A stretch of 64,000 nucleotides of DNA. It comes from Bradyrhizobium sp. (lineage in GTDB: Bacteria > Pseudomonadota > Alphaproteobacteria > Rhizobiales > Xanthobacteraceae). Both the position numbers and the translations under genes were made by a program. The stretch lies in assembly GCA_052389815.1 (NCBI GenBank), contig JBQTHN010000005.1, positions 112,978-176,977 on the forward strand, in the 5' to 3' direction. A model generated the notes under the pieces. The model was not told the DNA's origin and ran no database searches. It worked only from the letters and a program-made list of their open reading frames with translations. Numbering within the stretch: position 1 is the first letter of the stretch; the number at the start of each line of letters is the position of its first letter. This document shows, in pieces, positions 1 to 64,000 of this stretch.

Positions 1-292
1 CAAGCCAGGTAAAACGACTCGGCCCTTCTGACGTCAACATTCTTCAGACTCACCCTGAATAGCAGCCCTCTGCAGGTAAGATTGGTTCGCCATGCCGGCC
101 AACGAGATCAGATTCGCGGTAGCCGATAGGCAGGACAGTTTGCTGGCGATAGTCATCGCCTATCGCTCAATAGGCACCGGGGCTCACAAGTCGCTGGCAG
201 CTTATCACCACTGCAATCTACAACTAAGAATCGTCTCAATCTTGTGTACAACCGATGCACCTTTTTTCTTTCATATGGATGGTGCGGTAGTC

Positions 293-1240
293 ATGGAGCG
301 TCCCGGGCTGCTGAGGGGAGGACGGCCCCTTGGCTTGAATTTGGATCAACTTCAACAGGCAATCACAGCGGCAGATTACGGCAGCTTTCGGCAAGCCGCC
401 GAAGTACTGTCAATCAAGCAATCGACCATTAGTCGTTCAATTCAGCTGCTCGAACACAGCTTTGGAGTCCATATATTTGAGCGATCAAGTGGGGGAGTGC
501 GTGCGACCCCGGCCGGCCGTCACTTCTTGAGCGTAGCGCGCTCGATAGTCGAGCAGCTGGATGCGCTTGCTGCTACTATGAGGGCAAGTGGCCGTGGCGA
601 AGCTGGCCGACTTGCAGTTGGCTTCTGTACATCTCTCGCCGCGGGCAATTTGAGAGCATCGCTGCTGGACCTTCTTCAGAGATTTCCTCAAATCGAACTC
701 TCTACCGTGGAACGACGGCGCGCCCATCTGATGGCGGCGCTTCGTAATGGTGCGCTGGACGTTCTGATCTTGACGGGAGGGACATCATCTCAAAAAACCA
801 GCAGAATGCCGCTTTGGAATGAGCGGGTGTTGGTCGTCTTGCCTGCGGAACATCCTCTGGCGCAGCGAAAAGTCATTTATTGGACGGACTTACGAGACGA
901 GACGGTTATCTTGAGTCACTACGATCCGGGAAGTGAAATTGAAGATCTGTTGGTTCCAAAGCTTGTATCGCCCGATGATCGACCGAAGATTGAACGTCAC
1001 GATATCAGTCGTGGCATTGTAAAGAGCCTGGTCACAATGAAGGTCGGCATCAGCCTTGTTCTGGAATCGGACGCAGGTGCCACTCTTTCCGGTCTCGTAT
1101 ATCGAGAACTACGGGACGGCAGTGGACCGAGCGTGTTGAACTATTCAGCCTATTGGCAAAAGGATAACGAAAATTCGGTCCTAGAAACCTTCCTGAAGCT
1201 ACTCTCTGAGCGCTACCCATCACCTTGCTCGGGAAATTGA
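293..1240 (+). CDS. LysR-family transcriptional regulator at the distal end of the trb operon
   Basis: N-terminal LysR HTH (LDQLQQAITAADYGSFRQAAEVLSIKQSTISRSIQLLE..FERSSGGVRATPAG) and substrate-binding domain. ATG 293 chosen instead of the track start at 92. Confidence 0.9.
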   Translation: MERPGLLRGGRPLGLNLDQLQQAITAADYGSFRQAAEVLSIKQSTISRSIQLLEHSFGVHIFERSSGGVRATPAGRHFLSVARSIVEQLDALAATMRASGRGEAGRLAVGFCTSLAAGNLRASLLDLLQRFPQIELSTVERRRAHLMAALRNGALDVLILTGGTSSQKTSRMPLWNERVLVVLPAEHPLAQRKVIYWTDLRDETVILSHYDPGSEIEDLLVPKLVSPDDRPKIERHDISRGIVKSLVTMKVGISLVLESDAGATLSGLVYRELRDGSGPSVLNYSAYWQKDNENSVLETFLKLLSERYPSPCSGN

Positions 1241-1455
1241 CGCGCTCGGCGGGCCTTTGCAAAAGCTCGATCGGTCGCCATGAACCGAGCCAGCATCGGC
1301 GCAATCAACTTGGCAGGATCGCTTATGGTCTGTCCGGTTTGGCGGGCCAGAACCTCAGCGTAGGTTACCAGATCGCGATGTATGTTCGTCGGCAGTTCGA
1401 ACGTGAGCTTGACCGGCTTAGCATCCTCGAATGCTCCTAGCTTAAGCTTCGCCAT
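1213..1455 (-). CDS. DUF2274-family small protein, typically downstream of trbI
   Basis: MAKLKLGAFEDAKPVKLTFELP...DPAKLIAPMLARFMATDRAFAKAR; position right after trbI. Confidence 0.85.
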   Translation of the reverse strand: MAKLKLGAFEDAKPVKLTFELPTNIHRDLVTYAEVLARQTGQTISDPAKLIAPMLARFMATDRAFAKARRARQFPEQGDG

Positions 1456-1460
1456 CGACC

Positions 1461-2651
1461 TTATCCCTTGTAAGTCTCAAGCACCAGGTCCCGATTGACG
1501 AGCACTCTCACGGGAAATCCCGGACGGATCGTCAAAGTTGGCTGGATGTTGAGATTGCGACGAACGACCTGTTGGCCGGTCTGGTTTAGAGAATCACCTG
1601 CCCCACGACGCAGCGCTTGAAGGATGGCGCCGTTGGTGCTGCTAATGTCCGGCCCAGAATTCGCCTCGGTGCCCACGGCGAGCAGGGTTGAAAGCGCAGC
1701 TGCTCCGAGCATCTCTTTCCAATGATTATCGATCTCATCCTGAAGACCGGAATATCCCAAGGCATCCACGCCGGGTTGGCGCTCCAAAACGATCGAACGC
1801 CCGTTCGGCATGATGAGCCGTGTCCAAACCAGGAGGACTCGTGACTGTCCGAACGCAATCTGGCAATCGTAGATCCCAATCAACCGCGCGCCCTGCGGGA
1901 TAAGACGAGCCCGCCCTGTCGGGGTATCGTAGACATTCTCAGTTACCTGAGCCGTGATCAGACCGGGCAGATCGGAACGAATCCCAGTAATCAGAGCGGC
2001 GGGAATGATAGTGCCGGCTTGAACAACAAAGGGGGAGGCCTGCTTCATCAGACGGTCAGGGCTAGTGGTGCGTCGATCGACCGATGCATTGACGAACGCG
2101 AGTTTACGATCCTGACCGTTTTGGGCAAATGCGTCGTCAGTTGAAGTGGCTCCCGTTGGCGGCGCTTCGGCTGACGGCGCTTGACTAGGCGATGGTCGGG
2201 TAACGGTAGTAGCAAACACTTTGCTGGTACGAGCAGCTTCGCTTTCCTGGATGGCTCGTTGCTGCTCGGCATCCACTGCAAGCGGGCCAGCTTGAGTCTG
2301 TGCCGCGACAATCGGACGGCCAAGATCACCTGGTAAAGGCGGCCCTAGTCGTGGCACGTCCGGGGGAATTGAGCCGTAGTCCTTGGGTAGGCTTGCAAGC
2401 TTATCCGCCACATTGTGGTGATCGGTCGAGTAGAGTTCGTCCGAGACGGAACCCCGCTCGCGTGTTTGCAGCGCCAGAAAAACAGCAGCGGACATGAGGA
2501 TCAGCGCCAAAGCAGTGCCCCCGATCAGCGCTTTGCGCGAGAGCCGTGCGACCTGCTGGCGCTCCGGCCGCAACCGAAAAGAACTCGCCATCTCTGCCTC
2601 GGGCCCCGGCCGAACGCCGTTCGTGGGCCCCTGTTCGGTGTTGCTCATCAA
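1461..2651 (-). CDS. trbI: TrbI/VirB10 conjugal transfer protein
   Basis: N-terminal TM followed by GTIIPAALITGIRSDLPG..FGQSRVLLVWTRLIMPNG..IQPTLTIRPG. Confidence 0.95.
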   Translation of the reverse strand: MMSNTEQGPTNGVRPGPEAEMASSFRLRPERQQVARLSRKALIGGTALALILMSAAVFLALQTRERGSVSDELYSTDHHNVADKLASLPKDYGSIPPDVPRLGPPLPGDLGRPIVAAQTQAGPLAVDAEQQRAIQESEAARTSKVFATTVTRPSPSQAPSAEAPPTGATSTDDAFAQNGQDRKLAFVNASVDRRTTSPDRLMKQASPFVVQAGTIIPAALITGIRSDLPGLITAQVTENVYDTPTGRARLIPQGARLIGIYDCQIAFGQSRVLLVWTRLIMPNGRSIVLERQPGVDALGYSGLQDEIDNHWKEMLGAAALSTLLAVGTEANSGPDISSTNGAILQALRRGAGDSLNQTGQQVVRRNLNIQPTLTIRPGFPVRVLVNRDLVLETYKG

Positions 2652-3625
2652 TTTCTCCCGTCGGTTCTGACGATGCGGACCTTCTGCTGGTCTTCGCCCC
2701 CCAGCCGCAGTTCGGCTGCTGCGAACAATCGGTCGACAATCAGGACGTTGCCGAACGCCCGGTAATTGACGAGTCCCGTCTTCCCGTCGGAGTTGATGAC
2801 AAACAGTGGGGGCATCTCGCCTTGCCCGATACCAGGCGAGAATTCGATGTAGACCTTGCGGCCGTCGTCAAAAGCGCTGACGGGGCGCCATGGAGGATTA
2901 TCGCCCTCAAAGGCGTATCGATAGCGCCGATGGGCAGCGTCCGGAATGAAGGGTTTTGGCGGAAGCGCACGACCGCGAGCGGCCCGGTCTTCAGGATAGA
3001 ACCAGGAGACCGATGGCATGTATGATTTTTCACGCGAGCGCAGTTCGATCAGGTACGTCCGCCGATCTGTGTTGAGAACGAGGTTGGTTTCGATGGCGGC
3101 TCGTGTCGGCTTGACCATGATATGGACCCGCCGTGTATCGCCACTGCCGCTCTCGGTATCGCCAACGACCCAGCGTACGGTGTCCCCTGCGGCCACGGGT
3201 CCTGAGCCGATCAACTGCTCACCCGGCTCCAACGCGATATCGGTGATCTGTCCTGGCGCCGCATAGACTTGATAAAGCGCGCCAGGACTATACGGAAACA
3301 CCTGCACGGCGTTGAAATATCCGGCCTTCCGAGGTTGAATGCGGGCCGCATCGTTGGCGCTTTCGATCCGATCAACGGGTGCTTCAGCTTCCTTCTCCTT
3401 GCCACCGCGCGCCGGCGTCCAAACGGGTGGGACGTGAAGGGGGCGCGGTCGGTCGTCCGTGAGCTGCGGCTGATCTGGCAGCGTCGGGATTTCGTCGTCA
3501 TAACTGATCTGCGGAGGTTTGAATGTTGTGCATCCCGCGAGGGCATATGCGCAGATCAGGAGAACCGGAAACCCCTTCCCCATTTTCATTCGCAGTGAAG
3601 GTTGGTCTGTCGACGTCACTGTCAA
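2648..3625 (-). CDS. trbG: TrbG/VirB9 conjugal transfer protein
   Basis: Lipobox-like LAGC; YQVYAAPGQITDIALEPGE, GDTVRW, FDDGRKVYI motifs. Start uncertain (TTG 3625 overlapping the trbF stop, or ATG 3589). Confidence 0.92.
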   Translation of the reverse strand: MTVTSTDQPSLRMKMGKGFPVLLICAYALAGCTTFKPPQISYDDEIPTLPDQPQLTDDRPRPLHVPPVWTPARGGKEKEAEAPVDRIESANDAARIQPRKAGYFNAVQVFPYSPGALYQVYAAPGQITDIALEPGEQLIGSGPVAAGDTVRWVVGDTESGSGDTRRVHIMVKPTRAAIETNLVLNTDRRTYLIELRSREKSYMPSVSWFYPEDRAARGRALPPKPFIPDAAHRRYRYAFEGDNPPWRPVSAFDDGRKVYIEFSPGIGQGEMPPLFVINSDGKTGLVNYRAFGNVLIVDRLFAAAELRLGGEDQQKVRIVRTDGRN

Positions 3626-4299
3626 AACTCCTTGGACCAGTTGATAGCGTTGACGTAGATGCCAAGGGGGTTTTTGCGCAGCCGATCGATGTCGCGCGGC
3701 GGTTCTACGACAACGCTGACGATGGCACTCCACCGCTCGGTGGCGGCAAGCTGACCATTCTCGTAGCGGCGTTCGATCCAGGCGATGCGGAAGCTCTCAG
3801 GCGAAGCCCTGATAACGCTGGATAGTTCGACGGCGACCTGGATCTTCCCGACTTTTGTGAACGGGTCGCTGTTGCGGGCGTAGTCGTTCAGCGCGGCGGC
3901 GCCGCGATCGGTCGTGAAATCGTACGCTCGAAGCCAATCTTCACGTAGCACGATCGCGTCCATGGGGAGGGCGCGGACATGCTCGATGAAGCGGGCGAGA
4001 TGGAAGGCGATTTGAGGGTCGGTCGCCTTATATGTCGAGGTTGCCGGCGCGACCATCTTTGCTTCGCCGAGGCGGTCGACTTCAACAACCCACGGCGTAA
4101 TTGATCCCTGTGCCGACTGCCAGACGAGAGCAGCTGCAAAGCCAGCAGAGAGGAACAGACAACCAAACGCCATCAGGCGCCAATTCCCGGCCTGGACACG
4201 CGCCGAGCCGATCCGATCATCCCAAACCTGCGCGGCTTTTTGGTAAGGCGTAACCGGCTGAGGTGTGCGGCCATAGTGAACGGCGGATCGTTTGAACAT
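3622..4299 (-). CDS. trbF: TrbF/VirB8 conjugal transfer protein
   Basis: MFKRSAVHYG..TPYQKAAQVWDDRIG..KNPLGIYVNAINWSKE. Confidence 0.95.
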   Translation of the reverse strand: MFKRSAVHYGRTPQPVTPYQKAAQVWDDRIGSARVQAGNWRLMAFGCLFLSAGFAAALVWQSAQGSITPWVVEVDRLGEAKMVAPATSTYKATDPQIAFHLARFIEHVRALPMDAIVLREDWLRAYDFTTDRGAAALNDYARNSDPFTKVGKIQVAVELSSVIRASPESFRIAWIERRYENGQLAATERWSAIVSVVVEPPRDIDRLRKNPLGIYVNAINWSKEF

Positions 4300-4385
4300 G
4301 CTTGACCTCGACATACGAGAAATCGGACGTGGGCGGTGTTTGCTGCGTTTGAAGAGTTCTGAGAGGTGCGCCGATGGCGCTGATC

Positions 4386-5612
4386 TCAGCGCTCTGTATC
4401 CCTGAGATCGACGGAGGCCCCACCACCGCCGTGGTCCCCAGACCGCAGCGCCTGCGTCGTCGCGGAGACACCATGACTGACCGCCTGTCCACGCATGCGG
4501 CGAACCCAGGCGGGTGCGCCTCCAGATGACGCATCCGCGCCGCCGGCTTCATCGCCCGCGGCATTTGATCTGCCAAAGCGGGCGGCCAGCGATCGCAGGG
4601 GACTCGCTGCCGAAGTGGCGCCCGCCTCCCCGGTTTGCGCGCCCGTCCGAAAGGCGGATGCCGCGCCGCCTATGAGCGCGCTGCCTCCCCTCGCCGCGCC
4701 TCCAACCATGCTGCCGGTGAGAGCAGCCCCGCCTGCTGCGAGTGCTGCTCCGGCGGCAACCACACCACCTGCGGCCATCGTGGTTCCGACGGCCGCACCG
4801 GCCCCAAGTTGAGGACCGCCAGATACAATGCCGTTGGCAATTCCCGGCCCGAAGATACCGAGGCCAAGCAACGAGAGAGCCGCGAGCACCAGTGCCATCG
4901 CATTTTCGATAGTCGGCTGGTTGCCGCCAAACCCTGAGGTGAACTGGGAGAACAGCGTCGATCCGATGCCAACAATTACCGCCAGCACCAGGACCTTGAC
5001 ACCCGACGAGATCACATTTCCCAAGACCCGTTCGGCTGCGAAGGCCGTCTTCCCAAACAGGCCAAAGGGAATCAGCACGAAGCCGGCCAGGGTAGTCAAC
5101 TTGAACTCGATCAAGGTAATAAAGAGCTGGATGGCGAGGATGAAGAACGTCAGCAGCACGACAATCCAGGCAAACAGCAGCACCACGATCTGTACAAAAT
5201 TCTCGAAGAAGCTGACGTAGCCCATCAGTCTTGAAATCGATTCCAGGATCGGCCGTCCGGCCTCCAGGCCGACCTGAGCGATCCGTCCAGGCCTGAGGAA
5301 CTCTGCCGATGACAAGCCGGTGCCAGAAGCCTTTAATCCTAAGCCGGCAAAGCTCTCGAAGACGATGCGTGCAAGGGTATTCCAGTTACCGATAAGGAAG
5401 GCGAAGACGCCGACGAACATCGTCTTCTTCACGAGGCGAGCGATGATGTCCTCATCGGAGCCCCAGACCCAGAACAGGCCCGCCAGCGTGATGTCGATGG
5501 CTGCAAGCGTGGACGCGAGATACCCGACCTCATTTCCCACCAGGCCAAAGCCGGAGTCGATATAGCGGGTGAACGTTTCCAGAAACTGGTCGATGATGCC
5601 TGTACCACCCAT
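4386..5612 (-). CDS. trbL: TrbL/VirB6 conjugal transfer protein
   Basis: MGGTGIIDQFLETFTRYIDSGFGL; multiple TM segments, LIEFKLTTLAGFVL motif, Gly/Ala-rich tail. Confidence 0.95.
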   Translation of the reverse strand: MGGTGIIDQFLETFTRYIDSGFGLVGNEVGYLASTLAAIDITLAGLFWVWGSDEDIIARLVKKTMFVGVFAFLIGNWNTLARIVFESFAGLGLKASGTGLSSAEFLRPGRIAQVGLEAGRPILESISRLMGYVSFFENFVQIVVLLFAWIVVLLTFFILAIQLFITLIEFKLTTLAGFVLIPFGLFGKTAFAAERVLGNVISSGVKVLVLAVIVGIGSTLFSQFTSGFGGNQPTIENAMALVLAALSLLGLGIFGPGIANGIVSGGPQLGAGAAVGTTMAAGGVVAAGAALAAGGAALTGSMVGGAARGGSALIGGAASAFRTGAQTGEAGATSAASPLRSLAARFGRSNAAGDEAGGADASSGGAPAWVRRMRGQAVSHGVSATTQALRSGDHGGGGASVDLRDTER

Positions 5613-5987
5613 CTATCGCTCCGTCGGCTGAGGTGCCGGAAACAAACCGGGCGGCAAACGGCTCTGATCCTTGACGGACGCAGGCGGTGTGGCGTCTGGA
5701 TCGGGCCGGGCGGGATTGCGCGGAGTGTCGATGTTCTGCCTTATGAAGTGGCGGCGCTGTTCCGCCCAAACCTTTCGGCATTCGGCAAGTCTGTCTTTTT
5801 GCTCGTATCCAACTGAACGACATCGCTCGAGCTCGGCTGTCTGGGGATCGCCTTCTCGGACGACCGAAGAGGCAGGCTGAGGCTGATTGTCGTCGTCACG
5901 CAGGTGGATGGTGCAAGCAGCAGCGAGCACGACGACAAAGATTGTCACGCCGAGAGACAGCGCCTTGAACGCCCTGAAATCGCTCAT
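5613..5987 (-). CDS. trbK: TrbK-alt putative entry-exclusion protein
   Basis: Lies between trbJ and trbL; hydrophobic N-terminus and ELERCRSVG..CRKVWAEQRRHF motif. Confidence 0.75.
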   Translation of the reverse strand: MSDFRAFKALSLGVTIFVVVLAAACTIHLRDDDNQPQPASSVVREGDPQTAELERCRSVGYEQKDRLAECRKVWAEQRRHFIRQNIDTPRNPARPDPDATPPASVKDQSRLPPGLFPAPQPTER

Positions 5988-6721
5988 TGGTGAAACATCT
6001 GCACGCTTGTGGGTTGGTAACCTCGGCTCTGCGTCAGGAAACGCCGGAGTTGCTCCCTGCCTTGGTCCTGAGCAGCCGTTCGCTGAGCAGATTCCAGGTT
6101 TTGGGCGCGTCCTTGAGCGGCGACTGTTGCCGTGAGATCGGCCAGTTGTTGTGCCTGAAGCGCGAGAAGCTGATTGCCGGCCTGGCTCGCTTGCAGCGCT
6201 CCAGTTGCCCCTTGGCTCGCACCAACCAGCGCCGCCATCTGGGCGCGATTGGTGTCGAGGTTACCTACCACCGTCGCCTGGACCCGCATGGCGTCTTGAA
6301 AGCTCGCAACGGAGTTTTGCCAACGCACCTGCGCGTTCGCAATCAGCGCCTGGTCCGTAGCGTCGGGGGATGCCGGCGCATACGTGGCAGAAAACGCGCG
6401 ATCGATTTGCTGGATGTCGAAAGAGATGCGCTGGGCTTGGGCGAGCAATTGCTGGGTACGCTGGATCGACAGCTCCAACTGCTGCAGCGACGAGTATGGC
6501 AAGCTCGCGAGATTCCTGGTCTGATTGACCAGCATCTGCGCCTGATTTTGCAGCGATGCGATCTGGTTGTTGATCTGCTGCAAAGCTCGAGCGGCGGTCA
6601 GAACGTTCTGGGCATAGTTGTTGGGATCAAACACAACCAACTGCGTGAAGGCCGGATTGGGACCGACGAGCACGGCAAGTGCGACCACGCCAGCGGCAGC
6701 GAAACGACGGAAGCGGTTCAT
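5984..6721 (-). CDS. trbJ: TrbJ/VirB5 conjugal transfer protein
   Basis: Signal peptide, then VFDPNNYAQNVLTAARALQQINNQI..GALQASQAGNQLLALQ. Confidence 0.95.
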   Translation of the reverse strand: MNRFRRFAAAGVVALAVLVGPNPAFTQLVVFDPNNYAQNVLTAARALQQINNQIASLQNQAQMLVNQTRNLASLPYSSLQQLELSIQRTQQLLAQAQRISFDIQQIDRAFSATYAPASPDATDQALIANAQVRWQNSVASFQDAMRVQATVVGNLDTNRAQMAALVGASQGATGALQASQAGNQLLALQAQQLADLTATVAAQGRAQNLESAQRTAAQDQGREQLRRFLTQSRGYQPTSVQMFHQ

Positions 6722-9159
6722 TTAGAAGCCTCCAGTTCAGCGAGGTGTGGGATGAGATCGGTCGCCCAAGCGACGTCGCGGGCCTTCAGCCATCCACTCA
6801 CGAAGCTCTCGCGGCTATGTTCAGCCAATACTCGATCGATCAGAGATTGGTCGGCCTTGGAGGAAGCGGCGGTGAAGGCAAGCGCGACCTCGCCAAGTCC
6901 GAGTTCGAACAGGCGATTGCCCCGGCGTGACTGGCAGTAATAGTCTCGCTTGGGAATCGCCCGCGCCAGGATTTCGATTTGCCGGTCATTGAGCCCAAAT
7001 CGCCGGTAGATCGTCATGATCTGCGGCTCGATAGCGCGATCGTTGGGCAGCAGGATCCGGGTCGGGCAACTCTCGATGATAGCAGGCGCGATTGCTGACC
7101 CATCGATATCTACAAGCGATTGGGTCGCAAACACGACCGACGCATTCTTCTTGCGAAGCGTCTTCAGCCATTCACGGAGCTTGCCGGCAAAGTCCGCATC
7201 ATCAAGCGCGAGCCAACCCTCGTCGATGATGAGCAGCGTTGGGCGCCCGTCGAAACGGCTCTCGATGCGGTGGAACAGATAAGCCAGGACGGCCGGCGCG
7301 ACGGCAGTTCCGATCAATCCGTCGGTCTCAAAAACCTGGACCGATGAGCTACCGAGGTGCTCATTCTCGGCATCGAGCAAGCGGTCATAGGGACCGCCAA
7401 GGCAATAGGGCTGGAGCGCTCGCTTCAGGATATTCGATTGGAGGAGGACCGAGAGACCTGTGAGGGTCCGCTCCTGACGAGGAGCCGATGCCAACGAGGT
7501 CAGCGCAGTCCAGACATGATCCTTGGTCTCTGGGGTGACGTCGATCTTTTCTCGCGACAGGATCGAGGCGACCCATTCTGCCGCCCATCCACGCTCCGCG
7601 ACCTCATCGATCCCCGCAAGTGGCTGCAGGGACACAAATTCATCCGTCTCTCCCGCGACCGCACCGCCGAGGTCATGCCAGTCCCCGTCCATGGCCAATG
7701 CCGCCGCGCGCATCGACCGGCCGAAATCGAAGGCAAAGACCTGTGCGTCTGGATAGCGGCGGAACTGCAGGGCCATCAACGCCAGGAGTACCGACTTGCC
7801 CGCCCCGGTCGGGCCAACAACGAGGGTATGCCCTACATCGCCAAGGTGGAGCGAGAACCGAAACGGCGTGGACCCTTCCGTCTTGGCAAAGAACAGCGGG
7901 GGTGCCTTGAGGTGATGGTCCCTCACCTCGCCCGCCCAAACCGCCGACAAGGGGATCATATGGGCGAGGTTGAATGTCGAGATCGGCGGCTGGCGGACGT
8001 TGGCGTAAACGTGGCCCGGCAGGCTGCCGAGCCAGGCCTCGACCGCATTCACAGTCTCGATCATGCAGGTGAAATCACGCCCCTGGATGACCTTTTCCAC
8101 TAGGCGCAGCTTTTCGTCGGCAGCTCGGGGATCTCCGTCCCAGACCGTGACAGTCGCCGTAACAAAGGCTTCCCCGATTTGATCGGTGCCTAGTTCCTGC
8201 AGGGCCGCATCGGCATCGATCGCCTTGTTGTGGGCGTCGGTATCAAGAAGGGCCGATGCCTCGTTGGTCATCACCTCCTTCAGGATCGCAGCGATCGACT
8301 TGCGTTTGGCAAACCATTGGCGCCGGATTTTTGTCGCGAGCTTCACGGCGTCGTTCCGGTCGAGCATGAGCGCCCGCGTCGACCAGCGATAAGAAAATGC
8401 CAGACGGTTCAGGTCATCAAGAATCCCAGGCACGGTCGCGGTCGGAAATCCGACGACTGTCAGCACCCGCAGATGGGCCGCTCCCAGCATCGGCTCAAGA
8501 CCGCCCGTCAGCGGTTGATCGGCAAGCAGCGCGTCGAGATACATGGGTATTTCGGGGACACGAACCCGATGGCGCCTGGTCGAGATCGTTGAGTGCAGAT
8601 AGGTCAACGTTTCCTGATCATCGAGCCAGCCACATTCCGGCATGAAGCTTTCAATGAGTTGCAGGACACGGTTGGTCCGATCGACAAAACCGGCCAGCGC
8701 CTCCCGCGCGTCTGCACCGAAGGTCCGGTTGCTGCCCTCGTAAAGCAGCCGCTCGGCCAGGGCCGCTCCTTCGGCAGGCGGCAGATAAACCAAAGTCAGG
8801 TAGTAGCTGGACTCGTAATGGGCGCTGGCCTCCTCGAACTGCGCCCTGCGCTCGGCGTCGACCAGGGCGGACGCCACATCCGGGAACGTGTTCGGAGGGT
8901 AGGCTCCCGCGGCATGCCGTTGTCCCTCGACAAACAGAGCCCAGCCGGATCCGAGGCGACGCAGGGCATTGTTCAGGCGCCCGGCGACGGCGACGAGTTC
9001 GGCCGGCACAGCGCTGTCGAGATCCGGTCCTCGAAACTTCGCCGTCCGCTGAAAGGAGCCGTCCTTGTTCAGGACAATGCCCTCGTCGACAAGAGCAGCC
9101 CACGGCAGGAAGTCCGCCAGGCGCACATTCGAGGAACGGTATTCGGCAAGATTCATCAT
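6718..9159 (-). CDS. trbE: TrbE/VirB4 ATPase
   Basis: MMNLAEYR..LADFLPWAALV; Walker A GPTGAGKS, Walker B IIDEGW, FATQS. Confidence 0.96.
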   Translation of the reverse strand: MMNLAEYRSSNVRLADFLPWAALVDEGIVLNKDGSFQRTAKFRGPDLDSAVPAELVAVAGRLNNALRRLGSGWALFVEGQRHAAGAYPPNTFPDVASALVDAERRAQFEEASAHYESSYYLTLVYLPPAEGAALAERLLYEGSNRTFGADAREALAGFVDRTNRVLQLIESFMPECGWLDDQETLTYLHSTISTRRHRVRVPEIPMYLDALLADQPLTGGLEPMLGAAHLRVLTVVGFPTATVPGILDDLNRLAFSYRWSTRALMLDRNDAVKLATKIRRQWFAKRKSIAAILKEVMTNEASALLDTDAHNKAIDADAALQELGTDQIGEAFVTATVTVWDGDPRAADEKLRLVEKVIQGRDFTCMIETVNAVEAWLGSLPGHVYANVRQPPISTFNLAHMIPLSAVWAGEVRDHHLKAPPLFFAKTEGSTPFRFSLHLGDVGHTLVVGPTGAGKSVLLALMALQFRRYPDAQVFAFDFGRSMRAAALAMDGDWHDLGGAVAGETDEFVSLQPLAGIDEVAERGWAAEWVASILSREKIDVTPETKDHVWTALTSLASAPRQERTLTGLSVLLQSNILKRALQPYCLGGPYDRLLDAENEHLGSSSVQVFETDGLIGTAVAPAVLAYLFHRIESRFDGRPTLLIIDEGWLALDDADFAGKLREWLKTLRKKNASVVFATQSLVDIDGSAIAPAIIESCPTRILLPNDRAIEPQIMTIYRRFGLNDRQIEILARAIPKRDYYCQSRRGNRLFELGLGEVALAFTAASSKADQSLIDRVLAEHSRESFVSGWLKARDVAWATDLIPHLAELEASK

Positions 9160-9167
9160 GGAAGGAC

Positions 9168-9431
9168 TCACGTGGAGAGGTGACCAGGGATACGGATGTG
9201 CCGGCGCGTGACCTCGACGAACTCCGGATCGCGTTTCGCAGCCCAAACGGCGGCCATATGACCGATGAACCAGAGCAGAAGACCGGCAAGCCAAAGCCGC
9301 AGACCGAGACCGAGTGCGGCTGCCAAGGTGCCGTTTAGAATGGCAACGGCCCGCGGTGCGCCACCCATCAGGATCGGCTCGGTCAAGGCGCGATGCACGG
9401 GGGCAACAAACCCTGGGATCTGCTCATCCAT
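9168..9431 (-). CDS. trbD: TrbD/VirB3
   Basis: PVHRALTEPILMGGAPR..AAKRDP; two TM segments; synteny. Confidence 0.93.
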   Translation of the reverse strand: MDEQIPGFVAPVHRALTEPILMGGAPRAVAILNGTLAAALGLGLRLWLAGLLLWFIGHMAAVWAAKRDPEFVEVTRRHIRIPGHLST

Positions 9432-9760
9432 CAGATCACCACGCCGCCGCCGAACGAGAAGAACGACAGAAAGAAGCTCGATGCGGCGAACGCAATCGAC
9501 AGACCAAACACGATCTGGACCAGCCGACGAAAACCGCCCGACGTGTCACCGAAAGCCAGGGACAGCCCGGTCACGATGATGATGATAACGGCGACGATCT
9601 TGGCGACCGGGCCTTCGACCGACTGCAGGATCTGATTGAGCGGTTGCTCCCACGGCATATTCGAGCCTGCGGACCAGGCCGGCGAAGCGAACAGGCAGAA
9701 GGCCGCAATTGATGCGGTCGTAACGGCCCTTCGGCCGAGAGGCGATCGGCAGTTCATCAC
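9431..9760 (-). CDS. trbC: TrbC/VirB2 pilin
   Basis: GSNMPWEQPLNQILQSVEGPVAK..LAFGDTSGGFRRLVQIVFG. Confidence 0.95.
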   Translation of the reverse strand: MMNCRSPLGRRAVTTASIAAFCLFASPAWSAGSNMPWEQPLNQILQSVEGPVAKIVAVIIIIVTGLSLAFGDTSGGFRRLVQIVFGLSIAFAASSFFLSFFSFGGGVVI

Positions 9761-10734
9761 TGGTCTCCTGATGCTGAGAGGCTGTAGTCGCCCGACGTCC
9801 CGAGCCCGGCGACGTGAGCAAGTTCGGAAACGCGGCGATCAGCGCCACGGCCAGCAAGAACGGCTATGACGTTCACGGTCTCGGCGATCAGGGCGCGCGG
9901 TACCGTAACCACCGCCTCCTGGATGAGCTGTTCGAGCCGGCGTAAGGCTCCGAGCGCGCTGCCTGCGTGGATGGTACCGATTCCCCCGGGATGCCCGGTA
10001 CCCCAGGCCTTGAGCAGGTCGAGAGCTTCGGCCCCGCGGACCTCGCCGATTGGAATACGATCGGGACGCAAGCGAAGGGATGAACGCACGAGATCCGAAA
10101 GCGACACCACGCCGTCCCTGGTGCGCAAAGCGACAAGGTTTGGCGCCTTGCACTGGAGCTCTCTTGTGTCTTCGATGAGAACGATGCGATCGGAAGTCTT
10201 GGCGACTTCCGCGAGCAGCGCGTTCGTGAGCGTCGTTTTGCCGGTTGATGTTCCGCCGGCAACCAGGATGTTCTTGCGTGAACTAACGGCTTGCCGCAGC
10301 GCTATAGCCTGTTCTGACGTCATGATCCCTGCCAAGACGTAGTCATCAAGCGTAAAGATAGCGACGGCCGGTTTGCGGATCGCGAACGCTGGAGCCGCAA
10401 CAACTGGCGGCAACAAACCTTCAAAACGTTCGCCAGTTTCAGGTAGCTCGGCCGATACACGGGGTGCACCCGCATGCACTTCACCACCCACGTGGTGAGC
10501 GACCAGCCGAATGACGCGCTCCCCGTCTGGCGCTGACAGGATCTCACCGGTGTCCGTCAGACCGCTCGACAAACGGTCGATCCACAATCGGCCGTCAGGG
10601 TTTAGCATCACCTCGACGACTGAAGGATCTTCCAGAAAGCGCGAGATCGCGGGGCCAAGTGCAGTGCGCAGCATGCGCGCGCCGCGAGATATTGCCTCCG
10701 ATTGAATGGAATGGATTGTCACCACCGTCCCCAC
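9757..10734 (-). CDS. trbB: TrbB/VirB11 ATPase
   Basis: [44 protein letters not shown]. Confidence 0.96.
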
Positions 10735-10920
10735 AAATGAAGTCGCCTGAACGACCTCAGTGGGATCAATTAGAAAAGGCAGTAAACCTCTTCGCGCAAC
10801 AAGCGGGATGTTTGGTTCGCGGCCTGGCGTAGAAAAAGAAAAAGTGGGGAATGTCGAAATCCCAACGTAGCACCGATCGCCGCAAAAGACGGCTTGGAAA
10901 CCAGGCTCAGGCCGGCCAGT

Positions 10921-12338
10921 CTACCATTCCGCCGCCTCACGCGCCTCGAGGATAGATCCCTCGACGGGCACCATGACAAATTCCGCTTGGCTGTCTCGCT
11001 CTGCAAACGGCCGCGTAAGCGACGCGTAAAGGTGCCTGCTCAACGTTCGGAGCCAAGGCACAGCGAACCAGAGCAATGCGGCTGCCTGAAAGGCTGCACT
11101 GAGACCAAACGCAAACTGATACGCCATTACCGGATAATGACCGTCTTGAGGTGCCCATTGTCCGACAACAAGCCCGATCCCGTACTGAACCGCGAACGCC
11201 GAACCAAAATGTGCAAGGTTCAACGCCCCATTTGCTCGCGCGGCAAGGCCTTGCGGAAAATAATCGGCGATCATCGCATAGCTGAGAACTGTTGCCGCTC
11301 CCATAACTGACACGGCACACCAGGGCAGTAGCGATGGCATTGGCACCCGGAGAATAAGTGCAAGTTCGGCCGCAATGAACACCCCTGCCATGCCAGCTAT
11401 CAGGATTTCGGTTGTTGTGCCGCGTCTGCGTAGACGATCCGCCATCACGCCCAGCAGCAACGCTCCGAAACTGATTGCGAGAGCCATGATGAACAGCTGC
11501 GTCATGAGACTATGCCGATCAAGCCCTTCCACATCCGTAAGCCAGGGCGCAGCCCACAGAGATTGCAGGGCCCATGACGAGCCGATGCAGGCTGCCGACA
11601 GTGGCGCAAGTCTCAGGAATCTCGCGTCGGAATACACAGACCACAAAGTAAGCCGGGAGGTCGTCGACGCTGCTTCATTGCTGGAGCTTTCCGGTACGCC
11701 AAAGTAAGTGAAGGCAGCTACGGCGATCGTTGCAAAAGTCAGGACTTCGAAAAGACCTCGCCAACCGATCCAATCCAATACCCAATCGGTCGGTGCCGTT
11801 GCGGTGACGGCTCCAAGCGACCCCAGCATGATCATGCAGCCGTTGACGAGGGCGATACGCTCCCTGGGAAACCAGATGACCACGGCCTTGAGCCCTGCCA
11901 TCAATGAGGCTGCAACCCCAAGTCCTATCATGGCGCGCGCAACCAGAAGCTCCGAAAATCCCGTTGCGGTCCCGAACAGGGTCGCGCCGCCGGCCGCCAT
12001 CACCAGCAACACGCCCTGGACACGACGCGGTCCATACCTATCGAGAAGGACGCCAATGGGAATTTGGACACCTGCGAAGACGAGGAAATAGACCGATGCG
12101 AGCAGCCCGGTCTTTGCGGCATCAAGTCCAAATTCGGATGCCAGCGCTGGAGAGATGGAGGCGTTGATGGTTCGGAAGAGGAAGGAAAGATAATAGCCAG
12201 CGGCAAATGGGAGGAAGGCGGCCAGGATCAGGCGCCACCACTTCCGGCTCAGGTGATCATCGACGTGTTGACATTCATCCGCGTCCGGTTCGGTGCTTGT
12301 CGCCGCTCGTATTGCGTCTTCGTATCCAGCTTGATCAT
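10921..12338 (-). pseudogene. MFS transporter, apparently frameshifted near its 5' end
   Basis: The MFS frame (WWRLILAAFLPFAAGYYLSFLFRTINA..LLDRYGPRRV) extends upstream of the called ORF with no in-frame ATG/GTG/TTG. The coupled ATG at 12338 reads 29 codons to TGA at 12251-12249 in another frame. Confidence 0.7.
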
Positions 12339-13000
12339 GCCGGCCAGCAGAAGGCGTTCGGGAGGTGACGAAAGTTGGAATTGCTGCCGCCCTCCTGGGC
12401 GGCAGCGGATGATTCCTGCTTTATATTTGCATCGCCTCGCAAACCGGCGCCGTTTGGGGTGTCTGTCGGCTTGAGGTCGACTGTCTCATCCTGATCGAGT
12501 ATCGATTTCAAGCCGTTAAATCGTGTCGCATTGAGGCGATCGATCGTCTCCTGGATAAGCGAACGGTCCTGCTGAACCCGCTGATCGACTTGCTCGGCCA
12601 GGACCTTGAAGCGCTCATCACCGAGCTGGCAGGCTTCTCGCTGTTGCTGTTGCGACAGCGGCGGCATCACGGCGAGGTGATATCGCGCATGCAGCGCGAC
12701 CGTCTCAGCGATTGTCCGTAAATTGCGCTCCAGAGAATCGAATCGGGCGTGTATGTCGTCAAAACCGTCATGCACCGCATTTTCTGGAGGGCGCGGATTC
12801 AGAAATTGTGCAAGCGCAGCCTCCACGATCATGCTCTTGCCCACGCCCGGACGTTCAGTCGCAGCTTCGAGTTGCTCGTGAATCTTCTCGGTGATCCGGA
12901 CGGTTACCTTGCGGGTTGCCGCGGAATTCCGTTTGTGAGGTGGCGATTTTGCCACCGCGGCCTGGCTGGCCTCCAACTCGGGTTCGCCGCGGAGCTGCAT
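12335..13000 (-). CDS. Ribbon-helix-helix (CopG-like) protein, paralogue of the adjacent gene
   Basis: RKVTVRITEKIHEQLEAATERPGVGKSMIVEAALAQFLNP aligns with KVQLSIYLDPETLAGLEAFAKRHSKPKSLVAEAAIASFLSP of 13182-13643. Confidence 0.75.
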   Translation of the reverse strand: MQLRGEPELEASQAAVAKSPPHKRNSAATRKVTVRITEKIHEQLEAATERPGVGKSMIVEAALAQFLNPRPPENAVHDGFDDIHARFDSLERNLRTIAETVALHARYHLAVMPPLSQQQQREACQLGDERFKVLAEQVDQRVQQDRSLIQETIDRLNATRFNGLKSILDQDETVDLKPTDTPNGAGLRGDANIKQESSAAAQEGGSNSNFRHLPNAFCWPA

Positions 13001-13181
13001 TTTCGCTCTTCTCCGTACTCTGAGCGCACCGATCAAGGCCGCAACGATTGCGGTGCGACGGATTTTGCCAAGGGGTGATTGAGTCTGATGGAGGCAACAG
13101 AAGAGCAGCATCGTTGGCGCTGCAACCGTCGACGATAGCGATCGTACCTTGGCGTAGCGAAAGAAGGGATCGGCGGGCTGA

Positions 13182-13643
13182 TTAGCTCGCGCCGGCGCCG
13201 GCGTCGTCGTTGCCACGCACGGCGTTCTCCCCGTCGTGCGATTCGATACTCACCTCCTTCAGCATGGTCGACCCGCTGGATAGCCTCCGCCCGAGAGCTT
13301 CGACAAAACGATCATAGCGCTCCGCGCCCTTGGCGCGCGCTGCTGGGCTCGATTGCTCCGGCAGCGCTGGCGTTGACGTTAGCCAGAAGCGGATGAACAG
13401 CGCGATCGTCTCCAGCGTGACGGTATCGTTTCGTTCGAGCCGTTCGAGCACGCGCACGATCCGGTCTAGCCGCTTGGCGATCGCGGCCTCCCTTCGGTCG
13501 GATTCGTCGGGCGAAAGGAAGGAGGCGATGGCAGCCTCGGCGACCAGCGACTTGGGCTTGCTGTGACGCTTTGCGAAGGCCTCCAGGCCAGCGAGCGTCT
13601 CTGGATCGAGGTAGATGCTGAGCTGGACTTTTTTCATGCTCAC
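13182..13643 (-). CDS. RHH/CopG-family protein downstream of traG (msi031-like)
   Basis: N-terminal RHH; canonical position after the coupling protein in this ICE family. Confidence 0.85.
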   Translation of the reverse strand: MSMKKVQLSIYLDPETLAGLEAFAKRHSKPKSLVAEAAIASFLSPDESDRREAAIAKRLDRIVRVLERLERNDTVTLETIALFIRFWLTSTPALPEQSSPAARAKGAERYDRFVEALGRRLSSGSTMLKEVSIESHDGENAVRGNDDAGAGAS

Positions 13644-13647
13644 TAGC

Positions 13648-15624
13648 CTAGAGATCCATCGGATCGTCGGGGTCGATGGTGACGGAACGTGCGATGCCCT
13701 GCATCGAACGGCTCAGAGCCCTCGCCTGCACGGCATCGGCGTCACCATCATCCGGCGCGGCATCGAACTCGTTCTCAGCCAGCGGTACCCCAATGACGAC
13801 ATCCTCGTGTTGCGGCAGTTCGGGCTCACGGCGAATGCCACCGTTAGGATCACGGGACCTCCGCGTCACCTTCGCGAGGAGTTCGGCAGAGGGCGGGATT
13901 TGCGGACGGCCTGACCAATCGTCTGCCTGCGCGACCAGGGCGACCGGATTGGCGCGGGATGGATTCAAGACCCGGCGCTTTAGCTGCGTATCCTCATAGT
14001 ATCGGACCTTGCTGGCGCGCACGGGGTGCACCCCCGAGACCATTACAATCGCCTCGTTAGGTGAGAGCTGCATGACTTCCCCCGGTGTAAGCAGCGGCCG
14101 CGATGTTTCCTGGCGGCTGACCATGAGGTGCCCAAGCCAAGGGCTTAAGCGATGCCCGGCATAGTTCTTCATCGCGCGCATCTCGGTCGCGGTTCCAAGG
14201 GCGTCCGACACGCGTTTGGCGGTGCGCTCATCGTTGGTCGAAAAAGCGACCCGGATGTGGCAGTTGTCGAGGATAGCGTGGTTCGGCCCGTAGGCGCGTT
14301 CGAGCTGGTTCAGGCTCTGGGTGATCAGAAAGCTGCGAATGCCATAGCCTGCCATGAAGGCAAGCTGGCTCTCAAAAAAATCCAACCGTCCGAGCGCTGC
14401 AAACTCGTCGAGCATCAGAAGCAGCTTCTGTCGTCGCCGATCGGTGTCCAGGCTCTCGGTCAATCGCCGTCCGATCTGATTAAGCACAAGCCGCATCAGG
14501 GGTTTTGTGCGGGCGATGTCGGATGGCGGGACGACAAGAAAGAGCGAGATGGGCCGGGGTCCGTCAACGAGATCGCGGATGCGCCAGTCGCTCCGTCCCG
14601 TGACCTTGGCGACGACGGGATCGCGATAGAGCCCCAGGAAACTCATCGTGGTTGACAAAACACCTGAGCGTTCATTCTCGCTCTTGTTGAGGAGCTCGCG
14701 CGATGCCGAAGCCACCACGGGATGAACGCGCTCTCCGAGGTGCGGCGTCGCCAACATCGCATTCAGCGTCGTCTCGATCGGGCGTGACGGGTCAGACAGG
14801 AAGTTGGCGACGCCGGCGAGCGTCTTGTCGGCTTCAGCGTAAAGGACATGCAAAATCGCGCCAACCAGCAAAGAATGGCTGGTCTTCTCCCAATGATTGC
14901 GGCGCTCGAGCGCGCCTTCGGGATCGACGAGGATGTCTGCGATATTTTGGGCGTCCCGTACCTCACAGTCGCCTTTGCGGATCTCGAGGAGAGGGTTATA
15001 GGCCGCGCTTGCCTGGTTGGTGGGGTCGAACAGAAGCACGGGCCCAAAGCGCGCGCGCCAGCCCGAGGTGAGCTGGAAATTCTCGCCCTTGATGTCGTGA
15101 ACGATGGTGGAGTTCGGCCAAGTAAGAAGAGTCGGAATGACCAAGCCGACGCCCTTACCCGAACGGGTAGGAGCAAAGCAAAGGACATGCTCAGGGCCGT
15201 CGTGCCGGAGATATCGGCCATCAAAGCGGCCGAGCACGACGCCGTCGGTCCCCAGAAGGCCCGCCCGCCTGACCTCACGTGCGTCGGCCCAGCGCGCCGA
15301 GCCGTATGTGGTCACCTGCTGAGCTTCCTTTGCCCGCCAGACCGACAGCATGATCGCGATGCCGATAGCGGCGAACCCGCCGCTTGCGGCGATGCAGGCC
15401 CCCTCGATGAATATTTTTGGCGCGTAGGCGTCGAACTGGAACCACCAGATGAAGAAAGCAAGCGGCTGATAGATCGGCCAGCGCCCGACCATGAACCAGG
15501 CAGGTCCGAGCTGCGGTTGGTAGGCGAGACGCCAGGCCGTCCACTCGGTCGCCGTCCAAACAAAGGCGAGCACGACGATCGAGACAAGGAACAGCTGCCC
15601 CCAGAGTATCTTGGTCGCGGACAT
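13648..15624 (-). CDS. traG: TraG/VirD4 type IV coupling protein
   Basis: MSATKILWGQ; APTRSGKGVG, HDIKGEN, LLMLDEF motifs. Confidence 0.95.
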   Translation of the reverse strand: MSATKILWGQLFLVSIVVLAFVWTATEWTAWRLAYQPQLGPAWFMVGRWPIYQPLAFFIWWFQFDAYAPKIFIEGACIAASGGFAAIGIAIMLSVWRAKEAQQVTTYGSARWADAREVRRAGLLGTDGVVLGRFDGRYLRHDGPEHVLCFAPTRSGKGVGLVIPTLLTWPNSTIVHDIKGENFQLTSGWRARFGPVLLFDPTNQASAAYNPLLEIRKGDCEVRDAQNIADILVDPEGALERRNHWEKTSHSLLVGAILHVLYAEADKTLAGVANFLSDPSRPIETTLNAMLATPHLGERVHPVVASASRELLNKSENERSGVLSTTMSFLGLYRDPVVAKVTGRSDWRIRDLVDGPRPISLFLVVPPSDIARTKPLMRLVLNQIGRRLTESLDTDRRRQKLLLMLDEFAALGRLDFFESQLAFMAGYGIRSFLITQSLNQLERAYGPNHAILDNCHIRVAFSTNDERTAKRVSDALGTATEMRAMKNYAGHRLSPWLGHLMVSRQETSRPLLTPGEVMQLSPNEAIVMVSGVHPVRASKVRYYEDTQLKRRVLNPSRANPVALVAQADDWSGRPQIPPSAELLAKVTRRSRDPNGGIRREPELPQHEDVVIGVPLAENEFDAAPDDGDADAVQARALSRSMQGIARSVTIDPDDPMDL

Positions 15625-15713
15625 AGGCCCAGAAGCGCTCGCCCTGTGCACCCACGCAACGACCATATCTCTGGTGTCGCGGTCGCGCGCGCCGCAGCGC
15701 AGAGATCGGCGGG

Positions 15714-17441
15714 TCAGAGGGAAAGATCGCGCTTGCGTCCAAAGCTCCAGTCGACGCCGCCGGGACCGGCGATGCCGCTTACTTGCCTGCCAAGTTCGCG
15801 CTCAAGGGACGGTATCCATGGTACAAGCTGGAAGCCCAGGCCATTGTCGATCATGGCAAAGCGGCCGGAGGCAAGCGACAGCCGTCGGCGATAAATCCCC
15901 GAAATGGGCTCGCCTGCCTCGGCGGGCATATGCGCCAGCCCCGTTTCTTCAGCCAAACGCTCACCCGCTGAATCGAGCTCGCGGGTACGCAGGGTACTGA
16001 TAAGATTGCGGCCGATGATGACCTTGTCTCCGTCCCGGCGCACGAGGCCCCGTTCCGCCAGCGCATCAATCCGACGATCAAGCGCGCGGCGGACCTCGGC
16101 ACCGAAACCGGCTCGCGAGAGATCGGCAGGTTCGCGGGCAACGAGGCGCCGATCGAGCCAGGTCGCCCCTTCGGCCACTACCTGTTGGTCGAGGTTGAGG
16201 TCGGAGCGGACGGCAAGCGCGATCCGCGGCCGGCCCCTCGCATCCTCAAAACGACGGAGCTCCACAATGCCCCCGATCGGACCGTCGCCGGCTGTATCGA
16301 TGTCGGGGAGCTTCAGATGATGCACACGCCCGTCGATCCCGTCCACCACGGCAAACGCTGTTCCCCTTAACTCGTCATCCAGCCCGCGGGCGATGAGACG
16401 GCCGATCACGGGTCCGCCATGGCCTTCGCCCTCGATCGCCCAGGACGACGGCGCGCGAGATGTACCATCCCTGGCCAGGCTCCTGTGCAGCCGCTTGATG
16501 ATATCGCCGCGTTCCCCAAGTGCGCGCAAGCGCTGTTCGGCATCCGGCGCCAGAACCCAGCGCGCGGGCCCGGCCGGCTCAGCGAGTCCGAGCCGCTCAA
16601 GGGTCCGCATCCGACCAATCCGGATCTCCCGCAGCGGATCGCGCCCCGCGTCACGTTCGGGGCGAAGATCGACCACCCCTTCTGCCCTGCCCGCTTCCCG
16701 GGCAAGCACCCGATCGAGCCGCGTCCAGCGTTCGCTCGTGACCTCTGCCTCGAGACCGCGCCGCATCTCAAGCTCTGATCGCGGGCCGAGCTCACGGGTC
16801 ACGAGGTCACCTGCGCGCGCCCGAAAGCCGGACCCGATGTAGTCCCGGCTGATGACAAGGTCGGAACCGTCGTCCGCGCGGCCGCGCATAAGAATGTGGA
16901 TGTGAGGATGCTCGGTGTTCCAGTGATCGACGGCGACCCAGTCGAGCCGCGTGCCGAGATCGCGCGAGGCCTGATCCATGAGCTCGCGAGTAAAGCTCCG
17001 CAGGCTCTCTAGTTCGGCGGCATCATCCGGCGAGACGATGAACCGGAAATGATGCCGGTCGCCATCGCAGCGTTCCGCGAAAGCCCGGCCGTCTGCATCA
17101 TCCCCGGCAGCATCGAAGAGTTTGCCGGGCGATCCATCGCGCGCGACACCGTCCCGTTTGAGATAACCGATATGAGCCCGCAGTGCGCCAGGCGACCGCG
17201 TCCGGCGTACGACACGTGCCTTGACCATGGCGCCCCGGGCGCGGTTGTTGAGGAGCCGTGCCGCGGCAACGCTCGCCGCACGGCCGCGCCCGAAGGACCC
17301 ACTCCTAGTAACTCCGCCGTGTGAGAGACCGCCTGCCTTCTGCGCGGCTCTGAGGGCCTGCGCGAGAAACGATTTTGCCTTGGGCGCGCGCGTCGAACGG
17401 ATACGGCCTGGACGGATGCGGAAATCGTCGTTGCGGCTCAT
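15714..17441 (-). CDS. rlxS: MOBP/VirD2-like relaxase with DUF3363 C-terminus (RlxS-like)
   Basis: MSRNDDFRIRPGRI; catalytic Tyr region AHIGYLKRDG; HHFRFIVSPDD; HUH motif DHWNTEHPHIH. Confidence 0.92.
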   Translation of the reverse strand: MSRNDDFRIRPGRIRSTRAPKAKSFLAQALRAAQKAGGLSHGGVTRSGSFGRGRAASVAAARLLNNRARGAMVKARVVRRTRSPGALRAHIGYLKRDGVARDGSPGKLFDAAGDDADGRAFAERCDGDRHHFRFIVSPDDAAELESLRSFTRELMDQASRDLGTRLDWVAVDHWNTEHPHIHILMRGRADDGSDLVISRDYIGSGFRARAGDLVTRELGPRSELEMRRGLEAEVTSERWTRLDRVLAREAGRAEGVVDLRPERDAGRDPLREIRIGRMRTLERLGLAEPAGPARWVLAPDAEQRLRALGERGDIIKRLHRSLARDGTSRAPSSWAIEGEGHGGPVIGRLIARGLDDELRGTAFAVVDGIDGRVHHLKLPDIDTAGDGPIGGIVELRRFEDARGRPRIALAVRSDLNLDQQVVAEGATWLDRRLVAREPADLSRAGFGAEVRRALDRRIDALAERGLVRRDGDKVIIGRNLISTLRTRELDSAGERLAEETGLAHMPAEAGEPISGIYRRRLSLASGRFAMIDNGLGFQLVPWIPSLERELGRQVSGIAGPGGVDWSFGRKRDLSL

Positions 17442-17568
17442 CTTGCCCGCCGCAAGGTGTCGAAAACCGAGCAAGAACAGCGCCATGGCGAAACTCGCAA
17501 GTTGCGCCGGTCCTTCGCAATGTTCGGAGCATGATTGAGATTGCTGACATTTCCCAACCGACCGACCG

Positions 17569-17600
17569 GCCGCACCTTGCGGCTTTTATCCTGCCCTCCT
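17569..17600 (+). other. Candidate oriT: hairpin followed by a MOBP-type nic site TATCCTG^C (predicted nick 17593/17594)
   Basis: GCCGCA-CCT-TGCGGC inverted repeat (17569-17583), then TTTTATCCTGCCC matching the IncP-type YATCCTG^Y consensus, about 150 bp upstream of the relaxase start. Confidence 0.75.
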
Positions 17601-17682
17601 CGGTCGCTGGTTCCCAGGGCCCAACTTCCAAGCCAACAGACTGTCGGTACTCGCGGCGATTTGCGACAAAATGCAGTTCGGG

Positions 17683-18045
17683 TCATTGCGGTGGATCCTC
17701 CAATAGCGCCTGCCCGAAACGTCGGCTGGTGGCCGATTCATTGCGAAAGAGCCGCCGCGACTTGGCAGTTGACTTGCGAAGCGCCCCGCTTTTGCGAGCG
17801 AAGCGAGCGCTTGCGATAGCGATCGTTACCCGAAGGGCCGAGACACCCGTAGGGTGGCTCGGTGAGGAGCGAAGCGACGAGTAGAGCGCGGGCCGAAGGC
17901 ATCGCCCGTATGCCATCAGCACGTTGATATCGCACTCCGCCGCGAACGCTTGCCGCGTGAGTGAGGGTCCTTCAGTGGCAAACCCGAAGGTCTTAGCGTC
18001 ATGATCGTATTGCAGCGCCTCGAATGAAAACCGAATGTCCGTCAC
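17683..18045 (-). CDS. Small ORF whose first ~47 codons resemble a microvirus (gokushovirus-type) internal scaffolding protein; remainder probably read-through into oriT-region DNA
   Basis: EGPSLTRQAFAAECDINVLM resembles the recalled VP3 motif (PSLxQQxFxxECDINxI). The GTG start overlaps the slt stop (GTGA). Confidence 0.5.
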   Translation of the reverse strand: MTDIRFSFEALQYDHDAKTFGFATEGPSLTRQAFAAECDINVLMAYGRCLRPALYSSLRSSPSHPTGVSALRVTIAIASARFARKSGALRKSTAKSRRLFRNESATSRRFGQALLEDPPQ

Positions 18046-18767
18046 TGTGCGCCCGCGCGCTCAACAAACAGCGGAGCCTGCCGCGAAGGAACGACGCCGC
18101 TCGCGCCCGAAACATCACGCTCACGCTGCTCGGAGGCGAGCAACGGCGTGACAGCCGCGACGTAAGCCACAGTTTCTGATGGAAGTGCTCGGCCGGTTGC
18201 CAAGTGCTGCTCGTAGCGCAACTGACCCGCATGACACGCTGCCAGGAAACCAGCCGATCCGAAGCGATCATGCTTCTCTTTGAGGTACGCGGCTCCCGCC
18301 AAGATGTTGTCGCGCGGATCGAATGGGTCGAGACCTAGCCCATAGCGGAGGCTGAGTTGTACCCACGTGCCCGGCATGACTTGCATCAACCCCATTGCAC
18401 CGAGGCGAGACGTCGCACGTGCGTTGCCTCCGCTCTCAATCTGCATGACGACGCGGATCCAACGCGCGGGAACACGGAAGCGATCAGACGCTTCTGCGAT
18501 GAAGCCGGCGTATCGATCGAGCGGTTCAATACGCGACGCCAACTGTGCGCACGCCACTGTCCCGAGAAACGTCGAGGCCGCGACCACGCACATGCGCGGC
18601 GTAATCGCCGCAATGAGGCGTGCAATTGCGCGGATCATCTCCTCGCTGGCGATCGATCCCGGCAACTCACGGATATGACCTGCCCGGACGTTCAGATATG
18701 GCCGGGAAGGAGAGCAGAAGGGCCGGCCAAAAGCGGACGAGTGGGAGCAAGTGACGTGCACGATCAC
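18042..18767 (-). CDS. Lytic transglycosylase (SLT domain, msi107-like)
   Basis: VMQIESGG catalytic Glu, GAMGLMQVMPGTW, DPRDNILAG. The AYNAG motif reads ACHAG. Start uncertain. Confidence 0.88.
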   Translation of the reverse strand: MIVHVTCSHSSAFGRPFCSPSRPYLNVRAGHIRELPGSIASEEMIRAIARLIAAITPRMCVVAASTFLGTVACAQLASRIEPLDRYAGFIAEASDRFRVPARWIRVVMQIESGGNARATSRLGAMGLMQVMPGTWVQLSLRYGLGLDPFDPRDNILAGAAYLKEKHDRFGSAGFLAACHAGQLRYEQHLATGRALPSETVAYVAAVTPLLASEQRERDVSGASGVVPSRQAPLFVERAGAQ

Positions 18768-19273
18768 TCCTCGTCGGTCCAAACTGGCACCGCTTTGCCG
18801 ATGACTGCGGATGTGGGTATGGGCCCGAAGTACCGGCTATCGAGCGAGTCGAGCGACTGCCAATTCATGACAAAGAGTTCGCCGTCTCCGATGACGCGGC
18901 ATCCTTGCCAGTCTGGTAGCGGTCGGTTGCGGCCGTCGCGGCTGCGTGCCTGTCCCACTTCAAGACCATCAACGGCGATGGTGAAACCATTTCTGCAAAC
19001 GGTCTGTCCTGGCAAAGCCAAGACCCGCTTGAGCATCGGAACTCGCGAGGGCAAATAGCCATTCAGATCCAGGAATGCCGCGAGTGGATCGGGTGGCTGC
19101 ACGGCGACGAGTTCCGTTACGATCAACTGGCCCACGGGCTCGACACGATAAAGGCCGATTGGAACGCTATTCGAGACGTTCCATATGTAGCGTGGCGCCG
19201 TTCCTCCAATTGAGGAGAGGAGAAGAACCGTTGCTCCAAATGCCGTAAGAATGGTTCCACAACCGCCGCTCAT
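18764..19273 (-). CDS. traF: S26 peptidase, TraF pilin-processing protease
   Basis: WNVSNSVPIGLY, LKRVLALPGQTVCR, SLDSRYFGPIP. Confidence 0.9.
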   Translation of the reverse strand: MSGGCGTILTAFGATVLLLSSIGGTAPRYIWNVSNSVPIGLYRVEPVGQLIVTELVAVQPPDPLAAFLDLNGYLPSRVPMLKRVLALPGQTVCRNGFTIAVDGLEVGQARSRDGRNRPLPDWQGCRVIGDGELFVMNWQSLDSLDSRYFGPIPTSAVIGKAVPVWTDEE

Positions 19274-19734
19274 GGTTCGATCCTCCGACGATGGAGCCAC
19301 GCTTGATGGCGAGAGCGGGTGTATGGGCGAGGTGCTTCATTCACCGACAGGCGGTTGTGAACGTGATGCCAATAATCGGGGGCTGCATCGGAGGGATCGA
19401 TGCCGAGCGCCTCGACCGCATCGATCAATTGCAGCACGCGTTCGACCTTCGGCCAGCCCGTTAGCCTCAGCAAGATCTCGCCGCCGGGATTGATCCAGGG
19501 GACTGTCGAATAACGCTGCCCAGGCGCTACGGCACGCAAGATATCGACGCGGGAGAGAACGGTCCCGAAGTCGTTCGATGTCCAACGTACGAACGCAAAG
19601 ATGCTGCCAGGCGCGAAGGACAAAACGCGGCGGCTGCGATCCACAATCCGCTCGGAAACGGAACGGCCGAACCGTACGCGATTCTCAACGCGCTTTTCGA
19701 GCCACAGAATCTCAACTGTTGTTAGGTCGTTCAC
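19270..19734 (-). CDS. DUF2840 family protein
   Basis: LTTVEILWLEKRVENRVRFG..FAFVRWTSNDFGT..APDYWHHVHNRL. Confidence 0.88.
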   Translation of the reverse strand: MNDLTTVEILWLEKRVENRVRFGRSVSERIVDRSRRVLSFAPGSIFAFVRWTSNDFGTVLSRVDILRAVAPGQRYSTVPWINPGGEILLRLTGWPKVERVLQLIDAVEALGIDPSDAAPDYWHHVHNRLSVNEAPRPYTRSRHQAWLHRRRIEP

Positions 19735-20013
19735 GATCCACCTCCGCGTCGAGCGACATCCTGACGGTTCGAAGGCTGACCAGGCGCTCGCCCCTGCCCT
19801 ATGGGAGGCAGCAGGCCACGATCGTTGGGGAAATTGCTGATCGGATTAGTTTGCGATCCGAATGCCGAATTAATGCAAGCGACGCCGTCCGTCGCGCGTC
19901 GCCGATCGGCGCTCGACGCTTGAAGTCCGTTAGAAGGGAATCCGGAGGATTCCCTGTTAGTAAAGTTACGGAGTCGAAAAGATACAGTGTACCAGTACTT
20001 TGGGTCTGATTCC

Positions 20014-20077
20014 GGTCCCCGATAGCACGAGGATACGGTCCCTGATGGCACGACAGTTGTGGTCCCCGATAGCACGA
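20014..20077. repeat. Three 17-bp direct repeats (iteron-like) just downstream of repA
   Basis: GGTCCCCGATAGCACGA at 20014-20030 and 20061-20077; GGTCCCTGATGGCACGA at 20037-20053. Nearby hairpin GGGAATCC-GGA-GGATTCCC at 19936-19954. Confidence 0.8.
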
Positions 20078-20083
20078 GTGAAT

Positions 20084-20986
20084 TCACAGCTTATCCCCCG
20101 CGTTAGGTAGGAGGCCGCGCTTTCGTAACCGCTCGGTAAGTGGATCGATCGCAACTGGTGCAAAGTTCAGTCGCTCCGCGCCATTTGGATCCTGCGTGAT
20201 GATGAGTTCGTAGCCTGGCAGCTTCTGCAGGCGCACGATCTGACGCAGGTCGTAAGCAAAGTGCTTGACCGGCGATAAGCTGCCGGACTTGACGTGGAGG
20301 TGCGCGACATCAAAGCTCCAGCCGCCGCTTTGGCGCCCGCCGTGTTTGCGCACGAGACGATACAGCCAACGCTCGAGACCGCCCGTGAGATCGAAATATC
20401 CGCGGTCGATCGTCAGCACGAGCGCATCGTTCAGAACGCCTGTGTAGAACCAATCCGGCAGGATCAATTCCAGTCCACGGGGTTTGCCTTGCGCATCGGC
20501 AGTTTCTTTCCATTCGTTAATCCAGGAGAAGCGATGCCGCCGCCGCTCTGTCGGCTGGCGAATTGAGGTCACGACGGTCGTCGACTGGAGCCGGTCCAGT
20601 GCAGCTTTGAGGCGGTCGTAGTCGCGCACGCTGGTGCCGCGGCCGACGAAAGTCAGGATTTCATACGGGGTGGTGGCCATCAGACGCGATGTCTTCAAGC
20701 CGGCATCGCGAGCCTCTACGATCTGCGAAGCCGCCCATATCAGAACGTCTGCGTCCCAGATCGTCGCCATTCCGTGCTCTGACACGGCTTCGACACGGAT
20801 GACGACCGGTCCGGCGCGAAAATCGATCGGGATGATCCGTTTGGATTTTGCCAGCGAGAAGAAAGGATAGGCCATCAGATCTTGCGCATCGCGTGCGGCC
20901 AAATCGCCGGGCAATGCACGGAACAGCTCGAGCTGATCGCGCTCCGAACGGTGCCGCCGGCGTATTGAGAATTTGCTTTCTGACAT
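20084..20986 (-). CDS. repA: Replication initiator protein A (RPA family)
   Basis: DLMAYPFFSLAK, GMATIWDADVLIW, LTGGLERWLYRLVRKHGG. Confidence 0.92.
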   Translation of the reverse strand: MSESKFSIRRRHRSERDQLELFRALPGDLAARDAQDLMAYPFFSLAKSKRIIPIDFRAGPVVIRVEAVSEHGMATIWDADVLIWAASQIVEARDAGLKTSRLMATTPYEILTFVGRGTSVRDYDRLKAALDRLQSTTVVTSIRQPTERRRHRFSWINEWKETADAQGKPRGLELILPDWFYTGVLNDALVLTIDRGYFDLTGGLERWLYRLVRKHGGRQSGGWSFDVAHLHVKSGSLSPVKHFAYDLRQIVRLQKLPGYELIITQDPNGAERLNFAPVAIDPLTERLRKRGLLPNAGDKL

Positions 20987-20989
20987 CGC

Positions 20990-21268
20990 TCAGCGCCGCT
21001 CCTTGCCTGCATAAGGAACGGGTGCATGCCGTTTTGCAGGCAGCACGGTGCCCGCGCCGGGATCGCTGGTTGACGTCTTGGTGCCGCGGTCGGCCCAAGC
21101 CTTGAGGTCATCCAGGGCGTAGACGACCCGACCGCCGATCTTTCGGTAAGCCGGACCGGTACCGTAGGTCCGGTGCTTTTCTAGGGTACGGCCGGAAAGG
21201 CTGAGGAATCGGGCCGCCTCGGCCGTGCGCAAGTATCGTGGCGGCAAGCCGGCGTTAGGATCGGGCAT
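20990..21268 (-). CDS. rdfS: HTH excisionase/recombination directionality factor (RdfS-like)
   Basis: YLRTAEAARFLSLSGRTLEKHRTYGTGPAYRKIGGRVVY; heads the repA-traF-slt operon. Confidence 0.85.
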   Translation of the reverse strand: MPDPNAGLPPRYLRTAEAARFLSLSGRTLEKHRTYGTGPAYRKIGGRVVYALDDLKAWADRGTKTSTSDPGAGTVLPAKRHAPVPYAGKERR

Positions 21269-21364
21269 CTGAAGAGCTCCGGGATCGTCTGGAGCGCCAG
21301 CGAGGTCGGCGGCGCATCGACGGGCACAATGGCGGAGTAGAGCCTCGAAGGGGGATGCCGAAGA

Positions 21365-21392
21365 TCAGGGGTCGTGTTTTCGATACCCCTGA
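21365..21392. promoter_or_regulatory. Inverted repeat upstream of rdfS, candidate FseA box
   Basis: TCAGGGGT-N12-ACCCCTGA, i.e. TCAGGG-N16-CCCTGA, about 100 bp upstream of the rdfS start. Confidence 0.65.
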
Positions 21393-21400
21393 AAGAGCGT

Positions 21401-22169
21401 CTATTTCTTGCGAGAAGGCGGGCGCAGCAATGCGCGATAGCCGTCGCGCATCAGCGCGAGGCCGCTCTGAACCAGGCGAATGGTCCGATTGCGCAAATCA
21501 TGCGTGCGCCAGTCGCGTTCGGCGATGCGTTCAGTACCAAACAGGACTTCCGCTATTTCCCGGTAGGTGCTGCCGTCGATCCGGGCATCAAGCGCACGCA
21601 GGGCGAGCCCGAGCCGCCTGCGGCTATGTGTGGAAAGCGAATGCAGCGGCGGCCCTGGGGACCTGCCGTTCAGCGCTCGCCAGAGGCGCCTTCCGGCGTC
21701 CGCACGGAATTCAAAATCGCGGTCGAGCGGAAGTTCGACAGCGTAGGTGCCGGCAACGACCGGTGCTTCCTTGAACCAAACGCGATGCTCTACCTTGTGC
21801 AAAAGGAGCACGGCGTGCCAACCGTCAGGGCCTTGCCGCAGCTGCCCTTCGGTCAAGTCTCCGATATCTAGTGTGCCGCGCGATTGCCCGACCGCGAGCG
21901 AAACCGGCCGCACAGGAACGACCGTCGGCAGAACCTCCGGCGCCCAGAAGATGGTTTGCTCGAGGTAGGATCGGCTAGGGTCAGCGGCGAAAACACAAGC
22001 CCCAACGCTGGCGGAAGTCCGGGCTTACGTTTGGAATCGTTTTCGCGGTACTCCGATGATCAGCTTGAAAGTTGGGATTACGCCGCAGGCATTCCCAGGC
22101 TAATCCTGTGATGTCCGCCTCTTCAACTCGATCGTAGGCACTTGGTGATCTCCAATCGAACTTTGACAT
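21401..22169 (-). CDS. fseA: FseA-like activator (DUF6499 + DUF2285) encoded across a +1 programmed frameshift
   Basis: 62-aa ORF 22169-21981 ends TGG GGC TTG TGT TTT CGC CGC TGA. The +1 frame from TTTC (21992-21989) is open (FAADPSRSYLEQTIFWAPE..) into the DUF2285 ORF ending at 21401. Confidence 0.88.
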
Positions 22170-22306
22170 TCGTGTCCCCTTCGCACTGCAAGATTGAAGT
22201 GCGATAAACCGGACCAGCAATAGTTGAGGAAGTCCCTGATCCTGCATCGCGTGATGCATCAGATCGAACCCGAAATCACGAGAGCAAGTTTTTCTACAAA
22301 AGGGTT

Positions 22307-22594
22307 TCAAAGATTCGGATTTGACGCGCCGCCTCGCAGCAAATGACGATATCCATGCTCCGTCATCCATTTCGCGCGGGCCAAATGGGTATCGAACGCG
22401 CGCCTTGCGCGATCGTGCTCGAGCTCTGGATCGATCTTTAGCACCAGCTGAGCCACCTCGCGCCAGTCGGCCCCCTCCGCGTCCGCATCGAGCATTCGCA
22501 AATACGTAATGATGTGCTCCTCGTCGTACACCGTGAGAACGGTGTCCGTCGGAGCTACGTCCGCTACGAAGGGATCTGACGGTGGTTGTTTCAT
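22307..22594 (-). CDS. qseM: Stand-alone DUF2285 antiactivator (QseM-like)
   Basis: LTVYDEEHIITYLRMLDADAEGADWREVAQLVLKIDP..HLARAKWMTEHGYRHLL. Confidence 0.85.
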   Translation of the reverse strand: MKQPPSDPFVADVAPTDTVLTVYDEEHIITYLRMLDADAEGADWREVAQLVLKIDPELEHDRARRAFDTHLARAKWMTEHGYRHLLRGGASNPNL

Positions 22595-22767
22595 GCGAGC
22601 GCCACAGAGCGAATGATTCTAACTCCTTGCAGACCGTTGTTGTTCGAAGGACTTACTTTAGCCCTATTTTGATCAGCTCGGCCAGTCCGATCTGGCAATG
22701 CATCCCCATCGGGGTCGATGAAAGTCGGTCCACCTCCGCGCATTTGAATAGCACGTCTTGTGACGAA

Positions 22768-22797
22768 TAGGAACGATCGTTCCTAGAACGATCGTTC
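22768..22797. promoter_or_regulatory. Tandem palindromic operators upstream of qseC
   Basis: TAGGAACGATCGTTCCTA (22768-22785, perfect palindrome) followed directly by GAACGATCGTTC (22786-22797). Confidence 0.8.
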
Positions 22798-22819
22798 CGG
22801 CTCAGGTTCCCATATCGCT

Positions 22820-23047
22820 ATGGATCTCAAGGAGATCATGGCGGTGAACCTGCGTCGGAGACGCCACGATCTAAAAATGACGCAGGAGGAGTTGGCCGAG
22901 CGCGCGGGCCTAAGCGCTCGTTACGTCGGCGCGATCGAACGCGGCGATGTAGCGGCGAGCGTTACTGTGCTTGGACAGATTGCCGAAGCATTGGGATCGG
23001 AGCCGGGCGACTTGCTCAAACGGGTTGGACGCGGAAGCAAATCGTAG
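22820..23047 (+). CDS. qseC: XRE-family HTH controller protein (QseC-like)
   Basis: MAVNLRRRRHDLKMTQEELAERAGLSARYVGAIERG; divergent from qseM. Confidence 0.82.
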   Translation: MDLKEIMAVNLRRRRHDLKMTQEELAERAGLSARYVGAIERGDVAASVTVLGQIAEALGSEPGDLLKRVGRGSKS

Positions 23048-23179
23048 GCCGACGCCAGCCGACGGTTGGAGTGCTCCGCTGGTAACTGGGCAGTGGATGC
23101 TCGGCTTCACCGACAGAAATCGCGCTTCCCGCATTCGAGTTCTAGCATCATGCTTGGGCCAAGCGTGAACCAAACAGAA

Positions 23180-23206
23180 GCCCCGCCCGGAGAACCCGGG
23201 CGGGGC
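23180..23206. terminator. GC-rich hairpin between the convergent qseC and DUF736 genes
   Basis: GCCCCGCCCGG-AGAAC-CCGGGCGGGGC; no clear U-tract. Confidence 0.55.
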
Positions 23207-23216
23207 GGAGCGAGCT

Positions 23217-23540
23217 TTACTCGCCGTTCTTCCGCGGCCGCGACCACAGCAGTGTGTAGCCTTCACCACCCTCGTCATCGAACAGGTTCGCGTAGATCGG
23301 TGCGTTGAACGACGGGTCGTCGAGTTTGAGCGAGAGGTAGTCGCGACCTTCCTCGGAGCGTTTCGACCAAGCTGCGCCGATTTCGGCCCGGCCCACGAAG
23401 ATGCGGTGGCTGGGCGCGTTCTCGTTGGAGGAGCGGTTCTGCTCGGCGACGATGCGGACGCCCTTGGCCTGCAGGCTCAGCGTGACGATCTCGCCCTGGA
23501 AATCGTTGCCGACCTTCTTGAAAGAACCGATGGTAGCCAT
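23217..23540 (-). CDS. DUF736 family protein
   Basis: MATIGSFKKVGNDF..PSHRIFVGRAEIGAAW..YLSLKLDDPSFNAPIYANL. Confidence 0.9.
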   Translation of the reverse strand: MATIGSFKKVGNDFQGEIVTLSLQAKGVRIVAEQNRSSNENAPSHRIFVGRAEIGAAWSKRSEEGRDYLSLKLDDPSFNAPIYANLFDDEGGEGYTLLWSRPRKNGE

Positions 23541-23663
23541 GTCACTTCTCCTGTTTGTGTTTCGAGCCCGCGACCACCGCGGCCTCGATGGCGATCTACA
23601 GGCCGAGGACGATCGGCGACGCACCCGCTTGCGGGCCGGAGCGCAGCGGAGGACGCTGTCGTA

Positions 23664-23715
23664 GAGACTTTCTTGCCTCGCGAGGAATGGGCGTAGCCCA
23701 GGGGAAGAAAGTCTC
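23664..23715 (+). promoter_or_regulatory. Structured upstream element: 11-bp stem enclosing a GTA-triloop hairpin
   Basis: GAGACTTTCTT...AAGAAAGTCTC with inner TGGGC-GTA-GCCCA; same architecture at 25772-25826. Confidence 0.65.
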
Positions 23716-24095
23716 AAGCGACGGCGTTGCGGCTCAGACGATCGAGGCGGAGCCGGTCTTCGGCCAGATCGAGCCATCAAAGAGGCCACGCGCGTCTGCG
23801 TGCTGAACCACAATCTCGGGAGAAGACTTGGCTAGTCTCGGTTTCAATGCGCAAGAGGTCGGAATGTTCAGGGGTAAAGAAAGAAACAACGTGCAGGAAA
23901 CGGCGCTACTGTCAGCCGACAAATAGCTCCGTGCGAAGGACGTCACCATCGCATCTGTATTGACAGAGCCGAGATAACGCAGCCTGCTACAAGTCATGTC
24001 CGAAGGGACGCGACCACTTTTCGCTCAAGTTCGACCATCCCTCCTTCAACGCGCCGGCCTACCCGAATTTGGTCGAGGAGGCAGGTGGCGAGGGA

Positions 24096-24578
24096 CTATC
24101 CGTCGCGTGTTGCGGCCGAAAGAACTGGCTGAGGCGCACTCTGCGCGCCCCTGCCCTGCTCCAACGGGCGGGGCTCCGCGAAGACGGTCAACTTCGTCCA
24201 CGCCGTGCTGCCGATGAATGCCGCGCCGAGGCAAGCGGAGACCTCACACCAAGCGGGCGATGGCATCCCGAGTTGCGACATCGTGAAGAGCACATGATAG
24301 CCAGCAATCGCGGCTGGGATGGCAAAAGCCGCCGCTATGGCTGCACGCAGGATCGGAAACCGTGTCATTGCAAGCGCGGTTCGACCGGCCGCGAGTGCCA
24401 ACACGCCGGCGGCAATGGCAACAAGCGGCGCACCGAGGATGCCGGCGCCACTATGGAACGCGATCATGCCGGTGCTCACTGCGACAAAAAACGGCAACGC
24501 GTATACGGCTAGCGTGAAGATCAGCCAGCAGAACAAGCCAATGCCAACGGCGTTGAGGGCAAGTCCAAGCGCGAGCAT
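24096..24578 (-). CDS. Multi-pass membrane protein of unknown function
   Basis: Several hydrophobic segments; usual position between DUF2493 and DUF736. Confidence 0.7.
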   Translation of the reverse strand: MLALGLALNAVGIGLFCWLIFTLAVYALPFFVAVSTGMIAFHSGAGILGAPLVAIAAGVLALAAGRTALAMTRFPILRAAIAAAFAIPAAIAGYHVLFTMSQLGMPSPAWCEVSACLGAAFIGSTAWTKLTVFAEPRPLEQGRGAQSAPQPVLSAATRDG

Positions 24579-24716
24579 GGTGGTGGCTCCATATGCAAAG
24601 ATGTAACGGTCGCGCCTTCCACCACCACCGCGGCGCAATTTTGGACATAAAGTCGAAACGAGGCGGAGTTGCGGCGATGCAACTCCACCCGGTGGTTCAG
24701 GTAGTAAAGACGGCGC

Positions 24717-25640
24717 TTACGCGCCGTCACCGAACTTCCAGACGGGAATGCCGAGACGTCTTGCCTTGTCGGCGAGGTTGTCCTGGATTCCCGTGCCCGG
24801 GAAATGCATGACGCCAATTGGTAGGAGTTCGAGCATGGCGTCATTGCGCTTGAACGGTGCCGCGTTGGCATGCTTCGTCCAGTCCGGTTTGAAAGCGATC
24901 TGTGGCACCTTGCGGTTAGTGGCCCATTTGGAGGCGATCAGTTCGGCGCCTTTCGGCGAGCCGCCGTGGATCAGGACCATGTCGGGATGCTTGGCGTGAA
25001 CCTTGTCGAGACGATCCCAGATCAAGCGGTGGTCGTTGCAGTCGAAGCCGCCGGTCAGTGCGACCTTCGGTCCGGGAGGCAACATGACCTCGGTTTCGGC
25101 GCGGCGCTTGGCTGCGATGAAGTCGCGGGAGTCGATCATTGCCGCGGTGAGCGTGCGATGGTTGACCAGTGATCCCGATCGAGGGCGCCAGGAAGAGCCG
25201 GTGTGGACCTCAAAGAGTTCGACGGCCTGATCGCGGAAGAGCTCCAGGCAGTTGCGGCGTTCGATCAGCGTGATGCCTTCTGCCGTCAGGCGCTCGAGCT
25301 CGACCGATCGTACTTCCGAGCCGTTCTGCTCGCGCTGGCTCTTGCGTTGGGCCTGCTCGTTGTCATCGAGCTGCCGTCCGATGCGATCTGTGGCACGATG
25401 GAAGAGGTTGACCGTCGACCACAGCAGATCCGGAAGGTCGGGCTCGAGCCGCGTGTCGCCCAGGGTAGCGACCAGGGCGTCGAAAATATCGGCGACGGCA
25501 CCGGCGATCATCTTGCCCTCTGGCAGGGGTCTCGGATCGGGCTGGTCGTCGAATGGACGGTAGCCAAAGAGCTGCAATTCGTTGAGGACGAGGTCGGACG
25601 GAGATGGCGTGTGCTGTTCGGTGTCGTCATGGTCGCTCAT
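24717..25640 (-). CDS. DUF2493 (YspA/SLOG-like) domain protein
   Basis: KVALTGG, VLIHGGSPKGAE, APFKRND, FPGTGIQDNL. Confidence 0.85.
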   Translation of the reverse strand: MSDHDDTEQHTPSPSDLVLNELQLFGYRPFDDQPDPRPLPEGKMIAGAVADIFDALVATLGDTRLEPDLPDLLWSTVNLFHRATDRIGRQLDDNEQAQRKSQREQNGSEVRSVELERLTAEGITLIERRNCLELFRDQAVELFEVHTGSSWRPRSGSLVNHRTLTAAMIDSRDFIAAKRRAETEVMLPPGPKVALTGGFDCNDHRLIWDRLDKVHAKHPDMVLIHGGSPKGAELIASKWATNRKVPQIAFKPDWTKHANAAPFKRNDAMLELLPIGVMHFPGTGIQDNLADKARRLGIPVWKFGDGA

Positions 25641-25771
25641 CGGGAGAGGTCCTTTGCCGGATTGGCCGCGCCCATCGCGGCCTTCGTGGCGATCACTCAG
25701 ACGGCGAGCGGAACGGGCCAGAACCCGAAAGCGCAGCGGAGGGCCGAAGCGCCAGCGGAGGATGGCGGAGG

Positions 25772-25826
25772 CCGGCTATTTTGCTTCGCGATGCAAAGGC
25801 CCGCAGGGCCGGCGGAAAATAGCCGG
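25772..25826 (+). promoter_or_regulatory. Structured upstream element: 11-bp stem enclosing a GCA-triloop hairpin
   Basis: CCGGCTATTTT...AAAATAGCCGG with inner GGCCC-GCA-GGGCC. Confidence 0.65.
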
Positions 25827-25952
25827 TCGTAGCCATTGGCGGCCGGGGCCGCTTGCCGTCCGATCGCCCTCTAGAAGGCCGAGGTCGCGTCCTCTCCGGC
25901 ATTGGGCCGCCGCGCGACCGAGCTGTCGACGTTGATGGGACGCCAAGCGCGC

Positions 25953-27020
25953 CTATACGACGGTGGCCGACAATAGAAGAAAGCGGGAGACGTCTTCCGG
26001 TACGAGTTGCAGCCGCAATGCCGCTCGTAGGGCGTCGAGACCGAAGATGTGCAGATCCTCGTTGAAATCGCCCAGCCGAGGTGACAAGGGGATTGCTTCG
26101 ATGCCGGCCGCTTGTGCGCGGTTCAACAGAGTGGCTTGCACCATGTCTCCAGCGGCGTCAGCGTCCCGCGCGATATAGAGCCGACGCAAGCTTGACGACA
26201 GCAGCATGGCTGCGAGGTGATTGGCCGACAGCGCTGCGGCCATCGGCAATGTTGGCAGCGCACAACGCAGCGAGAGCATGGTTTCGATGCCTTCGCCGGC
26301 CACAAGCACGTCGTCGTCCGGCGCACCGAAGCAAACCGCATTGCCGAGCAGATCGCCCATGGCGCGTCGCGGCGTGTCGATCGGCGCCTTGCCGAGTCGA
26401 ATGCGATCAAAGCCGTCTGGATCGAGCCACGTGCGATGCACACCAGTGATTCTGCCATCGAGATCTGTGACGCAAGCGATCATCGCCGGCCAGGTCTCGG
26501 TGGGTACGTGCTCATCGGAGCGATAGTAGCAGCGCGGATGGAAGCGGACGCTGCCACCATGGTGCACGCGAGCTATTCCGCGGCGTCGCAGATAGGTCTC
26601 CACCATGGTGCCTTCGATCGGGCCTGAGATTGCAAAGAGCCGCCTTGCGGCCTCTCGTGATCCCGCCGGGACGGAGCGCACTGGGGGCAGTCGTGGTACG
26701 GGTTCCGATTCAGTGCGGGGCAGCTTGAGAAACCGCCTCGCCTCTTCAGCAACTTCGCGGAAGTCACGGAGCCCAAGGCTATGCCGAATGATGTCCAGGA
26801 GATCGCCATGCTCACCGGTCGCGGCGTCGGTCCACTTACCCGCGCTCCCCTTGGTGGAGTCCTGGAGCCGCACGAACATCGAGCGGCCCGGCGTATTGTA
26901 GACATCACCAACCAGCCAATACCGCCCTTCGCGCTTTCCATTGGAAAGGTAACGACGGCACACCGCCTCGGCCTCGCGCGCGAGGCGATGCGCCAGTTCG
27001 GAGGCATCGCGGCGCATCAC
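25953..27020 (-). CDS. Toprim-domain (primase-like) protein
   Basis: TGEHGDLLDII, GVHRTWL, GEGIETMLS, ARDADAAG. Confidence 0.85.
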   Translation of the reverse strand: MMRRDASELAHRLAREAEAVCRRYLSNGKREGRYWLVGDVYNTPGRSMFVRLQDSTKGSAGKWTDAATGEHGDLLDIIRHSLGLRDFREVAEEARRFLKLPRTESEPVPRLPPVRSVPAGSREAARRLFAISGPIEGTMVETYLRRRGIARVHHGGSVRFHPRCYYRSDEHVPTETWPAMIACVTDLDGRITGVHRTWLDPDGFDRIRLGKAPIDTPRRAMGDLLGNAVCFGAPDDDVLVAGEGIETMLSLRCALPTLPMAAALSANHLAAMLLSSSLRRLYIARDADAAGDMVQATLLNRAQAAGIEAIPLSPRLGDFNEDLHIFGLDALRAALRLQLVPEDVSRFLLLSATVV

Positions 27021-30000
27021 GCAGCCTCCCGTTCGACGATGCGCTCGATTGGATAGTGCTCGAGCACCTTTGCCAGGACCTCGATGCCGGCCTCATCCGT
27101 AGGCACGAACATGCGCAGCTTCCAGGAGATGATCTCGCTGAAGAGGCCATACGTCCTGAGGCGATCGCGCATCGTGTCGTTGCATCCGGACAGCTCGATC
27201 CGGTGTCTGCCCATGACGCGGACGCGGCGAAGCTGGAGGCCTTCGGCCAGGTCGAGAACAGTTCGCCCCTCCATCAGAGCGGCAAAGGCTGCGTCGGACG
27301 CCAGCTTGGGCGCGTCGGCCGCAAGGACGTTCGCCACCCAACTGGCCGAAACCTTGCGGCCGATGACTCTTTCTCCAGCATCGGTCTGAAGCCGGTAGAC
27401 CCGCGTCGACTCGTCCGGCAGCCGCTTCCAGATCGGCAGCAGCAAGCCGGCGACGACATGGATTGTGCTTTCCGAGAATTCGGGCAGGTCATGGAGCTCG
27501 GCCTGCCAGGCCGCGCCGAAGCGGCCGCGATCGGCTTCGGCCCAATGGCTTTCCGCCATTGCGCTTAGGGGAACGCTGTGCTGCTCCATCGGCCGGATCA
27601 GCCGCACGCGCCGTTCGATCTCACCGTCATCGAGCATGAAGCTCGGCGCAGGCACCTGAACGGCGGCCCGGCCCGAGCGCTCGTTGACGAGCGGCACGGC
27701 GCACGAATCCGAGAGCCGATCGAACGCCTCCCGCAGCGTTACGGGACGATTACGCTGCCGTTCGGTGATGGACAGCAGCCGTGTCTCGGTGCCAGTCCCG
27801 GGATGGGTATAGATCACGCGTCGGTCGGCGATGATGAAGCTCTCCGCGAGCAGCGTCTCCAGGCCGGCATCGTAGGCGCCGGACGCAATCGCGCCTTCGA
27901 TGCGAGCGGAGAGCAGTTGCTCGAACGTGGCGAACAACACGTTTTGCAGGTCGATGGTCAACGCCAGCAGCCTGTTCAAGAATGTCGTGACCGGCGGCAG
28001 TTCATCCTTGATGCCGTTGGCATCCATCAGCTTCAGACCGGTCGCGTCCTCGAACGCCTGGAGCGAGCAGCCTTCAACCTTGCCGCGGACGAGAAGCAGA
28101 TATAGTTGGCGCAGTGCGTCACGGCCGTAATGGCTTTCGAGGTTGTCCTCGGGGCGGAACAGGCCCTGCCCTCCGGTCTGGCGCTGACCTCGGGTGATGG
28201 CGCCCAGCGTGTCGAGCCGGCGAGCAATGGTGCTGAGAAAGCGCTTCTCCGCCTTCACATCTGTCGCAATGGGGCGAAACAGCGGCGGCTGCGCCTGGTT
28301 GGTACGATTCGTGCGACCCAAGCCCTGGATGGCGGCGTCGGCTTTCCAGCCCGGCTCGAGCAGGTAATGAACACGCAGCCTGCGATTCCGAGCCGACAGT
28401 TCGGCATGGTAGCTTCTGCCCGTGCCGCCGGCGTCGCTGAAGATGAGGATGCGCTTGGCGTCGTCCATGAAGGCCGCGGTCTCGGCGAGATTGGCTGAGG
28501 CCGCGCGGTTCTCGACGATCAGCCGATCCCGTTTACGAACGACGCGGCGAGAACGTCCCGTGACCTCAGCGACCATGTCCGTGCCGAACCGCTGGACGAT
28601 CTGGTCGAGCGCACCCGGTACGGGCGGAAGCGAGGCGAGCTTTTCGATCAGGCGGTCGCGGCGCTTGGCGGCTTCCCGGCTCTCGACCGGCTGACCGTCG
28701 CGATAGACGGGCCGGGAAGAGAGATTACCCTCTGAGTCGGTGAAGGGCTCATAGAGCTGGACCGGGAAGGAATGGGCGAGGTAATCGAGGACATACTCCC
28801 GCGGGGTGATGTCGACCTGAACGTCGCTCCACTCTTCGGTCGGAATCTCCGCCAGCCGGCGCTCCATCAGCGCTTCGCCGGTCGAGACGATCTGGATGAC
28901 GGCCGCATGGCCGGCATCAAGATCGCGCTCGATCGAGCGGATCAACGAAGGCGTCTTCATCGAGGTGAGCAGATGGCCGAAGAAGCGCTGCTTGGCGCTT
29001 TCGAAGGCAGATCGCGCCGCGGACTTAGCCTGCGCGTTCAGAGTGCCGGTCTCGCCGGTGATGTTGGCGGCGCGCATCGCCGCGTCGAGATTGTTATGGA
29101 TGATGCTGAATGCGCCGGCATAGGCATCGTAGATGCGAACCTGCTCGGGCGTAAGCTGGTGTTCGAGCAGTTCGTATTCGACACCCTCATAAGATAGCGA
29201 ACGCGCGGCATAAAGGCCGAGCGCCTTGAGGTCGCGCGCCAAAACCTCCATGGCGGCGACACCGCCCTCCTCGATCGCCTCGACAAACTCGGCCCGCGTC
29301 GCGAATGGGAAGTCGTCACCGCCCCACACTCCGAGACGCTGAGCGTAGGCGAGATTATGAACCGTAGTCGCACCGGTGGCCGAGACGTAGACGACGCGGG
29401 CATTCGGCAAAGCATGCTGCAGCCTCAGGCCCGCGCGGCCCTGCTGAGAGGCCGCCCCCGGACGATTGCAAGCAATCGCCTTGAGGTCACCCCGCTCGCC
29501 CTTGCCACCAAGCGCGTTCTGCATGGCGTGGCTCTCGTCGAAGACGATCACTCCGTCGAAGTCGGAGCCCAACCATTCAACGATCTGACGCGCGCGCGAA
29601 AGCTTTTCTCCACGCTCGTCGGTGCGCAGCGTAGCGTAGGTGGTAAATAGGACGCCTTCCGCAAGCCGGATCGGCGTGCCCTGCCGGAAGCGGGAAAGCG
29701 GCGTCACGAGCAGCCGCTCCACCCCAAGTGCCGACCAATCGCGCTGCGCATCCTCGATCAGCTTATCGGATTTGCTAATCCAGACCGCACGACGCCGGCC
29801 CTTCAGCCAGTTGTCGATCAGGATACCGGCGACCTGCCGGCCCTTGCCCGCGCCGGTGCCATCGCCCAGGAACCAACCGCGGCGAAAACGAACCGCATTC
29901 TCAGCGTCATCACGCGCGGCCGCCACGACGTCAAAGGTGGCATCGACCGTCCAGGAACCTGCGAGAAACTCCGAATGGGCTTCGCCAGCGTAGATGACGC

Positions 30001-31378
30001 TCTCGAGCTGCGCGTCCGAGAGGATGCCATCCGTTATGACATTGGCCGGCAGATGCGGCCGATAGGATGGCTTTGGCGGCGCGACCGACGCCATTGCAGC
30101 CGACTGCACGAGCCTTGTGGGATGGGCCTGCGCGCCGGGAATGCGGATCGACTGAAGTGTGTAGGCTTCATAGAGCGCATCGGTGATGGTACTGGCATCA
30201 GTGGGCATCCAGTCGATGGGCTCATAGATGACTTCCGTCGCCACGAGATCGGATGCTGGCGCCGCGGTCGCCGGTTGGCGCTTTGCGACGTAGGCGCGGA
30301 CGGTCCGCGGCGTGGACGGGCTGGCAATTGCTGGCACGACCGCAATCGGCTTGCCAGCAAGTGGACGACGTGCTGGCACGTCCCGGATGACCCAGCCGAG
30401 CAAAGTCGGCAGGTCTCGCGCGATGCCAGCGGATGCCGGCAACAACGCGATATCGCCCGCCGGCACCCGATCGATAACGGTCAGGCGGGTGTCGGTGGTG
30501 GTACCGTGCTTGGCATAGACGGCGCCGTCAATCGCCGCCGAGAACACGACCTGTCCCTGATCCTGAAGCCGCTTGAAGGAGTCGGTCCACACAGGGTTGT
30601 CGGGGGCGACGTTCGCGCCGGTGATGGCGACCAGGCGCCCGCCTGCTGGAAGACGGGCCAACGCCGAGCCGACGTGCTGTAATGCCGCATCTGCCATCGC
30701 GCGATCGACGTGGACTGCGGCCGAGAACGGCGGGTTCATCAGCACGACGCTCGGCACGGTACGCGCATCGAGGTGGTCGTTGATGTGTGCGGCGTCAAAC
30801 CGCGTGGTGGAGATGGCAGGAAAGATCTGCCCGAGAATGCCGGCGCGGCTCTCGGCGAACTCATTGAGGACGAGGGAGGCGCCAGCCAGTTCCGCGAGAA
30901 CGGCCAGATGGCCGGTACCGGCCGACGGCTCCAGCACGACATCGGCTGGCGTGATCGCGGCGGCCACGCTCGCGACATACGCCAATCCGATCGGCGTCGA
31001 GAACTGCTGGAGCGATTCGCTTTCCTCGGACCGGCGTGTCTGGGTCGGAAGGAGGCTTGCGATCCGCATCAGCATCGACAGCATGTCGGCTGGCGACGCC
31101 GCCTTGGCGCGCATGGCGGCGCCATGCCGCCGCAGGAACAGGACGGTCGCCGCCTCGCAGGCGTCGTAAGCGGTCTTCCAGTTCCAGGCGCCGGTCGCAT
31201 CGGAGGTGCCGAACGCTGCCTGCATGGCGTGGCGCAGAACGGCGGCATCGATGCGACGTCCCTGTTCGAGATCGGTCAAAAGCTGTCGCGCAGCCCTGAC
31301 GACTGCGGATGCGACAACGGCGGTGGCACGCATCGAGAGCGGCGCGGCGCTGGCGCCGCCGACGAGAGGTTCGGTCAT
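27017..31378 (-). CDS. Methyltransferase + strawberry-notch-like SF2 helicase fusion
   Basis: MTase motifs VLEPSAGTG and MNPPF; GDGTGAGKGRQ, FDESH, SATG, IQGLGRTNRTNQ. Confidence 0.9.
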   Translation of the reverse strand: MTEPLVGGASAAPLSMRATAVVASAVVRAARQLLTDLEQGRRIDAAVLRHAMQAAFGTSDATGAWNWKTAYDACEAATVLFLRRHGAAMRAKAASPADMLSMLMRIASLLPTQTRRSEESESLQQFSTPIGLAYVASVAAAITPADVVLEPSAGTGHLAVLAELAGASLVLNEFAESRAGILGQIFPAISTTRFDAAHINDHLDARTVPSVVLMNPPFSAAVHVDRAMADAALQHVGSALARLPAGGRLVAITGANVAPDNPVWTDSFKRLQDQGQVVFSAAIDGAVYAKHGTTTDTRLTVIDRVPAGDIALLPASAGIARDLPTLLGWVIRDVPARRPLAGKPIAVVPAIASPSTPRTVRAYVAKRQPATAAPASDLVATEVIYEPIDWMPTDASTITDALYEAYTLQSIRIPGAQAHPTRLVQSAAMASVAPPKPSYRPHLPANVITDGILSDAQLESVIYAGEAHSEFLAGSWTVDATFDVVAAARDDAENAVRFRRGWFLGDGTGAGKGRQVAGILIDNWLKGRRRAVWISKSDKLIEDAQRDWSALGVERLLVTPLSRFRQGTPIRLAEGVLFTTYATLRTDERGEKLSRARQIVEWLGSDFDGVIVFDESHAMQNALGGKGERGDLKAIACNRPGAASQQGRAGLRLQHALPNARVVYVSATGATTVHNLAYAQRLGVWGGDDFPFATRAEFVEAIEEGGVAAMEVLARDLKALGLYAARSLSYEGVEYELLEHQLTPEQVRIYDAYAGAFSIIHNNLDAAMRAANITGETGTLNAQAKSAARSAFESAKQRFFGHLLTSMKTPSLIRSIERDLDAGHAAVIQIVSTGEALMERRLAEIPTEEWSDVQVDITPREYVLDYLAHSFPVQLYEPFTDSEGNLSSRPVYRDGQPVESREAAKRRDRLIEKLASLPPVPGALDQIVQRFGTDMVAEVTGRSRRVVRKRDRLIVENRAASANLAETAAFMDDAKRILIFSDAGGTGRSYHAELSARNRRLRVHYLLEPGWKADAAIQGLGRTNRTNQAQPPLFRPIATDVKAEKRFLSTIARRLDTLGAITRGQRQTGGQGLFRPEDNLESHYGRDALRQLYLLLVRGKVEGCSLQAFEDATGLKLMDANGIKDELPPVTTFLNRLLALTIDLQNVLFATFEQLLSARIEGAIASGAYDAGLETLLAESFIIADRRVIYTHPGTGTETRLLSITERQRNRPVTLREAFDRLSDSCAVPLVNERSGRAAVQVPAPSFMLDDGEIERRVRLIRPMEQHSVPLSAMAESHWAEADRGRFGAAWQAELHDLPEFSESTIHVVAGLLLPIWKRLPDESTRVYRLQTDAGERVIGRKVSASWVANVLAADAPKLASDAAFAALMEGRTVLDLAEGLQLRRVRVMGRHRIELSGCNDTMRDRLRTYGLFSEIISWKLRMFVPTDEAGIEVLAKVLEHYPIERIVEREAA

Positions 31379-31579
31379 GGCAGGATGTCTTTCGGAGAGC
31401 GGGAAAAGGCCGAACCGCCCGGCGCTCTCCTGACACCGCCGCGGTTCAAACCCTTCCCGGCCCACCTCTCCCTCTGGATCTCACCCAGAAGAAAGGGCCC
31501 GGCGACCAGCGCCAGACCCTTTGAGCGAACTATCCCAATCGGCGATCACTTGTTGGAACCGTGCTCGACGGACGAGGTG

Positions 31580-31774
31580 TCAAAGCCGCCAGGTCGCAAC
31601 GATTTCTTGTTCCCGGCGGTGATAATCGAGCATCTCGCGGTAGAACCGCTTGCGCGCTATGCGACACCGGGGGTCGCGAAGCGCTTGCCGAGTGAGCTTG
31701 CGCGCTGCCGCGCGAACCACCGCACGCCAACTATCATGCACGGTGATATTCAGGCGCAAATACGTGCCGTACAT
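31580..31774 (-). CDS. Small hypothetical protein
   Basis: ATG 2 bp after the upstream stop; MYGTYLRLNITVHDSWRAVVRAA..FYREML. Confidence 0.55.
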   Translation of the reverse strand: MYGTYLRLNITVHDSWRAVVRAAARKLTRQALRDPRCRIARKRFYREMLDYHRREQEIVATWRL

Positions 31775-31776
31775 AG

Positions 31777-32151
31777 TCAAGCTCCTTCTGCAGTCGAAGA
31801 AACCGGCGGCTCGGGCTCGCACGAGATGCGCCGCGTGCGGCTCATCCAGGGTTCGGGACGGATGCACCTCACCCAATCGGCGAAGGACGGGATGTGTCCG
31901 AGATCCTCGATAACGTGCTGCTCACCGACCCAGCGCGTCGGAATGACGCGGCCGGACGACAATGTGATGGTCGGACAAAAGATGGTCTCGGCCATGAAGA
32001 TGCCCTCGGCGTGATGGCGGAGCGCGCGGTGCCGAAAATCCGCCGTGATCTGCTTGCTCGCATCGAACCAGTTATGGATCGGCAGATAGTCATCGACTGC
32101 CCCGCCCCACTTCTTCACCGAGGAGAGCGAATGATGATAGGGATGCGCCAT
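31777..32151 (-). CDS. DUF6915-like protein
   Basis: MAHPYHHSLSSVKKWGG..IHNWFDASK..HRALRHHAEGIF..EQHVIEDLG. Confidence 0.75.
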   Translation of the reverse strand: MAHPYHHSLSSVKKWGGAVDDYLPIHNWFDASKQITADFRHRALRHHAEGIFMAETIFCPTITLSSGRVIPTRWVGEQHVIEDLGHIPSFADWVRCIRPEPWMSRTRRISCEPEPPVSSTAEGA

Positions 32152-32162
32152 TGCTTCCTCCC

Positions 32163-32638
32163 TCAGAACACATGCTGGGTGTATTCGGAGGTTTCGATCC
32201 GCTCATTGAAGTTGAGCGTGATCGTTCGCTCGGCGACGTCGAACAGAAAGTCACCGTAGGCGCCCTGGTTATTCTCCCATCCGGAGTAGGTCTGCTCGAG
32301 GAGGTCGTAGACAAGCTTCTCGATCGCGTCCTTCACGGAGAGGGTTTGCCGCGTGACAATCTGGTTGCCGCATTCGACCCGCGCAATCTCGACATGGATG
32401 CTCTGGAGATCCGTGTCACCGCCCTCTCCGTCCGCGACAGCGCCGTCGATTTGCCCCTCATCGGCATAGCCGTTGAATGTGACCTCCGCGGTGTCGATGC
32501 GCGCACTGGCGAGCGCGTCGAACAACGCTGTCTTGTTCTCGGAGAGAGTGGACTTGCATAGTCTGATAAATTCCTGGTCCCGCAGGGCCAGGAGGCAGAA
32601 TCGAAACCCGAGCCGGGTGTTGAAGTATCGTCAGTCAT
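32163..32638 (-). pseudogene. DUF6878-like protein with a 5' frameshift
   Basis: ATG 32638 (MTDDTSTPGSGFDSASW) is one base out of frame with the body (LALRDQEF..NKTALFDALA..TFNGYADEGQI..GWENNQGAYG). Confidence 0.65.
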
Positions 32639-32744
32639 GATGGTGCTCCCAAGACGATGAAGCCCGGCGCGAGGGCCGGGCCGAGAGATGAAGGGGAAGT
32701 GGTAAAGAACTGCGGGGCGGCGGATGCCGCCCCGCAGCGATGGC

Positions 32745-34883
32745 CTATTCGGCCGCGACGGCGTGCGGCTGCTCGCTCTCGTCGCCGTCGGTCGATGCCT
32801 CGTCACCGCCGGAGAGGAATTCGGGAAGCGGCTCGGACGGCGCGTCAGAGCTGTCCGAAGGCGAAGCCACGGCGGCGACGCGCAGCGGCTCGGGGAGCCA
32901 GCCGGCGCCCTCGAGCAGGCGTTCGGCTTCCTTCGCCATCTCCGATTTCTTGAGATGGTCGATGAGCTGAGCCGAGGATTCGCCCCTCGCCTCGCGGATC
33001 GCATCGAGGATACGGCCCTTGGTGACACGGCCGAGATAGTTGTCGACCGTCGGACGCCAGCCGGCCTCCACCATGTCGAGACCAACTGCACGGGCGAGCC
33101 GATCAGCCTGATCGAGACGGCGCTGCAGCCCATGGCTGGTAATGCCGGGCCCGCCATGGCGATCGACCTTCTCGAACAGGGCATTCACGCCGAAGGAAAC
33201 ACAATGGGCGAGCAAAGCCAGCCGGCTGGCATCGTCGAGCGCAACCAGCCAATCCCACAGGGCAGCCTCGTCGGTCGGCATGTCGGCTCTCCAGCCCTCA
33301 TGCCGAGTGGCGATCGATCTGGCGGACGCGCTTTCCTTCAATTCGGGCGCCTGGATGGAAAGCTGCACGTGACGCACGCCGGCCTCGATACAGCATGGAC
33401 CGCAAATCCGATGGAAGGCGTCGAGGCAGAGCTTGTGCAAGAGCGCCGTCATCGCGACCTGCGGTTGGGCCGCAACCGCGTCCTGCAGCGCCAGCGTCCG
33501 GTGCGCGGTGAGCTCGATGACGAGCCGGTCGGGCAAGGGCCGGATGGCATCATCCTCTTCCTCATCCGGCGGTACCTGCCCGGCCATGGTAATCACACTG
33601 CCCTGGACCGGAGCTGTGGGTTGAGCACCATCGTCGGAGCCAGGCGTTGCGGGGCCGGATTCAGGATCGGGCTCGACTACTGCCGCAGCGAACGCCGCTT
33701 CGTCCTCGCCGCGGACATAGCCGCGCGCGACCTGTACCGTCCCATCGGTATCGATGCTGACGAAGGCGCCGGCGTGCGGAATGGCGGCCGCGTCGAAAAT
33801 ATGCGGCCAGTCCTCGAAGGCCGCGAGGGCCTGCTCGAGTTCGCCGAGGCGCGTGTCCGCCTCATCCGGTATTTCGTCAGCATCCTCGTATTTCTCCTGG
33901 AGCGCCGTATACTCGGCTTGGAGCGCATCGAGGCTTGCTTGTTCCTCAACGGTGAGATCGGCCGGTTCGCTTTCGAGCCGGCGCAGCCCGTGATCGTAAC
34001 CGTAGGGGAAGCTCGGGGCGACCTCGATCCACTTCCAACCTTCGGCAGCGATCTTCTCGGCTTCGGTGCGGAGCCTCTCGGCGACAAGACGCTCGAGCAG
34101 GGCGATGTCCTCGAGCCAGCCGCCGCCGTCTTCCTCGAAGAGATCGCGCAGCACATTGCCGCCGGCCGCCTCGTAGGCGGCGACGCCGACGAAACGGGCG
34201 CGCTTGTCGGAGGCCTTTACCGCGCGCTCGGTCAGAACGCGCCTGATCTGATACGGCTCGTCATAGCCCGACCGGTTGACGTTCTCCCAGACCTGCTCTT
34301 GCCGCGCGTGATCGTCCGTGACGGAGAACGCCATCAACTGCTCGAGCGACATGCCATCGTCGGCATAGACGTCGAGCAGTTTTGGAGAAACGGCCGCAAG
34401 CCGAAGGCGCTGCTTCACGACACCGACGGATACGAAGAAGATGGCCGCGATCTCCTCCTCGGATTTGCGTTGTTCGCGCAGGGTCTGGAACGCGCGGAAC
34501 TGGTCGAGAGGATGAAGCGCGACGCGATGGACGTTTTCGGCAAGCGAGTCCTCTTCCGCCGAAATCTCACCGCCGGCATCAGCGACGATGCAGGGGATCG
34601 GCGCGGTCTTCGCGAGACGCTTCTGCTTGATCAGGAGCTCAAGCGCGCGATAGCGGCGACCGCCGGCTGGCACCTCGAACATGTCGGTCTCCTGGCCGTC
34701 GGCATCGAGGACTGGCCGGACATTCAGGCTTTGCAGGAGGGACCGACGTGCGATGTCTTCGGCAAGATCTTCGATCGAGATACCCGCCTTGATGCGGCGG
34801 ACATTGGATTGGGACAGCACGAGTTTGTTGAAGGGAATGTCGCGCGACAGCGACAGCTTGATCTTCTGAACGGCTTTTGCCAT
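32745..34883 (-). CDS. ParB N-terminal domain protein of ICE leading regions
   Basis: LLQSLNVR, AGGRRYRAL, SLAENVHR..LHPLDQFRAF. Confidence 0.88.
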   Translation of the reverse strand: MAKAVQKIKLSLSRDIPFNKLVLSQSNVRRIKAGISIEDLAEDIARRSLLQSLNVRPVLDADGQETDMFEVPAGGRRYRALELLIKQKRLAKTAPIPCIVADAGGEISAEEDSLAENVHRVALHPLDQFRAFQTLREQRKSEEEIAAIFFVSVGVVKQRLRLAAVSPKLLDVYADDGMSLEQLMAFSVTDDHARQEQVWENVNRSGYDEPYQIRRVLTERAVKASDKRARFVGVAAYEAAGGNVLRDLFEEDGGGWLEDIALLERLVAERLRTEAEKIAAEGWKWIEVAPSFPYGYDHGLRRLESEPADLTVEEQASLDALQAEYTALQEKYEDADEIPDEADTRLGELEQALAAFEDWPHIFDAAAIPHAGAFVSIDTDGTVQVARGYVRGEDEAAFAAAVVEPDPESGPATPGSDDGAQPTAPVQGSVITMAGQVPPDEEEDDAIRPLPDRLVIELTAHRTLALQDAVAAQPQVAMTALLHKLCLDAFHRICGPCCIEAGVRHVQLSIQAPELKESASARSIATRHEGWRADMPTDEAALWDWLVALDDASRLALLAHCVSFGVNALFEKVDRHGGPGITSHGLQRRLDQADRLARAVGLDMVEAGWRPTVDNYLGRVTKGRILDAIREARGESSAQLIDHLKKSEMAKEAERLLEGAGWLPEPLRVAAVASPSDSSDAPSEPLPEFLSGGDEASTDGDESEQPHAVAAE

Positions 34884-34898
34884 GTCAGTTTCTCCAGA

Positions 34899-34968
34899 AC
34901 GGCCGGCCGAAAGCCTCTCTCTCGGCCTCCAAGCCGTTCACGGAGCGAAGCGCCGCCCTCTTGCTCTC
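34899..34968. repeat. Conserved upstream repeat, copy before the ParB-like gene
   Basis: Aligns with 36271-36338 (shared CTCTC..CAA.CCG.TCACGG..AAGCGCCGCCC..TCTT.CTCTC). Confidence 0.7.
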
Positions 34969-35060
34969 AGAGGACGGCGCCACGAAGGAGACGAAACGGA
35001 AAAACGCGGAAGAAGCAAAGCCGAGGACACGGGAAGTTCGCATGCCCGGCTTCGTGGTAA

Positions 35061-36254
35061 TCAGGCGACGCGATCCAAGAGCTTCTTCGCCTTCGTCTCC
35101 ATGTCCAGGCGTGCGTCTTGGTGAGACTTGTCGCGGGCGACGGCGGTGATGCCCTGCACGAAATCGAAGATGCTTTCAGGCGGGCGGCCTTCCTCCGCCA
35201 GCACTGCATCGATCACCTTGCCTGTCTCGGCCTTCGAGAAGCCGCGGCGACGCAGGAACTCGGTGCGATCGTCGTCGTTACGCGCCACGATTCGCTCGCG
35301 GGCGGCTTTGATGCCATTGACGAAGGGCATGGGTGAGGAGTTGGCGAAGTTCAGCAGCGCCGGGGCCGCTTCATGGGCGAAACGATTTGCGGCGTATTTG
35401 GAGTGGCGAATAGTGATCTCCTCGAAATCCTCCACGCCCCACAGATTGCGGTTTTGGCAGACTGCACGGAGATAGAAGCTCGCCATGCCGAGCGTCTTCG
35501 CCCCAACCTCCGAATTCCAGCAATAGAAGCCTCGGAAAAAGAGGTCGGGCGAGCCGTCACGGAGACGACCGGCTTCGATCGGGTTCAGGTCGTCAACCAG
35601 GAAAAGGAAAACGTCCCTGTCCGATGCATAGAGGGTCGTCGTGTCCTTGGAGATGTCGACACGAGGATTGTAGGTCCCGGTCGACCAGTTGAGCACACCC
35701 GGCACCTTCCACCGCGTATCGCCAGTTCCATTGCCGGCGATGCGCTGGACGGCCTCGACTAACTCGTGGTCGAAAATTCTGCCGTAGTCTGGGCTCGTGA
35801 CGGCGCGAAGCTCGACTCGGCCATCGTCAGTTTCGAGCGTCTTGATCTGTTCGGCCCGATTGGCGGTCAGGCCATATTGCAGGTTGATCCCTGCGAGTGC
35901 CGCGGGAAGTTGCCGCAGGTAAGCGGCCGGCGCGCCAACCTGGCTTGCAAGCTGGCCGAAGCTCCAGTGGGTCGGCGCGACTGGCCTGTCCGAGCCGGGC
36001 AACATCAGCGCCAAGCGCTCCGGGTCCTCGCGGCTTGCCTCCACATGGATGAGCGCGCTTTCCACGACGCGCGTCCGGCTGCGGTCCGTGCGATCACGTA
36101 CCGTGCGGGCCAGTTCGTTGAGCGACAGATAACGCTGATCCGCCGGACGGGAAAACCACTCCGAGGACACCCGACCGACGCGCTCTCCGCGACTCACATC
36201 CACTCTGTAACCGCCGTCGGCGTCGCGGCGGGCATCAAGAACCTGCGTATTCAT
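35061..36254 (-). CDS. DUF932 domain protein
   Basis: VSSEWFSRPADQRYLSL, PTHWSFGQL, LYASDRDVF, NSEVG..LRAVCQNR. Confidence 0.87.
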   Translation of the reverse strand: MNTQVLDARRDADGGYRVDVSRGERVGRVSSEWFSRPADQRYLSLNELARTVRDRTDRSRTRVVESALIHVEASREDPERLALMLPGSDRPVAPTHWSFGQLASQVGAPAAYLRQLPAALAGINLQYGLTANRAEQIKTLETDDGRVELRAVTSPDYGRIFDHELVEAVQRIAGNGTGDTRWKVPGVLNWSTGTYNPRVDISKDTTTLYASDRDVFLFLVDDLNPIEAGRLRDGSPDLFFRGFYCWNSEVGAKTLGMASFYLRAVCQNRNLWGVEDFEEITIRHSKYAANRFAHEAAPALLNFANSSPMPFVNGIKAARERIVARNDDDRTEFLRRRGFSKAETGKVIDAVLAEEGRPPESIFDFVQGITAVARDKSHQDARLDMETKAKKLLDRVA

Positions 36255-36270
36255 GGGAGCAATCTCCATG

Positions 36271-36338
36271 ACGGGCGCCGGAAGACTCTCCTCCGGTCCT
36301 CAACCCGTCACGGCAAGCGCCGCCCCACTCTTCCTCTC
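36271..36338. repeat. Conserved upstream repeat, copy before DUF932
   Basis: Aligns with 34899-34968; weaker copy near 31425-31474. Confidence 0.7.
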
Positions 36339-36628
36339 TCCTGCATCGTCTATCGCCGACGCCGACGAAATTCCGCTCCCGCCGCATCTTCCGTCAGGGA
36401 TGGAAGCCCGAAGGGTGAAAACCCGGCTCAAGCCGGGTTTTAGCGTCAGCCGACAGCCCGGTCCCGCAGGGAGACGGCAAACCACTGGGCTGCCGATCAG
36501 CAAAGTCTGACGATGAACCTATTGCGCTTTTCTCAAGCCATACGATTCTGCGTGCCCACGAGCATCCGCATGTGGATTTCAGCAACAGGTATCGTCACAG
36601 CGGTTGCCCCTCCAAGCCGATGCCAGAC

Positions 36629-36820
36629 TCAGGTCAGCTCGACGTCCTCGCGCGTCTGCGTCTGCGCGTCATAGATTCTGATTCTGAGCATGGGAAAACG
36701 CTTTTTCAGTTCTTCCGCGCCCATCTTGGCTCCGTCCCTGGTCGCAAATTCGGCCTTGAGTCGACCATCAACTTCCAGCGCATAACCTGACGCCGGTAAT
36801 TCACGGGCAGCAGCAACCAT
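36629..36820 (-). CDS. Small hypothetical protein
   Basis: GYALEVDGRLKAEF..LKKRFPMLRIRIYDA; GAGG-like element upstream. Confidence 0.6.
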   Translation of the reverse strand: MVAAARELPASGYALEVDGRLKAEFATRDGAKMGAEELKKRFPMLRIRIYDAQTQTREDVELT

Positions 36821-36952
36821 CTCATTCCCTTTGCGCAGTGAGGAGGTGATGGCAACTGCTTAGCGCGAGTCGCACAAATCGCACCAGCTCACTCCGATGT
36901 TGATTTGGCCCTCTTAACTCTTGAAACTCCGATTCGCTGCATGAAGGCGCAT

Positions 36953-37492
36953 TCAGGGATGTGCGTTCGCATCATCCGAGCAGTTGGAAGGGGTGCCGCC
37001 CGCCCTGATGCACACGCGGAACAACCATGGGGCCACGTAGCTGCCTGCCCACATGCCGCGGCCCGCACGATCGGCATCGCGCTCGGCAGCGGCATACCTC
37101 CCTTTCGAATATTGCGGCCAATCCAGCGCGAGATCATTGCGAACAAGCCATTCCCCGAGATCGGTGCCGCCAACCGAACAGGTCGCTACACTCCGTCCGT
37201 ATTGATCCTCGGATACGCGTGTACAATTGACCGGCCGCCGTGCGATGAAGGTGTCGAGATCATTGGCTGCGTTCGCGCCGCAGCGATACAGGTTGCTGTC
37301 CGAATCTCGGCATAGCTGGCTGCTCTCAGGGGCATCGACTCCCCAGAGCCGGATGCGCGTCCCATGAATTTCCAGCGTGTCGCCGTCAATGACGCTGGCC
37401 TGCCCCACGAATTCGTCGGCCACCACCGCGCTCGACAGCAGCAGGAGCATCGATACAAGGACTCGGCGTTTGCTCATGATGTTCGCTACCAT
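36953..37492 (-). CDS. Thermonuclease (SNase) family secreted protein
   Basis: Signal peptide; VIDGDTLEI..IRLWGVDAPE..DQYGR. Confidence 0.88.
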   Translation of the reverse strand: MVANIMSKRRVLVSMLLLLSSAVVADEFVGQASVIDGDTLEIHGTRIRLWGVDAPESSQLCRDSDSNLYRCGANAANDLDTFIARRPVNCTRVSEDQYGRSVATCSVGGTDLGEWLVRNDLALDWPQYSKGRYAAAERDADRAGRGMWAGSYVAPWLFRVCIRAGGTPSNCSDDANAHP

Positions 37493-37495
37493 CGA

Positions 37496-38053
37496 TTAGC
37501 GTAGATCGCGGAGATTGGATTTCGGCCAGTTCTTAGGCGGCTTCAATGCAGGCAGGTTCACTGGCCGCTCGGGATAGTGAAACTCCGTGCCGCGCAGCCA
37601 GCGCCCCTCGAACCGCTCCCAGAACAGGATGGCATCCATCTGCCAGGTAAACTCGTAGACTCTCCAAACGCCGTCATTCTCAATCACCTCGCCGGTCGCA
37701 TTGAGCGGCAGGCTGTTCAACCTGCAGAGCGCGTAGATTTCATCCCAGTGCTCGCGGATGTAACGGTCTTCGAGCGCGACGTGGTATGGCCGGTCTTCGC
37801 GCCAGCGCGGTCCGCCGCCCCGCGGATAGAAGCCCTGGCGCGGCATCATGAATTCGGGAATGCGTGCGATCGCCTTACCGATGCGGCGGGCCTCATCGGC
37901 GGATAGCTTGCTGACGCCGAAGCTGTAGCGCTGCGCGTCATCACGGCAATAGAGCCATGCCAAGGTCACGCCGTTGGCGTCCTTGACCACGTAGCACTCC
38001 GAATTTTCCCGGATCAGCGTCCAGGGCGGCTTGAAACGGCGGCTTGACTCCAT
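37496..38053 (-). CDS. Hypothetical protein directly downstream of a LexA box
   Basis: MESSRRFKPPW..DANGVTLAWLY..DEARRIGKAIARIPEF. Confidence 0.65.
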   Translation of the reverse strand: MESSRRFKPPWTLIRENSECYVVKDANGVTLAWLYCRDDAQRYSFGVSKLSADEARRIGKAIARIPEFMMPRQGFYPRGGGPRWREDRPYHVALEDRYIREHWDEIYALCRLNSLPLNATGEVIENDGVWRVYEFTWQMDAILFWERFEGRWLRGTEFHYPERPVNLPALKPPKNWPKSNLRDLR

Positions 38054-38055
38054 GA

Positions 38056-38070
38056 GAACAAAATAGGAAC
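38056..38070. promoter_or_regulatory. Alphaproteobacterial LexA (SOS) box GAAC-N7-GAAC
   Basis: GAAC-AAAATAG-GAAC in the short divergent intergenic region. Confidence 0.8.
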
Positions 38071-38103
38071 ATACGCCATCGACGGTCAACCTGGAACAGA
38101 GCC

Positions 38104-38310
38104 ATGTTCTCGGTCTCTCAGCCGAACGAACAGGACGATGGTCTTGAAGCCGCCGTTGACCAGGCAATCGCCGTCTGCGACGGCGATCCGCGTGCGGCTG
38201 TTCGCGCGCTAATCATTGCGAACAATCTCTTGGAATCGGAGATAGCGGAGTTGAGGAAGGCCGTATCGCATGCTTACACACGCGGACGCTTTCGGACCTA
38301 CACAGGATAG
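38104..38310 (+). CDS. Small hypothetical protein
   Basis: LEAAVDQAIAVCDGDPRAAVRALIIAN..LE. Confidence 0.7.
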   Translation: MFSVSQPNEQDDGLEAAVDQAIAVCDGDPRAAVRALIIANNLLESEIAELRKAVSHAYTRGRFRTYTG

Positions 38311-38333
38311 AGTCAGAGTGTGGTGACGCAGCG

Positions 38334-38630
38334 ATGAAACATCAGGACAGGCTTTCCTTCATCACGGACGATCAGGCCGAGCAGATGGGAGCCGACATGG
38401 CGATCCAGTTCATGCTCGCGACACTGTTTCAGCTCCTGTCGGAAATGGCGGATGACCCGCGTGGCTTCCGTATGGATGTACATAGGGAACTTACCGATCT
38501 CGTGGCGAGCTATAAGCTGCCACCGATGCCAGGGGATACTGAGCGAAAGGTTCGAGCTGCCGCCTGCAAGATTCTCGACGGCATCATGATGCGATCATTT
38601 GAACAGAACGGGGTGAGGAAGTCATCGTGA
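38334..38630 (+). CDS. Hypothetical protein
   Basis: 98-aa ORF co-directional between the small protein and SRAP. Confidence 0.55.
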   Translation: MKHQDRLSFITDDQAEQMGADMAIQFMLATLFQLLSEMADDPRGFRMDVHRELTDLVASYKLPPMPGDTERKVRAAACKILDGIMMRSFEQNGVRKSS

Positions 38631-38717
38631 CGGCTGGACATGCAGACCAAGCGATGTTCGGTCACGCAGAGCGCCGCGGCCTGGCAATGTCGTTGTCCGT
38701 CGTGAGCGACCGCTGAA

Positions 38718-39380
38718 ATGTGCAATTTATATTCAATCACGACCAACCAGGCGGCGATTGCCGGCCTGTTCAGACGCATGAACCAGTACGTAGGCAACCT
38801 GCCGGCGATGCCCGGTGTTTTTCCGGACTATCCGGCACCGGTGGTCCGCAATTTCGGCGATGCTGAAGAGATGGTGTCGATGCGGTGGGGCATGCCGCCG
38901 CCACCAAGGACCGGCGGTCCGCCGGTAACTAATATTCGCAACACGTCCTCTCCCCACTGGCGCGGCTGGCTAAAGCCAGAGAACCGCTGCCTTGTGCCGG
39001 CGAACAGCTTCGCCGAGTACGCGCCCGAAATGAACCCGGAGACCAAGAAGAAAGACGTCGTCTGGTTTGCGCTCGACGACAGCCGACCGCTGTTCATGTT
39101 CGCCGGCATCTGGACCGAGTTCAAGGGCGATCGCGGCACGAAGTCGAAGCCGATCCCCGGCCCTCACCTCGTCTATGGTTTCTTAACGACATCACCGAAC
39201 GCGATCGTCGCGCCGATCCATCCGAAGGCAATGCCGGTGATCCTGACGACCGAGGAGGAACGCGACGTCTGGATGCGCGCTCCGTGGGATGAGGCGAAGG
39301 CGCAGCAGCGTCCTTTACCTGACGAGGCGCTAAAGATCGTCCTGCGCGGCGAAGACAAGGAAGACAAGGCGGCGGCGTAG
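38718..39380 (+). CDS. SOS response-associated peptidase (SRAP/HMCES)
   Basis: N-terminal MCNLY (catalytic Cys2), [21 protein letters not shown]. Confidence 0.92.
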
Positions 39381-39509
39381 GCCCGTATGCATGGAGCGCC
39401 GGAACACAGGGAGCGACAAGGACGCTCTCTACTGGGGTCGCAGCGTGGATGATCTCATTGCGATTTGAGCGAGAATCATCGAGCGTGCAGTTCTAACAGG
39501 GGGACGATC

Positions 39510-41582
39510 GTGCTCGCGTCGACGGCCGCATCATATCTTGAGACGCTCAACCCGGAACAGCGTCGAGCCGTCGAGCACGGGGTCACCGCTGACAGTCATG
39601 TCGGAGCTCCCCTGCTGGTCATCGCTGGCGCCGGATCCGGCAAGACGAATACCCTTGCCCACCGTGTTGCCCACCTCATCGTCAGCGGCGCCGACCCGCG
39701 TCGGATCTTGCTGATGACGTTCTCGCGGCGCGCTGCATCCGAGATGTCAAGGCGCGTCGAGCGGATCGCTCGTAAGGTGCTTGGCGCTGATGCCGGGATC
39801 ATGACGGACGCGCTCAGTTGGGCCGGCACGTTCCATGGTATCGGTGCCCGGCTGCTTCGCGAATATGCCGACCAGATCGGCCTCAACCCTGCATTTACCA
39901 TTCACGATCGTGAGGACTCGGCCGATCTGATGAATCTGGTCAGGCACGAGCGCGGGCTCTCGAAGACCGAAAGCCGCTTTCCTACGAAAGGCACGTGCCT
40001 TTCGATCTATTCACGCTGCGTCAACGCCGAGGCCGAGCTGGACCAGGTGCTCGGAGCGTCTTACCTGTGGTGCGCCGGCTGGGCCAATGAACTCAAGGAA
40101 CTTTTCGCGGCGTACGTCGAGGCCAAGCAGAAGCACAACGTTCTCGATTACGATGATCTCCTGCTCTACTGGGCACAGATGATGTCCGATGCCGGCATCG
40201 CCGACGATGTCGGCGGCCGCTTCGATCATGTCCTCGTCGACGAATATCAGGACACGAACCGTCTGCAGTCATCGGTTCTGCTCGCTTTGAAGCCGGGAGG
40301 CCGTGGCCTCACCGTGGTCGGCGACGATGCGCAATCGATCTATTCCTTCCGCGCCGCGACTGTCCGTAACATCCTGGACTTCCCCGACCAGTTCAGTCCA
40401 ATGGCGGAGATCATCACCCTGGACCGCAACTATCGTTCGACGCAGCCGATCCTTTCCGCGGCAAATGGCGTCATCGATCTCGCGAGGGAGCGCTTCACCA
40501 AGAACCTGTGGACGGAGCGGACCTCGTCGGAAAAACCTCGCCTCATCGCGGTGCGGGACGAGGCGGACCAGGCGCGGTACATCGTCGAGCGCATTCTCGA
40601 AACCCGCGAGGAAGGGGCTCTCCTCAAACAACAGGCGGTGCTTTTCCGTACGTCCTCGCACAGCGGGGCGCTGGAGGTCGAACTCACCCGTCGCAACATC
40701 CCGTTCGTGAAGTTCGGCGGTCTGAAGTTTCTCGACGCGGCGCACGTCAAGGACCTGCTCGCACTGCTGCGGTTCGTCGAGAATCCCCGCGATAGGGTCG
40801 CTGGGTTCCGCGTGTTGCACCTGTTGCCGGGTATCGGTCCTGCTTCCGCGCAGCGCATCCTCGATCAGACGGCAGAGGCCACCGACCCGCTCGGCGCGCT
40901 CTGTACCCTTCCCTCCCCGCCTCGCGCTGGCGACGGTTGGGCCAATTTCGTCGAAACCATCGGAAACCTTCGATATTCGGAATGGCCATCGGGCATGGAG
41001 CGTGCCCGCCTCTGGTACGAACCACATCTCGACCGTATCCACGAAGACGCCGAAGTCCGTCGCGCCGACCTCGTTCAACTTGAACAGATAGCCGGCGGAT
41101 ACCTTTCGCGCGAACGCTTCCTCACCGAACTCACCCTGGATCCGCCGGATGCGACGAGCGACCAGGCCGGCGTGCCGTTTTTAGACGAGGACTATCTCAT
41201 CCTGTCGACCATCCACTCGGCAAAAGGCCAGGAATGGAAGTCGGTGTACGTCCTCAACGTGGTCGACGGCTGCATGCCATCCGACCTGGGAGCCGGCACC
41301 TCCGCCGAACTCGAGGAGGAGCGCCGCCTGCTCTACGTCGCGATGACGCGTGCAAAGGACCATCTCCATCTAGTAGTGCCGCAGCGCTTCTTCGCTCACG
41401 GTCAACACTCACAGGGTGACCGGCACGTTTATGCATCGCGAACCCGCTTCATTCCCGAGAAACTGCTCGCCCTGTTCGAGCGCACGAATTGGCCGGTTGC
41501 ATCCCCGGGCGCGGCCGCCCGTGGCCCAACCCAAGGCCCACGAATTGATATCGGCGCTCGCATGCGCGGGATGTGGCGCTAG
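39510..41582 (+). CDS. UvrD/Rep-family ATP-dependent helicase
   Basis: AGAGSGKT, VDEYQD, VGDDAQSIY, NYRS, STIHSAKGQEW, EERRLLYVAMTRA. Confidence 0.93.
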   Translation: MLASTAASYLETLNPEQRRAVEHGVTADSHVGAPLLVIAGAGSGKTNTLAHRVAHLIVSGADPRRILLMTFSRRAASEMSRRVERIARKVLGADAGIMTDALSWAGTFHGIGARLLREYADQIGLNPAFTIHDREDSADLMNLVRHERGLSKTESRFPTKGTCLSIYSRCVNAEAELDQVLGASYLWCAGWANELKELFAAYVEAKQKHNVLDYDDLLLYWAQMMSDAGIADDVGGRFDHVLVDEYQDTNRLQSSVLLALKPGGRGLTVVGDDAQSIYSFRAATVRNILDFPDQFSPMAEIITLDRNYRSTQPILSAANGVIDLARERFTKNLWTERTSSEKPRLIAVRDEADQARYIVERILETREEGALLKQQAVLFRTSSHSGALEVELTRRNIPFVKFGGLKFLDAAHVKDLLALLRFVENPRDRVAGFRVLHLLPGIGPASAQRILDQTAEATDPLGALCTLPSPPRAGDGWANFVETIGNLRYSEWPSGMERARLWYEPHLDRIHEDAEVRRADLVQLEQIAGGYLSRERFLTELTLDPPDATSDQAGVPFLDEDYLILSTIHSAKGQEWKSVYVLNVVDGCMPSDLGAGTSAELEEERRLLYVAMTRAKDHLHLVVPQRFFAHGQHSQGDRHVYASRTRFIPEKLLALFERTNWPVASPGAAARGPTQGPRIDIGARMRGMWR

Positions 41583-41661
41583 CCTGTGGCTAAGACCGCG
41601 ATTGGATGCGGGGTCTTTTCCTTGGACCGTTCGACTCAAAACTCCATGTTATACTGGCGCC

Positions 41662-42407
41662 ATGAGCAAACGGCATGTTGGCAAGATCTGCGTCTACTGC
41701 GGCACCGCGCCTGCCGAGACGATGGATCACGTGTTCGCGCGGGAATTTTTCCTGGTGAGCCGCCGCGCGAACCTGCCCAAGGTGCCCACCTGCAGCGCGT
41801 GCAACGGCGTCAAGAGCGGCCACGAGCACTATTTGACCACGGTGCTGCCGTTCGCCAGCAACCATCAAGACGCGCCCCTGGTGCTGTCCCAGATGGTGGA
41901 GCGGCGCCTGGATAAGAACGCCAAGCTGAAGCGCCAACTGGCAGCCGGTCATCAGCAGGAGCTGACTCTCCAGAATGGCCTTTTCTTGCCGGCCATGACG
42001 TTGCCCTTTGACGGCGACCGTGTCGGGGAACTGTTCAAGTTCATCACCCAAGGGCTGCTCTATCACCACTTCAAGGTCATTCTCGATCGGCAAAAGACGG
42101 GATCTGGGCGGGCTTCCTCAACCGCCCCGGCGAGGAGATGCACCGGAAGCTCCTCGCGGCGCAGAATGCCCGCGCTCGGGTAAAGGGCGACATCGGCGGC
42201 GGCGCCTTCGTCTACGAGGGGGCGCAAGGCGTGGATTCCCCGGAGATGTCGATCTGGATCTTTCACCTGTTCGGCGGCATTCGCGTCAGCGGCGATGCCG
42301 CCGAGCCCGACGCCATGACGCGGGTAGTCGGCGGGGTGACCGCCTCGCAACGAGTTCTCCGGCTGCTTGATGATGGCCAAGGCTCCGACTCTCCAACAGC
42401 GGCTTAA
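41662..42407 (+). pseudogene. HNH-endonuclease-like protein with a frameshift at ~42092-42095
   Basis: CVYC..TMDHVF..CSACN (HNH/Zn). The -1 frame from the AAAA run gives DGIWAGFLNRPGEEMHRKLL.. to the stop at 42407. Confidence 0.7.
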
Positions 42408-42439
42408 CTGCCATAAGAGAGACGAGCGAGAGCCGCAAA

Positions 42440-43852
42440 ATGCCAATACGCAAGAAGTGGAAGCCAAAATGGAGCGAGCCATGCCCATGCGCCTCCGGGA
42501 AGAAGTACAAGGATTGCTGCTGGCGGCGCCTGCCAGACTTTGACATAGGTAAGGCATACACGGCGGCCCTACGGGAAAAGAATTTGGACCGGGCGCTTCT
42601 TGCAACACGCGCCGACGTCACGCAGTACACGATATGGCACAAGACAAACACCGCACCAGCGCTGGCGGCAGGCGGCGTCGGACTGCAGCTGCTTCGCATC
42701 GACGTGAACGCACTGGGGGCTTACGTTGGCCGCTTGTCCTCACTGTATTTTCACCTTGGGCTTTGGAAAGACTGGCCCGCCGTGCTGGATCGGCTTCGCA
42801 CCAACATCCAGCATCCTGCCTGGTACAGGAAGATCGCGTATTACCTTTCGTTCTACTACCTCAGTCCCGGCGGTGATCGCGCAAAAGCCCGGCAAGAGCT
42901 GGCGAAGGCAGGCCCGATTACGAAAAAGGAAGAGGACCTTGAGCTTCTGCAGCTGTATGTCGATCTTGAATTCGATGATCTGCCATTCGCAGCTCGAATG
43001 GAAATATTAGACCGCATCCTCGAACTGGATAACGATCGCGAAAACCAGCTGCAGTATCGGGGAGCCAAAGCCGTTCAATACTTCATGATCGGTGACGCGC
43101 AAACCGCCGCGCAACAGTTGGCCGAAGTCATTGGCTTTGTGCGGCAGACCGAAGCGGATGAGCCGCTGGAGGGGTACGAGAAGCACCTATATGGCAGGCT
43201 CCTTCAACTGCTCGGCAGCTTGAAGCGTTACAAGTCGACGCTCAAGGAGTCGGCATTGCAATTTCATGCGCTGCTGCTTGAGGATCGCTGGACACAAAGC
43301 GGCAGGGCCGCCATCCAACGCGAGTTAGGCGACAGCTACCGATATGCCGATGAGTGGGATCAGGCAGAAATGGCTTATCGTCAGGCAATTGCGCTTGGCG
43401 GGTCTCACCTCGATAAGGTCCACGTCGCGGAATGCTTGCTCTATCGCAAGCAAATCGATGCTGCCGCTACCGAGATCGACACCGTAAAGCGAGAGACCCT
43501 GCCGCGACATGAGTTCGAGGATTTTGTTTTCGCTTATGCTGCAATCGCGATTTGGTCGGCAAAAACTGACCGCCTGACCGAGGCCAAAACGCTTCTTCGA
43601 GCTCTAGGTCCGGCCGAGCCAATCTTCAATGATCGCCGCCTGAACCTGCTGCTCCGGGTGACGGAAACTCTTGCCAGCGGCACCCCGTCTGCTGTGGCGA
43701 AAGCAGACAGCACGCCCAAAGGCGGGCTGGCGACAGTTGCCAGTTTCTTTGAGCTAAAGCCGAACATCGCCGGGATTGGGTTCAACTTCAACGCGATGAT
43801 CGACTATTTCGCCCGAAAGAAAACCAAGGGCGAACCTAATAAGTCCGACTGA
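42440..43852 (+). CDS. SEC-C motif protein with a TPR-like helical body
   Basis: EPCPCASGKKYKDCC; LGDSYRYADEWDQAEMAYRQAIAL TPR-like segment. Confidence 0.78.
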   Translation: MPIRKKWKPKWSEPCPCASGKKYKDCCWRRLPDFDIGKAYTAALREKNLDRALLATRADVTQYTIWHKTNTAPALAAGGVGLQLLRIDVNALGAYVGRLSSLYFHLGLWKDWPAVLDRLRTNIQHPAWYRKIAYYLSFYYLSPGGDRAKARQELAKAGPITKKEEDLELLQLYVDLEFDDLPFAARMEILDRILELDNDRENQLQYRGAKAVQYFMIGDAQTAAQQLAEVIGFVRQTEADEPLEGYEKHLYGRLLQLLGSLKRYKSTLKESALQFHALLLEDRWTQSGRAAIQRELGDSYRYADEWDQAEMAYRQAIALGGSHLDKVHVAECLLYRKQIDAAATEIDTVKRETLPRHEFEDFVFAYAAIAIWSAKTDRLTEAKTLLRALGPAEPIFNDRRLNLLLRVTETLASGTPSAVAKADSTPKGGLATVASFFELKPNIAGIGFNFNAMIDYFARKKTKGEPNKSD

Positions 43853-43885
43853 TGCTGGCCCATCGCGAAAACCGCGATTCCACGA

Positions 43886-45652
43886 CTATCGCCAGCCCAT
43901 GTATGCTGCAAGACGGCTGAGACTGTCGATCGCCAGCTTGTAATAATCAGCGGACTTGTTCGCAAAACCGGCCTTGAGGATGGCGGCATTGATTTCCGGG
44001 ACAGCCCAACCCTCGAGTATCTGCCGCCTGGTTTGTCCGTCCCAACCCGCGCGCCCCATGGGGCTCCAGGCGAAATCGCGACCGCCTGTTTTGCTGAGGG
44101 TCGCTTGTAAATCCTCCAGCGAGGTCGATAGCGTCAGGTGCGCCAGCGCCGCCAACATCTCAAACTCCTCAAATAACCTGGTGAACTCGCCATTCATGAA
44201 AATGAAATCGGTGCACCAGGCGGGCAGAACATCGTGGAGGTGATCGCTGAGCGGCGTCTTCCGCTTCTCTAGGCCTTCCAGGGTCTTCCAGGCGTCAGTG
44301 CCACCTCCTTCCCAAGAGCCGAGCAGTAAACGCTTTACAAGGGGTTGAGGCTCGCGTTCATGTGGCACAGTCGTCGCGAACAGCTTAAACAGGTCTCCAT
44401 ATCGGCGGGCCTTCAGCAACCCGATACCATAGGCATAGAAGAGCAACACGGCAGGATAGGTGCGCAGATTGATCAACACCGTCAGCCCGCCAACCACTTC
44501 GGCCTGCGAAAACCGCGCAATGTACTCGACGGCTTGCGCAAATTCGGTGCCGGTGCCCCAACGGCCGAGCACTCCAAAGATCCTGGCGAGCGGTTCGGTC
44601 AACGCCTCGTAACGGGCGACGGTTTGCGCGTAGCGCTCCGGCGACCATGCGCCGCTCGGTTCAAATTCCTTTTCCTTTATCGCCTTGGCGAGCCGCGCGG
44701 CCTCGTTACCGATCAGCTCGTCTAGCTGGATGCGAAATTCAGGCTTGCCGAGGTATTTCTTCGCGCTCGTGACCATCAGCTCAATGCTGAGCGGGTTTTC
44801 GCGCTGTAGCTCTGCCTGGGCGGAAAGCTTGCCTTCGAGGTCTTCAAAGAAGCTGTCAGCATTGTCGATCGTGATGATTCTGCCGGCCCGATGCTGCACC
44901 AGGTCGGCCGCAATCTGAGACGGCTTGCCGCGAGCAGCAAAGAATAGCGGATAGCGGCGGTTGGGCGCCCGGGTGATGCCGCCCCGGAGTGCCGCATCCC
45001 AATCGCCCGACCAGCCCGCAATGATGAGGCCGTGCTCGTCAATGATCCGGTCAAGCAAGGCGTTCGTTTCCGGCGAATAAGCGCTTAACTCCTGGTCGGT
45101 ATTGCGAATCCGCGTGTCGAGATAGTCTCCATGAACCTTGACCAGGTAGCACCTGCTGTGGGTCAGCGGGACTGCGCCTTTGAGATCGTCATCTGACTTG
45201 ATGACGGTGGGCTCAATGCCGGCCTCTCGCAAGGCGTTTTCCATCAGCCGGTCGAAATTGGTCGTGATGATGACGCGAATAAAGCCAGCGCGCACGAGCC
45301 TGGCGATGGCATGGTGGGCGCGCGTGGGTACCTTGCGGCCCTCCGCAATCTCTTCTTCTGTCGGCTCGATATACGAGTGCAGGATCGATCGCCGTTCATC
45401 TGGCGTGCTAGCGAGCTGATCGAGAAGCGCCGAATAGTTCGCCTCCGCGCCGTATTTGTCGCCGTACCACTTGGCCCAGTCGGGTTGGCCGGTGACGCCT
45501 TCGAGGGCCGCAACCCTCTTGATCAAGTCCAGCGTCACTTCCCAGCCGGTCGGGATATACGCTGCACGCGATACACCAGATCCCAAGAGGAGGGCATAGA
45601 CCCCTTTGTTTTCGTAGACCGAGAAAGCCAGCGCTGTGATGGGATCAATCAT
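43886..45652 (-). CDS. SIR2-like (SIR2_2) domain protein, probable NADase defence effector
   Basis: LLLGSGVS, IITTNFD, KVHGD, GWSG motifs intact. Confidence 0.88.
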   Translation of the reverse strand: MIDPITALAFSVYENKGVYALLLGSGVSRAAYIPTGWEVTLDLIKRVAALEGVTGQPDWAKWYGDKYGAEANYSALLDQLASTPDERRSILHSYIEPTEEEIAEGRKVPTRAHHAIARLVRAGFIRVIITTNFDRLMENALREAGIEPTVIKSDDDLKGAVPLTHSRCYLVKVHGDYLDTRIRNTDQELSAYSPETNALLDRIIDEHGLIIAGWSGDWDAALRGGITRAPNRRYPLFFAARGKPSQIAADLVQHRAGRIITIDNADSFFEDLEGKLSAQAELQRENPLSIELMVTSAKKYLGKPEFRIQLDELIGNEAARLAKAIKEKEFEPSGAWSPERYAQTVARYEALTEPLARIFGVLGRWGTGTEFAQAVEYIARFSQAEVVGGLTVLINLRTYPAVLLFYAYGIGLLKARRYGDLFKLFATTVPHEREPQPLVKRLLLGSWEGGGTDAWKTLEGLEKRKTPLSDHLHDVLPAWCTDFIFMNGEFTRLFEEFEMLAALAHLTLSTSLEDLQATLSKTGGRDFAWSPMGRAGWDGQTRRQILEGWAVPEINAAILKAGFANKSADYYKLAIDSLSRLAAYMGWR

Positions 45653-45768
45653 TGAAAATCTTTCCCCAAATGATGCCAAGCGCCTTCATCGCTGCCTCAA
45701 GTCCCGGCGGTATCTGTATTCCTTGTGCTCTGCCATGCCTGTGCCCACCCCTGTTTGGTACAGCTCAC

Positions 45769-46311
45769 TTACTTCTTGGTGAGATTCCGCAGTCTCGCGT
45801 GCAGTAGATTCGCCGGAAGCCGCACCAGCGGGTCGTCCTGCCAAGCGGTAAGGCATTGGATCAGCTTGTGAGCCGTAACGAGGCCCCGGCTGTGGATCTC
45901 ATCGGTGACCCAGAGCACGCCACGAACTTCGCAGCCCTTGGCGACAGCAACAGTGCGCAATTTGCCGTCACCGGTCAGCAGGATCGATTCCTTGAGGTCC
46001 TCGGCAAGGACCAAAGAGAAGCAGTCCTCCGCACTGAGCTTGGCGTTGACGGACTGGATCGCAATGGCTCGGCCAACTTGTCCGGGATCGAGATCAATCT
46101 GTTCCAGACCAGCCCCCGTAAGACGCTGCCAGTCCTTCTCAGTGAAATCGAGAAGCTCATTGTGCGCGACAGGCAAGGCGACCACAAAACGGTAGGGCAG
46201 CTGAAGCATGACTTCAACCAGACCTACCTTATTCAGGTCGATCAGGCAGCTCGCATCATTGATGACGATGCGGCGCGGTTCACTGCTGGCCTTTGACCGC
46301 GCGCTCGACAT
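45769..46311 (-). CDS. PIN-domain protein
   Basis: IVINDASCLIDL, LSAEDCFSLVLA, LLTGDGKLR, RGVLWV. Confidence 0.82.
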   Translation of the reverse strand: MSSARSKASSEPRRIVINDASCLIDLNKVGLVEVMLQLPYRFVVALPVAHNELLDFTEKDWQRLTGAGLEQIDLDPGQVGRAIAIQSVNAKLSAEDCFSLVLAEDLKESILLTGDGKLRTVAVAKGCEVRGVLWVTDEIHSRGLVTAHKLIQCLTAWQDDPLVRLPANLLHARLRNLTKK

Positions 46312-47350
46312 CTGCAATGGGCCGTCTCAACAAGCCGGCAGCCTTGGTTGAGGGGATAATGCCTTCCGCCAACGCGCGATAAACATGAGTCTCGAACCGC
46401 TGAGGCTTTTCCAACCTCGCCGTTTCGCCGTCCGTACTTAGCTCTTCCGGCTCTGACTTAAGCCACGCCCGGGCCGGGGTTCGGAATAGGTTCTTCAAAT
46501 TGGCCTCTGAAATGATTCCGACGTCCTTCAGTCGATATAGCAAGGCCCACATCGATACACCATAAAGGTGTTTGAGCCGAACAAGCTCTTTATAGGCGAA
46601 TGCGGTTCGGCCGGTCCCGACTTCCTCCTTCAGGTGCTCTGCTGGCACCAAGAACGCGCCTGCGAACCGGTCCATCGCCTTTTCAGGTTTGGCTTTCTTG
46701 CATTCGCCGATCAGGGCGTGCGCAAGTTCGTGCGCCAGGGTAAACCTGTTGCGTTCAACGTTGACGTTGCGGCGTACCACGACGCGTATGGGTGGCTTCT
46801 TCGCTGGTCGCTTCACATGGCAGGTCAGCCCATAAAATCCGTCGTGACCGTCGATCTCAATAACCCGCACGTTCCGTTCCTCCAGCAGCGAGGTCATGCT
46901 GGGGATCGGGTCTCCGCCTAGATTCCACTTCTCGCGGAGCCAGGTGGCGCGTTTCTCCGCGTCGTCGAGATCATCGACGTCGACCGGCTTAATTTCATCC
47001 AAATCGCTGGGCTTTTCCGGCAGATCAAGGATGTCCTCGATTGCGAGGTAGCGCTCGATATGGTCGATCACTTCGGCCTCGACCAGCGCGCGCTCTTTTT
47101 CAGACGTGCCAGAGCGCTTGCGAAACTCGACGCCGTCGAGCGCAGTCACCTGATTGCTCATCAGGAAATCCAACGAGACCCCAAGCGCCTGGGCGAGCCC
47201 CACGAGGACGCTCGAACTCGGTAGCATTTCACCCAGCTCGTACTTGTTGATCGCCTGCGGCGTCACCTTCGGGGTCGCCTTCTCCGCCAAGGCCGCCAAC
47301 GACAGTCCGGCCCGCAACCGCGCGAGCCGAAGCCTTTCTCCAAATGCCAT
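46280..47350 (-). CDS. XRE HTH + ImmA/IrrE Zn-metallopeptidase fusion
   Basis: RLRLARLRAGLSLAALAE HTH; RNRFTLAHELAH (HExxH); MDRFAGAFLVP. Confidence 0.9.
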   Translation of the reverse strand: MAFGERLRLARLRAGLSLAALAEKATPKVTPQAINKYELGEMLPSSSVLVGLAQALGVSLDFLMSNQVTALDGVEFRKRSGTSEKERALVEAEVIDHIERYLAIEDILDLPEKPSDLDEIKPVDVDDLDDAEKRATWLREKWNLGGDPIPSMTSLLEERNVRVIEIDGHDGFYGLTCHVKRPAKKPPIRVVVRRNVNVERNRFTLAHELAHALIGECKKAKPEKAMDRFAGAFLVPAEHLKEEVGTGRTAFAYKELVRLKHLYGVSMWALLYRLKDVGIISEANLKNLFRTPARAWLKSEPEELSTDGETARLEKPQRFETHVYRALAEGIIPSTKAAGLLRRPIADVERAVKGQQ

Positions 47351-47401
47351 GATTCCGTGTCTCCCTTCGCGTAGTTGACATTTGTCTTTTTATGTGCAAT
47401 T

Positions 47402-47449
47402 TATCAACCAACGGTTAATATATAGGTCAAAACCTCTAGCATATCAACC
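47402..47449. promoter_or_regulatory. Candidate operator array in the AT-rich divergent promoter
   Basis: TATCAACC-AAC-GGTTAATA imperfect palindrome (47402-47420), a further TATCAACC at 47442-47449, and TTGACA at 47375-47380. Confidence 0.5.
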
Positions 47450-47537
47450 GGAGTGTACCACATCTGGGCACCTTTGAGGCCGGTTAGCCACAAGAAGTGG
47501 TTCCGGCCCGGCCCGCAGATCATGAAGGAGAATCGGC

Positions 47538-47792
47538 ATGTCCGAGACTGCAGAAAAGGTGAAGACGATCACCATCATCGTGGACGGCACCCCGCACGAG
47601 GTGCCGAAAAAGGAGAAGATCACCTACGCCGAGGTCGTGACGCTGGCGTATCCGGACTATCCGCAGCACCCCGAGATCACCTACTCGGTGACCTACACCA
47701 AGGGTCACCACGAGGGCATTCTGCCGCCGGGCGGCAGCGTCGAGGTCAAGGACGGGATGGAGTTCCGTGTTAATCGAACTGGCCAATCATAA
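47538..47792 (+). CDS. Ubiquitin-like (multi-ubiquitin family) protein
   Basis: ITIIVDGTPHEV..ITYAEVVTLAY..YSVTY..LPPGGSVEVKDGMEFRV; C-terminus TGQS. Confidence 0.85.
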   Translation: MSETAEKVKTITIIVDGTPHEVPKKEKITYAEVVTLAYPDYPQHPEITYSVTYTKGHHEGILPPGGSVEVKDGMEFRVNRTGQS

Positions 47793-48942
47793 CGACGACA
47801 TCCGCCGACTCCTCGAAAAGGGCTATGCCCTGAGGTTCGACAGCGGCTATCTGGTCGTGCGCTACATTCCCTACCTGGACGCCAACAAGGCGCTCCAGGT
47901 AGGGGCGATCGTCACCAAGCTCGTGTTCATCGACAAGATGCGCGTCCAGCAACAGGACCACCAAGTATTTTTCGCCGGGTCGGCGCCACACGGCCTCGAT
48001 GGCCAACCCGTCCCCAATCTGGGCGGCGGTGCCGCGTCACTCGCACTGACCAAGACCGATGTCGTGGTCGAGCGAAGCTTCTCGAACAAGCCGCCGCCGG
48101 GCCACTTCCCCGACTTCTTCGCCAAGATCGAGCACTACCTGAACCTCGTCGGCGGGCCGGCGATGAGCCTCCACGGCTTCAATCCCTTCACGTTCCGGGT
48201 TGACCACGACGTGGTCGCCGATTCGGTGTTCAAGTTTCAGGACACCATGACCAGCCGCGCCGAGATCGGCGATCTCGCTGCCGTTTTCAAGAACGAGGTC
48301 ATTGCGATCATCGGCCTCGGTGGCACCGGCTGCTTCGTCCTGGACTTCACGGTCAAGACGCCGGTCCAGGAGATTCGCGGCTTCGACGGCGACTTCTACT
48401 ACGTCCATAACGCCTACCGCTCGCCGGGCCATCTCGACGAGCAGGATCTCGGCAAGGCCAAGGCTGAGGTTTAACAGCGGCGGTACGAAAACTTCCGCAA
48501 GAATCTCAAGCTGGAGAAGAAGTATATCGACCGCTCGTCGGCCGCCGACCTTCAAGGTGTGACCTTTGCGTTCGTCTGCGTCGACAAAGGCTCGGCGCGG
48601 GCAGAGATCTTCGAGCTGCTGATCAGCCTTGGGATTCCCTTCATCGATGTCGGTATGGGTCTGAACCGGAAGGAAGGGCCACTCGCCGGAACGTTGCGCG
48701 CGACCTACTACCCGCCGGACAAGGCGGCGCAAGTCCGCGACATGCAGCTCGCCGAGCTGGCGGACCATCCTGATGATGAATACCGCGCCCAGGTCCAGAT
48801 TTCCGAGCTGAATGCCATGAACGCCTTCCTGGCGGTCATGCGCTACAAGCAGCTGCGGGGATTCTATCTCGACAAGCAGGCGCCCTTTCACATGCTTTTC
48901 GACACCGCCGAGATCAAGCTGTTCCGCCAGGAGGGGCCGTGA
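47767..48942 (+). pseudogene. E2-like (DUF6791) + ThiF/E1 fusion interrupted by an in-frame TAA at 48472-48474
   Basis: IIGLGGTG, FDGD..HNAYR; the reading continues in the same frame after TAA (QRRYENF..FAFVCVD..ISELNAMNA). Confidence 0.85.
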
Positions 48943-49349
48943 ACACCATCAAGCTTGAGCGGGTCCAGTACATCCCTAAGCAGCTCTCCCCCGGCATTCT
49001 CTATGTGACGGAGCGATATTCCGTGGCCGCGCATCTGTGCGCCTGTGGCTGCGGCAACAAGGTGGTAACCCCTCTTGGTCCCGTGGAATGGTCGCTCTCG
49101 GAAAACGGCGACCTGCCGTCGCTCTGGCCGTCGATCGGGAATTGGCAGCTCCCCTGCCGATCCCACTACATCATCAGCCACGGCCAGATTAACTGGGCGG
49201 GCGCCTGGGCGGACGCGCAGATCCTAGCTGGCCGTCGCGCTGAGGAGCAGCAGCGGCAAGCTTATTATGCCGAGAAGTCTCAGTTGGGTACTTTTGCGAA
49301 GATCTGGGATTGGATATTGCGCGCGATACGGAAATTGTTCGGAGGTTGA
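48939..49349 (+). CDS. DUF6527 family putative metal-binding protein
   Basis: HLCACGCG, SLWPSIGNWQLPCRSHY; GTGA overlap with the E1 stop. Confidence 0.85.
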   Translation: MNTIKLERVQYIPKQLSPGILYVTERYSVAAHLCACGCGNKVVTPLGPVEWSLSENGDLPSLWPSIGNWQLPCRSHYIISHGQINWAGAWADAQILAGRRAEEQQRQAYYAEKSQLGTFAKIWDWILRAIRKLFGG

Positions 49350-49450
49350 ACTCCTCAGGCTCAAGACATCAACCGCAGCTCCGGTCTTCGTTGGCGAAAC
49401 TCCAACGACCATCTATCGCGGTCAGGCGCACAACGGAGCCGCTCTATCTC

Positions 49451-49521
49451 GAACGGAAACGCAGCAAAATCAATGGAACTAGTCGATATCCTGTAGCTCA
49501 AAACGGTCTGGTTGCAGATCC
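49451..49521 (+). repeat. Degenerate att-like copy containing a tRNA(CAT) 3'-half fragment
   Basis: GCAGCAAAATCAA...GCTCAAAACGGTCTGGTTGCAG; 54/71 identical to 63487-63557 by hand alignment. Confidence 0.7.
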
Positions 49522-49677
49522 GGATCGGGCTCCGTCGGCCTGGTGGCATCGACGGTTCAACGTTCCGTTCTGAATGAGAGTGGACAAAACGGACCGCGCA
49601 AGCTTTTCCAGCAACAAAGGCGAGCGTCAGCATAGCGCCATCTTGGTGCCGTCCGCTATTTCACAATGCGCTACGCT

Positions 49678-52600
49678 TCAAAGAGCTCTTAACTCGATCG
49701 CGATCTCAAGGTATCTGCAGAACGCATTGGCGAGCTGCATCTGCCTTGGCGTGCGACACTCCGCTTCGAAAAGTCGAGGGGACGCGACGATGAAGCAAAT
49801 GCACTTTGCTCGAGAAGTGGCGACGTTCAGGCGGTTCGCGCTGTAAAGGAATTCCATGCCACGCGGGGCGTCGGAATGGCTTGAGGTCGTCATTGAGTAG
49901 ATGACGATAGGCGCCTCTTGCCCCTGGAATTTATCCACGGTCCCAATGCGTGCACCAGGAATGCGCTCCTGGAGCTCGAATACCTGAGCGTTGTAGGGGG
50001 CGACGATCAGAATATCCTCAAGTCCAATCGATTTCTCTACGCCCTGCCGATCGATCCAAGTGCTGCCGGCATCTAGAATGCTTGAAACGAGGTGTCGAAT
50101 CGCCTCGGCTTCCTCCTTTGCGGAGTTCTGATTACCGGTGTGCTCGATTGGCAGATATCTGAGCCCGGCTCCGCCAAGCCTACCCGTCGACCTGATTTCT
50201 TGCTTTTCAAGTCCTGCGTGCGATCGGAGTCGTCCCTCGTAGAACAGCTCAGAGTTGAAGACGCAGATATCCGGATGCAGCCGCCAGGTCTCCGCCAGGA
50301 ACAGCCCGCGCTCGGGGGGAACGGTCGCGCGTGCTCCGAGGATATGATCGAGCGCCGAGACTGCAACCCCATCAGGGTGGCATCCCTGAATCGGCTGCTC
50401 GAGCTGACGCGGGTCTCCAAGAAGCACGACGCTCTTGGCAGCCTGCGACACGGCAAGAACATCCGCCAACGACATCTGGGCCGCCTCGTCGATGAAAAGC
50501 ACATCTACGCTGAGGTTCGCGTCTGCCCGCGACCAAAAGAACGAGGTCCCACCGCCGACCGCGCATGTCGCGCGAAGAAGATCCAGAGCTTCCTCGTTGC
50601 TTTTCGTCAATCGCAGGGAAGGAAGACTGCTGGTTTCCTTTTCGGAAATCTTGTGAACGCATTGGAGGCACAAATCTGCGGCCGCGGCAGCGGAAATGAC
50701 CTCAGTCAAGAGGTTGCGGATGACCTTGTGACTATTTGCAGTTATTCCGACCCGCTTTCCCTCGCGAACCAGGCTAAGGATCATACGTGCGGCCGTATAT
50801 GTTTTTCCGGCTCCCGGCGGGCCTTGAATCGGAACGACACTCTCATCCAGGGAGACGCCGATACGCTCGGCAGCGGCCAGAGTCGTCTCCCCCGGCCGCA
50901 GCAGCGCCTGTCCTCGCAAGCGAGGGGCCAACCCCAGCAGCAGATCGCGCGCAGCGCGATATTTGCCCGGCCCCTCCATGCCGTTCTCCGCGACGTATTC
51001 TCCGAGGCGAAGAAGAGAACCCGCCTGCTCTGGATGGTCGAACGATTTGTGGGCGAAAACGGCTTCGGGGTGCAAATCGGCGGTATCGCCCCGCTTCTTT
51101 ATGTCGACCGTCCGGTCCTCTTGCGATAGCGTCCACTTCTCCGAAGTGGTCTCCGCCGACGCTCCGCAGCTTGCTTTCCGCACGCACGTCAGTGTCCTGC
51201 TGCACAAACTCGTAGCGATGGATGGGCGCTTTGGCGGTCCCTCCGACGTTTCGGACGAATTTCAAACCGCCGATGCCTGCTCGTTCATGAACAAGATCTT
51301 CGGCCGAAAGGTCGCGGAGTCTGAAGTATTCCCACCAGACGGCCTTACCCTCGCGGCCGTGCCAATCGAGCATGAACGCGAGCAACCACCTTGAGTGCTG
51401 CTCCTTGCTTCGTTGAGTTACGTCGTCGGGTATGCCGTCGAGCAACCGCGAGGCCACGGCTTGCACTCTTGCCAACCAAGCATCACGCTTGGGACTGATC
51501 TCGGCCTCTTTGGGTACCGGCCGTTCGATGGTCTCGCCTACCGCGAGGAGCTCGGTCCGCAAGGATTCCAGCCAGTTCCGGAGAGCCTCCGTAGAGGTGC
51601 AGTCATCGCGATTGTAGCCTTTGATCGCCTCTTTGTGCTCCGTTGGAACGTGGGCGTCATCGGCCGTTTCCAACCGCGCCTGCGTTCTGGCGAGCACGGC
51701 CGCGACCTCCTCCAACGGTACGCTTCGTGCGAACGAATAGAGCGGCTCCAGCTTCTTGATCGAATAACTCTCCACGCTCGCGCGGATGGCGTGGCGTACG
51801 ACCGAATAGAGGTCAACGAAGACCTCCGAGCGAAGAAGATCGTCCAGTTCCCTTTCCCGCGTCGCGTATCGGCCCATCAATCGCTTCAACGCGGCCGGCT
51901 CATAAGGAGCGAAGTGATAGATATGAAGGTCGGGAAAGATTTTGCGTCGCTCTGTGACGAAGTCGATGAAGCGCTCGAACGCGACCCTTTCTTCGTGTCG
52001 CGCGGATGCCCAGTCACCGACGTATCGAGGTAAGTCGTCATCGCCATTGAAGAGGTATCCGAACAGAAACTCCAACCCTCCTTCTCCGACGAAAGGATCA
52101 CCCTCGAAGTCAAAAAAGATATCGCCGGGACAGGGTTCGGGAAGTCTTGAGAGCCCGAAGCCCGGCTTCGGCGGGAGTGCTTCGTAGAGCACTGCGCCCT
52201 GGGTCCGGCCTTCGACCTGTATCCTCGCCTGTTCGCGAACGTTTTCGTAACTGCGAGCAGCACCGCGATCCGGCCGCCACTGCAATGGCAACGGCAACTC
52301 GGCAAGCGCCGCCATAGTCGTCACGCCGTGCCGCTCGAGCTCTCCGATCTGCAATTTACTTATTCCCGCGACGAGCGACATATGATCGTCAGCTCGTCTC
52401 CTTTCGTCGCAGTGCCGGCGCCACCTGCAGATGTCGCAGTGCTCGACGGGTTCGGGATATGCATAGGCCGTGCTCGGAGAAGCGACGGAACGCTCGAGAC
52501 TATTCCTGACGTGCCGATAATAGGCTGAATAGTCTGCGATCCTGTACTCAACCGGAACGAAGTCGGCTGCCGGCGTGACGACGTAGGCCATGGCCGGTCG

Positions 52601-53083
52601 CGTGGCTTGCATTTCCGCGAGCAGGTCGGAGTAAAGGCAAATCTGAAGGACCGTATTTCCTTTGGTTTCCCGCGCGAGCTTCGTGTCGGTCACCTCATAC
52701 GACCAACCGCCGAAGCGGCTCGGCGTATCGACCCGACGCAAGACGTCCGCACGTCCATTCCATCTTCCCGCCTCGAGAGCCCCCTGCACGATGACGGCAT
52801 CACCGCGCTCCATGGCTGATATGGTCGCGGCCACAGCAACACCGTCTACTCCGACGCCGTCCACGACCGTTACGCTTAAGCCGCCGCCCTTGAGATGGTC
52901 AACGTAGCTTCGTTCATGCAGCGCGCCGCGCTCGGCGAGCGTCGCAAGCACCGGGTCCCACACCTTCGGTTTCTGCAGCTGGCCATTGGCCACCTTCAGA
53001 TCAAGTTCCGTCAGATACCGGCAGTTCAGGTGGCCGACCAGATCGCAGGCGCTCAGCTTGATGCTTCCCCCGATGCTCTGCAT
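49678..53083 (-). pseudogene. TM0106-family RecB-like nuclease + SF1 (DNA2/NAM7-like) helicase, frameshifted at ~51125
   Basis: DTKLARETK..QICLY; FFDFEG RNaseH-like segment; GPPGAGKT, IDEAAQM, GDPRQL, DKFQGQE, NVATSRA in a second frame. Confidence 0.82.
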
Positions 53084-53231
53084 GCGCCCACTTGTGTCGG
53101 CTAAGCCGCCCTTCTCGTCCTTTCCGAGTCGCCTTAATCCCAATTCCCTAGGAACTCCTAGGAAATGCACTCGAAAAAGGCGAGTAAGATAGCTTATAGT
53201 CGCGCGGAACGAGTACAAGGGGGCTTGGTCG

Positions 53232-55061
53232 GTGCGCGATAGTTCGGTGGAAAGAGCCAGATGGCTCCGCGATTTGCTGCGTTTTCTGCCCCTCCGTAGC
53301 CAATTCGTCCTCTCGGGCAATACCCGGGACCTTCAGATGCACGAGATTGCTCCAGGCGAGGTGACGGCAACGCCACTATCCAGGGTCCTGCCGGACCGCT
53401 TGAAGGAAGCTGGCTATGCGCGTATCGCAAGCTTCGACCTTCTGAACGGATTTAGAGGGATCGAACCGGCCGACGGAAGCTTCCTGACGCAGTTGGGTCT
53501 GACGCCGACCAACGGAGCGGCCGCCGGCGGCATTGACCTCTTATCGGCCACCCTCGAAAGGCATGTCGGCGCGGAAGGGTTGCCGGTGGCGCTCATCGTC
53601 GATTTCGCGTCGAGGCTGGTCGCGCGAAACGAGGCGCTGTCGCCGGCCGAACACCAGCTTTTCTCTCGGGCTCTAATCCTCTCGCATTCGGCACGCGCGC
53701 GGCCGGCCGGCGAAAGACGCCTCCCCTACTTCAACACGATCGTCTGGATCGTCGACAAGGAGGGGGATCTGCCCGACTGGTTCCTGGTCGGAAACCCGAG
53801 GATACGACACATACCCATCGGACGCCCGGATCACGTGGCGAGAAGAAGCATGATCCGCTCCCTGGTGCGCGGCTTACCAGGCGCGCAGAAGGCGGAGCAG
53901 TGCGAACTGGACAAGTGCACCCAAGCATTCGTGGACGAGACGGAAGGCCTTCTGCTGTTAGATCTAAGCGCGGTCGCGCAGCTCGCCCGCAGCGAAGGAG
54001 TCCAGTTTGATCGGATTGCAGATGCGGTTCGACGGTTCAAGGTCGGTGTGACCGAGGATCCTTGGCGTAAGATCAGTCGCGACAAGATCAGCTCGGGTGA
54101 AGAATTTGTGAGAGGGCGCGTCAAGGGACAGTCGCATGCCGTCACCCATATGCTGGACATCGTCAAGCGCGCGGTTACCGGGATCGGTCAATCCCCTAGA
54201 GGCGGTCGACCAAGAGGTGTCGTCTTTCTCGCGGGGCCGACTGGGGTCGGCAAGACGGAACTCGCGAAGACAATCACAAGTCTGCTGTTCGGTGACGAGA
54301 GCGCCTATATCCGATTCGACATGTCGGAGTTCAGCGCCGAGCATTCGGATCAGCGGCTCATCGGCGCTCCTCCCGGCTACATCGGTTACGACGTCGGCGG
54401 CGAGCTCACAAACGCGATCCGCGAGAAGCCGTTCAGCGTCGTCCTATTCGACGAAATCGAGAAGGCTCACCCGAGAATTCTGGACAAATTCCTGCAGGTT
54501 CTCGACGACGGCGTTCTCACCTCCGGAAGAGGCGATCGCGTCTATTTCTCGGAAGCCTTCATTGTCTTCACGTCGAACTTGGGCATCTACGTGCCGGGGC
54601 CGTCGGGCGAAAGGATCGCCAACGTGACGCCCGAAGAGACGTTCGAAGGGGTAAGGAGAAAAGTCCGAAGCGAGATCGAAAAGCACTTCAAGCAGGTCCT
54701 CAATCGGCCTGAGATACTGAACCGCATCGGAGAGAACGTCATCGTCTTCGACTTCATCCGGCCCGACGTCGCCAACGAGATCTTCGATCATATGGTCAAC
54801 AACCTGCTCAGCGACGTCAAATCGCTAGGCTATGACGTGACACTGACAGAAGGCGCCCGCGAAGGACTTCGAGGATTGTGCTTGGCGGACCTTTCGAACG
54901 GCGGCCGAGGCATCCGCAATCAGGTCGAATCTCACCTCATCAACCCGCTATCGCGGGGCCTTTTCGACAGCGGAGCAGAAGCTGGACGCAGATACAGGAT
55001 CGAAGGGGTCCGCCCCGGTGCATCGACGACGATCGACCTCGTGAGCGAGCACTCTCCATGA
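53232..55061 (+). CDS. AAA+ ATPase with a ClpB-D2-like C-terminal module and a degenerate N-terminal module
   Basis: AGPTGVGKTELAK, RFDMSEF, RLIGAPPGYIGY, LFDEIEKAHP; no Clp N-domain and no Walker A in the N-terminal half. Confidence 0.88.
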   Translation: MRDSSVERARWLRDLLRFLPLRSQFVLSGNTRDLQMHEIAPGEVTATPLSRVLPDRLKEAGYARIASFDLLNGFRGIEPADGSFLTQLGLTPTNGAAAGGIDLLSATLERHVGAEGLPVALIVDFASRLVARNEALSPAEHQLFSRALILSHSARARPAGERRLPYFNTIVWIVDKEGDLPDWFLVGNPRIRHIPIGRPDHVARRSMIRSLVRGLPGAQKAEQCELDKCTQAFVDETEGLLLLDLSAVAQLARSEGVQFDRIADAVRRFKVGVTEDPWRKISRDKISSGEEFVRGRVKGQSHAVTHMLDIVKRAVTGIGQSPRGGRPRGVVFLAGPTGVGKTELAKTITSLLFGDESAYIRFDMSEFSAEHSDQRLIGAPPGYIGYDVGGELTNAIREKPFSVVLFDEIEKAHPRILDKFLQVLDDGVLTSGRGDRVYFSEAFIVFTSNLGIYVPGPSGERIANVTPEETFEGVRRKVRSEIEKHFKQVLNRPEILNRIGENVIVFDFIRPDVANEIFDHMVNNLLSDVKSLGYDVTLTEGAREGLRGLCLADLSNGGRGIRNQVESHLINPLSRGLFDSGAEAGRRYRIEGVRPGASTTIDLVSEHSP

Positions 55062-55711
55062 CCACGACAGTCAATCTGTCCCGCATCCATTTCCCCGTCA
55101 CGACTTTGGGACCCGGCCGAAGGATCGGGATATGGTTTCAAGGCTGTTCGATCCGCTGCCCGGGATGCATCTCCATGGATACGTGGACACACGGGCGAGG
55201 GACGACGACTATAGCTGAGGTCGTCGACGCTATTTCACCTTGGCTTTCGACGGCAGACGGAATCACGGTCTCAGGCGGGGAACCTTTCGACCAGCGCGAG
55301 GCTTTGTTCGAGCTTCTGGCGCGGCTCCGAGCTCTAACGGCGGCGGACATCCTCGTCTTTACCGGCTATCCTTGGATCACAATCTCCGAAGCGATCTCTT
55401 CCCGGCCGCCTCTGATCGACGCGATCGTCACCGAGCCATTCGATATCGATGAGAGGCAAACTCTGGCGCTTCGCGGCAGCGACAATCAGCAACTGCACAT
55501 GATGACCCCTTTGGGTCGGGCTCGGTTCGAGAGCTTCGACCGCACTATCGACGAAAGCGATCGCAGCTTCGACGTGATGTTCGACGAAAACGGAGATGTC
55601 TGGCTTGCGGGCATTCCCGCTCGCGGCGATTTCCGGCGCCTGCGAAATATCCTCGAAGACGGCGGGTCGACACTTGGAATTTCGGAAGATAAGCGATTCC
55701 CATCTCACTAG
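55058..55711 (+). CDS. Short radical SAM protein (NrdG-activase-like, 4Fe-4S)
   Basis: TTLGPGRRIGIWFQGCSIRCPGC (CxxxCxxC), ITVSGGEP, RGSDNQ; ATGA overlap with the AAA stop. Confidence 0.9.
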   Translation: MTTTVNLSRIHFPVTTLGPGRRIGIWFQGCSIRCPGCISMDTWTHGRGTTTIAEVVDAISPWLSTADGITVSGGEPFDQREALFELLARLRALTAADILVFTGYPWITISEAISSRPPLIDAIVTEPFDIDERQTLALRGSDNQQLHMMTPLGRARFESFDRTIDESDRSFDVMFDENGDVWLAGIPARGDFRRLRNILEDGGSTLGISEDKRFPSH

Positions 55712-55721
55712 AATTTTGCTG

Positions 55722-58700
55722 ATGATCAGACTTTGCCCGAACTGCAATACCGAACGGCCTGTCACTGAAATCTTCTGTGAAGGCACGTTGAATGGCCAAA
55801 ACTGTGGCTGGGACCTGTCGGCGGTCGATATAACGTCGCCTGGAGCACCCGGACCGAGGCCGAATCCTCCAGAGGTTGCTCCGAGCCAGCCGACATGCCG
55901 GAACGGTCATCAGGGATCTCCCGGGGATCTCATCTGCAGCGTGTGTGGCGAGCCGATCATCGAACCGGGCGAGACACCCTCACCGATCGACACCGAGCCT
56001 GGGCCCGAGCCCGAGCCGGAGGCCGAAACAATAGTAGACGGTTGGCGTCTACAGGACCGGATCGTCTCATCGAGCGTCGTCCGCGAGCGCTTCGTCGCCA
56101 CGCGCGACTCCGACGGACGGCGTGGAATACTCACACTTTACGCACCCGGCTCGGAGCCGGATCAAGCGATCTACGATCTGCTCTCGAAGCTCCCCCGAGA
56201 TCACGTTTCCGAGCTCTTCGCCACCGGTCGTTGGCAAGACCGTGCCTACGACGTCGCGGAGGAATTCAGCGGCGGCACGTTGGCGGATTTCGCCATCGAT
56301 CCTGTCGATCAGGCGGCAATAAGGAAGCTGGTCGGCGAGCTCGCGCAGGCCGTTCATGCACTCGCCGAAGCCGGATTGCGGCACAGGGATCTGCGGCCTT
56401 CGGTCATCTTCATGCGCTCGAGGGACCCGCTGGACCTCGTCATCGGAGGGTTTGGATCCGCACGACTTTCCGAGTTCGATCTGGACATCGTGTCCCCTCT
56501 CGAGACCACCCGTTACATGGCTCCGGAAGCGATCGCCGGTGGCGTCGCTCCGGCTTCCGACTGGTGGAGCGTGGGAATGATCTTGCTGGAAAAGATCACC
56601 CAAGGCGCGTGTTTCGAAGGTGTCAACGAACAGGCCTTTCTGATCCACGTTCTCACCAACGGCGTACACCTTCCTGAAAACCTGGACGAACGGATCGACA
56701 CCTTGCTGCGCGGCCTTCTGGCACGTGACAGACGCCAGCGGTGGCAGTGGACGGAAGTTCAGGCGTGGCTGCAGGGTGAGACGGTATCCGCTCCCGCAGC
56801 CGAAACGCCAGGCGTTACCGAGGGCCGCATTTCGATCTCGCTAGGTGATAAGCAATATCGCTCTGCAAACATGTTCGCTTTGGCGGCGGCGGAAGCGGCG
56901 AATTGGGAGCAGGCCAAAGCTCTTGTTCTCAGAGGCGCAGTCGCGAGTTGGGCTTCCGAGGCCGGCTTCGAACCGGCAATGTCGGCGGGCCTGCGGCAAA
57001 TCCTGCGAGCCGAGGATCTTCAGGAGGACTTGAAGCTCTCCATCTCCCTGAAGACGCTTAATGCTTCGATGCCCCTGATCGTCAGAGGCAATATCGTCAC
57101 GCCGGGTTGGCTGCTCGATCATCCGACCGACGGTTATAGCCTGATCACCGGTCCGGCACCCGACCTGCTTCGGAAGATCGATCCGGACGACTGGCTCTGG
57201 CGTCTCAAGGTCCGGTCGGACACAGTTCGAAAGCGACTCGACCAACTGGAAATCGCGGTCGACGAGGATGCCCTGCGCGTCCACCTTCTGTCGACGTCGA
57301 TGGCCCGCCTAGTCGCTCTCTGGGAGGAAAAGCGAAGGCTTTTTCCTGACACGGACCATGCCGGCGTAGCTGCGCTGACCGAACGCCGCCTTTCGGCCGA
57401 AGAAGACCTGGTCATCCTGCTCAGCGCGATGTCGAACCAGTTCCGCTCCGTCGCCGAGGTTATCGAAGAAGCGACAAAGGAAGCGTCGACCGCGGGACTT
57501 GGCGATTTTTCGCCCGAGAAAGCTACAGCTCTTCTCGCCCGTCCGCGTCGCGAAATCTACGAGACGATCGACGAGCGTATTCGGAACTTTGCAAGATGCG
57601 GCATCAAGGAAGCCGACGAATGGGCGGATCAGTTTCGCCTCGACAGGCGGATGTCCATAGGGCGCGCTCTCGCCCTCCTCTCCGTGCCGGCTGAAAGGTG
57701 GAGACCGCTTCCAAAGCAAGGCTACGTATCCACGATCCTGGATTTCTTCGCCAAGCGCATATCGGGTGGGGTCCTACGGGGACCACTGACGCGGATGCTC
57801 ATCGGCAAATCGGCCCGGATCGATCTCACCGAACTCGACACCTCCAGGGTACCGGCGGCGCAAATTCTCGATCAACTGCTCGGTCGGACGAACCGCATTG
57901 TGAATGTCGATCCCGCAGCCTTCGCCGACGACGACGGCTTGGAGCGAAGGTTGCGGTCGCTGCACTCTCACGCGTTGCTCTACAAACGCGACACCGGCAT
58001 CGATGGCCTGTATATGGGATTTCCATTTCTCATCATGCGCGATAGCCGGCCGACCGCGAGACCGCGGATCGCGCCGGTGCTGCTGTGGCCGATGCGCGTC
58101 AATCCCGAAGTGGGAAACCGCGGTCACATCACTCTGGGATTTGGACGCGAAAGAAATCCCGATACAGAGATCGAACACGTCGTCATCAATCCCGCCCTCG
58201 AAGGTATTGTAGGTATCCCAGAAGCAAGACGATGGCAGGAAGCGGCGAACGAGCTTCTTACCCATGCAAGCGTGTCCGTCCAGGCGGTAATGGATGCCTT
58301 TAGCCGGTTGGCCCAGCCAGCCGGCAATGAACTGGTAGCTCTTCCTGGCAAGGACGTCACAGTGGGCTCGCAAGAGCGCCAGCTCGTGCCGGCGGCCGTG
58401 CTCTTCCATCTGGCGTTCATGGGGCAAGCGGTAATGAAAGACCTCGAGACGCTCCGAGGGTCACCGCCGACGGCGACGGCGCTCGAGGCCGCACTGCGTC
58501 TGAACGAACAGCAGGTGACGCCTTCATCGCCGCAAGTGAAGGAGGTCGACCGATACTTCACTGCCGACAGCGATCCTTCACAGGAGGCGGCCGTGATCGA
58601 AGCGCGTCAGGCTCCGGGGTTGGTGATCGAAGGACCGCCCGGCACGGGCAAGAGCCAGACGATTGTCAATATGGTGGCGGACGCCATCGGCACAGGAAAA

Positions 58701-61700
58701 TCACTCCTCGTCGTTTGCCAGAAGCAAGCCGCGCTCGAAGTCGTGCGGAAGCGTTTAGAGAAGGAACGTCTGGCGGATCGCTTCGTCATGATCACCGACG
58801 TCAATCGCGATCGCGAGCCGACCGTCAGTGCGGTCCGTTCGCAGGTGCAAGCATTGCACAACCTGCCTCCCGGAAGGACCCCGGCCTGGAAGCGAGAACG
58901 CGAGCGACTGGCGGTGCGCATCGAGACGCTGGAGGCAGAGCTGGATCGCCGCCAAACTGCGCTTCACTCCGTGGACGATCGGACGGGATTGTCATATCGG
59001 GCGCTACTGGGCGAGCTATTGGAACTCGAAGAAGGCAGTCCGAAGCCCATCGATGTTCCTGAACTCCGACCTTTACTTTCGGATCTGCATCCCACAGACG
59101 TCGTGAGCATCGAAGAGAATTGCGGCCCATTGGCGAAATTCTGGCTGCCGGCCAAATTCGAGGACAATCCCCTTTCCGCTCTCAAGCCGTTCAACCCCGA
59201 TCGCGGAACGGCAGCCGCCCTCGCCTTGCATCTGCAAGGGTTTTTGGAGGTGGACGCACGGCGCGAAGCGACCGATGTGGAGACATCGGATTGCCTGAAA
59301 ATATCGGATTCGATGGCCTTGCAGACGTGGCTCATCGAAGCGGACGATCTGCGCTTTATTAGCGCTTCTGTATGCTCGAATCTCGCTCGATTGCGTCCGC
59401 TGTTCCGGAGCGCGGATGGCGGGGCTTCGCAAGCTATGCACGTGCTCGACGGGTTACTACAGATCAAAGAGATATTCTCGTCGCTCGACGGTCCATCCTA
59501 CAAACCGAACTTTTCCTCAAAGCTCGTCGGTTTGAACGGGGAAGAGTTGCGGTCCATCGCGGAACTCGCGGACCGAGTTCGTTCGCCGGGAAGCGGCCTA
59601 CGATGGATGAACCCGCTACATTGGATGCGAAAGCGCCGTGTGCAAGGCTTCCTTTCATCATTGCAGCTCCCGCAAGATATCCATGGAGTCAGCTCGCTTT
59701 ATTACGCGGCCGAGCTTGAGCTGGCCGTGCGCGGACCGAGACGCGAACTGGCGGAATACTTTATGATCCTTTTCGGCCGAGCCCCCAATCTTGATGTGTC
59801 GCCTGGAAAGCTCGCCGATTTCGCCGAAAGCATTCATTCGTTTCTCGCCGGACTAAGCGGTCACAATTCGCTCATCGATCGGTGTCCGAGCCTGGCCGAT
59901 CTCGAAAGAGCCGTCGCGACCGGAAGAATCGAAGAACTCGCCTCATTCTTTGAACGAGGCGATCGAGCGCTCCGAAGGCATGAGGCGAGAGAGGAAAGCC
60001 GCGCCTCGCTGAACCGGCTCAGGACCTACTTCGACGAACTCTGGCTCGGATCGAGACGCTCGGCGATAGAGAATGGACGCTCGAACGCGAGCGCCGTTGC
60101 CCAGATCGTGCAGGCCTTACCGATGCTCACCAACTACCAGGAATTCCGGCTTCGATCCGCGCGCCTCGACGACAAGGAGCGTGCCATCTTCACCATTCTC
60201 AGGTCCAGGGAATCCGAGTTGTCGAACTTACCGACTGACGACCTAGATTCCTGTATTCGCGCCACGATAGGGCGCGAGGCTCGTCTGGAATGGAAAGCGT
60301 CAATGGAATACCAAAATCCAGACGTACTGTTCGACGGCAATGAGGTCGAGACGAAGGTAAAGTCACTGGCGGAAGCCGACACGCAGATCCGGCACTACAA
60401 CAGAGAGCTTCTCGTCCAAGGTATAGATGCCGGAAAAGTGCGTCCGACATCCGAATGGGATGCGATCACAAGACTGCGCGGCCCGAGAGCACTGCGATTG
60501 CGCGAATTCATCGATCGCTCCGTTCCGCTCGGTCTCCTCGCTCTCCGCCCGGTCTGGCTGATGACGCCGGACGTCGCCAGCCGCGTGCTGCAACCTCGAG
60601 CCGGGCTCTTCGATACCGTCATTTTCGACGAGGCTTCACAGATGCCGGTGGAATATGCCCTGCCATCCCTGTTCCGGAGCAAGCTTGTCGTCGTCAGCGG
60701 CGACGAAAAGCAGATGCCACCAACCTCCTTCTTCGCGAGCAAGGTCGAAAACGACGAAGCGGCGATCTTCGACGGTGAAGAACCCGAAGAAGGGGCGACA
60801 GAAGAGGAGCGCGAGGCGTTCGCCGAGACCTGGAATCGACGTGAGATTAAGGATTGTCCCGACCTTCTTCAGCTTGCCCGTTCGGTGCTCCGGACCCGTA
60901 CTCTGCAGGTTCATTACCGATCGAAGTATCGGGAGCTCATTTCCTTCTCGAACGCATCGTTCTACGCCAATGGCCTCAGCGTCCCCGTACGCCATCCCGA
61001 AGAAACCATTCGAAAGCTCAAGCCCATCGAAGTGGTCCGTTCGGAGGGCACGTACAAGAGCCAGACGAACCAGAAGGAAGCGGCCGATGTCGTGGAATAC
61101 CTCTCCGAGCTTTGGGATGATCCTTCACCTCCATCGATCGGGGTCGTTACGTTCAACCGCAAGCAGGCCGATGCCATCGAAGATGCTTTGGAAGATCGTG
61201 CCGAGAACGATGAGGCATTTCGCGACGCATTGATGCGCGAGCGCGAGCGTACCGAGAATGGCGAGGATATGGGCTTCTTCGTCAAGAACGTGGAGAACGT
61301 GCAAGGCGACGAGCGTGACGTCATCGTCTTCTCGACGACATTCGGTCGCAACGAGCATGGCACTTTCCGCAAGAGCTTCGGCGCGCTGGGGCACGCAGGC
61401 GGCGAACGGCGCCTAAACGTCGCTGTAACGCGTGCCCGAGAGAAGGTGGTCATCGTCACGTCCATGCCGATATCAGAGATATCGGATTTATTGACGAGAC
61501 GGAGCGGTCCCAGGGTTCCACGCGACTATCTGCAAGGCTACCTCGAATATGCCAGGACCGTCTCCGATGGCTTAGGACAGTCGGGCAAGACTCTCTTGGA
61601 GAGGATGGTGACTGAACAGCATGCCCATCACGAAGAGGGCAATCACGAGGACGACGGTTTCACCAAATCCGTCGAAGCCTTCCTGGAGGCGAATGGCTGG

Positions 61701-61982
61701 AAGCCCAGCAGGGCCCGCGACGGCGGCGCATTCAGCATCGATTTTGCGGTGACCGATCCCCGGACCGGTCTCTACGCGATAGGCGTGGAATGCGATGCAC
61801 CACGCCATCGATTGCTGGAGAGGGCTCGCGCCCGCGAGATCTGGCGTCCCAAGGTGTTGGGAAGAGCCGTCCCTTACGTGCACCGGGTTTCGTCGTATGC
61901 TTGGACTCACGCCGGAGACGCTGAACGACTGCGGCTCAAGAATGCCGTAGAAAACGCGCTCCGTGGGGGAGAATTGCAATGA
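55722..61982 (+). CDS. 2086-aa fusion: Zn ribbons + kinase-like domain + DUF4011-like + SF1 helicase + C-terminal restriction-endonuclease-like domain
   Basis: CPNC and CSVC ribbons; HRDLRPS, GFGS, YMAPE; LYMGFPFL..APVLLWP..NPAL; GPPGTGKSQT, FDEASQM, VQGDERD, RLNVAVTRAR; IDFAV..GVECD. Confidence 0.88.
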   Translation: MIRLCPNCNTERPVTEIFCEGTLNGQNCGWDLSAVDITSPGAPGPRPNPPEVAPSQPTCRNGHQGSPGDLICSVCGEPIIEPGETPSPIDTEPGPEPEPEAETIVDGWRLQDRIVSSSVVRERFVATRDSDGRRGILTLYAPGSEPDQAIYDLLSKLPRDHVSELFATGRWQDRAYDVAEEFSGGTLADFAIDPVDQAAIRKLVGELAQAVHALAEAGLRHRDLRPSVIFMRSRDPLDLVIGGFGSARLSEFDLDIVSPLETTRYMAPEAIAGGVAPASDWWSVGMILLEKITQGACFEGVNEQAFLIHVLTNGVHLPENLDERIDTLLRGLLARDRRQRWQWTEVQAWLQGETVSAPAAETPGVTEGRISISLGDKQYRSANMFALAAAEAANWEQAKALVLRGAVASWASEAGFEPAMSAGLRQILRAEDLQEDLKLSISLKTLNASMPLIVRGNIVTPGWLLDHPTDGYSLITGPAPDLLRKIDPDDWLWRLKVRSDTVRKRLDQLEIAVDEDALRVHLLSTSMARLVALWEEKRRLFPDTDHAGVAALTERRLSAEEDLVILLSAMSNQFRSVAEVIEEATKEASTAGLGDFSPEKATALLARPRREIYETIDERIRNFARCGIKEADEWADQFRLDRRMSIGRALALLSVPAERWRPLPKQGYVSTILDFFAKRISGGVLRGPLTRMLIGKSARIDLTELDTSRVPAAQILDQLLGRTNRIVNVDPAAFADDDGLERRLRSLHSHALLYKRDTGIDGLYMGFPFLIMRDSRPTARPRIAPVLLWPMRVNPEVGNRGHITLGFGRERNPDTEIEHVVINPALEGIVGIPEARRWQEAANELLTHASVSVQAVMDAFSRLAQPAGNELVALPGKDVTVGSQERQLVPAAVLFHLAFMGQAVMKDLETLRGSPPTATALEAALRLNEQQVTPSSPQVKEVDRYFTADSDPSQEAAVIEARQAPGLVIEGPPGTGKSQTIVNMVADAIGTGKSLLVVCQKQAALEVVRKRLEKERLADRFVMITDVNRDREPTVSAVRSQVQALHNLPPGRTPAWKRERERLAVRIETLEAELDRRQTALHSVDDRTGLSYRALLGELLELEEGSPKPIDVPELRPLLSDLHPTDVVSIEENCGPLAKFWLPAKFEDNPLSALKPFNPDRGTAAALALHLQGFLEVDARREATDVETSDCLKISDSMALQTWLIEADDLRFISASVCSNLARLRPLFRSADGGASQAMHVLDGLLQIKEIFSSLDGPSYKPNFSSKLVGLNGEELRSIAELADRVRSPGSGLRWMNPLHWMRKRRVQGFLSSLQLPQDIHGVSSLYYAAELELAVRGPRRELAEYFMILFGRAPNLDVSPGKLADFAESIHSFLAGLSGHNSLIDRCPSLADLERAVATGRIEELASFFERGDRALRRHEAREESRASLNRLRTYFDELWLGSRRSAIENGRSNASAVAQIVQALPMLTNYQEFRLRSARLDDKERAIFTILRSRESELSNLPTDDLDSCIRATIGREARLEWKASMEYQNPDVLFDGNEVETKVKSLAEADTQIRHYNRELLVQGIDAGKVRPTSEWDAITRLRGPRALRLREFIDRSVPLGLLALRPVWLMTPDVASRVLQPRAGLFDTVIFDEASQMPVEYALPSLFRSKLVVVSGDEKQMPPTSFFASKVENDEAAIFDGEEPEEGATEEEREAFAETWNRREIKDCPDLLQLARSVLRTRTLQVHYRSKYRELISFSNASFYANGLSVPVRHPEETIRKLKPIEVVRSEGTYKSQTNQKEAADVVEYLSELWDDPSPPSIGVVTFNRKQADAIEDALEDRAENDEAFRDALMRERERTENGEDMGFFVKNVENVQGDERDVIVFSTTFGRNEHGTFRKSFGALGHAGGERRLNVAVTRAREKVVIVTSMPISEISDLLTRRSGPRVPRDYLQGYLEYARTVSDGLGQSGKTLLERMVTEQHAHHEEGNHEDDGFTKSVEAFLEANGWKPSRARDGGAFSIDFAVTDPRTGLYAIGVECDAPRHRLLERARAREIWRPKVLGRAVPYVHRVSSYAWTHAGDAERLRLKNAVENALRGGELQ

Positions 61983-63334
61983 GCGGACCCAAAGCATTCA
62001 GGATCGTTACCCGCGCCGAAATCATCGCCATCTGTCGTCGCAGTCTCGCCCGGCTCGACGCCGCGATAGAAACCTGGGCTTCCGCCGGTAGACGCAATGG
62101 GACGATCGAGCAGCAGGACATCGAAAAGGTCACAGCGCGACGGGACGAGCTTCGTCGCTTGCTCGACGCCGACCGCTTCGTCGAATTACAGAAACAAGTC
62201 GCGGGCGAGATCGCCTTCCTCCAAGCGGACTCCGAACGCCGGGTCGAAAGGGCCGCCGAAATCGTGGCCCGCTCGAAGCGCGATTTAAGACGTTCCAAAA
62301 CCGCAGCCGAGGCGTTGCTGCATAGATTGCATGTTCTGAAAGTCGATATACCCGCCGATATCCGAAGCGAGCTCAGTGGATCGACCGCATCTTCAGAGCG
62401 CCTGGAAGCGGCCATGGCCAAGGCGCTGATGTTGCTTCCTTCTCAGGAGGCACCAGATGCCACGACAGATCGGCAACGGCAGCTTGCCGCCAAGCTCAGC
62501 GCTGGGGAGCGCCGCGAAACGTTGCAAGAGTGGCTCTTCCGACAACCGCGGGAGATGGAGGATCCGGCCTTGGCGCGCGTCGATGCCCTTCTCGGCGAGC
62601 TGCGCGGGCTTGGGATCGATTCCGGCCCATTTTCGGCCCACGTTGCGGCTCTGGAAGCAGAGCCACCGGCGAGAAGATCGCTAATCGCGGATAGTCTTCT
62701 GTTGGACCTGGCTACGGCCGTCAAGGATGGCCGAGCCCGTACACGACTGGTGAACCAGCTTCGCGAGCGACGCGCTGAACTCTCGGAGATGAAGTCACCG
62801 GAGGCGGCATCGCTGCTGGCCGAAATCGATAGTGCGCTTGCGATACCTTCGGCCAGTGACGAGCAAGAACTCGTCAAGCGAGCCGACTTTCTCATTGAGG
62901 AAGAATTCAAGGCGATGGCGGCCGAAGAGCGCAGGCGTGCTGTGCTCGAGGGACTCGCCAGCCTAGGGTACGAGGTGTCCGAGGGAATGGCGACCGCTTG
63001 GGTACAGAACGGTAAGATCGTTCTGCGTAAAGCAGCCAATCCTGGCTATGGAGTGGAGCTTTCGGGCGGATCGAAATCGGATCTTCTCCAGGTTAGGGCC
63101 GTGGGCATTGGCAGTTCGGCCGAACCTCGTGATGCCAACCGTGACCGGGACATGGAAACGATTTGGTGCGGCGAGTTCGATCGGCTGAAGGGATTGGTCG
63201 CAAAAGCAGGTGGAAATGTTTCGATCGAGTCCGCTCGACCTGTTGGCCAGTTCCCTCTAAAGATCGTGTCAGATCCGGGTGCAAGCCATGAGGCGGTGGT
63301 GGTCGAAAGATCACATCGATCACTACCTTACTAG
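61979..63334 (+). CDS. Helical/coiled-coil protein with an alpha/beta C-terminus, last gene of the AAA-rSAM operon
   Basis: MSGPKAFRIVTRAE..; ATGA overlap with the helicase stop; no catalytic motif recognised. Confidence 0.8.
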   Translation: MSGPKAFRIVTRAEIIAICRRSLARLDAAIETWASAGRRNGTIEQQDIEKVTARRDELRRLLDADRFVELQKQVAGEIAFLQADSERRVERAAEIVARSKRDLRRSKTAAEALLHRLHVLKVDIPADIRSELSGSTASSERLEAAMAKALMLLPSQEAPDATTDRQRQLAAKLSAGERRETLQEWLFRQPREMEDPALARVDALLGELRGLGIDSGPFSAHVAALEAEPPARRSLIADSLLLDLATAVKDGRARTRLVNQLRERRAELSEMKSPEAASLLAEIDSALAIPSASDEQELVKRADFLIEEEFKAMAAEERRRAVLEGLASLGYEVSEGMATAWVQNGKIVLRKAANPGYGVELSGGSKSDLLQVRAVGIGSSAEPRDANRDRDMETIWCGEFDRLKGLVAKAGGNVSIESARPVGQFPLKIVSDPGASHEAVVVERSHRSLPY

Positions 63335-63486
63335 CCAGCTTTGACTAGGCCGCTGGGTCGATGGATCGCGATTCGCACAAAACTTGTGCGGGCCCGGCCA
63401 CACTGACAGCGAGGGGCTTGTCGTCGGCCGCACCAGTTTCGCACCAGAAACGACCTCATCAAAGCGTAACGAACGCGATCGAACTC

Positions 63487-63578
63487 AAACGAAAATGCAG
63501 CAAAATCAACGAAGGCGATCGATAGTCTGCCGCTCATAACGGTCTGGTTGCAGGTTCAAGCCCCGCGCAGCGCTCCAT
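63487..63578 (+). repeat. att-like site: element arm plus degenerate 3' half of tRNA(CAT), probably Ile2/Met type
   Basis: CCG-CTCATAA-CGG anticodon arm, GCAGG-TTCAAG T-arm and decayed 3' end ..CTCCA; no 5' half present. Confidence 0.75.
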
Positions 63579-63604
63579 CCAAACCCTGATACTCCTTTAC
63601 TGTG

Positions 63605-64000
63605 CTATTTCAGGCGGCATTTCTCCTTCGCCTCCTCATCATCCCGATCTATGGGGAGCTGGCAATCCAATCTGTTTGCAAGTGAGCGAAGTTTCTTATT
63701 CAGTTCGGGTAAGGACCCGGTCTTTCGTCCTGCATGGGCAGCAATGAACGCCGGATACAACGGAGCGTCAGGAACTTGGAAACCGCCGCGAGCAGGCAAC
63801 AAATACCGCGATGGATAAGGCCATTCAGGGGTGAGAATGGACAAGTACACGTCCTGTGAAACAAGACGCCGAATAAACTTCAGTGCCAACTCTTTCTTCA
63901 ATCCAGACAATCTTGCGTCGATTGCCAAGGCATCGACCCAACCAACACCGGCCTCCGGGGCAGAAACGCGAAAGCTCGGCAACGCGCGCACGGCAATTTC
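63605..64000 (-). CDS. C-terminal part of a solute-binding-fold protein, possibly thiaminase I-like; runs off the window
   Basis: WVDALAID..LALKFI..PSRYLLPAR; the frame is open to position 64000. Confidence 0.5.
   Translation of the reverse strand, partial: EIAVRALPSFRVSAPEAGVGWVDALAIDARLSGLKKELALKFIRRLVSQDVYLSILTPEWPYPSRYLLPARGGFQVPDAPLYPAFIAAHAGRKTGSLPELNKKLRSLANRLDCQLPIDRDDEEAKEKCRLK

What the first reader, a model, noticed from the sequence alone, without database searches (positions are those of the whole stretch)
17900..18045. Microvirus scaffolding-protein-like ORF in the transfer operon, ~300-450 bp from nic
Seen: a GTG overlapping the slt stop begins MTDIRFSFEALQYDHDAKTFGFATEGPSLTRQAFAAECDINVLM; the resemblance stops at about codon 47, where the structured oriT-side DNA begins. 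Recalled knowledge: gokushovirus VP3 scaffolds carry PSLxQQxFxxECDINxI. Inference: a fragment of an ssDNA phage was captured next to a HUH-relaxase origin (both replicate by rolling circle). It may be a relic, or a co-opted dominant-negative capsid-assembly decoy expressed with the FseA-controlled operon.
Basis: partly seen in the sequence, partly recalled or inferred. Interest (0 to 1): 0.68.

Follow-up and report, generated by a model that had tools for sequence, protein, structure and literature searches.

The report
Microvirus scaffold-gene relic beside oriT
About 45 codons of a small single-stranded-DNA phage's scaffolding gene really do sit next to the transfer origin of this conjugative element, but they are decaying leftovers that travel with a neighbouring, strongly conserved folded DNA signal, which is the more interesting feature.

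Summary
On the minus strand, a GTG at 18045 overlaps the SLT stop (GTGA). Codons ~14-45 (to ~17911) are homologous to the N-terminus of gokushovirus VP3: 78% identity to a full-length VP3, and 192 tblastn hits that are all Microviridae.

It is an isolated fragment. No other microvirus gene occurs in the window or in 81 related Bradyrhizobium/Afipia ICE loci.

It behaves as a relic, not a co-opted decoy:
- Only 9 of 32 loci that carry it keep the frame, and there are 13 distinct lesions.
- Most loci have lost it by nested 5' truncations.
- Variable sites are spread 13/15/13 over the codon positions.

It persists because it lies in a ~450-bp cassette that is 88-97% identical between ICEs whose flanking genes are 35-77% identical.

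The cassette's core (17808-17918) is a four-hairpin element with strong covariation and no Rfam family. Relatives occur in Pf inoviruses, in IncW R388-type and other plasmids, and once more, weakly, in this window.

An RP4-type nic (TATCCTG|C, 17593/17594) puts the element on the leading edge of the transferred strand. Strand asymmetry and G-N-A loops favour function as folded ssDNA. A single-strand promoter or complementary-strand priming site is inferred, not shown.

The parts
17911..18045 (-). Relic of the 5' end of a gokushovirus-type VP3 (internal scaffolding protein) gene, 45 codons. Homology is solid for codons ~14-45.
17683..18045 (-). Mechanical 120-aa ORF. The relic's frame stays open through the non-coding element downstream. 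Codons 46-120 are not protein-coding sequence.
   Evidence: relatives change frame after ~codon 85; GC-rich DNA has few stops
18042..18782 (-). SLT-domain lytic transglycosylase gene (msi107-like). Its TGA overlaps the relic's GTG.
17808..17918 (-). Core of a conserved structured element. It has four hairpins (P1-P4) joined by the invariant linkers CGGGCTCTAYTC and GCCCTTCGGGTRACGATC, written in minus-strand orientation. The strand inferred to fold is the + strand.
17744..17924 (.). Block that is 86-98% identical in at least 80 Bradyrhizobium/Afipia ICE and plasmid loci whose relaxase and SLT proteins are only ~50% identical.
17600..18045 (.). Cassette of ~450 bp (relic + block + spacer). It is 88-97% identical between ICEs with divergent flanks.
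   Evidence: unitig breaks and ~2x depth
17569..17599 (+). oriT core. Inverted repeat GCCGCAcctTGCGGC (17569-17583), then TTTTATCCTG|CCCTCC, with the predicted nick between 17593 and 17594. This makes the + strand the transferred strand, with higher coordinates entering first.
   Evidence: The nic consensus YATCCTG|Y of MOBP/RP4-type relaxases is from established knowledge.
15714..17486 (-). Relaxase gene (RlxS-like; DUF3363 plus a MobA/VirD2 nuclease domain).
13648..15666 (-). TraG-type coupling protein gene.
18764..19300 (-). TraF S26 signal-peptidase-like gene.
19270..19734 (-). DUF2840 gene.
36386..36490 (-). Second, divergent copy of the structured element, in the same orientation. It lies between a thermonuclease gene and an unknown gene followed by a ParB_N-domain gene.

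Best explanation
The 45 codons are a non-functional relic of the 5' end of a gokushovirus-like VP3 scaffolding gene. In an ancestor of a group of Bradyrhizobium/Afipia ICEs it became joined to the left edge of a conserved structured element. That element lies on the leading edge of the transferred strand, ~215 nt from nic.

The relic has no protein role. It survives because it sits inside a ~450-bp cassette that is kept nearly identical among otherwise divergent ICEs, either by recombination between co-resident elements or by selection on the neighbouring element. Meanwhile it is being eroded by indels and 5' truncations that stop at the element's edge. The 120-aa ORF is an accident of GC-rich DNA.

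Shown: homology to VP3, isolation of the fragment, its decay pattern, the cassette-like identity profile, and the covarying structure and wide distribution of the element.

Inferred: the element works as folded single-stranded DNA, either as an ssDNA promoter or as a priming site for complementary-strand synthesis, in the recipient (sub-claim ~0.5). Also inferred: the transfer went from virus to ICE.
For: Homology to VP3.

Isolated fragment: there is no VP1, VP2, VP4 or VP5 in the window or in 81 ICE loci.

Decay pattern:
- Of 32 loci with the piece, 9 keep the frame, 2 have in-frame deletions and 21 are broken by 13 different lesions.
- These include the window's closest relatives, L012-L017 (TraG 100% and Rlx 96% identical), which have lost the start and carry a 1-nt deletion.
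- The remaining ~48 kept loci show nested truncations ending at GCTGATGGCRTAYGGGCG.
- Variable sites by codon position are 13/15/13, and pN/pS is 0.61.

Cassette: relic 88-93%, block 91-96% and spacer 92-97% identical, against TraF, SLT and Rlx at 35-77%. The block is assembled as a ~2x-depth repeat unitig whose edge is at 17896-17925.

Element structure and distribution:
- Homologous to Pf1/Pf4-type inoviruses at E 1e-9 to 1e-10, and to intergenic sites in many plasmids.
- 13 of 18 pairs have compensatory double changes. 92.9% of cells pair, against 80.3% in shuffles (0/500).

Evidence that the + strand folds:
- A.C versus G.T asymmetry of 12:2 in hairpin P3.
- 215 of 223 loops are G-N-A on the + strand.
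- The + strand corresponds to the Pf packaged strand, to the T-strand of R388-type IncW plasmids, and to the T-strand implied by the nic site here.
Against: - The relic is more conserved at DNA level than the flanking genes. Constraint on it cannot be told apart from hitch-hiking.
- Nine loci keep both the frame and the GTGA overlap that would allow translational coupling to SLT.
- A pN/pS of 0.61 is below 1. It comes from non-independent pairs in 41 codons, and the copies were selected for being intact.
- No expression data could be obtained. The 'RNA' runs hold only contigs, probably from DNA.

For the ssDNA sub-claim:
- No -35/-10 mimic was recognised.
- Fold energies are not better than shuffles.
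- One IMG/VR contig (L126) has copies in both orientations.
- The distance from the element to the next gene is variable.
Confidence: 0.75

Rival explanations
1. The piece encodes an expressed small protein, translationally coupled to SLT. It mimics the conserved N-terminus of VP3 and interferes with microvirus capsid assembly, or has some other new role.
For: - GTGA overlap with the SLT stop, and an intact frame in 9 loci.
- The retained part is the most conserved stretch of VP3.
- The operon upstream would transcribe it.
- pN/pS is below 1.
Against: - 21 of 32 carriers are disrupted by 13 distinct lesions, and most related ICEs lack the piece.
- There is no third-position excess of substitutions.
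- The ORF ends in a read-through of a structured non-coding element.
- There is no PADLOC or PDB match.
Confidence: 0.06
2. The VP3-derived DNA has been recruited at DNA level. It would act as an accessory part of the leading-edge element or of oriT in this ICE subgroup, for example by adding hairpins or a protein-binding site, so that sequence rather than coding capacity is under selection.
For: - 88-93% identity where the flanks are 35-77%.
- Substitutions are spread evenly over codon positions, as expected for non-coding constraint or neutrality.
- The last ~10 nt (GCTGATGGC) are retained in nearly all loci and can pair into a longer hairpin with the start of the element.
Against: - Large deletions of 27-90 nt and complete loss are tolerated in many complete-looking ICEs.
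- Homologues of the element in Pf phages and plasmids have no such extension.
Confidence: 0.14
3. The neighbouring conserved element acts as RNA, not as ssDNA. It would be a structured leader, a processing or stabilising element, or a small RNA within leading-region transcripts.
For: - In the plasmids, the ICE and contig L126 the element usually lies between genes and is co-oriented with them.
- It has UUCG-like loops in that orientation.
- L126 has copies in both orientations.
Against: - In Pf phages that orientation is antisense to all genes.
- Wobble asymmetry favours the opposite strand, 12:2 in P3.
- Loops vary only at the middle base, giving G-N-A on the opposite strand.
- No Rfam family matches.
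Confidence: 0.25
4. The resemblance to VP3 is chance or convergence.
For: The Pfam score is below the gathering cut-off.
Against: - 192 hits, exclusively to Microviridae VP3.
- 78% identity over 32 aa, E=4e-17.
- 79-80% nucleotide identity over 66-85 nt.
Confidence: 0.01

Closest known systems
Gokushovirinae VP3 internal scaffolding protein (Pfam PF09675 Chlamy_scaf; PHROG 1642)
   Same: Codons 14-45 align with VP3 residues ~25-60, including the motif TEGPSLTRQEFAxECDINxxMA. Identity is 74-79% to metagenomic VP3s.
   Different: - Only ~45 of ~130-170 codons are present.
- The conserved C-terminal half is missing.
- There are no neighbouring VP1, VP2 or VP4 genes.
- It lies in an ICE backbone and decays like a pseudogene.
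Frpo/ssi single-stranded DNA promoters of F and IncI1 leading regions (Masai & Arai 1997; PMC11541004, PMC12672017)
   Same: - It lies in the leading region.
- It sits on the strand that enters as ssDNA, upstream of and co-oriented with establishment genes (ardC, ssb, ParB-like, nuclease genes).
- A leading region can carry more than one copy.
   Different: - It has four short GC-rich hairpins with conserved single-stranded linkers, rather than one long hairpin that mimics -35/-10.
- It has no recognisable sigma-70 hexamers.
- It is found in high-GC alpha- and gammaproteobacterial replicons and in inoviruses.
- Activity is untested.
Complementary (minus)-strand origins of ssDNA phages (M13/f1 RNA-polymerase site; G4-type primase sites) and plasmid ssi signals
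   Same: A folded element on the packaged or transferred strand, present both in filamentous phages (Pf) and in conjugative elements. d(C-GNA-G) mini-hairpins are a known feature of ssDNA phage origins (own knowledge).
   Different: No sequence relationship to those origins was tested. The Pf minus-strand origin has not been mapped in the papers read.
ICEMlSymR7A-type conjugation module and RP4-type oriT
   Same: - Gene order TraF-SLT(msi107)-oriT-rlxS-traG (PMC8627217).
- MOBP1-type relaxase.
- Inverted repeat followed by ATCCTG|C.
   Different: - RepA-DUF2840 stands in place of rdfS upstream of traF.
- The oriT-side spacer contains the VP3 relic and the structured element. Neither is mentioned in the passages of the one ICEMlSymR7A paper that was term-searched.
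Integrated Microviridae prophages
   Same: Microvirus-derived DNA resident in a bacterial genome.
   Different: This is not a prophage. It is a ~130-bp piece of a single gene.

Membership tests
Microviridae VP3 / Chlamy_scaf (PF09675) | Profile match at or above Pfam's gathering score | tested here: not met
   19.9-23.4 bits against a cut-off of 25. E=7e-5 to 9e-4. Only profile positions 2-37 of 134 are matched.
Microviridae VP3 / Chlamy_scaf (PF09675) | Sequence homology to bona fide VP3 proteins | tested here: met
   78-79% identity over 29-32 aa, and hits only to VP3.
Microviridae VP3 / Chlamy_scaf (PF09675) | Full-length protein (~130-170 aa) with the conserved C-terminal region | tested here: not met
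   Similarity ends at codon 45. The rest is a non-coding element.
Microviridae VP3 / Chlamy_scaf (PF09675) | Microvirus genome context (VP1-VP2-VP3-VP4) | tested here: not met
Microviridae VP3 / Chlamy_scaf (PF09675) | Purifying selection on the protein | tested here: not met
Frpo/ssi ssDNA promoter or priming signal | Located in the leading region, on the transferred strand | tested here: met
   The nic site gives the + strand as T-strand, and the element lies ~215-330 nt 3' of nic. The orientation relative to the leading region is the same in an R388-type plasmid. T-strand assignment rests on the RP4 nic paradigm.
Frpo/ssi ssDNA promoter or priming signal | Conserved secondary structure of the single strand | tested here: met
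Frpo/ssi ssDNA promoter or priming signal | Hairpin that mimics -35/-10 promoter hexamers | tested here: inconclusive
   The double-stranded scan found none. None were seen by eye in the hairpins. No dedicated ssDNA-promoter search was available.
Frpo/ssi ssDNA promoter or priming signal | Sequence similarity to the known Frpo/ssi sequences | not tested
   The reference sequences were not on hand.
Frpo/ssi ssDNA promoter or priming signal | Transcription or priming from ssDNA but not from dsDNA | not testable with these tools
   Needs in vitro or transconjugant assays.
MOBP (RP4-type) oriT | Inverted repeat 5' of a YATCCTG|Y nic core, next to the relaxase gene | tested here: met
   Window 17569-17599. 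Conserved in 25 loci, with covarying repeat arms and ATCCTG/ATCTTG variants.
Any Rfam 15 family | Covariance-model match | tested here: not met

The most novel reading that the evidence does not exclude
The element that the relic abuts is a previously undescribed and widespread ssDNA-active signal. It would be a single-strand promoter or a complementary-strand origin used by high-GC Proteobacteria, shared by Pf inoviruses, IncW R388-type and many other plasmids, and ICEs.

On this reading, the VP3 relic records a past template switch. A nascent microvirus plus strand would have been extended on an incoming ICE T-strand at this initiation site. The polarity fits, because VP3 sense lies on the strand complementary to the T-strand.
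Probability: 0.35. Interest if true: 0.75.

Novelty: new variant of a known kind. Interest (0 to 1): 0.45.

Why it matters
The relic alone is a curiosity. It is a rare, well-documented case of microvirus coding DNA fixed in a conjugative-element backbone, and a warning that ORF callers turn it into 120-200-aa 'hypothetical proteins' (297 such entries).

The neighbouring element matters more. How plasmids other than IncF and IncI express establishment and anti-restriction genes from the incoming single strand, and where complementary-strand synthesis starts, is largely unknown. In R388, ardC must be expressed in the recipient (PMC7213743).

A conserved, covarying, orientation-consistent element upstream of ardC in R388-type plasmids, at the leading edge of these ICEs, and on the packaged strand of Pf phages gives a concrete candidate. 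It can be tested in laboratory strains.

Tried and rejected
- A word-indexed protein search with the 45-aa piece alone returned only ICE copies. True VP3 relatives came from the exhaustive HMMER scan.
- I looked for the structured element in the microvirus contigs closest to the relic and in a complete blackfly microvirus. It is absent. The idea that relic and element arrived together from a microvirus is therefore not supported.
- An exact 39-mer of the block is not in IMG/VR. A degenerate core pattern found 30 viral contigs, mostly of inovirus size. A crude ORF-strand count placed the element antisense to the main coding strand in 23 of 30 (weak evidence).
- Expression could not be assessed. 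The RNA-labelled runs hold the locus only as contigs with flat depth, probably DNA carry-over.
- Single-sequence folding gave z-scores from -1.4 to +0.2, which is uninformative in 65% GC DNA.
- The promoter scan found nothing. The only 'terminator' it reported is the oriT inverted repeat.
- Rfam, PDB and PADLOC gave nothing.
- tblastn extensions of VP3 into the block (36-42% over ~90 aa) were judged to be extension artefacts, because the block is homologous to non-coding DNA of Pf phages and plasmids.
- Papers on Pf phages and on R388 ardC do not mention the element. A search for a microvirus scaffolding gene in ICEs found no paper.

Full report
**Observation**

The feature is on the minus strand. 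A GTG at 18045 opens a 120-codon frame (18045..17683). It shares two bases with the TGA stop of an SLT-domain lytic transglycosylase gene (18782..18042), giving GTGA. The gene order on this strand is:
- DUF2285/RovC-type regulator
- HTH
- RepA
- DUF2840
- TraF (S26 peptidase)
- SLT
- a 555-bp spacer
- relaxase (DUF3363 plus MobA/VirD2 domain)
- TraG

. This is the ICEMlSymR7A-like conjugation module described for rhizobia (PMC8627217). Bradyrhizobium plasmids and chromosomes have the same arrangement.

**Is the VP3 resemblance real?**

Yes.
- Pfam Chlamy_scaf matches residues 12-45 at E=2e-4 (22 bits, cut-off 25). PHROG 1642 matches at E=5e-6.
- tblastn of the first 54 residues against 50,697 phage genomes gave 192 hits. 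All are Microviridae, and all lie under VP3/internal scaffolding genes. The best is E=1e-9.
- An exhaustive HMMER scan of 1.84 billion representative proteins found two full-length VP3s, P0140 and P0147. Both lie on microvirus contigs with VP2-VP3-IGR(-VP4-ORF5) order.
- The window ORF is 25/32 identical to P0140 (E=4e-17). The consensus of the ICE copies shares a 16-residue exact run, TEGPSLTRQEFAEECD, with P0147.
- Nucleotide identity is 79-80% over 66-85 nt.
- Similarity ends at codon 45 (..NVLMA).

No other microvirus gene is detectable in the 64-kb window or in 81 related loci. This is an isolated ~130-bp fragment.

**What relatives show**

A protein search returned 297 'homologues' of the 120-aa ORF. 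Downstream of about codon 85 they switch reading frame relative to one another, which is the signature of conserved non-coding DNA.

A scan of one genome per species found 122 loci, of which 80 were kept. Nearly all are Bradyrhizobium or Afipia, and all have the same RepA-DUF2840-TraF-SLT-[spacer]-Rlx-TraG context. Only 32 of the 80 carry most of the VP3 piece. Of those 32:
- 9 keep the frame.
- 2 have in-frame deletions (27 and 57 nt).
- 21 are broken by 13 different lesions: 1-, 2- and 4-nt deletions, insertions, a ~90-nt deletion, replacement of the 5' third, or loss of the start.

The window's nearest relatives on the relaxase side (L012-L017; TraG 100%, Rlx 96%) have lost SLT and the start context, and carry a 1-nt deletion.

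In the other loci the piece has been removed from its 5' side to different extents. Some retain ..GGAGGAGTGCGATA.., others ..ATTAACGTG.., others only GCTGATGGC. The truncation always stops at the same boundary.

Among the nine intact copies, variable sites fall 13/15/13 on codon positions 1/2/3, and the pooled pN/pS is 0.61. This is the behaviour of a pseudogene fragment, not of a maintained decoy protein.

**Why it is still there**

Identity between the window and other ICEs is 88-93% for the relic, 91-96% for the adjacent block and 92-97% for the next ~145 bp. TraF, SLT and the relaxase gene are only 35-77% identical.

The stretch 18045-17600 is therefore a cassette. It is either exchanged or homogenised between ICE backbones, or held by selection on its core.

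In public assemblies, short unitigs spanning about 17585-17925 have about twice the depth of their flanks. The unique contig that continues into SLT begins at 17896. This shows that several copies with different flanks coexist in one genome. Several genomes in the survey do carry two or three such loci.

**The core of the cassette**

The block (about 17744-17924) has no Rfam match. It is, however, homologous to several other sequences:
- A site in Pf1/Pf4-type Pseudomonas inoviruses: 76% identity over ~97 nt, E 1e-9 to 1e-10. It lies at the 3' end of annotated PA0719, just before the ssDNA-binding protein gene.
- A 4-kb contig that carries ssb.
- Intergenic sites in plasmids of Methylocystis, Methylobacterium, Sphingomonas, Roseomonas, Skermanella, Paracoccus, Blastomonas, Aeromonas and Pseudomonas, and in IncW plasmids.

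Alignment shows four hairpins (P1-P4) joined by near-invariant linkers.
- RNAalifold recovers P3 and P4, with compensatory changes in 4 of 5 outer P3 pairs.
- With a covariance model (R1) and its alignment of 32 instances, 13 of 18 pairs show double compensatory changes. 92.9% of cells pair, against 80.3% in shuffles (0/500) and 64% or less when partners are slid. This alignment is fitted to the model, so the numbers lean towards the structure.
- P3 carries an invariant mismatch, C.T in this orientation and A.G on the other strand.

**Which strand, and what for**

On the + strand, an inverted repeat (17569-17583) is followed by TTTTATCCTG|CCCTCC. This is the nic core of RP4-type (MOBP) relaxases, to which RlxS belongs (PMC8627217). 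The same arrangement recurs in 25 loci, with covarying repeat arms and an ATCTTG variant in other relaxase clades.

By the RP4 paradigm (established knowledge), the + strand is transferred 5'->3' from 17594 upward. The spacer, the element, the relic and then SLT-TraF enter first, and the relaxase gene enters last.

Four observations point to the + strand as the one that folds:
- **Wobble asymmetry.** Non-Watson-Crick cells in P3 are A.C on the minus-like strand, which means G.T on the + strand, 12 times against 2.
- **Loop variation.** Loops of P1-P4 vary almost only at the middle base. They read T-N-C on the minus-like strand, which is G-N-A on the + strand, in 215 of 223 loops. C-GNA-G mini-hairpins are exceptionally stable in DNA (own knowledge).
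- **Pf phages.** The + strand corresponds to the packaged strand of Pf phages, whose genes all lie on that strand.
- **R388-type plasmids.** In an IncW R388-type plasmid, two strong copies lie upstream of ardC and of the gene after ardK. Both are oriented so that the T-strand carries the same strand. The establishment sector is the leading region, and ardC must act in the recipient (PMC7213743).

In the plasmids the element lies in intergenic DNA and is co-oriented with typical leading-region genes: ardC-type zincin, ssb, ParB/Srx, DUF932, DUF3560, thermonuclease and radC.

The window has a second, weaker copy at 36386-36490 in the same orientation. It lies between a thermonuclease gene and an unknown gene followed by a ParB_N gene.

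The most economical reading is a signal that works on single-stranded DNA. It would be either a single-strand promoter or a primer site for complementary-strand synthesis, the two roles Masai and Arai assigned to Frpo (cited in PMC11541004 and PMC12672017).

This reading is inferred, not shown, and there are points against it:
- No promoter-like hexamers were recognised.
- Fold energies are unremarkable.
- One IMG/VR contig (L126: methylase, ERF, YqaJ, integrase) has copies in both orientations.

I put the ssDNA reading at about 0.5 and an RNA role at about 0.25.

**How the relic got there**

This cannot be reconstructed. The element is absent from the closest microvirus contigs, so relic and element did not arrive together.

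VP3 sense lies on the strand complementary to the T-strand. A direct joining of virion DNA to the T-strand therefore does not fit. Extension of a nascent viral plus strand on an incoming T-strand at an initiation site would fit. This is speculation.

**Verdict**

As a relic it is of modest interest. The conserved element it abuts is a good candidate for a new class of ssDNA signal and deserves its own follow-up.

Noticed in passing
window 36386-36490 (-): A second, divergent copy of the structured element (26.6 bits, E about 1e-5), in the same orientation as the first. It lies between a thermonuclease gene (37492-36953) and a 402-aa unknown gene followed by a 712-aa ParB_N-domain gene. The element keeps the same gene company in plasmids.
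   Followed up: partly
L130 (pMTY10660_IncW, R388-type) 4201-4349 and 8208-8356: Two strong copies of the element in an IncW plasmid. The first is ~600 nt upstream of ardC, the second upstream of the gene after ardK. Both are co-oriented with the leading-region genes.
   Followed up: partly
L083 2990-3097; L085 3991-4098 (Pf phages): In Pf1/Pf4-type inoviruses the element overlaps the annotated 3' end of PA0719. A recent paper describes the PA0719 C-terminus as divergent between phages. This may be an ORF over-extended across a non-coding element, like the 120-aa ORF here.
   Followed up: partly
L126 (IMG/VR contig, 13.5 kb): At least 4 strong and up to 9 element-like copies lie between genes for a DNA methylase, ERF, YqaJ, an integrase and DUF5131. 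They occur in both orientations, which is not explained by a purely T-strand-specific function.
   Followed up: partly
L047, L082, L024: L047 and L082 carry two tandem copies of the conserved block, ~280-310 bp apart. L024 has a ~1.5-kb insertion inside the block.
   Followed up: no
window 17569-17599 and 25 related loci: The nic core is ATCCTG with window-type relaxases and ATCTTG with other relaxase clades. The arms of the preceding inverted repeat covary: GCCGCA/TGCGGC, GCACGCA/TGCGTGC, GCGAAC/GTTCGC.
   Followed up: partly
window 17500-18800: The exact sequence is present in many unrelated metagenomes (lagoon, seawater, lake, bioreactor) and in runs labelled RNA of various organisms. This is the pattern expected of a ubiquitous or reagent-associated Bradyrhizobium/Afipia strain.
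   Followed up: no
L012-L017: In the closest relatives of the window's relaxase/TraG module, the SLT gene is missing between TraF and the relic.
   Followed up: no
protein database: 297 predicted 'hypothetical proteins' of 100-200 aa are translations of the relic plus the non-coding cassette. This is a systematic gene-calling artefact in GC-rich DNA.
   Followed up: yes

Follow-up and report, generated by a model that had tools for sequence, protein, structure and literature searches.

Polypartite ICEs, i.e. bi- or tripartite elements, were reportedly described by Haskett in 2016. Such ICEs occur in Mesorhizobium and in Bradyrhizobium, where tRNA-Gln is a known ICE target (Weisberg 2022, PMC9174649); they encode every integrase needed and sit split across the chromosome. 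Tandem accretion and CIMEs, as in ICESt1/ICESt3 of Streptococcus thermophilus, have been reviewed (PMC5704250), a CIME retaining both attL and attR, which are recognised by the integrase of a neighbouring ICE. Genomic-island arrays at tRNA and tmRNA genes (TIGER/Islander, PMC12424338), as well as the tRNA fragments associated with them (PMC9897764), have also been described.

In the window, i.e. the whole 64-kb stretch of Bradyrhizobium DNA analysed here, two direct repeats bracket a 14-kb block. We consider, with a probability of about 0.75, that these repeats are attR-type fossil scars of islands once integrated at tRNA-Met(CAT), and that scars and block are now cargo of an ICE using tRNA-Gln. 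Scars and accretion of this sort are ordinary in kind. As in ICESt1/ICESt3-type accretion (PMC5704250), elements would have integrated successively at one tRNA or gene end with decay of the older one, leaving integrase-less segments between att copies that are able to travel with an ICE. Unlike in a CIME, both sites are of attR type and one is truncated, the integrase family and tRNA (Met) of the scars differ from those of the carrying ICE (Gln), and the array lies inside the ICE instead of beside it. The island arrays (PMC12424338, PMC9897764) likewise have island ends made of an arm and a tRNA 3' fragment, several fragments per locus and decay of older copies, whereas the present scars lie away from their tRNA locus, having been carried into another mobile element. 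The polypartite ICEs (PMC9174649) resemble this element in belonging to the same genus and in having att sites that correspond to two or more integrase specificities; in contrast to them, a second integrase is absent from the window, every contig except one shows the ICE unsplit, and no symbiosis genes were found in the part of it that was examined.

The 71-bp imperfect direct repeat reported by the first-pass annotation was confirmed, with 54/71 positions identical between 49451-49521 and 63487-63557 in a pairwise comparison and an offset of 14,036 bp. Ungapped extension gave 65/86 identical positions (76 %) between 49432-49517 and 63468-63553 at the same spacing, making this pair the longest direct repeat within 44-64 kb of the window. 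When copy 2 was compared by BLAST with the rest of the window, copy 1 was recovered with an E value of 5.9e-12, the next-best match having an E value of 0.42. Two words are shared exactly by the copies, the 13-mer GCAGCAAAATCAA and the 16-mer AACGGTCTGGTTGCAG, which lie 28 nt apart in each; neither word was found elsewhere in the 64-kb window, nor was a third copy of the core. Neither ARAGORN nor Rfam called a tRNA on either copy, which is expected because the copies are fragments.

One genome per species was scanned with two shared motifs, yielding 25 loci in 25 species, all in Bradyrhizobium. Their alignment revealed a common site of ~150 nt, i.e. a conserved arm of ~100 nt, a 29-nt tRNA-Met(CAT) core and the tRNA 3' end, which is perfect (GTTCGAGTCCTGCCGGGCCCACCA) in 19 of the 25 loci, with hypervariable genes on both sides of the att copies. 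By its sequence, copy 2 (63428-63577) is typical of this family, matching the consensus at 133/150 positions (range of the family members, 121-143). Its element (P) arm (63428..63528, forward strand) is as well preserved as the arms at sites adjoining a perfect tRNA end, with 91 % identity to the consensus over 139 nt (E 2e-53), and carries a direct repeat, CGCACCAG-TTT-CGCACCAGAAAC, which is likely to be an arm-type integrase binding site. The core (63529..63557, forward strand) is identical over 29 nt to positions 28-56 of tRNA-Met(CAT), from the anticodon stem to the T-loop, the reference being an intact Bradyrhizobium gene (7573-7648 of locus L033). It is followed by a decayed tRNA 3' end (63554..63577, forward strand; 16/24 positions against T-arm, acceptor strand and CCA), in which the fit of the acceptor strand to the tRNA's 5' strand is lost; similarly decayed ends were found in L018, L035 and L039. 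The proposed tRNA(CAT) origin therefore holds for copy 2, and in the comparison with the host tRNA(CAT) that had been set beforehand as a refutation test, the tRNA of the host genus matches the fragments.

Copy 1 (49432..49517, forward strand) is a worn, truncated att copy of attR type. It consists of ~70 nt of element arm plus the 16-nt core AACGGTCTGGTTGCAG and shows 79 % identity over 87 nt to the consensus of the 25 sites (E 5.6e-17; 89/150 positions overall). The anticodon loop is mutated from CAT to CAA, the distal arm and the tRNA 3' end are missing, and nothing tRNA-like follows GCAG. Of the earlier description of each copy as an arm plus a tRNA 3'-half fragment, the part concerning copy 2 thus stands, while copy 1 retains just the 16-mer with its mutated anticodon loop.

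Locus L033 has an intact tRNA-Met with the core, an arm-type copy 4.1 kb off and a further tRNA fragment of 49 nt, and is therefore an array. In L063 (B. yuanmingense), an 85 %-identical block is closed by the same arm and core with a perfect tRNA end; a Phage_integrase gene of 419 aa and two additional CGCACCAGAAAC sites come directly after, so that, at this intact junction, the arm motif of copy 2 is seen again on the P' side. This has the look of an undecayed internal junction of a tRNA-Met island array.

The ICE backbone (1461..38167, reverse strand) comprises trbB to trbI, traG, a DUF3363 relaxase, SLT, TraF, DUF2840 and RepA, as well as DUF736, Toprim, a Sno helicase, a ParB-like protein and a nuclease. 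A left cargo module (38718..49349) ends at copy 1 and encodes SRAP, a UvrD-like helicase, a SEC-C protein, SIR2 (PDC-S65), DUF3368 (PDC-S70), an HTH-M78 regulator and a Bub-type ubiquitin-like operon (Multi_ubiq, DUF6791-ThiF and BubE). Right of copy 2 lies the 3' part (63605..64000, reverse strand) of the gene of a thiaminase-I-like solute-binding protein of 431 aa (p431), which runs off the window and is ICE cargo, not chromosome: an exact p431 adjoins p451, the last gene of the block, and the block itself in all ten places shown, and adjoins a 442-aa gene in the nine with a contig long enough to show it, while the chromosomal flanks of these places differ in at least five ways.

Near-identical copies of this ICE were found in at least five host species. 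Contigs L001, L002, L003, L005 and L006 show 99.99 % mutual identity from the window-equivalent position 51979 to the 5' end of tRNA-Gln (17594-17668 in L001), beyond which identity falls to 78-85 % in an orthologous acyl-CoA dehydrogenase gene. An intact tRNA-Gln(TTG) is located ~5.6 kb right of the window, and next to it, ~4.3 kb beyond the window's right end, lies the gene for the 442-aa protein. The latter has no Pfam or NCBIfam match, yet shows the C-terminal pattern RHGG...GH...Y, and its AF2 model (pLDDT 74.6) matches full-length lambda Int (E 4e-9), followed by Tn1549 Int, XerA and Cre; it is thus predicted to be the lambda-Int-like, divergent tyrosine integrase of the ICE. Homologues also lie beside tRNA-Gln in two other contexts. 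No homologue of either the tRNA-Met-type or the 442-aa-type integrase family was found in the window, so the reported lack of an integrase between the repeats extends to its full length. The case for one element holding both backbone and integrase, whose left end would be expected to bear a tRNA-Gln 3' repeat, is made by contig continuity and by the gene order usual in ICEs (trb...traG...rlx...repA...ParB...cargo...integrase), which puts the integrase end on the right. A related element, with an 81 %-identical integrase, carries pAgo and AbiEii cargo between BubE and integrase and contains no Met-type scar; the scars are thus not conserved across this ICE family.

The block holds a conserved five-gene cluster (49675..63344), found in five other Bradyrhizobium contexts at 80-85 % nucleotide identity, only one of which has the att arm. 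Its left edge at 49675 is reached by L067 and its right edge at 63336-63344 by L063, L065 and L067, whereas L062 and L064 keep only 52799/53068-63327. These edges correspond to gene ends, not to the repeats, contrary to the expectation that related genomes would break at the latter.

The finding that both repeats are att sites of tRNA(CAT)-integrating elements, each combining an element arm with the 3' part of the tRNA, agrees with the earlier proposal, as does tandem integration followed by decay, of which two attR-type scars in direct order are the signature. Genomic islands would have entered the Bradyrhizobium tRNA-Met(CAT) by lambda-type site-specific integration, with the tRNA part serving as the crossover core, successive islands each leaving an arm, core and tRNA 3' end at their far end. 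Copy 1 would then mark the far end of the SRAP...SIR2...Bub module and copy 2 that of the 14-kb nuclease-helicase/AAA-rSAM-kinase-helicase cluster; the near ends of both modules were probably lost, copy 1 is cut within its core, and copy 2 has a decayed tRNA 3' end. Since no attL and no module integrase are left in the array, and given the state of both copies, the scars read as fossils and not as working sites. The array also starts within the ICE without an attL-type site or a tRNA-like 5' half, and its route of capture is therefore conjecture. It would now be cargo in the integrase-proximal variable region of the larger ICE, which probably integrates into tRNA-Gln(TTG) by its own divergent tyrosine integrase. 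This ICE uses another tRNA and another integrase, both scars are internal cargo, and the block would move because the ICE moves, not via the repeats.

A likeness of the two copies by chance or low complexity, for which their modest 76 % identity is the sole point, has practically no probability and is already refuted by the E value of 6e-12 within the window and by the match of both copies to the independent 25-genome consensus (E 2e-53 for copy 2 and 6e-17 for copy 1). The first-pass annotation had let the ICE end near 49.5 kb, at copy 1 in a tRNA(CAT), with this tRNA and the integrase to the left of the window and the block as an older chromosomal island. The attR-type scars indeed point the right way for a tRNA to the left, and metagenome contig L004 would, if real, represent ICE DNA ending at a tRNA-Met attR. 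However, the identity of 99.99 % across host species continues through both repeats and a further 6 kb to tRNA-Gln and is lost past it, the gene order sets the integrase end on the right, and the ~5.6 kb left of the window contain TetR and RND efflux cargo but no tRNA, the expected intact tRNA(CAT) included, and no integrase. Moreover, copy 1 is the more decayed copy, the opposite of a currently used ICE end. This placement is highly improbable and already contradicted.

Contig L004 also bears on whether copy 2 is still a working site, at which an integrase of the tRNA-Met island family, provided by a resident island, would join the ICE to the host's tRNA-Met locus. L004 matches the window perfectly as far as 63557, departs exactly at 63557/63558, inside the copy 2 core, and runs on into a perfect tRNA-Met 3' end and 62 kb of ordinary chromosome; since its arm is 100 % that of the ICE while the ICE's own 3' end is decayed, the junction is young. 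If the contig is real, a recent recombination involved copy 2, which would then be no dead fossil, and the ICE might be able to dock at a second site or be split, comparable to the polypartite ICEs of Bradyrhizobium and Mesorhizobium, which are known to have several att sites (PMC9174649). The arm (91 % to consensus), the kept CGCACCAG repeats and the complete 29-nt core would fit such activity. Against this, L004 is a single metagenome contig, possibly a chimera formed via the 29-40 nt that it has in common with resident att sites, its reciprocal junction was not found in JGI metagenome contigs, and the window contains no cognate integrase and, right of copy 2, no P' arm sites; all other contigs read with these genes (~60 in total) have the tRNA-Gln arrangement, and the related ICE lacks the site. 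We therefore regard a working copy 2 as unlikely. Excision of the block by recombination between the two copies, i.e. a CIME-like cassette mobilisable in cis or in trans, appears very unlikely, although att-derived direct repeats do bracket a segment without integrase or transfer genes and the cluster occurs in several genomic contexts. The two sites are both attR-type, copy 1 having neither the right core half nor the distal arm, and the cluster edges in relatives lie away from the repeats. Of the suggested 14-kb circle, empty site or mobilisation in trans, nothing was seen, with neither the precise deletion junction in JGI metagenome contigs nor a deletion or circle joint in the contigs of nine runs.

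Regarding gene content, the repeats had been thought to enclose only a TM0106 nuclease-helicase and an AAA-rSAM operon, but a 2,100-aa protein and p451 account for 7.7 of the block's 14 kb. Domain and profile matches identify an SF1 helicase part (AAA_11/AAA_12, MkoA-like; 49678..51207, reverse strand) and a TM0106-family RecB-like nuclease part with PD-(D/E)XK and RNase_H_2 domains in Pfam (50843..53143, reverse strand; TIGR03491, 237 bits against a cutoff of 97). These are one split gene with frames overlapping over 50843-51207; in every copy the nuclease ORF is called with a length of 766 or 746 aa, while L063 and L065 have intact, fused 1135-aa orthologues. On the forward strand follow a ClpB/ClpV-like AAA+ ATPase with a single AAA_2 module and D2-small domain (53232..55061; PADLOC candidate PDC-M37B, E 9e-29), an NrdG-like radical-SAM activase (Fer4_12; 55058..55711) scoring below equivalog cut-offs and without a PADLOC match, and the giant protein (55674..61982), combining a Ser/Thr kinase, DUF4011, an SF1 helicase and an MTES_1575 restriction-endonuclease domain (PADLOC PDC-S37, E 1e-146, and Hhe, E 5e-73; NCBIfam ProA and Hhe, both below cut-offs). 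The operon ends with p451 (61979..63334), a helical 451-aa protein without matches in Pfam, NCBIfam or PADLOC and whose AF2 model (pLDDT 72.6) matches no fold at E < 0.3. Of its more than 700 homologues, all those with an organism name come from Bradyrhizobium. Its best matches being the PADLOC candidate families PDC-M37B and PDC-S37, along with scores short of the ProA and Hhe cut-offs, the block is a candidate for a defence-like role and differs in this from the defence hotspots of integrated mobile elements (PMC10201445). As in those hotspots, the integrase-adjacent variable region is dense with defence-like genes, i.e. SIR2/PDC-S65, the Bub operon and the kinase-helicase-REase, and the related ICE has pAgo and AbiEii at the same place.

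The direct repeat reported by the first-pass annotation is present: 49451-49521 and 63487-63557 are identical at 54 of 71 positions, and the ungapped match extends to 49432-49517 versus 63468-63553 (65/86 identical, spacing 14,036). Hereafter, the repeats are called copy 1 (49432-49517) and copy 2 (63428-63577). The pair is the longest direct repeat within 44-64 kb, and a BLAST comparison of copy 2 with the rest of the window gave an E value of 5.9e-12, the next-best match having an E value of 0.42. Both copies carry the exact 13-mer GCAGCAAAATCAA and the exact 16-mer AACGGTCTGGTTGCAG at a spacing of 28 nt, and neither motif has any other occurrence in the window. ARAGORN and Rfam called neither a tRNA nor a partial tRNA on the repeats, even at E values of up to 10, so that a tRNA origin had to come from comparison with related loci.

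A search of one genome per bacterial species, requiring both motifs at that spacing, yielded a family of 25 loci, every one in Bradyrhizobium, from which we defined the attR of a tRNA-Met(CAT) island family. This distribution places the window in Bradyrhizobium, as opposed to Mesorhizobium. The site common to the aligned loci comprises ~150 nt, i.e. a conserved arm (ACCGCACCAGTTTCGCACCAGAAAC...GCAGCAAAATCAACGAAG...), which precedes the core, spans ~100 nt and contains CGCACCAG repeats, then CCGCTCATAACGGTCTGGTTGCAG, after which GTTCGAGTCCTGCCGGGCCCACCA follows in 19 of the 25 loci. One locus, L033, carries an intact 76-nt tRNA gene with anticodon CAT (7573-7648), positions 28-76 of which are exactly the family core plus 3' end. 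The label Met is that given by ARAGORN; the gene shows G1-C72, C4-G69 and C5-G68, which together with CAT we take to be features of a lysidine tRNA-Ile2 rather than of an elongator tRNA-Met. No shared gene was found beside the 25 att copies, and the ORFs downstream of them resemble, by eye, ordinary metabolic or membrane genes.

Judged by its sequence, copy 2 is typical of this family: it agrees with the consensus at 133 of 150 positions, family members ranging from 121 to 143 (91 % over 139 nt, E 2e-53), and has both the arm and its repeats. Its core (63529-63557) matches the tRNA gene, anticodon stem through T-loop, at 29 of 29 nt, while the 24 nt after the core are decayed, with 16 identical to the T-arm, acceptor strand and CCA; this 3' end has the right length and terminates in CCA. 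Similarly worn 3' ends are found at three other loci of the family (L018, L035 and L039). Copy 1 is a worn and truncated family copy: it matches the consensus at 79 % over 87 nt, core included (E 6e-17), and is alike in the proximal ~70 nt of the arm, the distal arm and the CGCACCAG repeats being absent. Its core is reduced to 16 nt, the anticodon has changed from CAT to CAA, and nothing tRNA-like follows GCAG, the tRNA 3' end being absent. Since an arm followed by the 3' part of a tRNA is the layout of an attR, the first-pass interpretation as tRNA(CAT)-derived att copies was correct. Both repeats thus belong, as attR-type sites, to a lambda-type integration system specific for tRNA-Met.

The element that carries these sites uses a different tRNA. 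On the minus strand, 1.4-38 kb holds a standard alpha-proteobacterial ICE backbone (trbI..trbB, traG, a DUF3363 relaxase, SLT, TraF, DUF2840, RepA, DUF736, Toprim, a Sno helicase and a ParB-like protein), an architecture in which the integrase lies beyond the ParB side, i.e. rightward in the window. Exact-protein look-ups found the window DNA at ~99.9 % identity in roughly 300 assembly blocks, and the ICE copies span at least five Bradyrhizobium chromosomal backgrounds, all with the same tRNA-Gln boundary, indicating that the spread of the ICE was recent and wide. The public blocks include activated-sludge, wastewater, biofilm and freshwater metagenomes as well as several single-organism runs. 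Among five contigs with near-identical ICE DNA (L001, L002, L003, L005 and L006), mutual identity is 99.99 % over a stretch that runs from window-equivalent 51979, takes in copy 2 and the next 6 kb, and stops at the 5' end of a minus-strand tRNA-Gln(TTG) gene, which is intact (17594-17668 of L001, about 69.57-69.65 kb in window coordinates). Past this tRNA, identity falls to 78-85 % in an orthologous acyl-CoA dehydrogenase gene, followed by differing genes. Because identity between hosts ends at tRNA-Gln, the transferred unit ends there and not at 63.6 kb or near 49.5 kb, where the ICE end had been placed initially; identity runs through both repeats, neither of which is an ICE end.

To the left, where an intact tRNA(CAT) with an integrase had been anticipated, the ~5.6 kb adjoining the window contain TetR and RND efflux cargo and neither a tRNA nor an integrase. 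The left end of the ICE was not reached, as no tRNA-Gln 3' repeat is present in the window or in these ~5.6 kb. Several long metagenome contigs stop near 22.1-23.5 kb (L002 and L006 at 22081, L004 at 23456), suggesting that the interval from repA to the DUF736 gene contains a repeat or a position that varies among strains.

The gene at 15970-17298 of L001, about 4.3-5.3 kb past the right edge of the window and ~300 bp from the 3' end of tRNA-Gln, encodes a 442-aa protein (int442) without a sequence match in Pfam, NCBIfam or PDB. Its family has over 1,800 members of ~430 aa, each annotated as 'hypothetical', which share an invariant C-terminal CRHGG...SGH...Y. The AlphaFold model (pLDDT 74.6) matched full-length lambda integrase (1z1b) in Foldseek at E 4e-9, followed by Tn1549 Int, XerA, IntI and Cre; tyrosine recombinases accounted for 48 of the 50 chains listed. 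The protein is thus a predicted tyrosine recombinase with a lambda-Int-like fold and a catalytic C-terminal domain. Homologues with 87 % and 81 % identity adjoin tRNA-Gln in two other contexts, so that family members stand beside tRNA-Gln(TTG) in all three independent contexts examined (L001, L061 and L068). We conclude that int442 is the integrase of the ICE and that the ICE encloses both tRNA-Met scars. Two copies of GAATTTCCAAATGCG, possible arm sites, lie between the stop codon of the int442 gene and tRNA-Gln. As a by-product, this analysis uncovered a large family of lambda-Int-like integrases unseen by Pfam and NCBIfam.

An undecayed counterpart of the tRNA-Met sites is found in B. yuanmingense (L063), in which a copy of the block between the repeats, 85 % identical at the nucleotide level, ends with the same arm and core and a perfect tRNA 3' end (11402-11552). 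Seven bases past this site is the stop codon of a gene on the opposite strand encoding a 419-aa Phage_integrase protein, and two further CGCACCAGAAAC sites lie inside the 3' end of this gene. The site is an internal junction of a tandem array, where the attR of one island meets the P' arm and integrase of its neighbour, and it identifies the integrase family that uses tRNA-Met sites. The corresponding partners are missing from the window, which contains no P'-side repeats, no tRNA-Met 5' half, no third copy of the core and no intact tRNA. When the window was searched by tblastn with the L063 integrase and int442, nothing was found below E 0.2, and six non-recombinase ORFs fill 97.5 % of the block, in agreement with the earlier statement that no integrase lies between the repeats. 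The block is neither a functional integrative island nor a functional CIME, given that it encodes no cognate tyrosine integrase, has no attL with an intact tRNA and no second complete att site, and is flanked by a truncated copy 1. Three other integrase candidates were rejected, i.e. p451, the last gene product of the block, a helical protein with no fold match; p431, encoded right of copy 2, a thiaminase-I-like binding protein; and an int442 homologue beside the Met-type arm of L020, a pseudogene with its own tRNA-Gln fragment.

Nor do the repeats delimit the block. Its relatives in at least five other Bradyrhizobium contexts (80-85 % identity) are homologous from window position 49675 to 63336-63344, i.e. 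from the helicase stop codon to just beyond the p451 stop codon; an att arm is found only in L063, and the other contexts feature a Bil operon, IS elements or unrelated genes. As the edges of the block are gene ends and not the repeats, which had been taken for its boundaries, the cluster is a unit in its own right. Its content is also larger than the TM0106 and AAA-rSAM genes listed at first, since a giant protein of 2,100 aa (kinase-DUF4011-SF1 helicase-MTES_1575 endonuclease) and p451, which has more than 700 homologues, are encoded as well. The conserved unit consists of five genes, with a TM0106 nuclease-helicase divergent from an AAA+ protein (ClpB-like, PADLOC candidate PDC-M37B), an rSAM protein (NrdG-like activase), the ~2,000-aa kinase-helicase-REase and p451. 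The TM0106-family nuclease (TIGR03491, 237 bits; cut-off 97) is parted from the MkoA-like helicase by a frame change in 50843-51207, the frames overlapping by 365 nt. This split is present in every ICE copy seen and is likely a fixed frameshift; in L063 and L065, another block relative, the two parts are fused (1135 aa). The genes for the giant kinase-helicase and p451 are likewise broken in GCA_054056435.1. The giant protein resembles PDC-S37, ProA and Hhe, with scores of 504 bits for ProA (cut-off 1500) and 349 for Hhe (cut-off 2000), and by these cut-offs does not belong to the Hhe, ProA or Mokosh families. The five-gene cluster, a further by-product, is a candidate defence system, matching PADLOC candidate families only (PDC-M37B and PDC-S37).

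The suggestion that the block is mobilised as a cassette found no support. The junction of a precise block deletion (copy 1 arm joined to GTTC...) had no match in JGI metagenome contigs, the block was in place in all of ~60 contigs around three marker genes, and Logan contigs of nine runs (three isolates and six metagenomes) crossed both repeats with no deletion or circle joints. A joint in run X16 that 'goes back' was rejected as copy 2 mapping onto copy 1, and an apparent loss of 47.8-63.5 kb in run X3 was discounted (63 % of the run read).

The one contig that departs at a repeat is L004 (JGI, 102 kb), which is identical to the window as far as 63557 and then continues with GAGTCCTGCCGGGCCCACCA, a perfect tRNA end, and 62 kb of ordinary chromosome. 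Its arm is 100 % that of the ICE, while decay has affected the 3' end that the ICE itself carries, so that the junction must have formed recently. Either copy 2 exchanged with a tRNA-Met site, or the contig is an assembly chimera joined through 29-40 nt that are also present in resident sites; the reciprocal junction (tRNA-Met 5' half plus ICE flank) had no match in JGI metagenome contigs. It is tempting to speculate that copy 2 is a live, portable half-site through which integrases of resident tRNA-Met islands recombine the ICE with a tRNA-Met locus, with L004 as a product, but we consider this rather improbable. If true, the ICE would be able to anchor at either of two chromosomal sites, or to exist in split form, by means of a second integrase that it does not encode.

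We favour reading the repeats as fossil att scars inside ICE cargo, a further case of a kind already described. Their closest known parallel is the formation of CIMEs, in which integrative elements accrete in tandem and decay (PMC5704250). Measured against the CIME definition, the window differs in three respects, in that there are two attR-type sites, one of them is truncated, and neither is a site for the integrase of the carrying ICE, which sits at tRNA-Gln and belongs to another family, the tRNA-Gln and tRNA-Met cores being unrelated. With polypartite ICEs (PMC9174649), the sole likeness is the presence of att sequences of a second specificity. As to their origin, two tRNA-Met islands may have integrated in tandem, after which the older would have lost the stretch from the middle of the core of its neighbour's junction to the helicase gene, i.e. 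the tRNA end, P' arm and integrase, the attL of the left module having gone too. Of the earlier proposal of tandem integrations at one tRNA with the ICE ending near 49.5 kb, the attR-type sites thus stand and the ICE end does not, the tandem history itself being our inference. The distal part of the array, with its worn tRNA end, would then have become cargo of the tRNA-Gln ICE, possibly by integration into a tRNA-like pseudo-site in the ICE, by exchange with a chromosomal array, or by the tRNA-Gln module supplanting an older tRNA-Met integration module. In B. vignae (L020, 348-1357), an int442-like pseudogene and a tRNA-Gln 3' fragment lie immediately inside a Met-type attR, which means that the Met and Gln systems nest both ways and that such mixing is not unique to this ICE.

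The defence cargo of an ICE can thus be built from pieces of an island array belonging to another integration system, and the att-like repeats that a mobile element carries are not necessarily its ends, a point of importance where ICEs are delimited by repeats only. The by-products, i.e. the integrase family, the five-gene cluster and the defined ~150-nt att site of the Bradyrhizobium tRNA-Met island family, may outweigh the scars in usefulness, with the L004 junction adding interest.

In a related tRNA-Gln ICE (L068, 1-9335; integrase 81 % identical), other cargo lies between BubE and the integrase, i.e. a Piwi/pAgo protein, a PD-(D/E)XK nuclease, an HTH protein and AbiEii, making the integrase-proximal region a variable, defence-rich cargo slot. 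No Met-type scar is present in this interval of L068, so that the scars are not conserved in the ICE family. In the window, a Bub-type ubiquitin-like operon occupies 47538-49349 (Multi_ubiq, DUF6791-ThiF, a 127-aa ORF and BubE/DUF6527), the E1-like gene of which ends after just 60 ThiF residues and looks truncated or split. At 43886-46317, a SIR2 protein matches PADLOC candidate PDC-S65 over its full length (E 1e-217) and adjoins a DUF3368/PDC-S70 protein and an HTH-M78 regulator.
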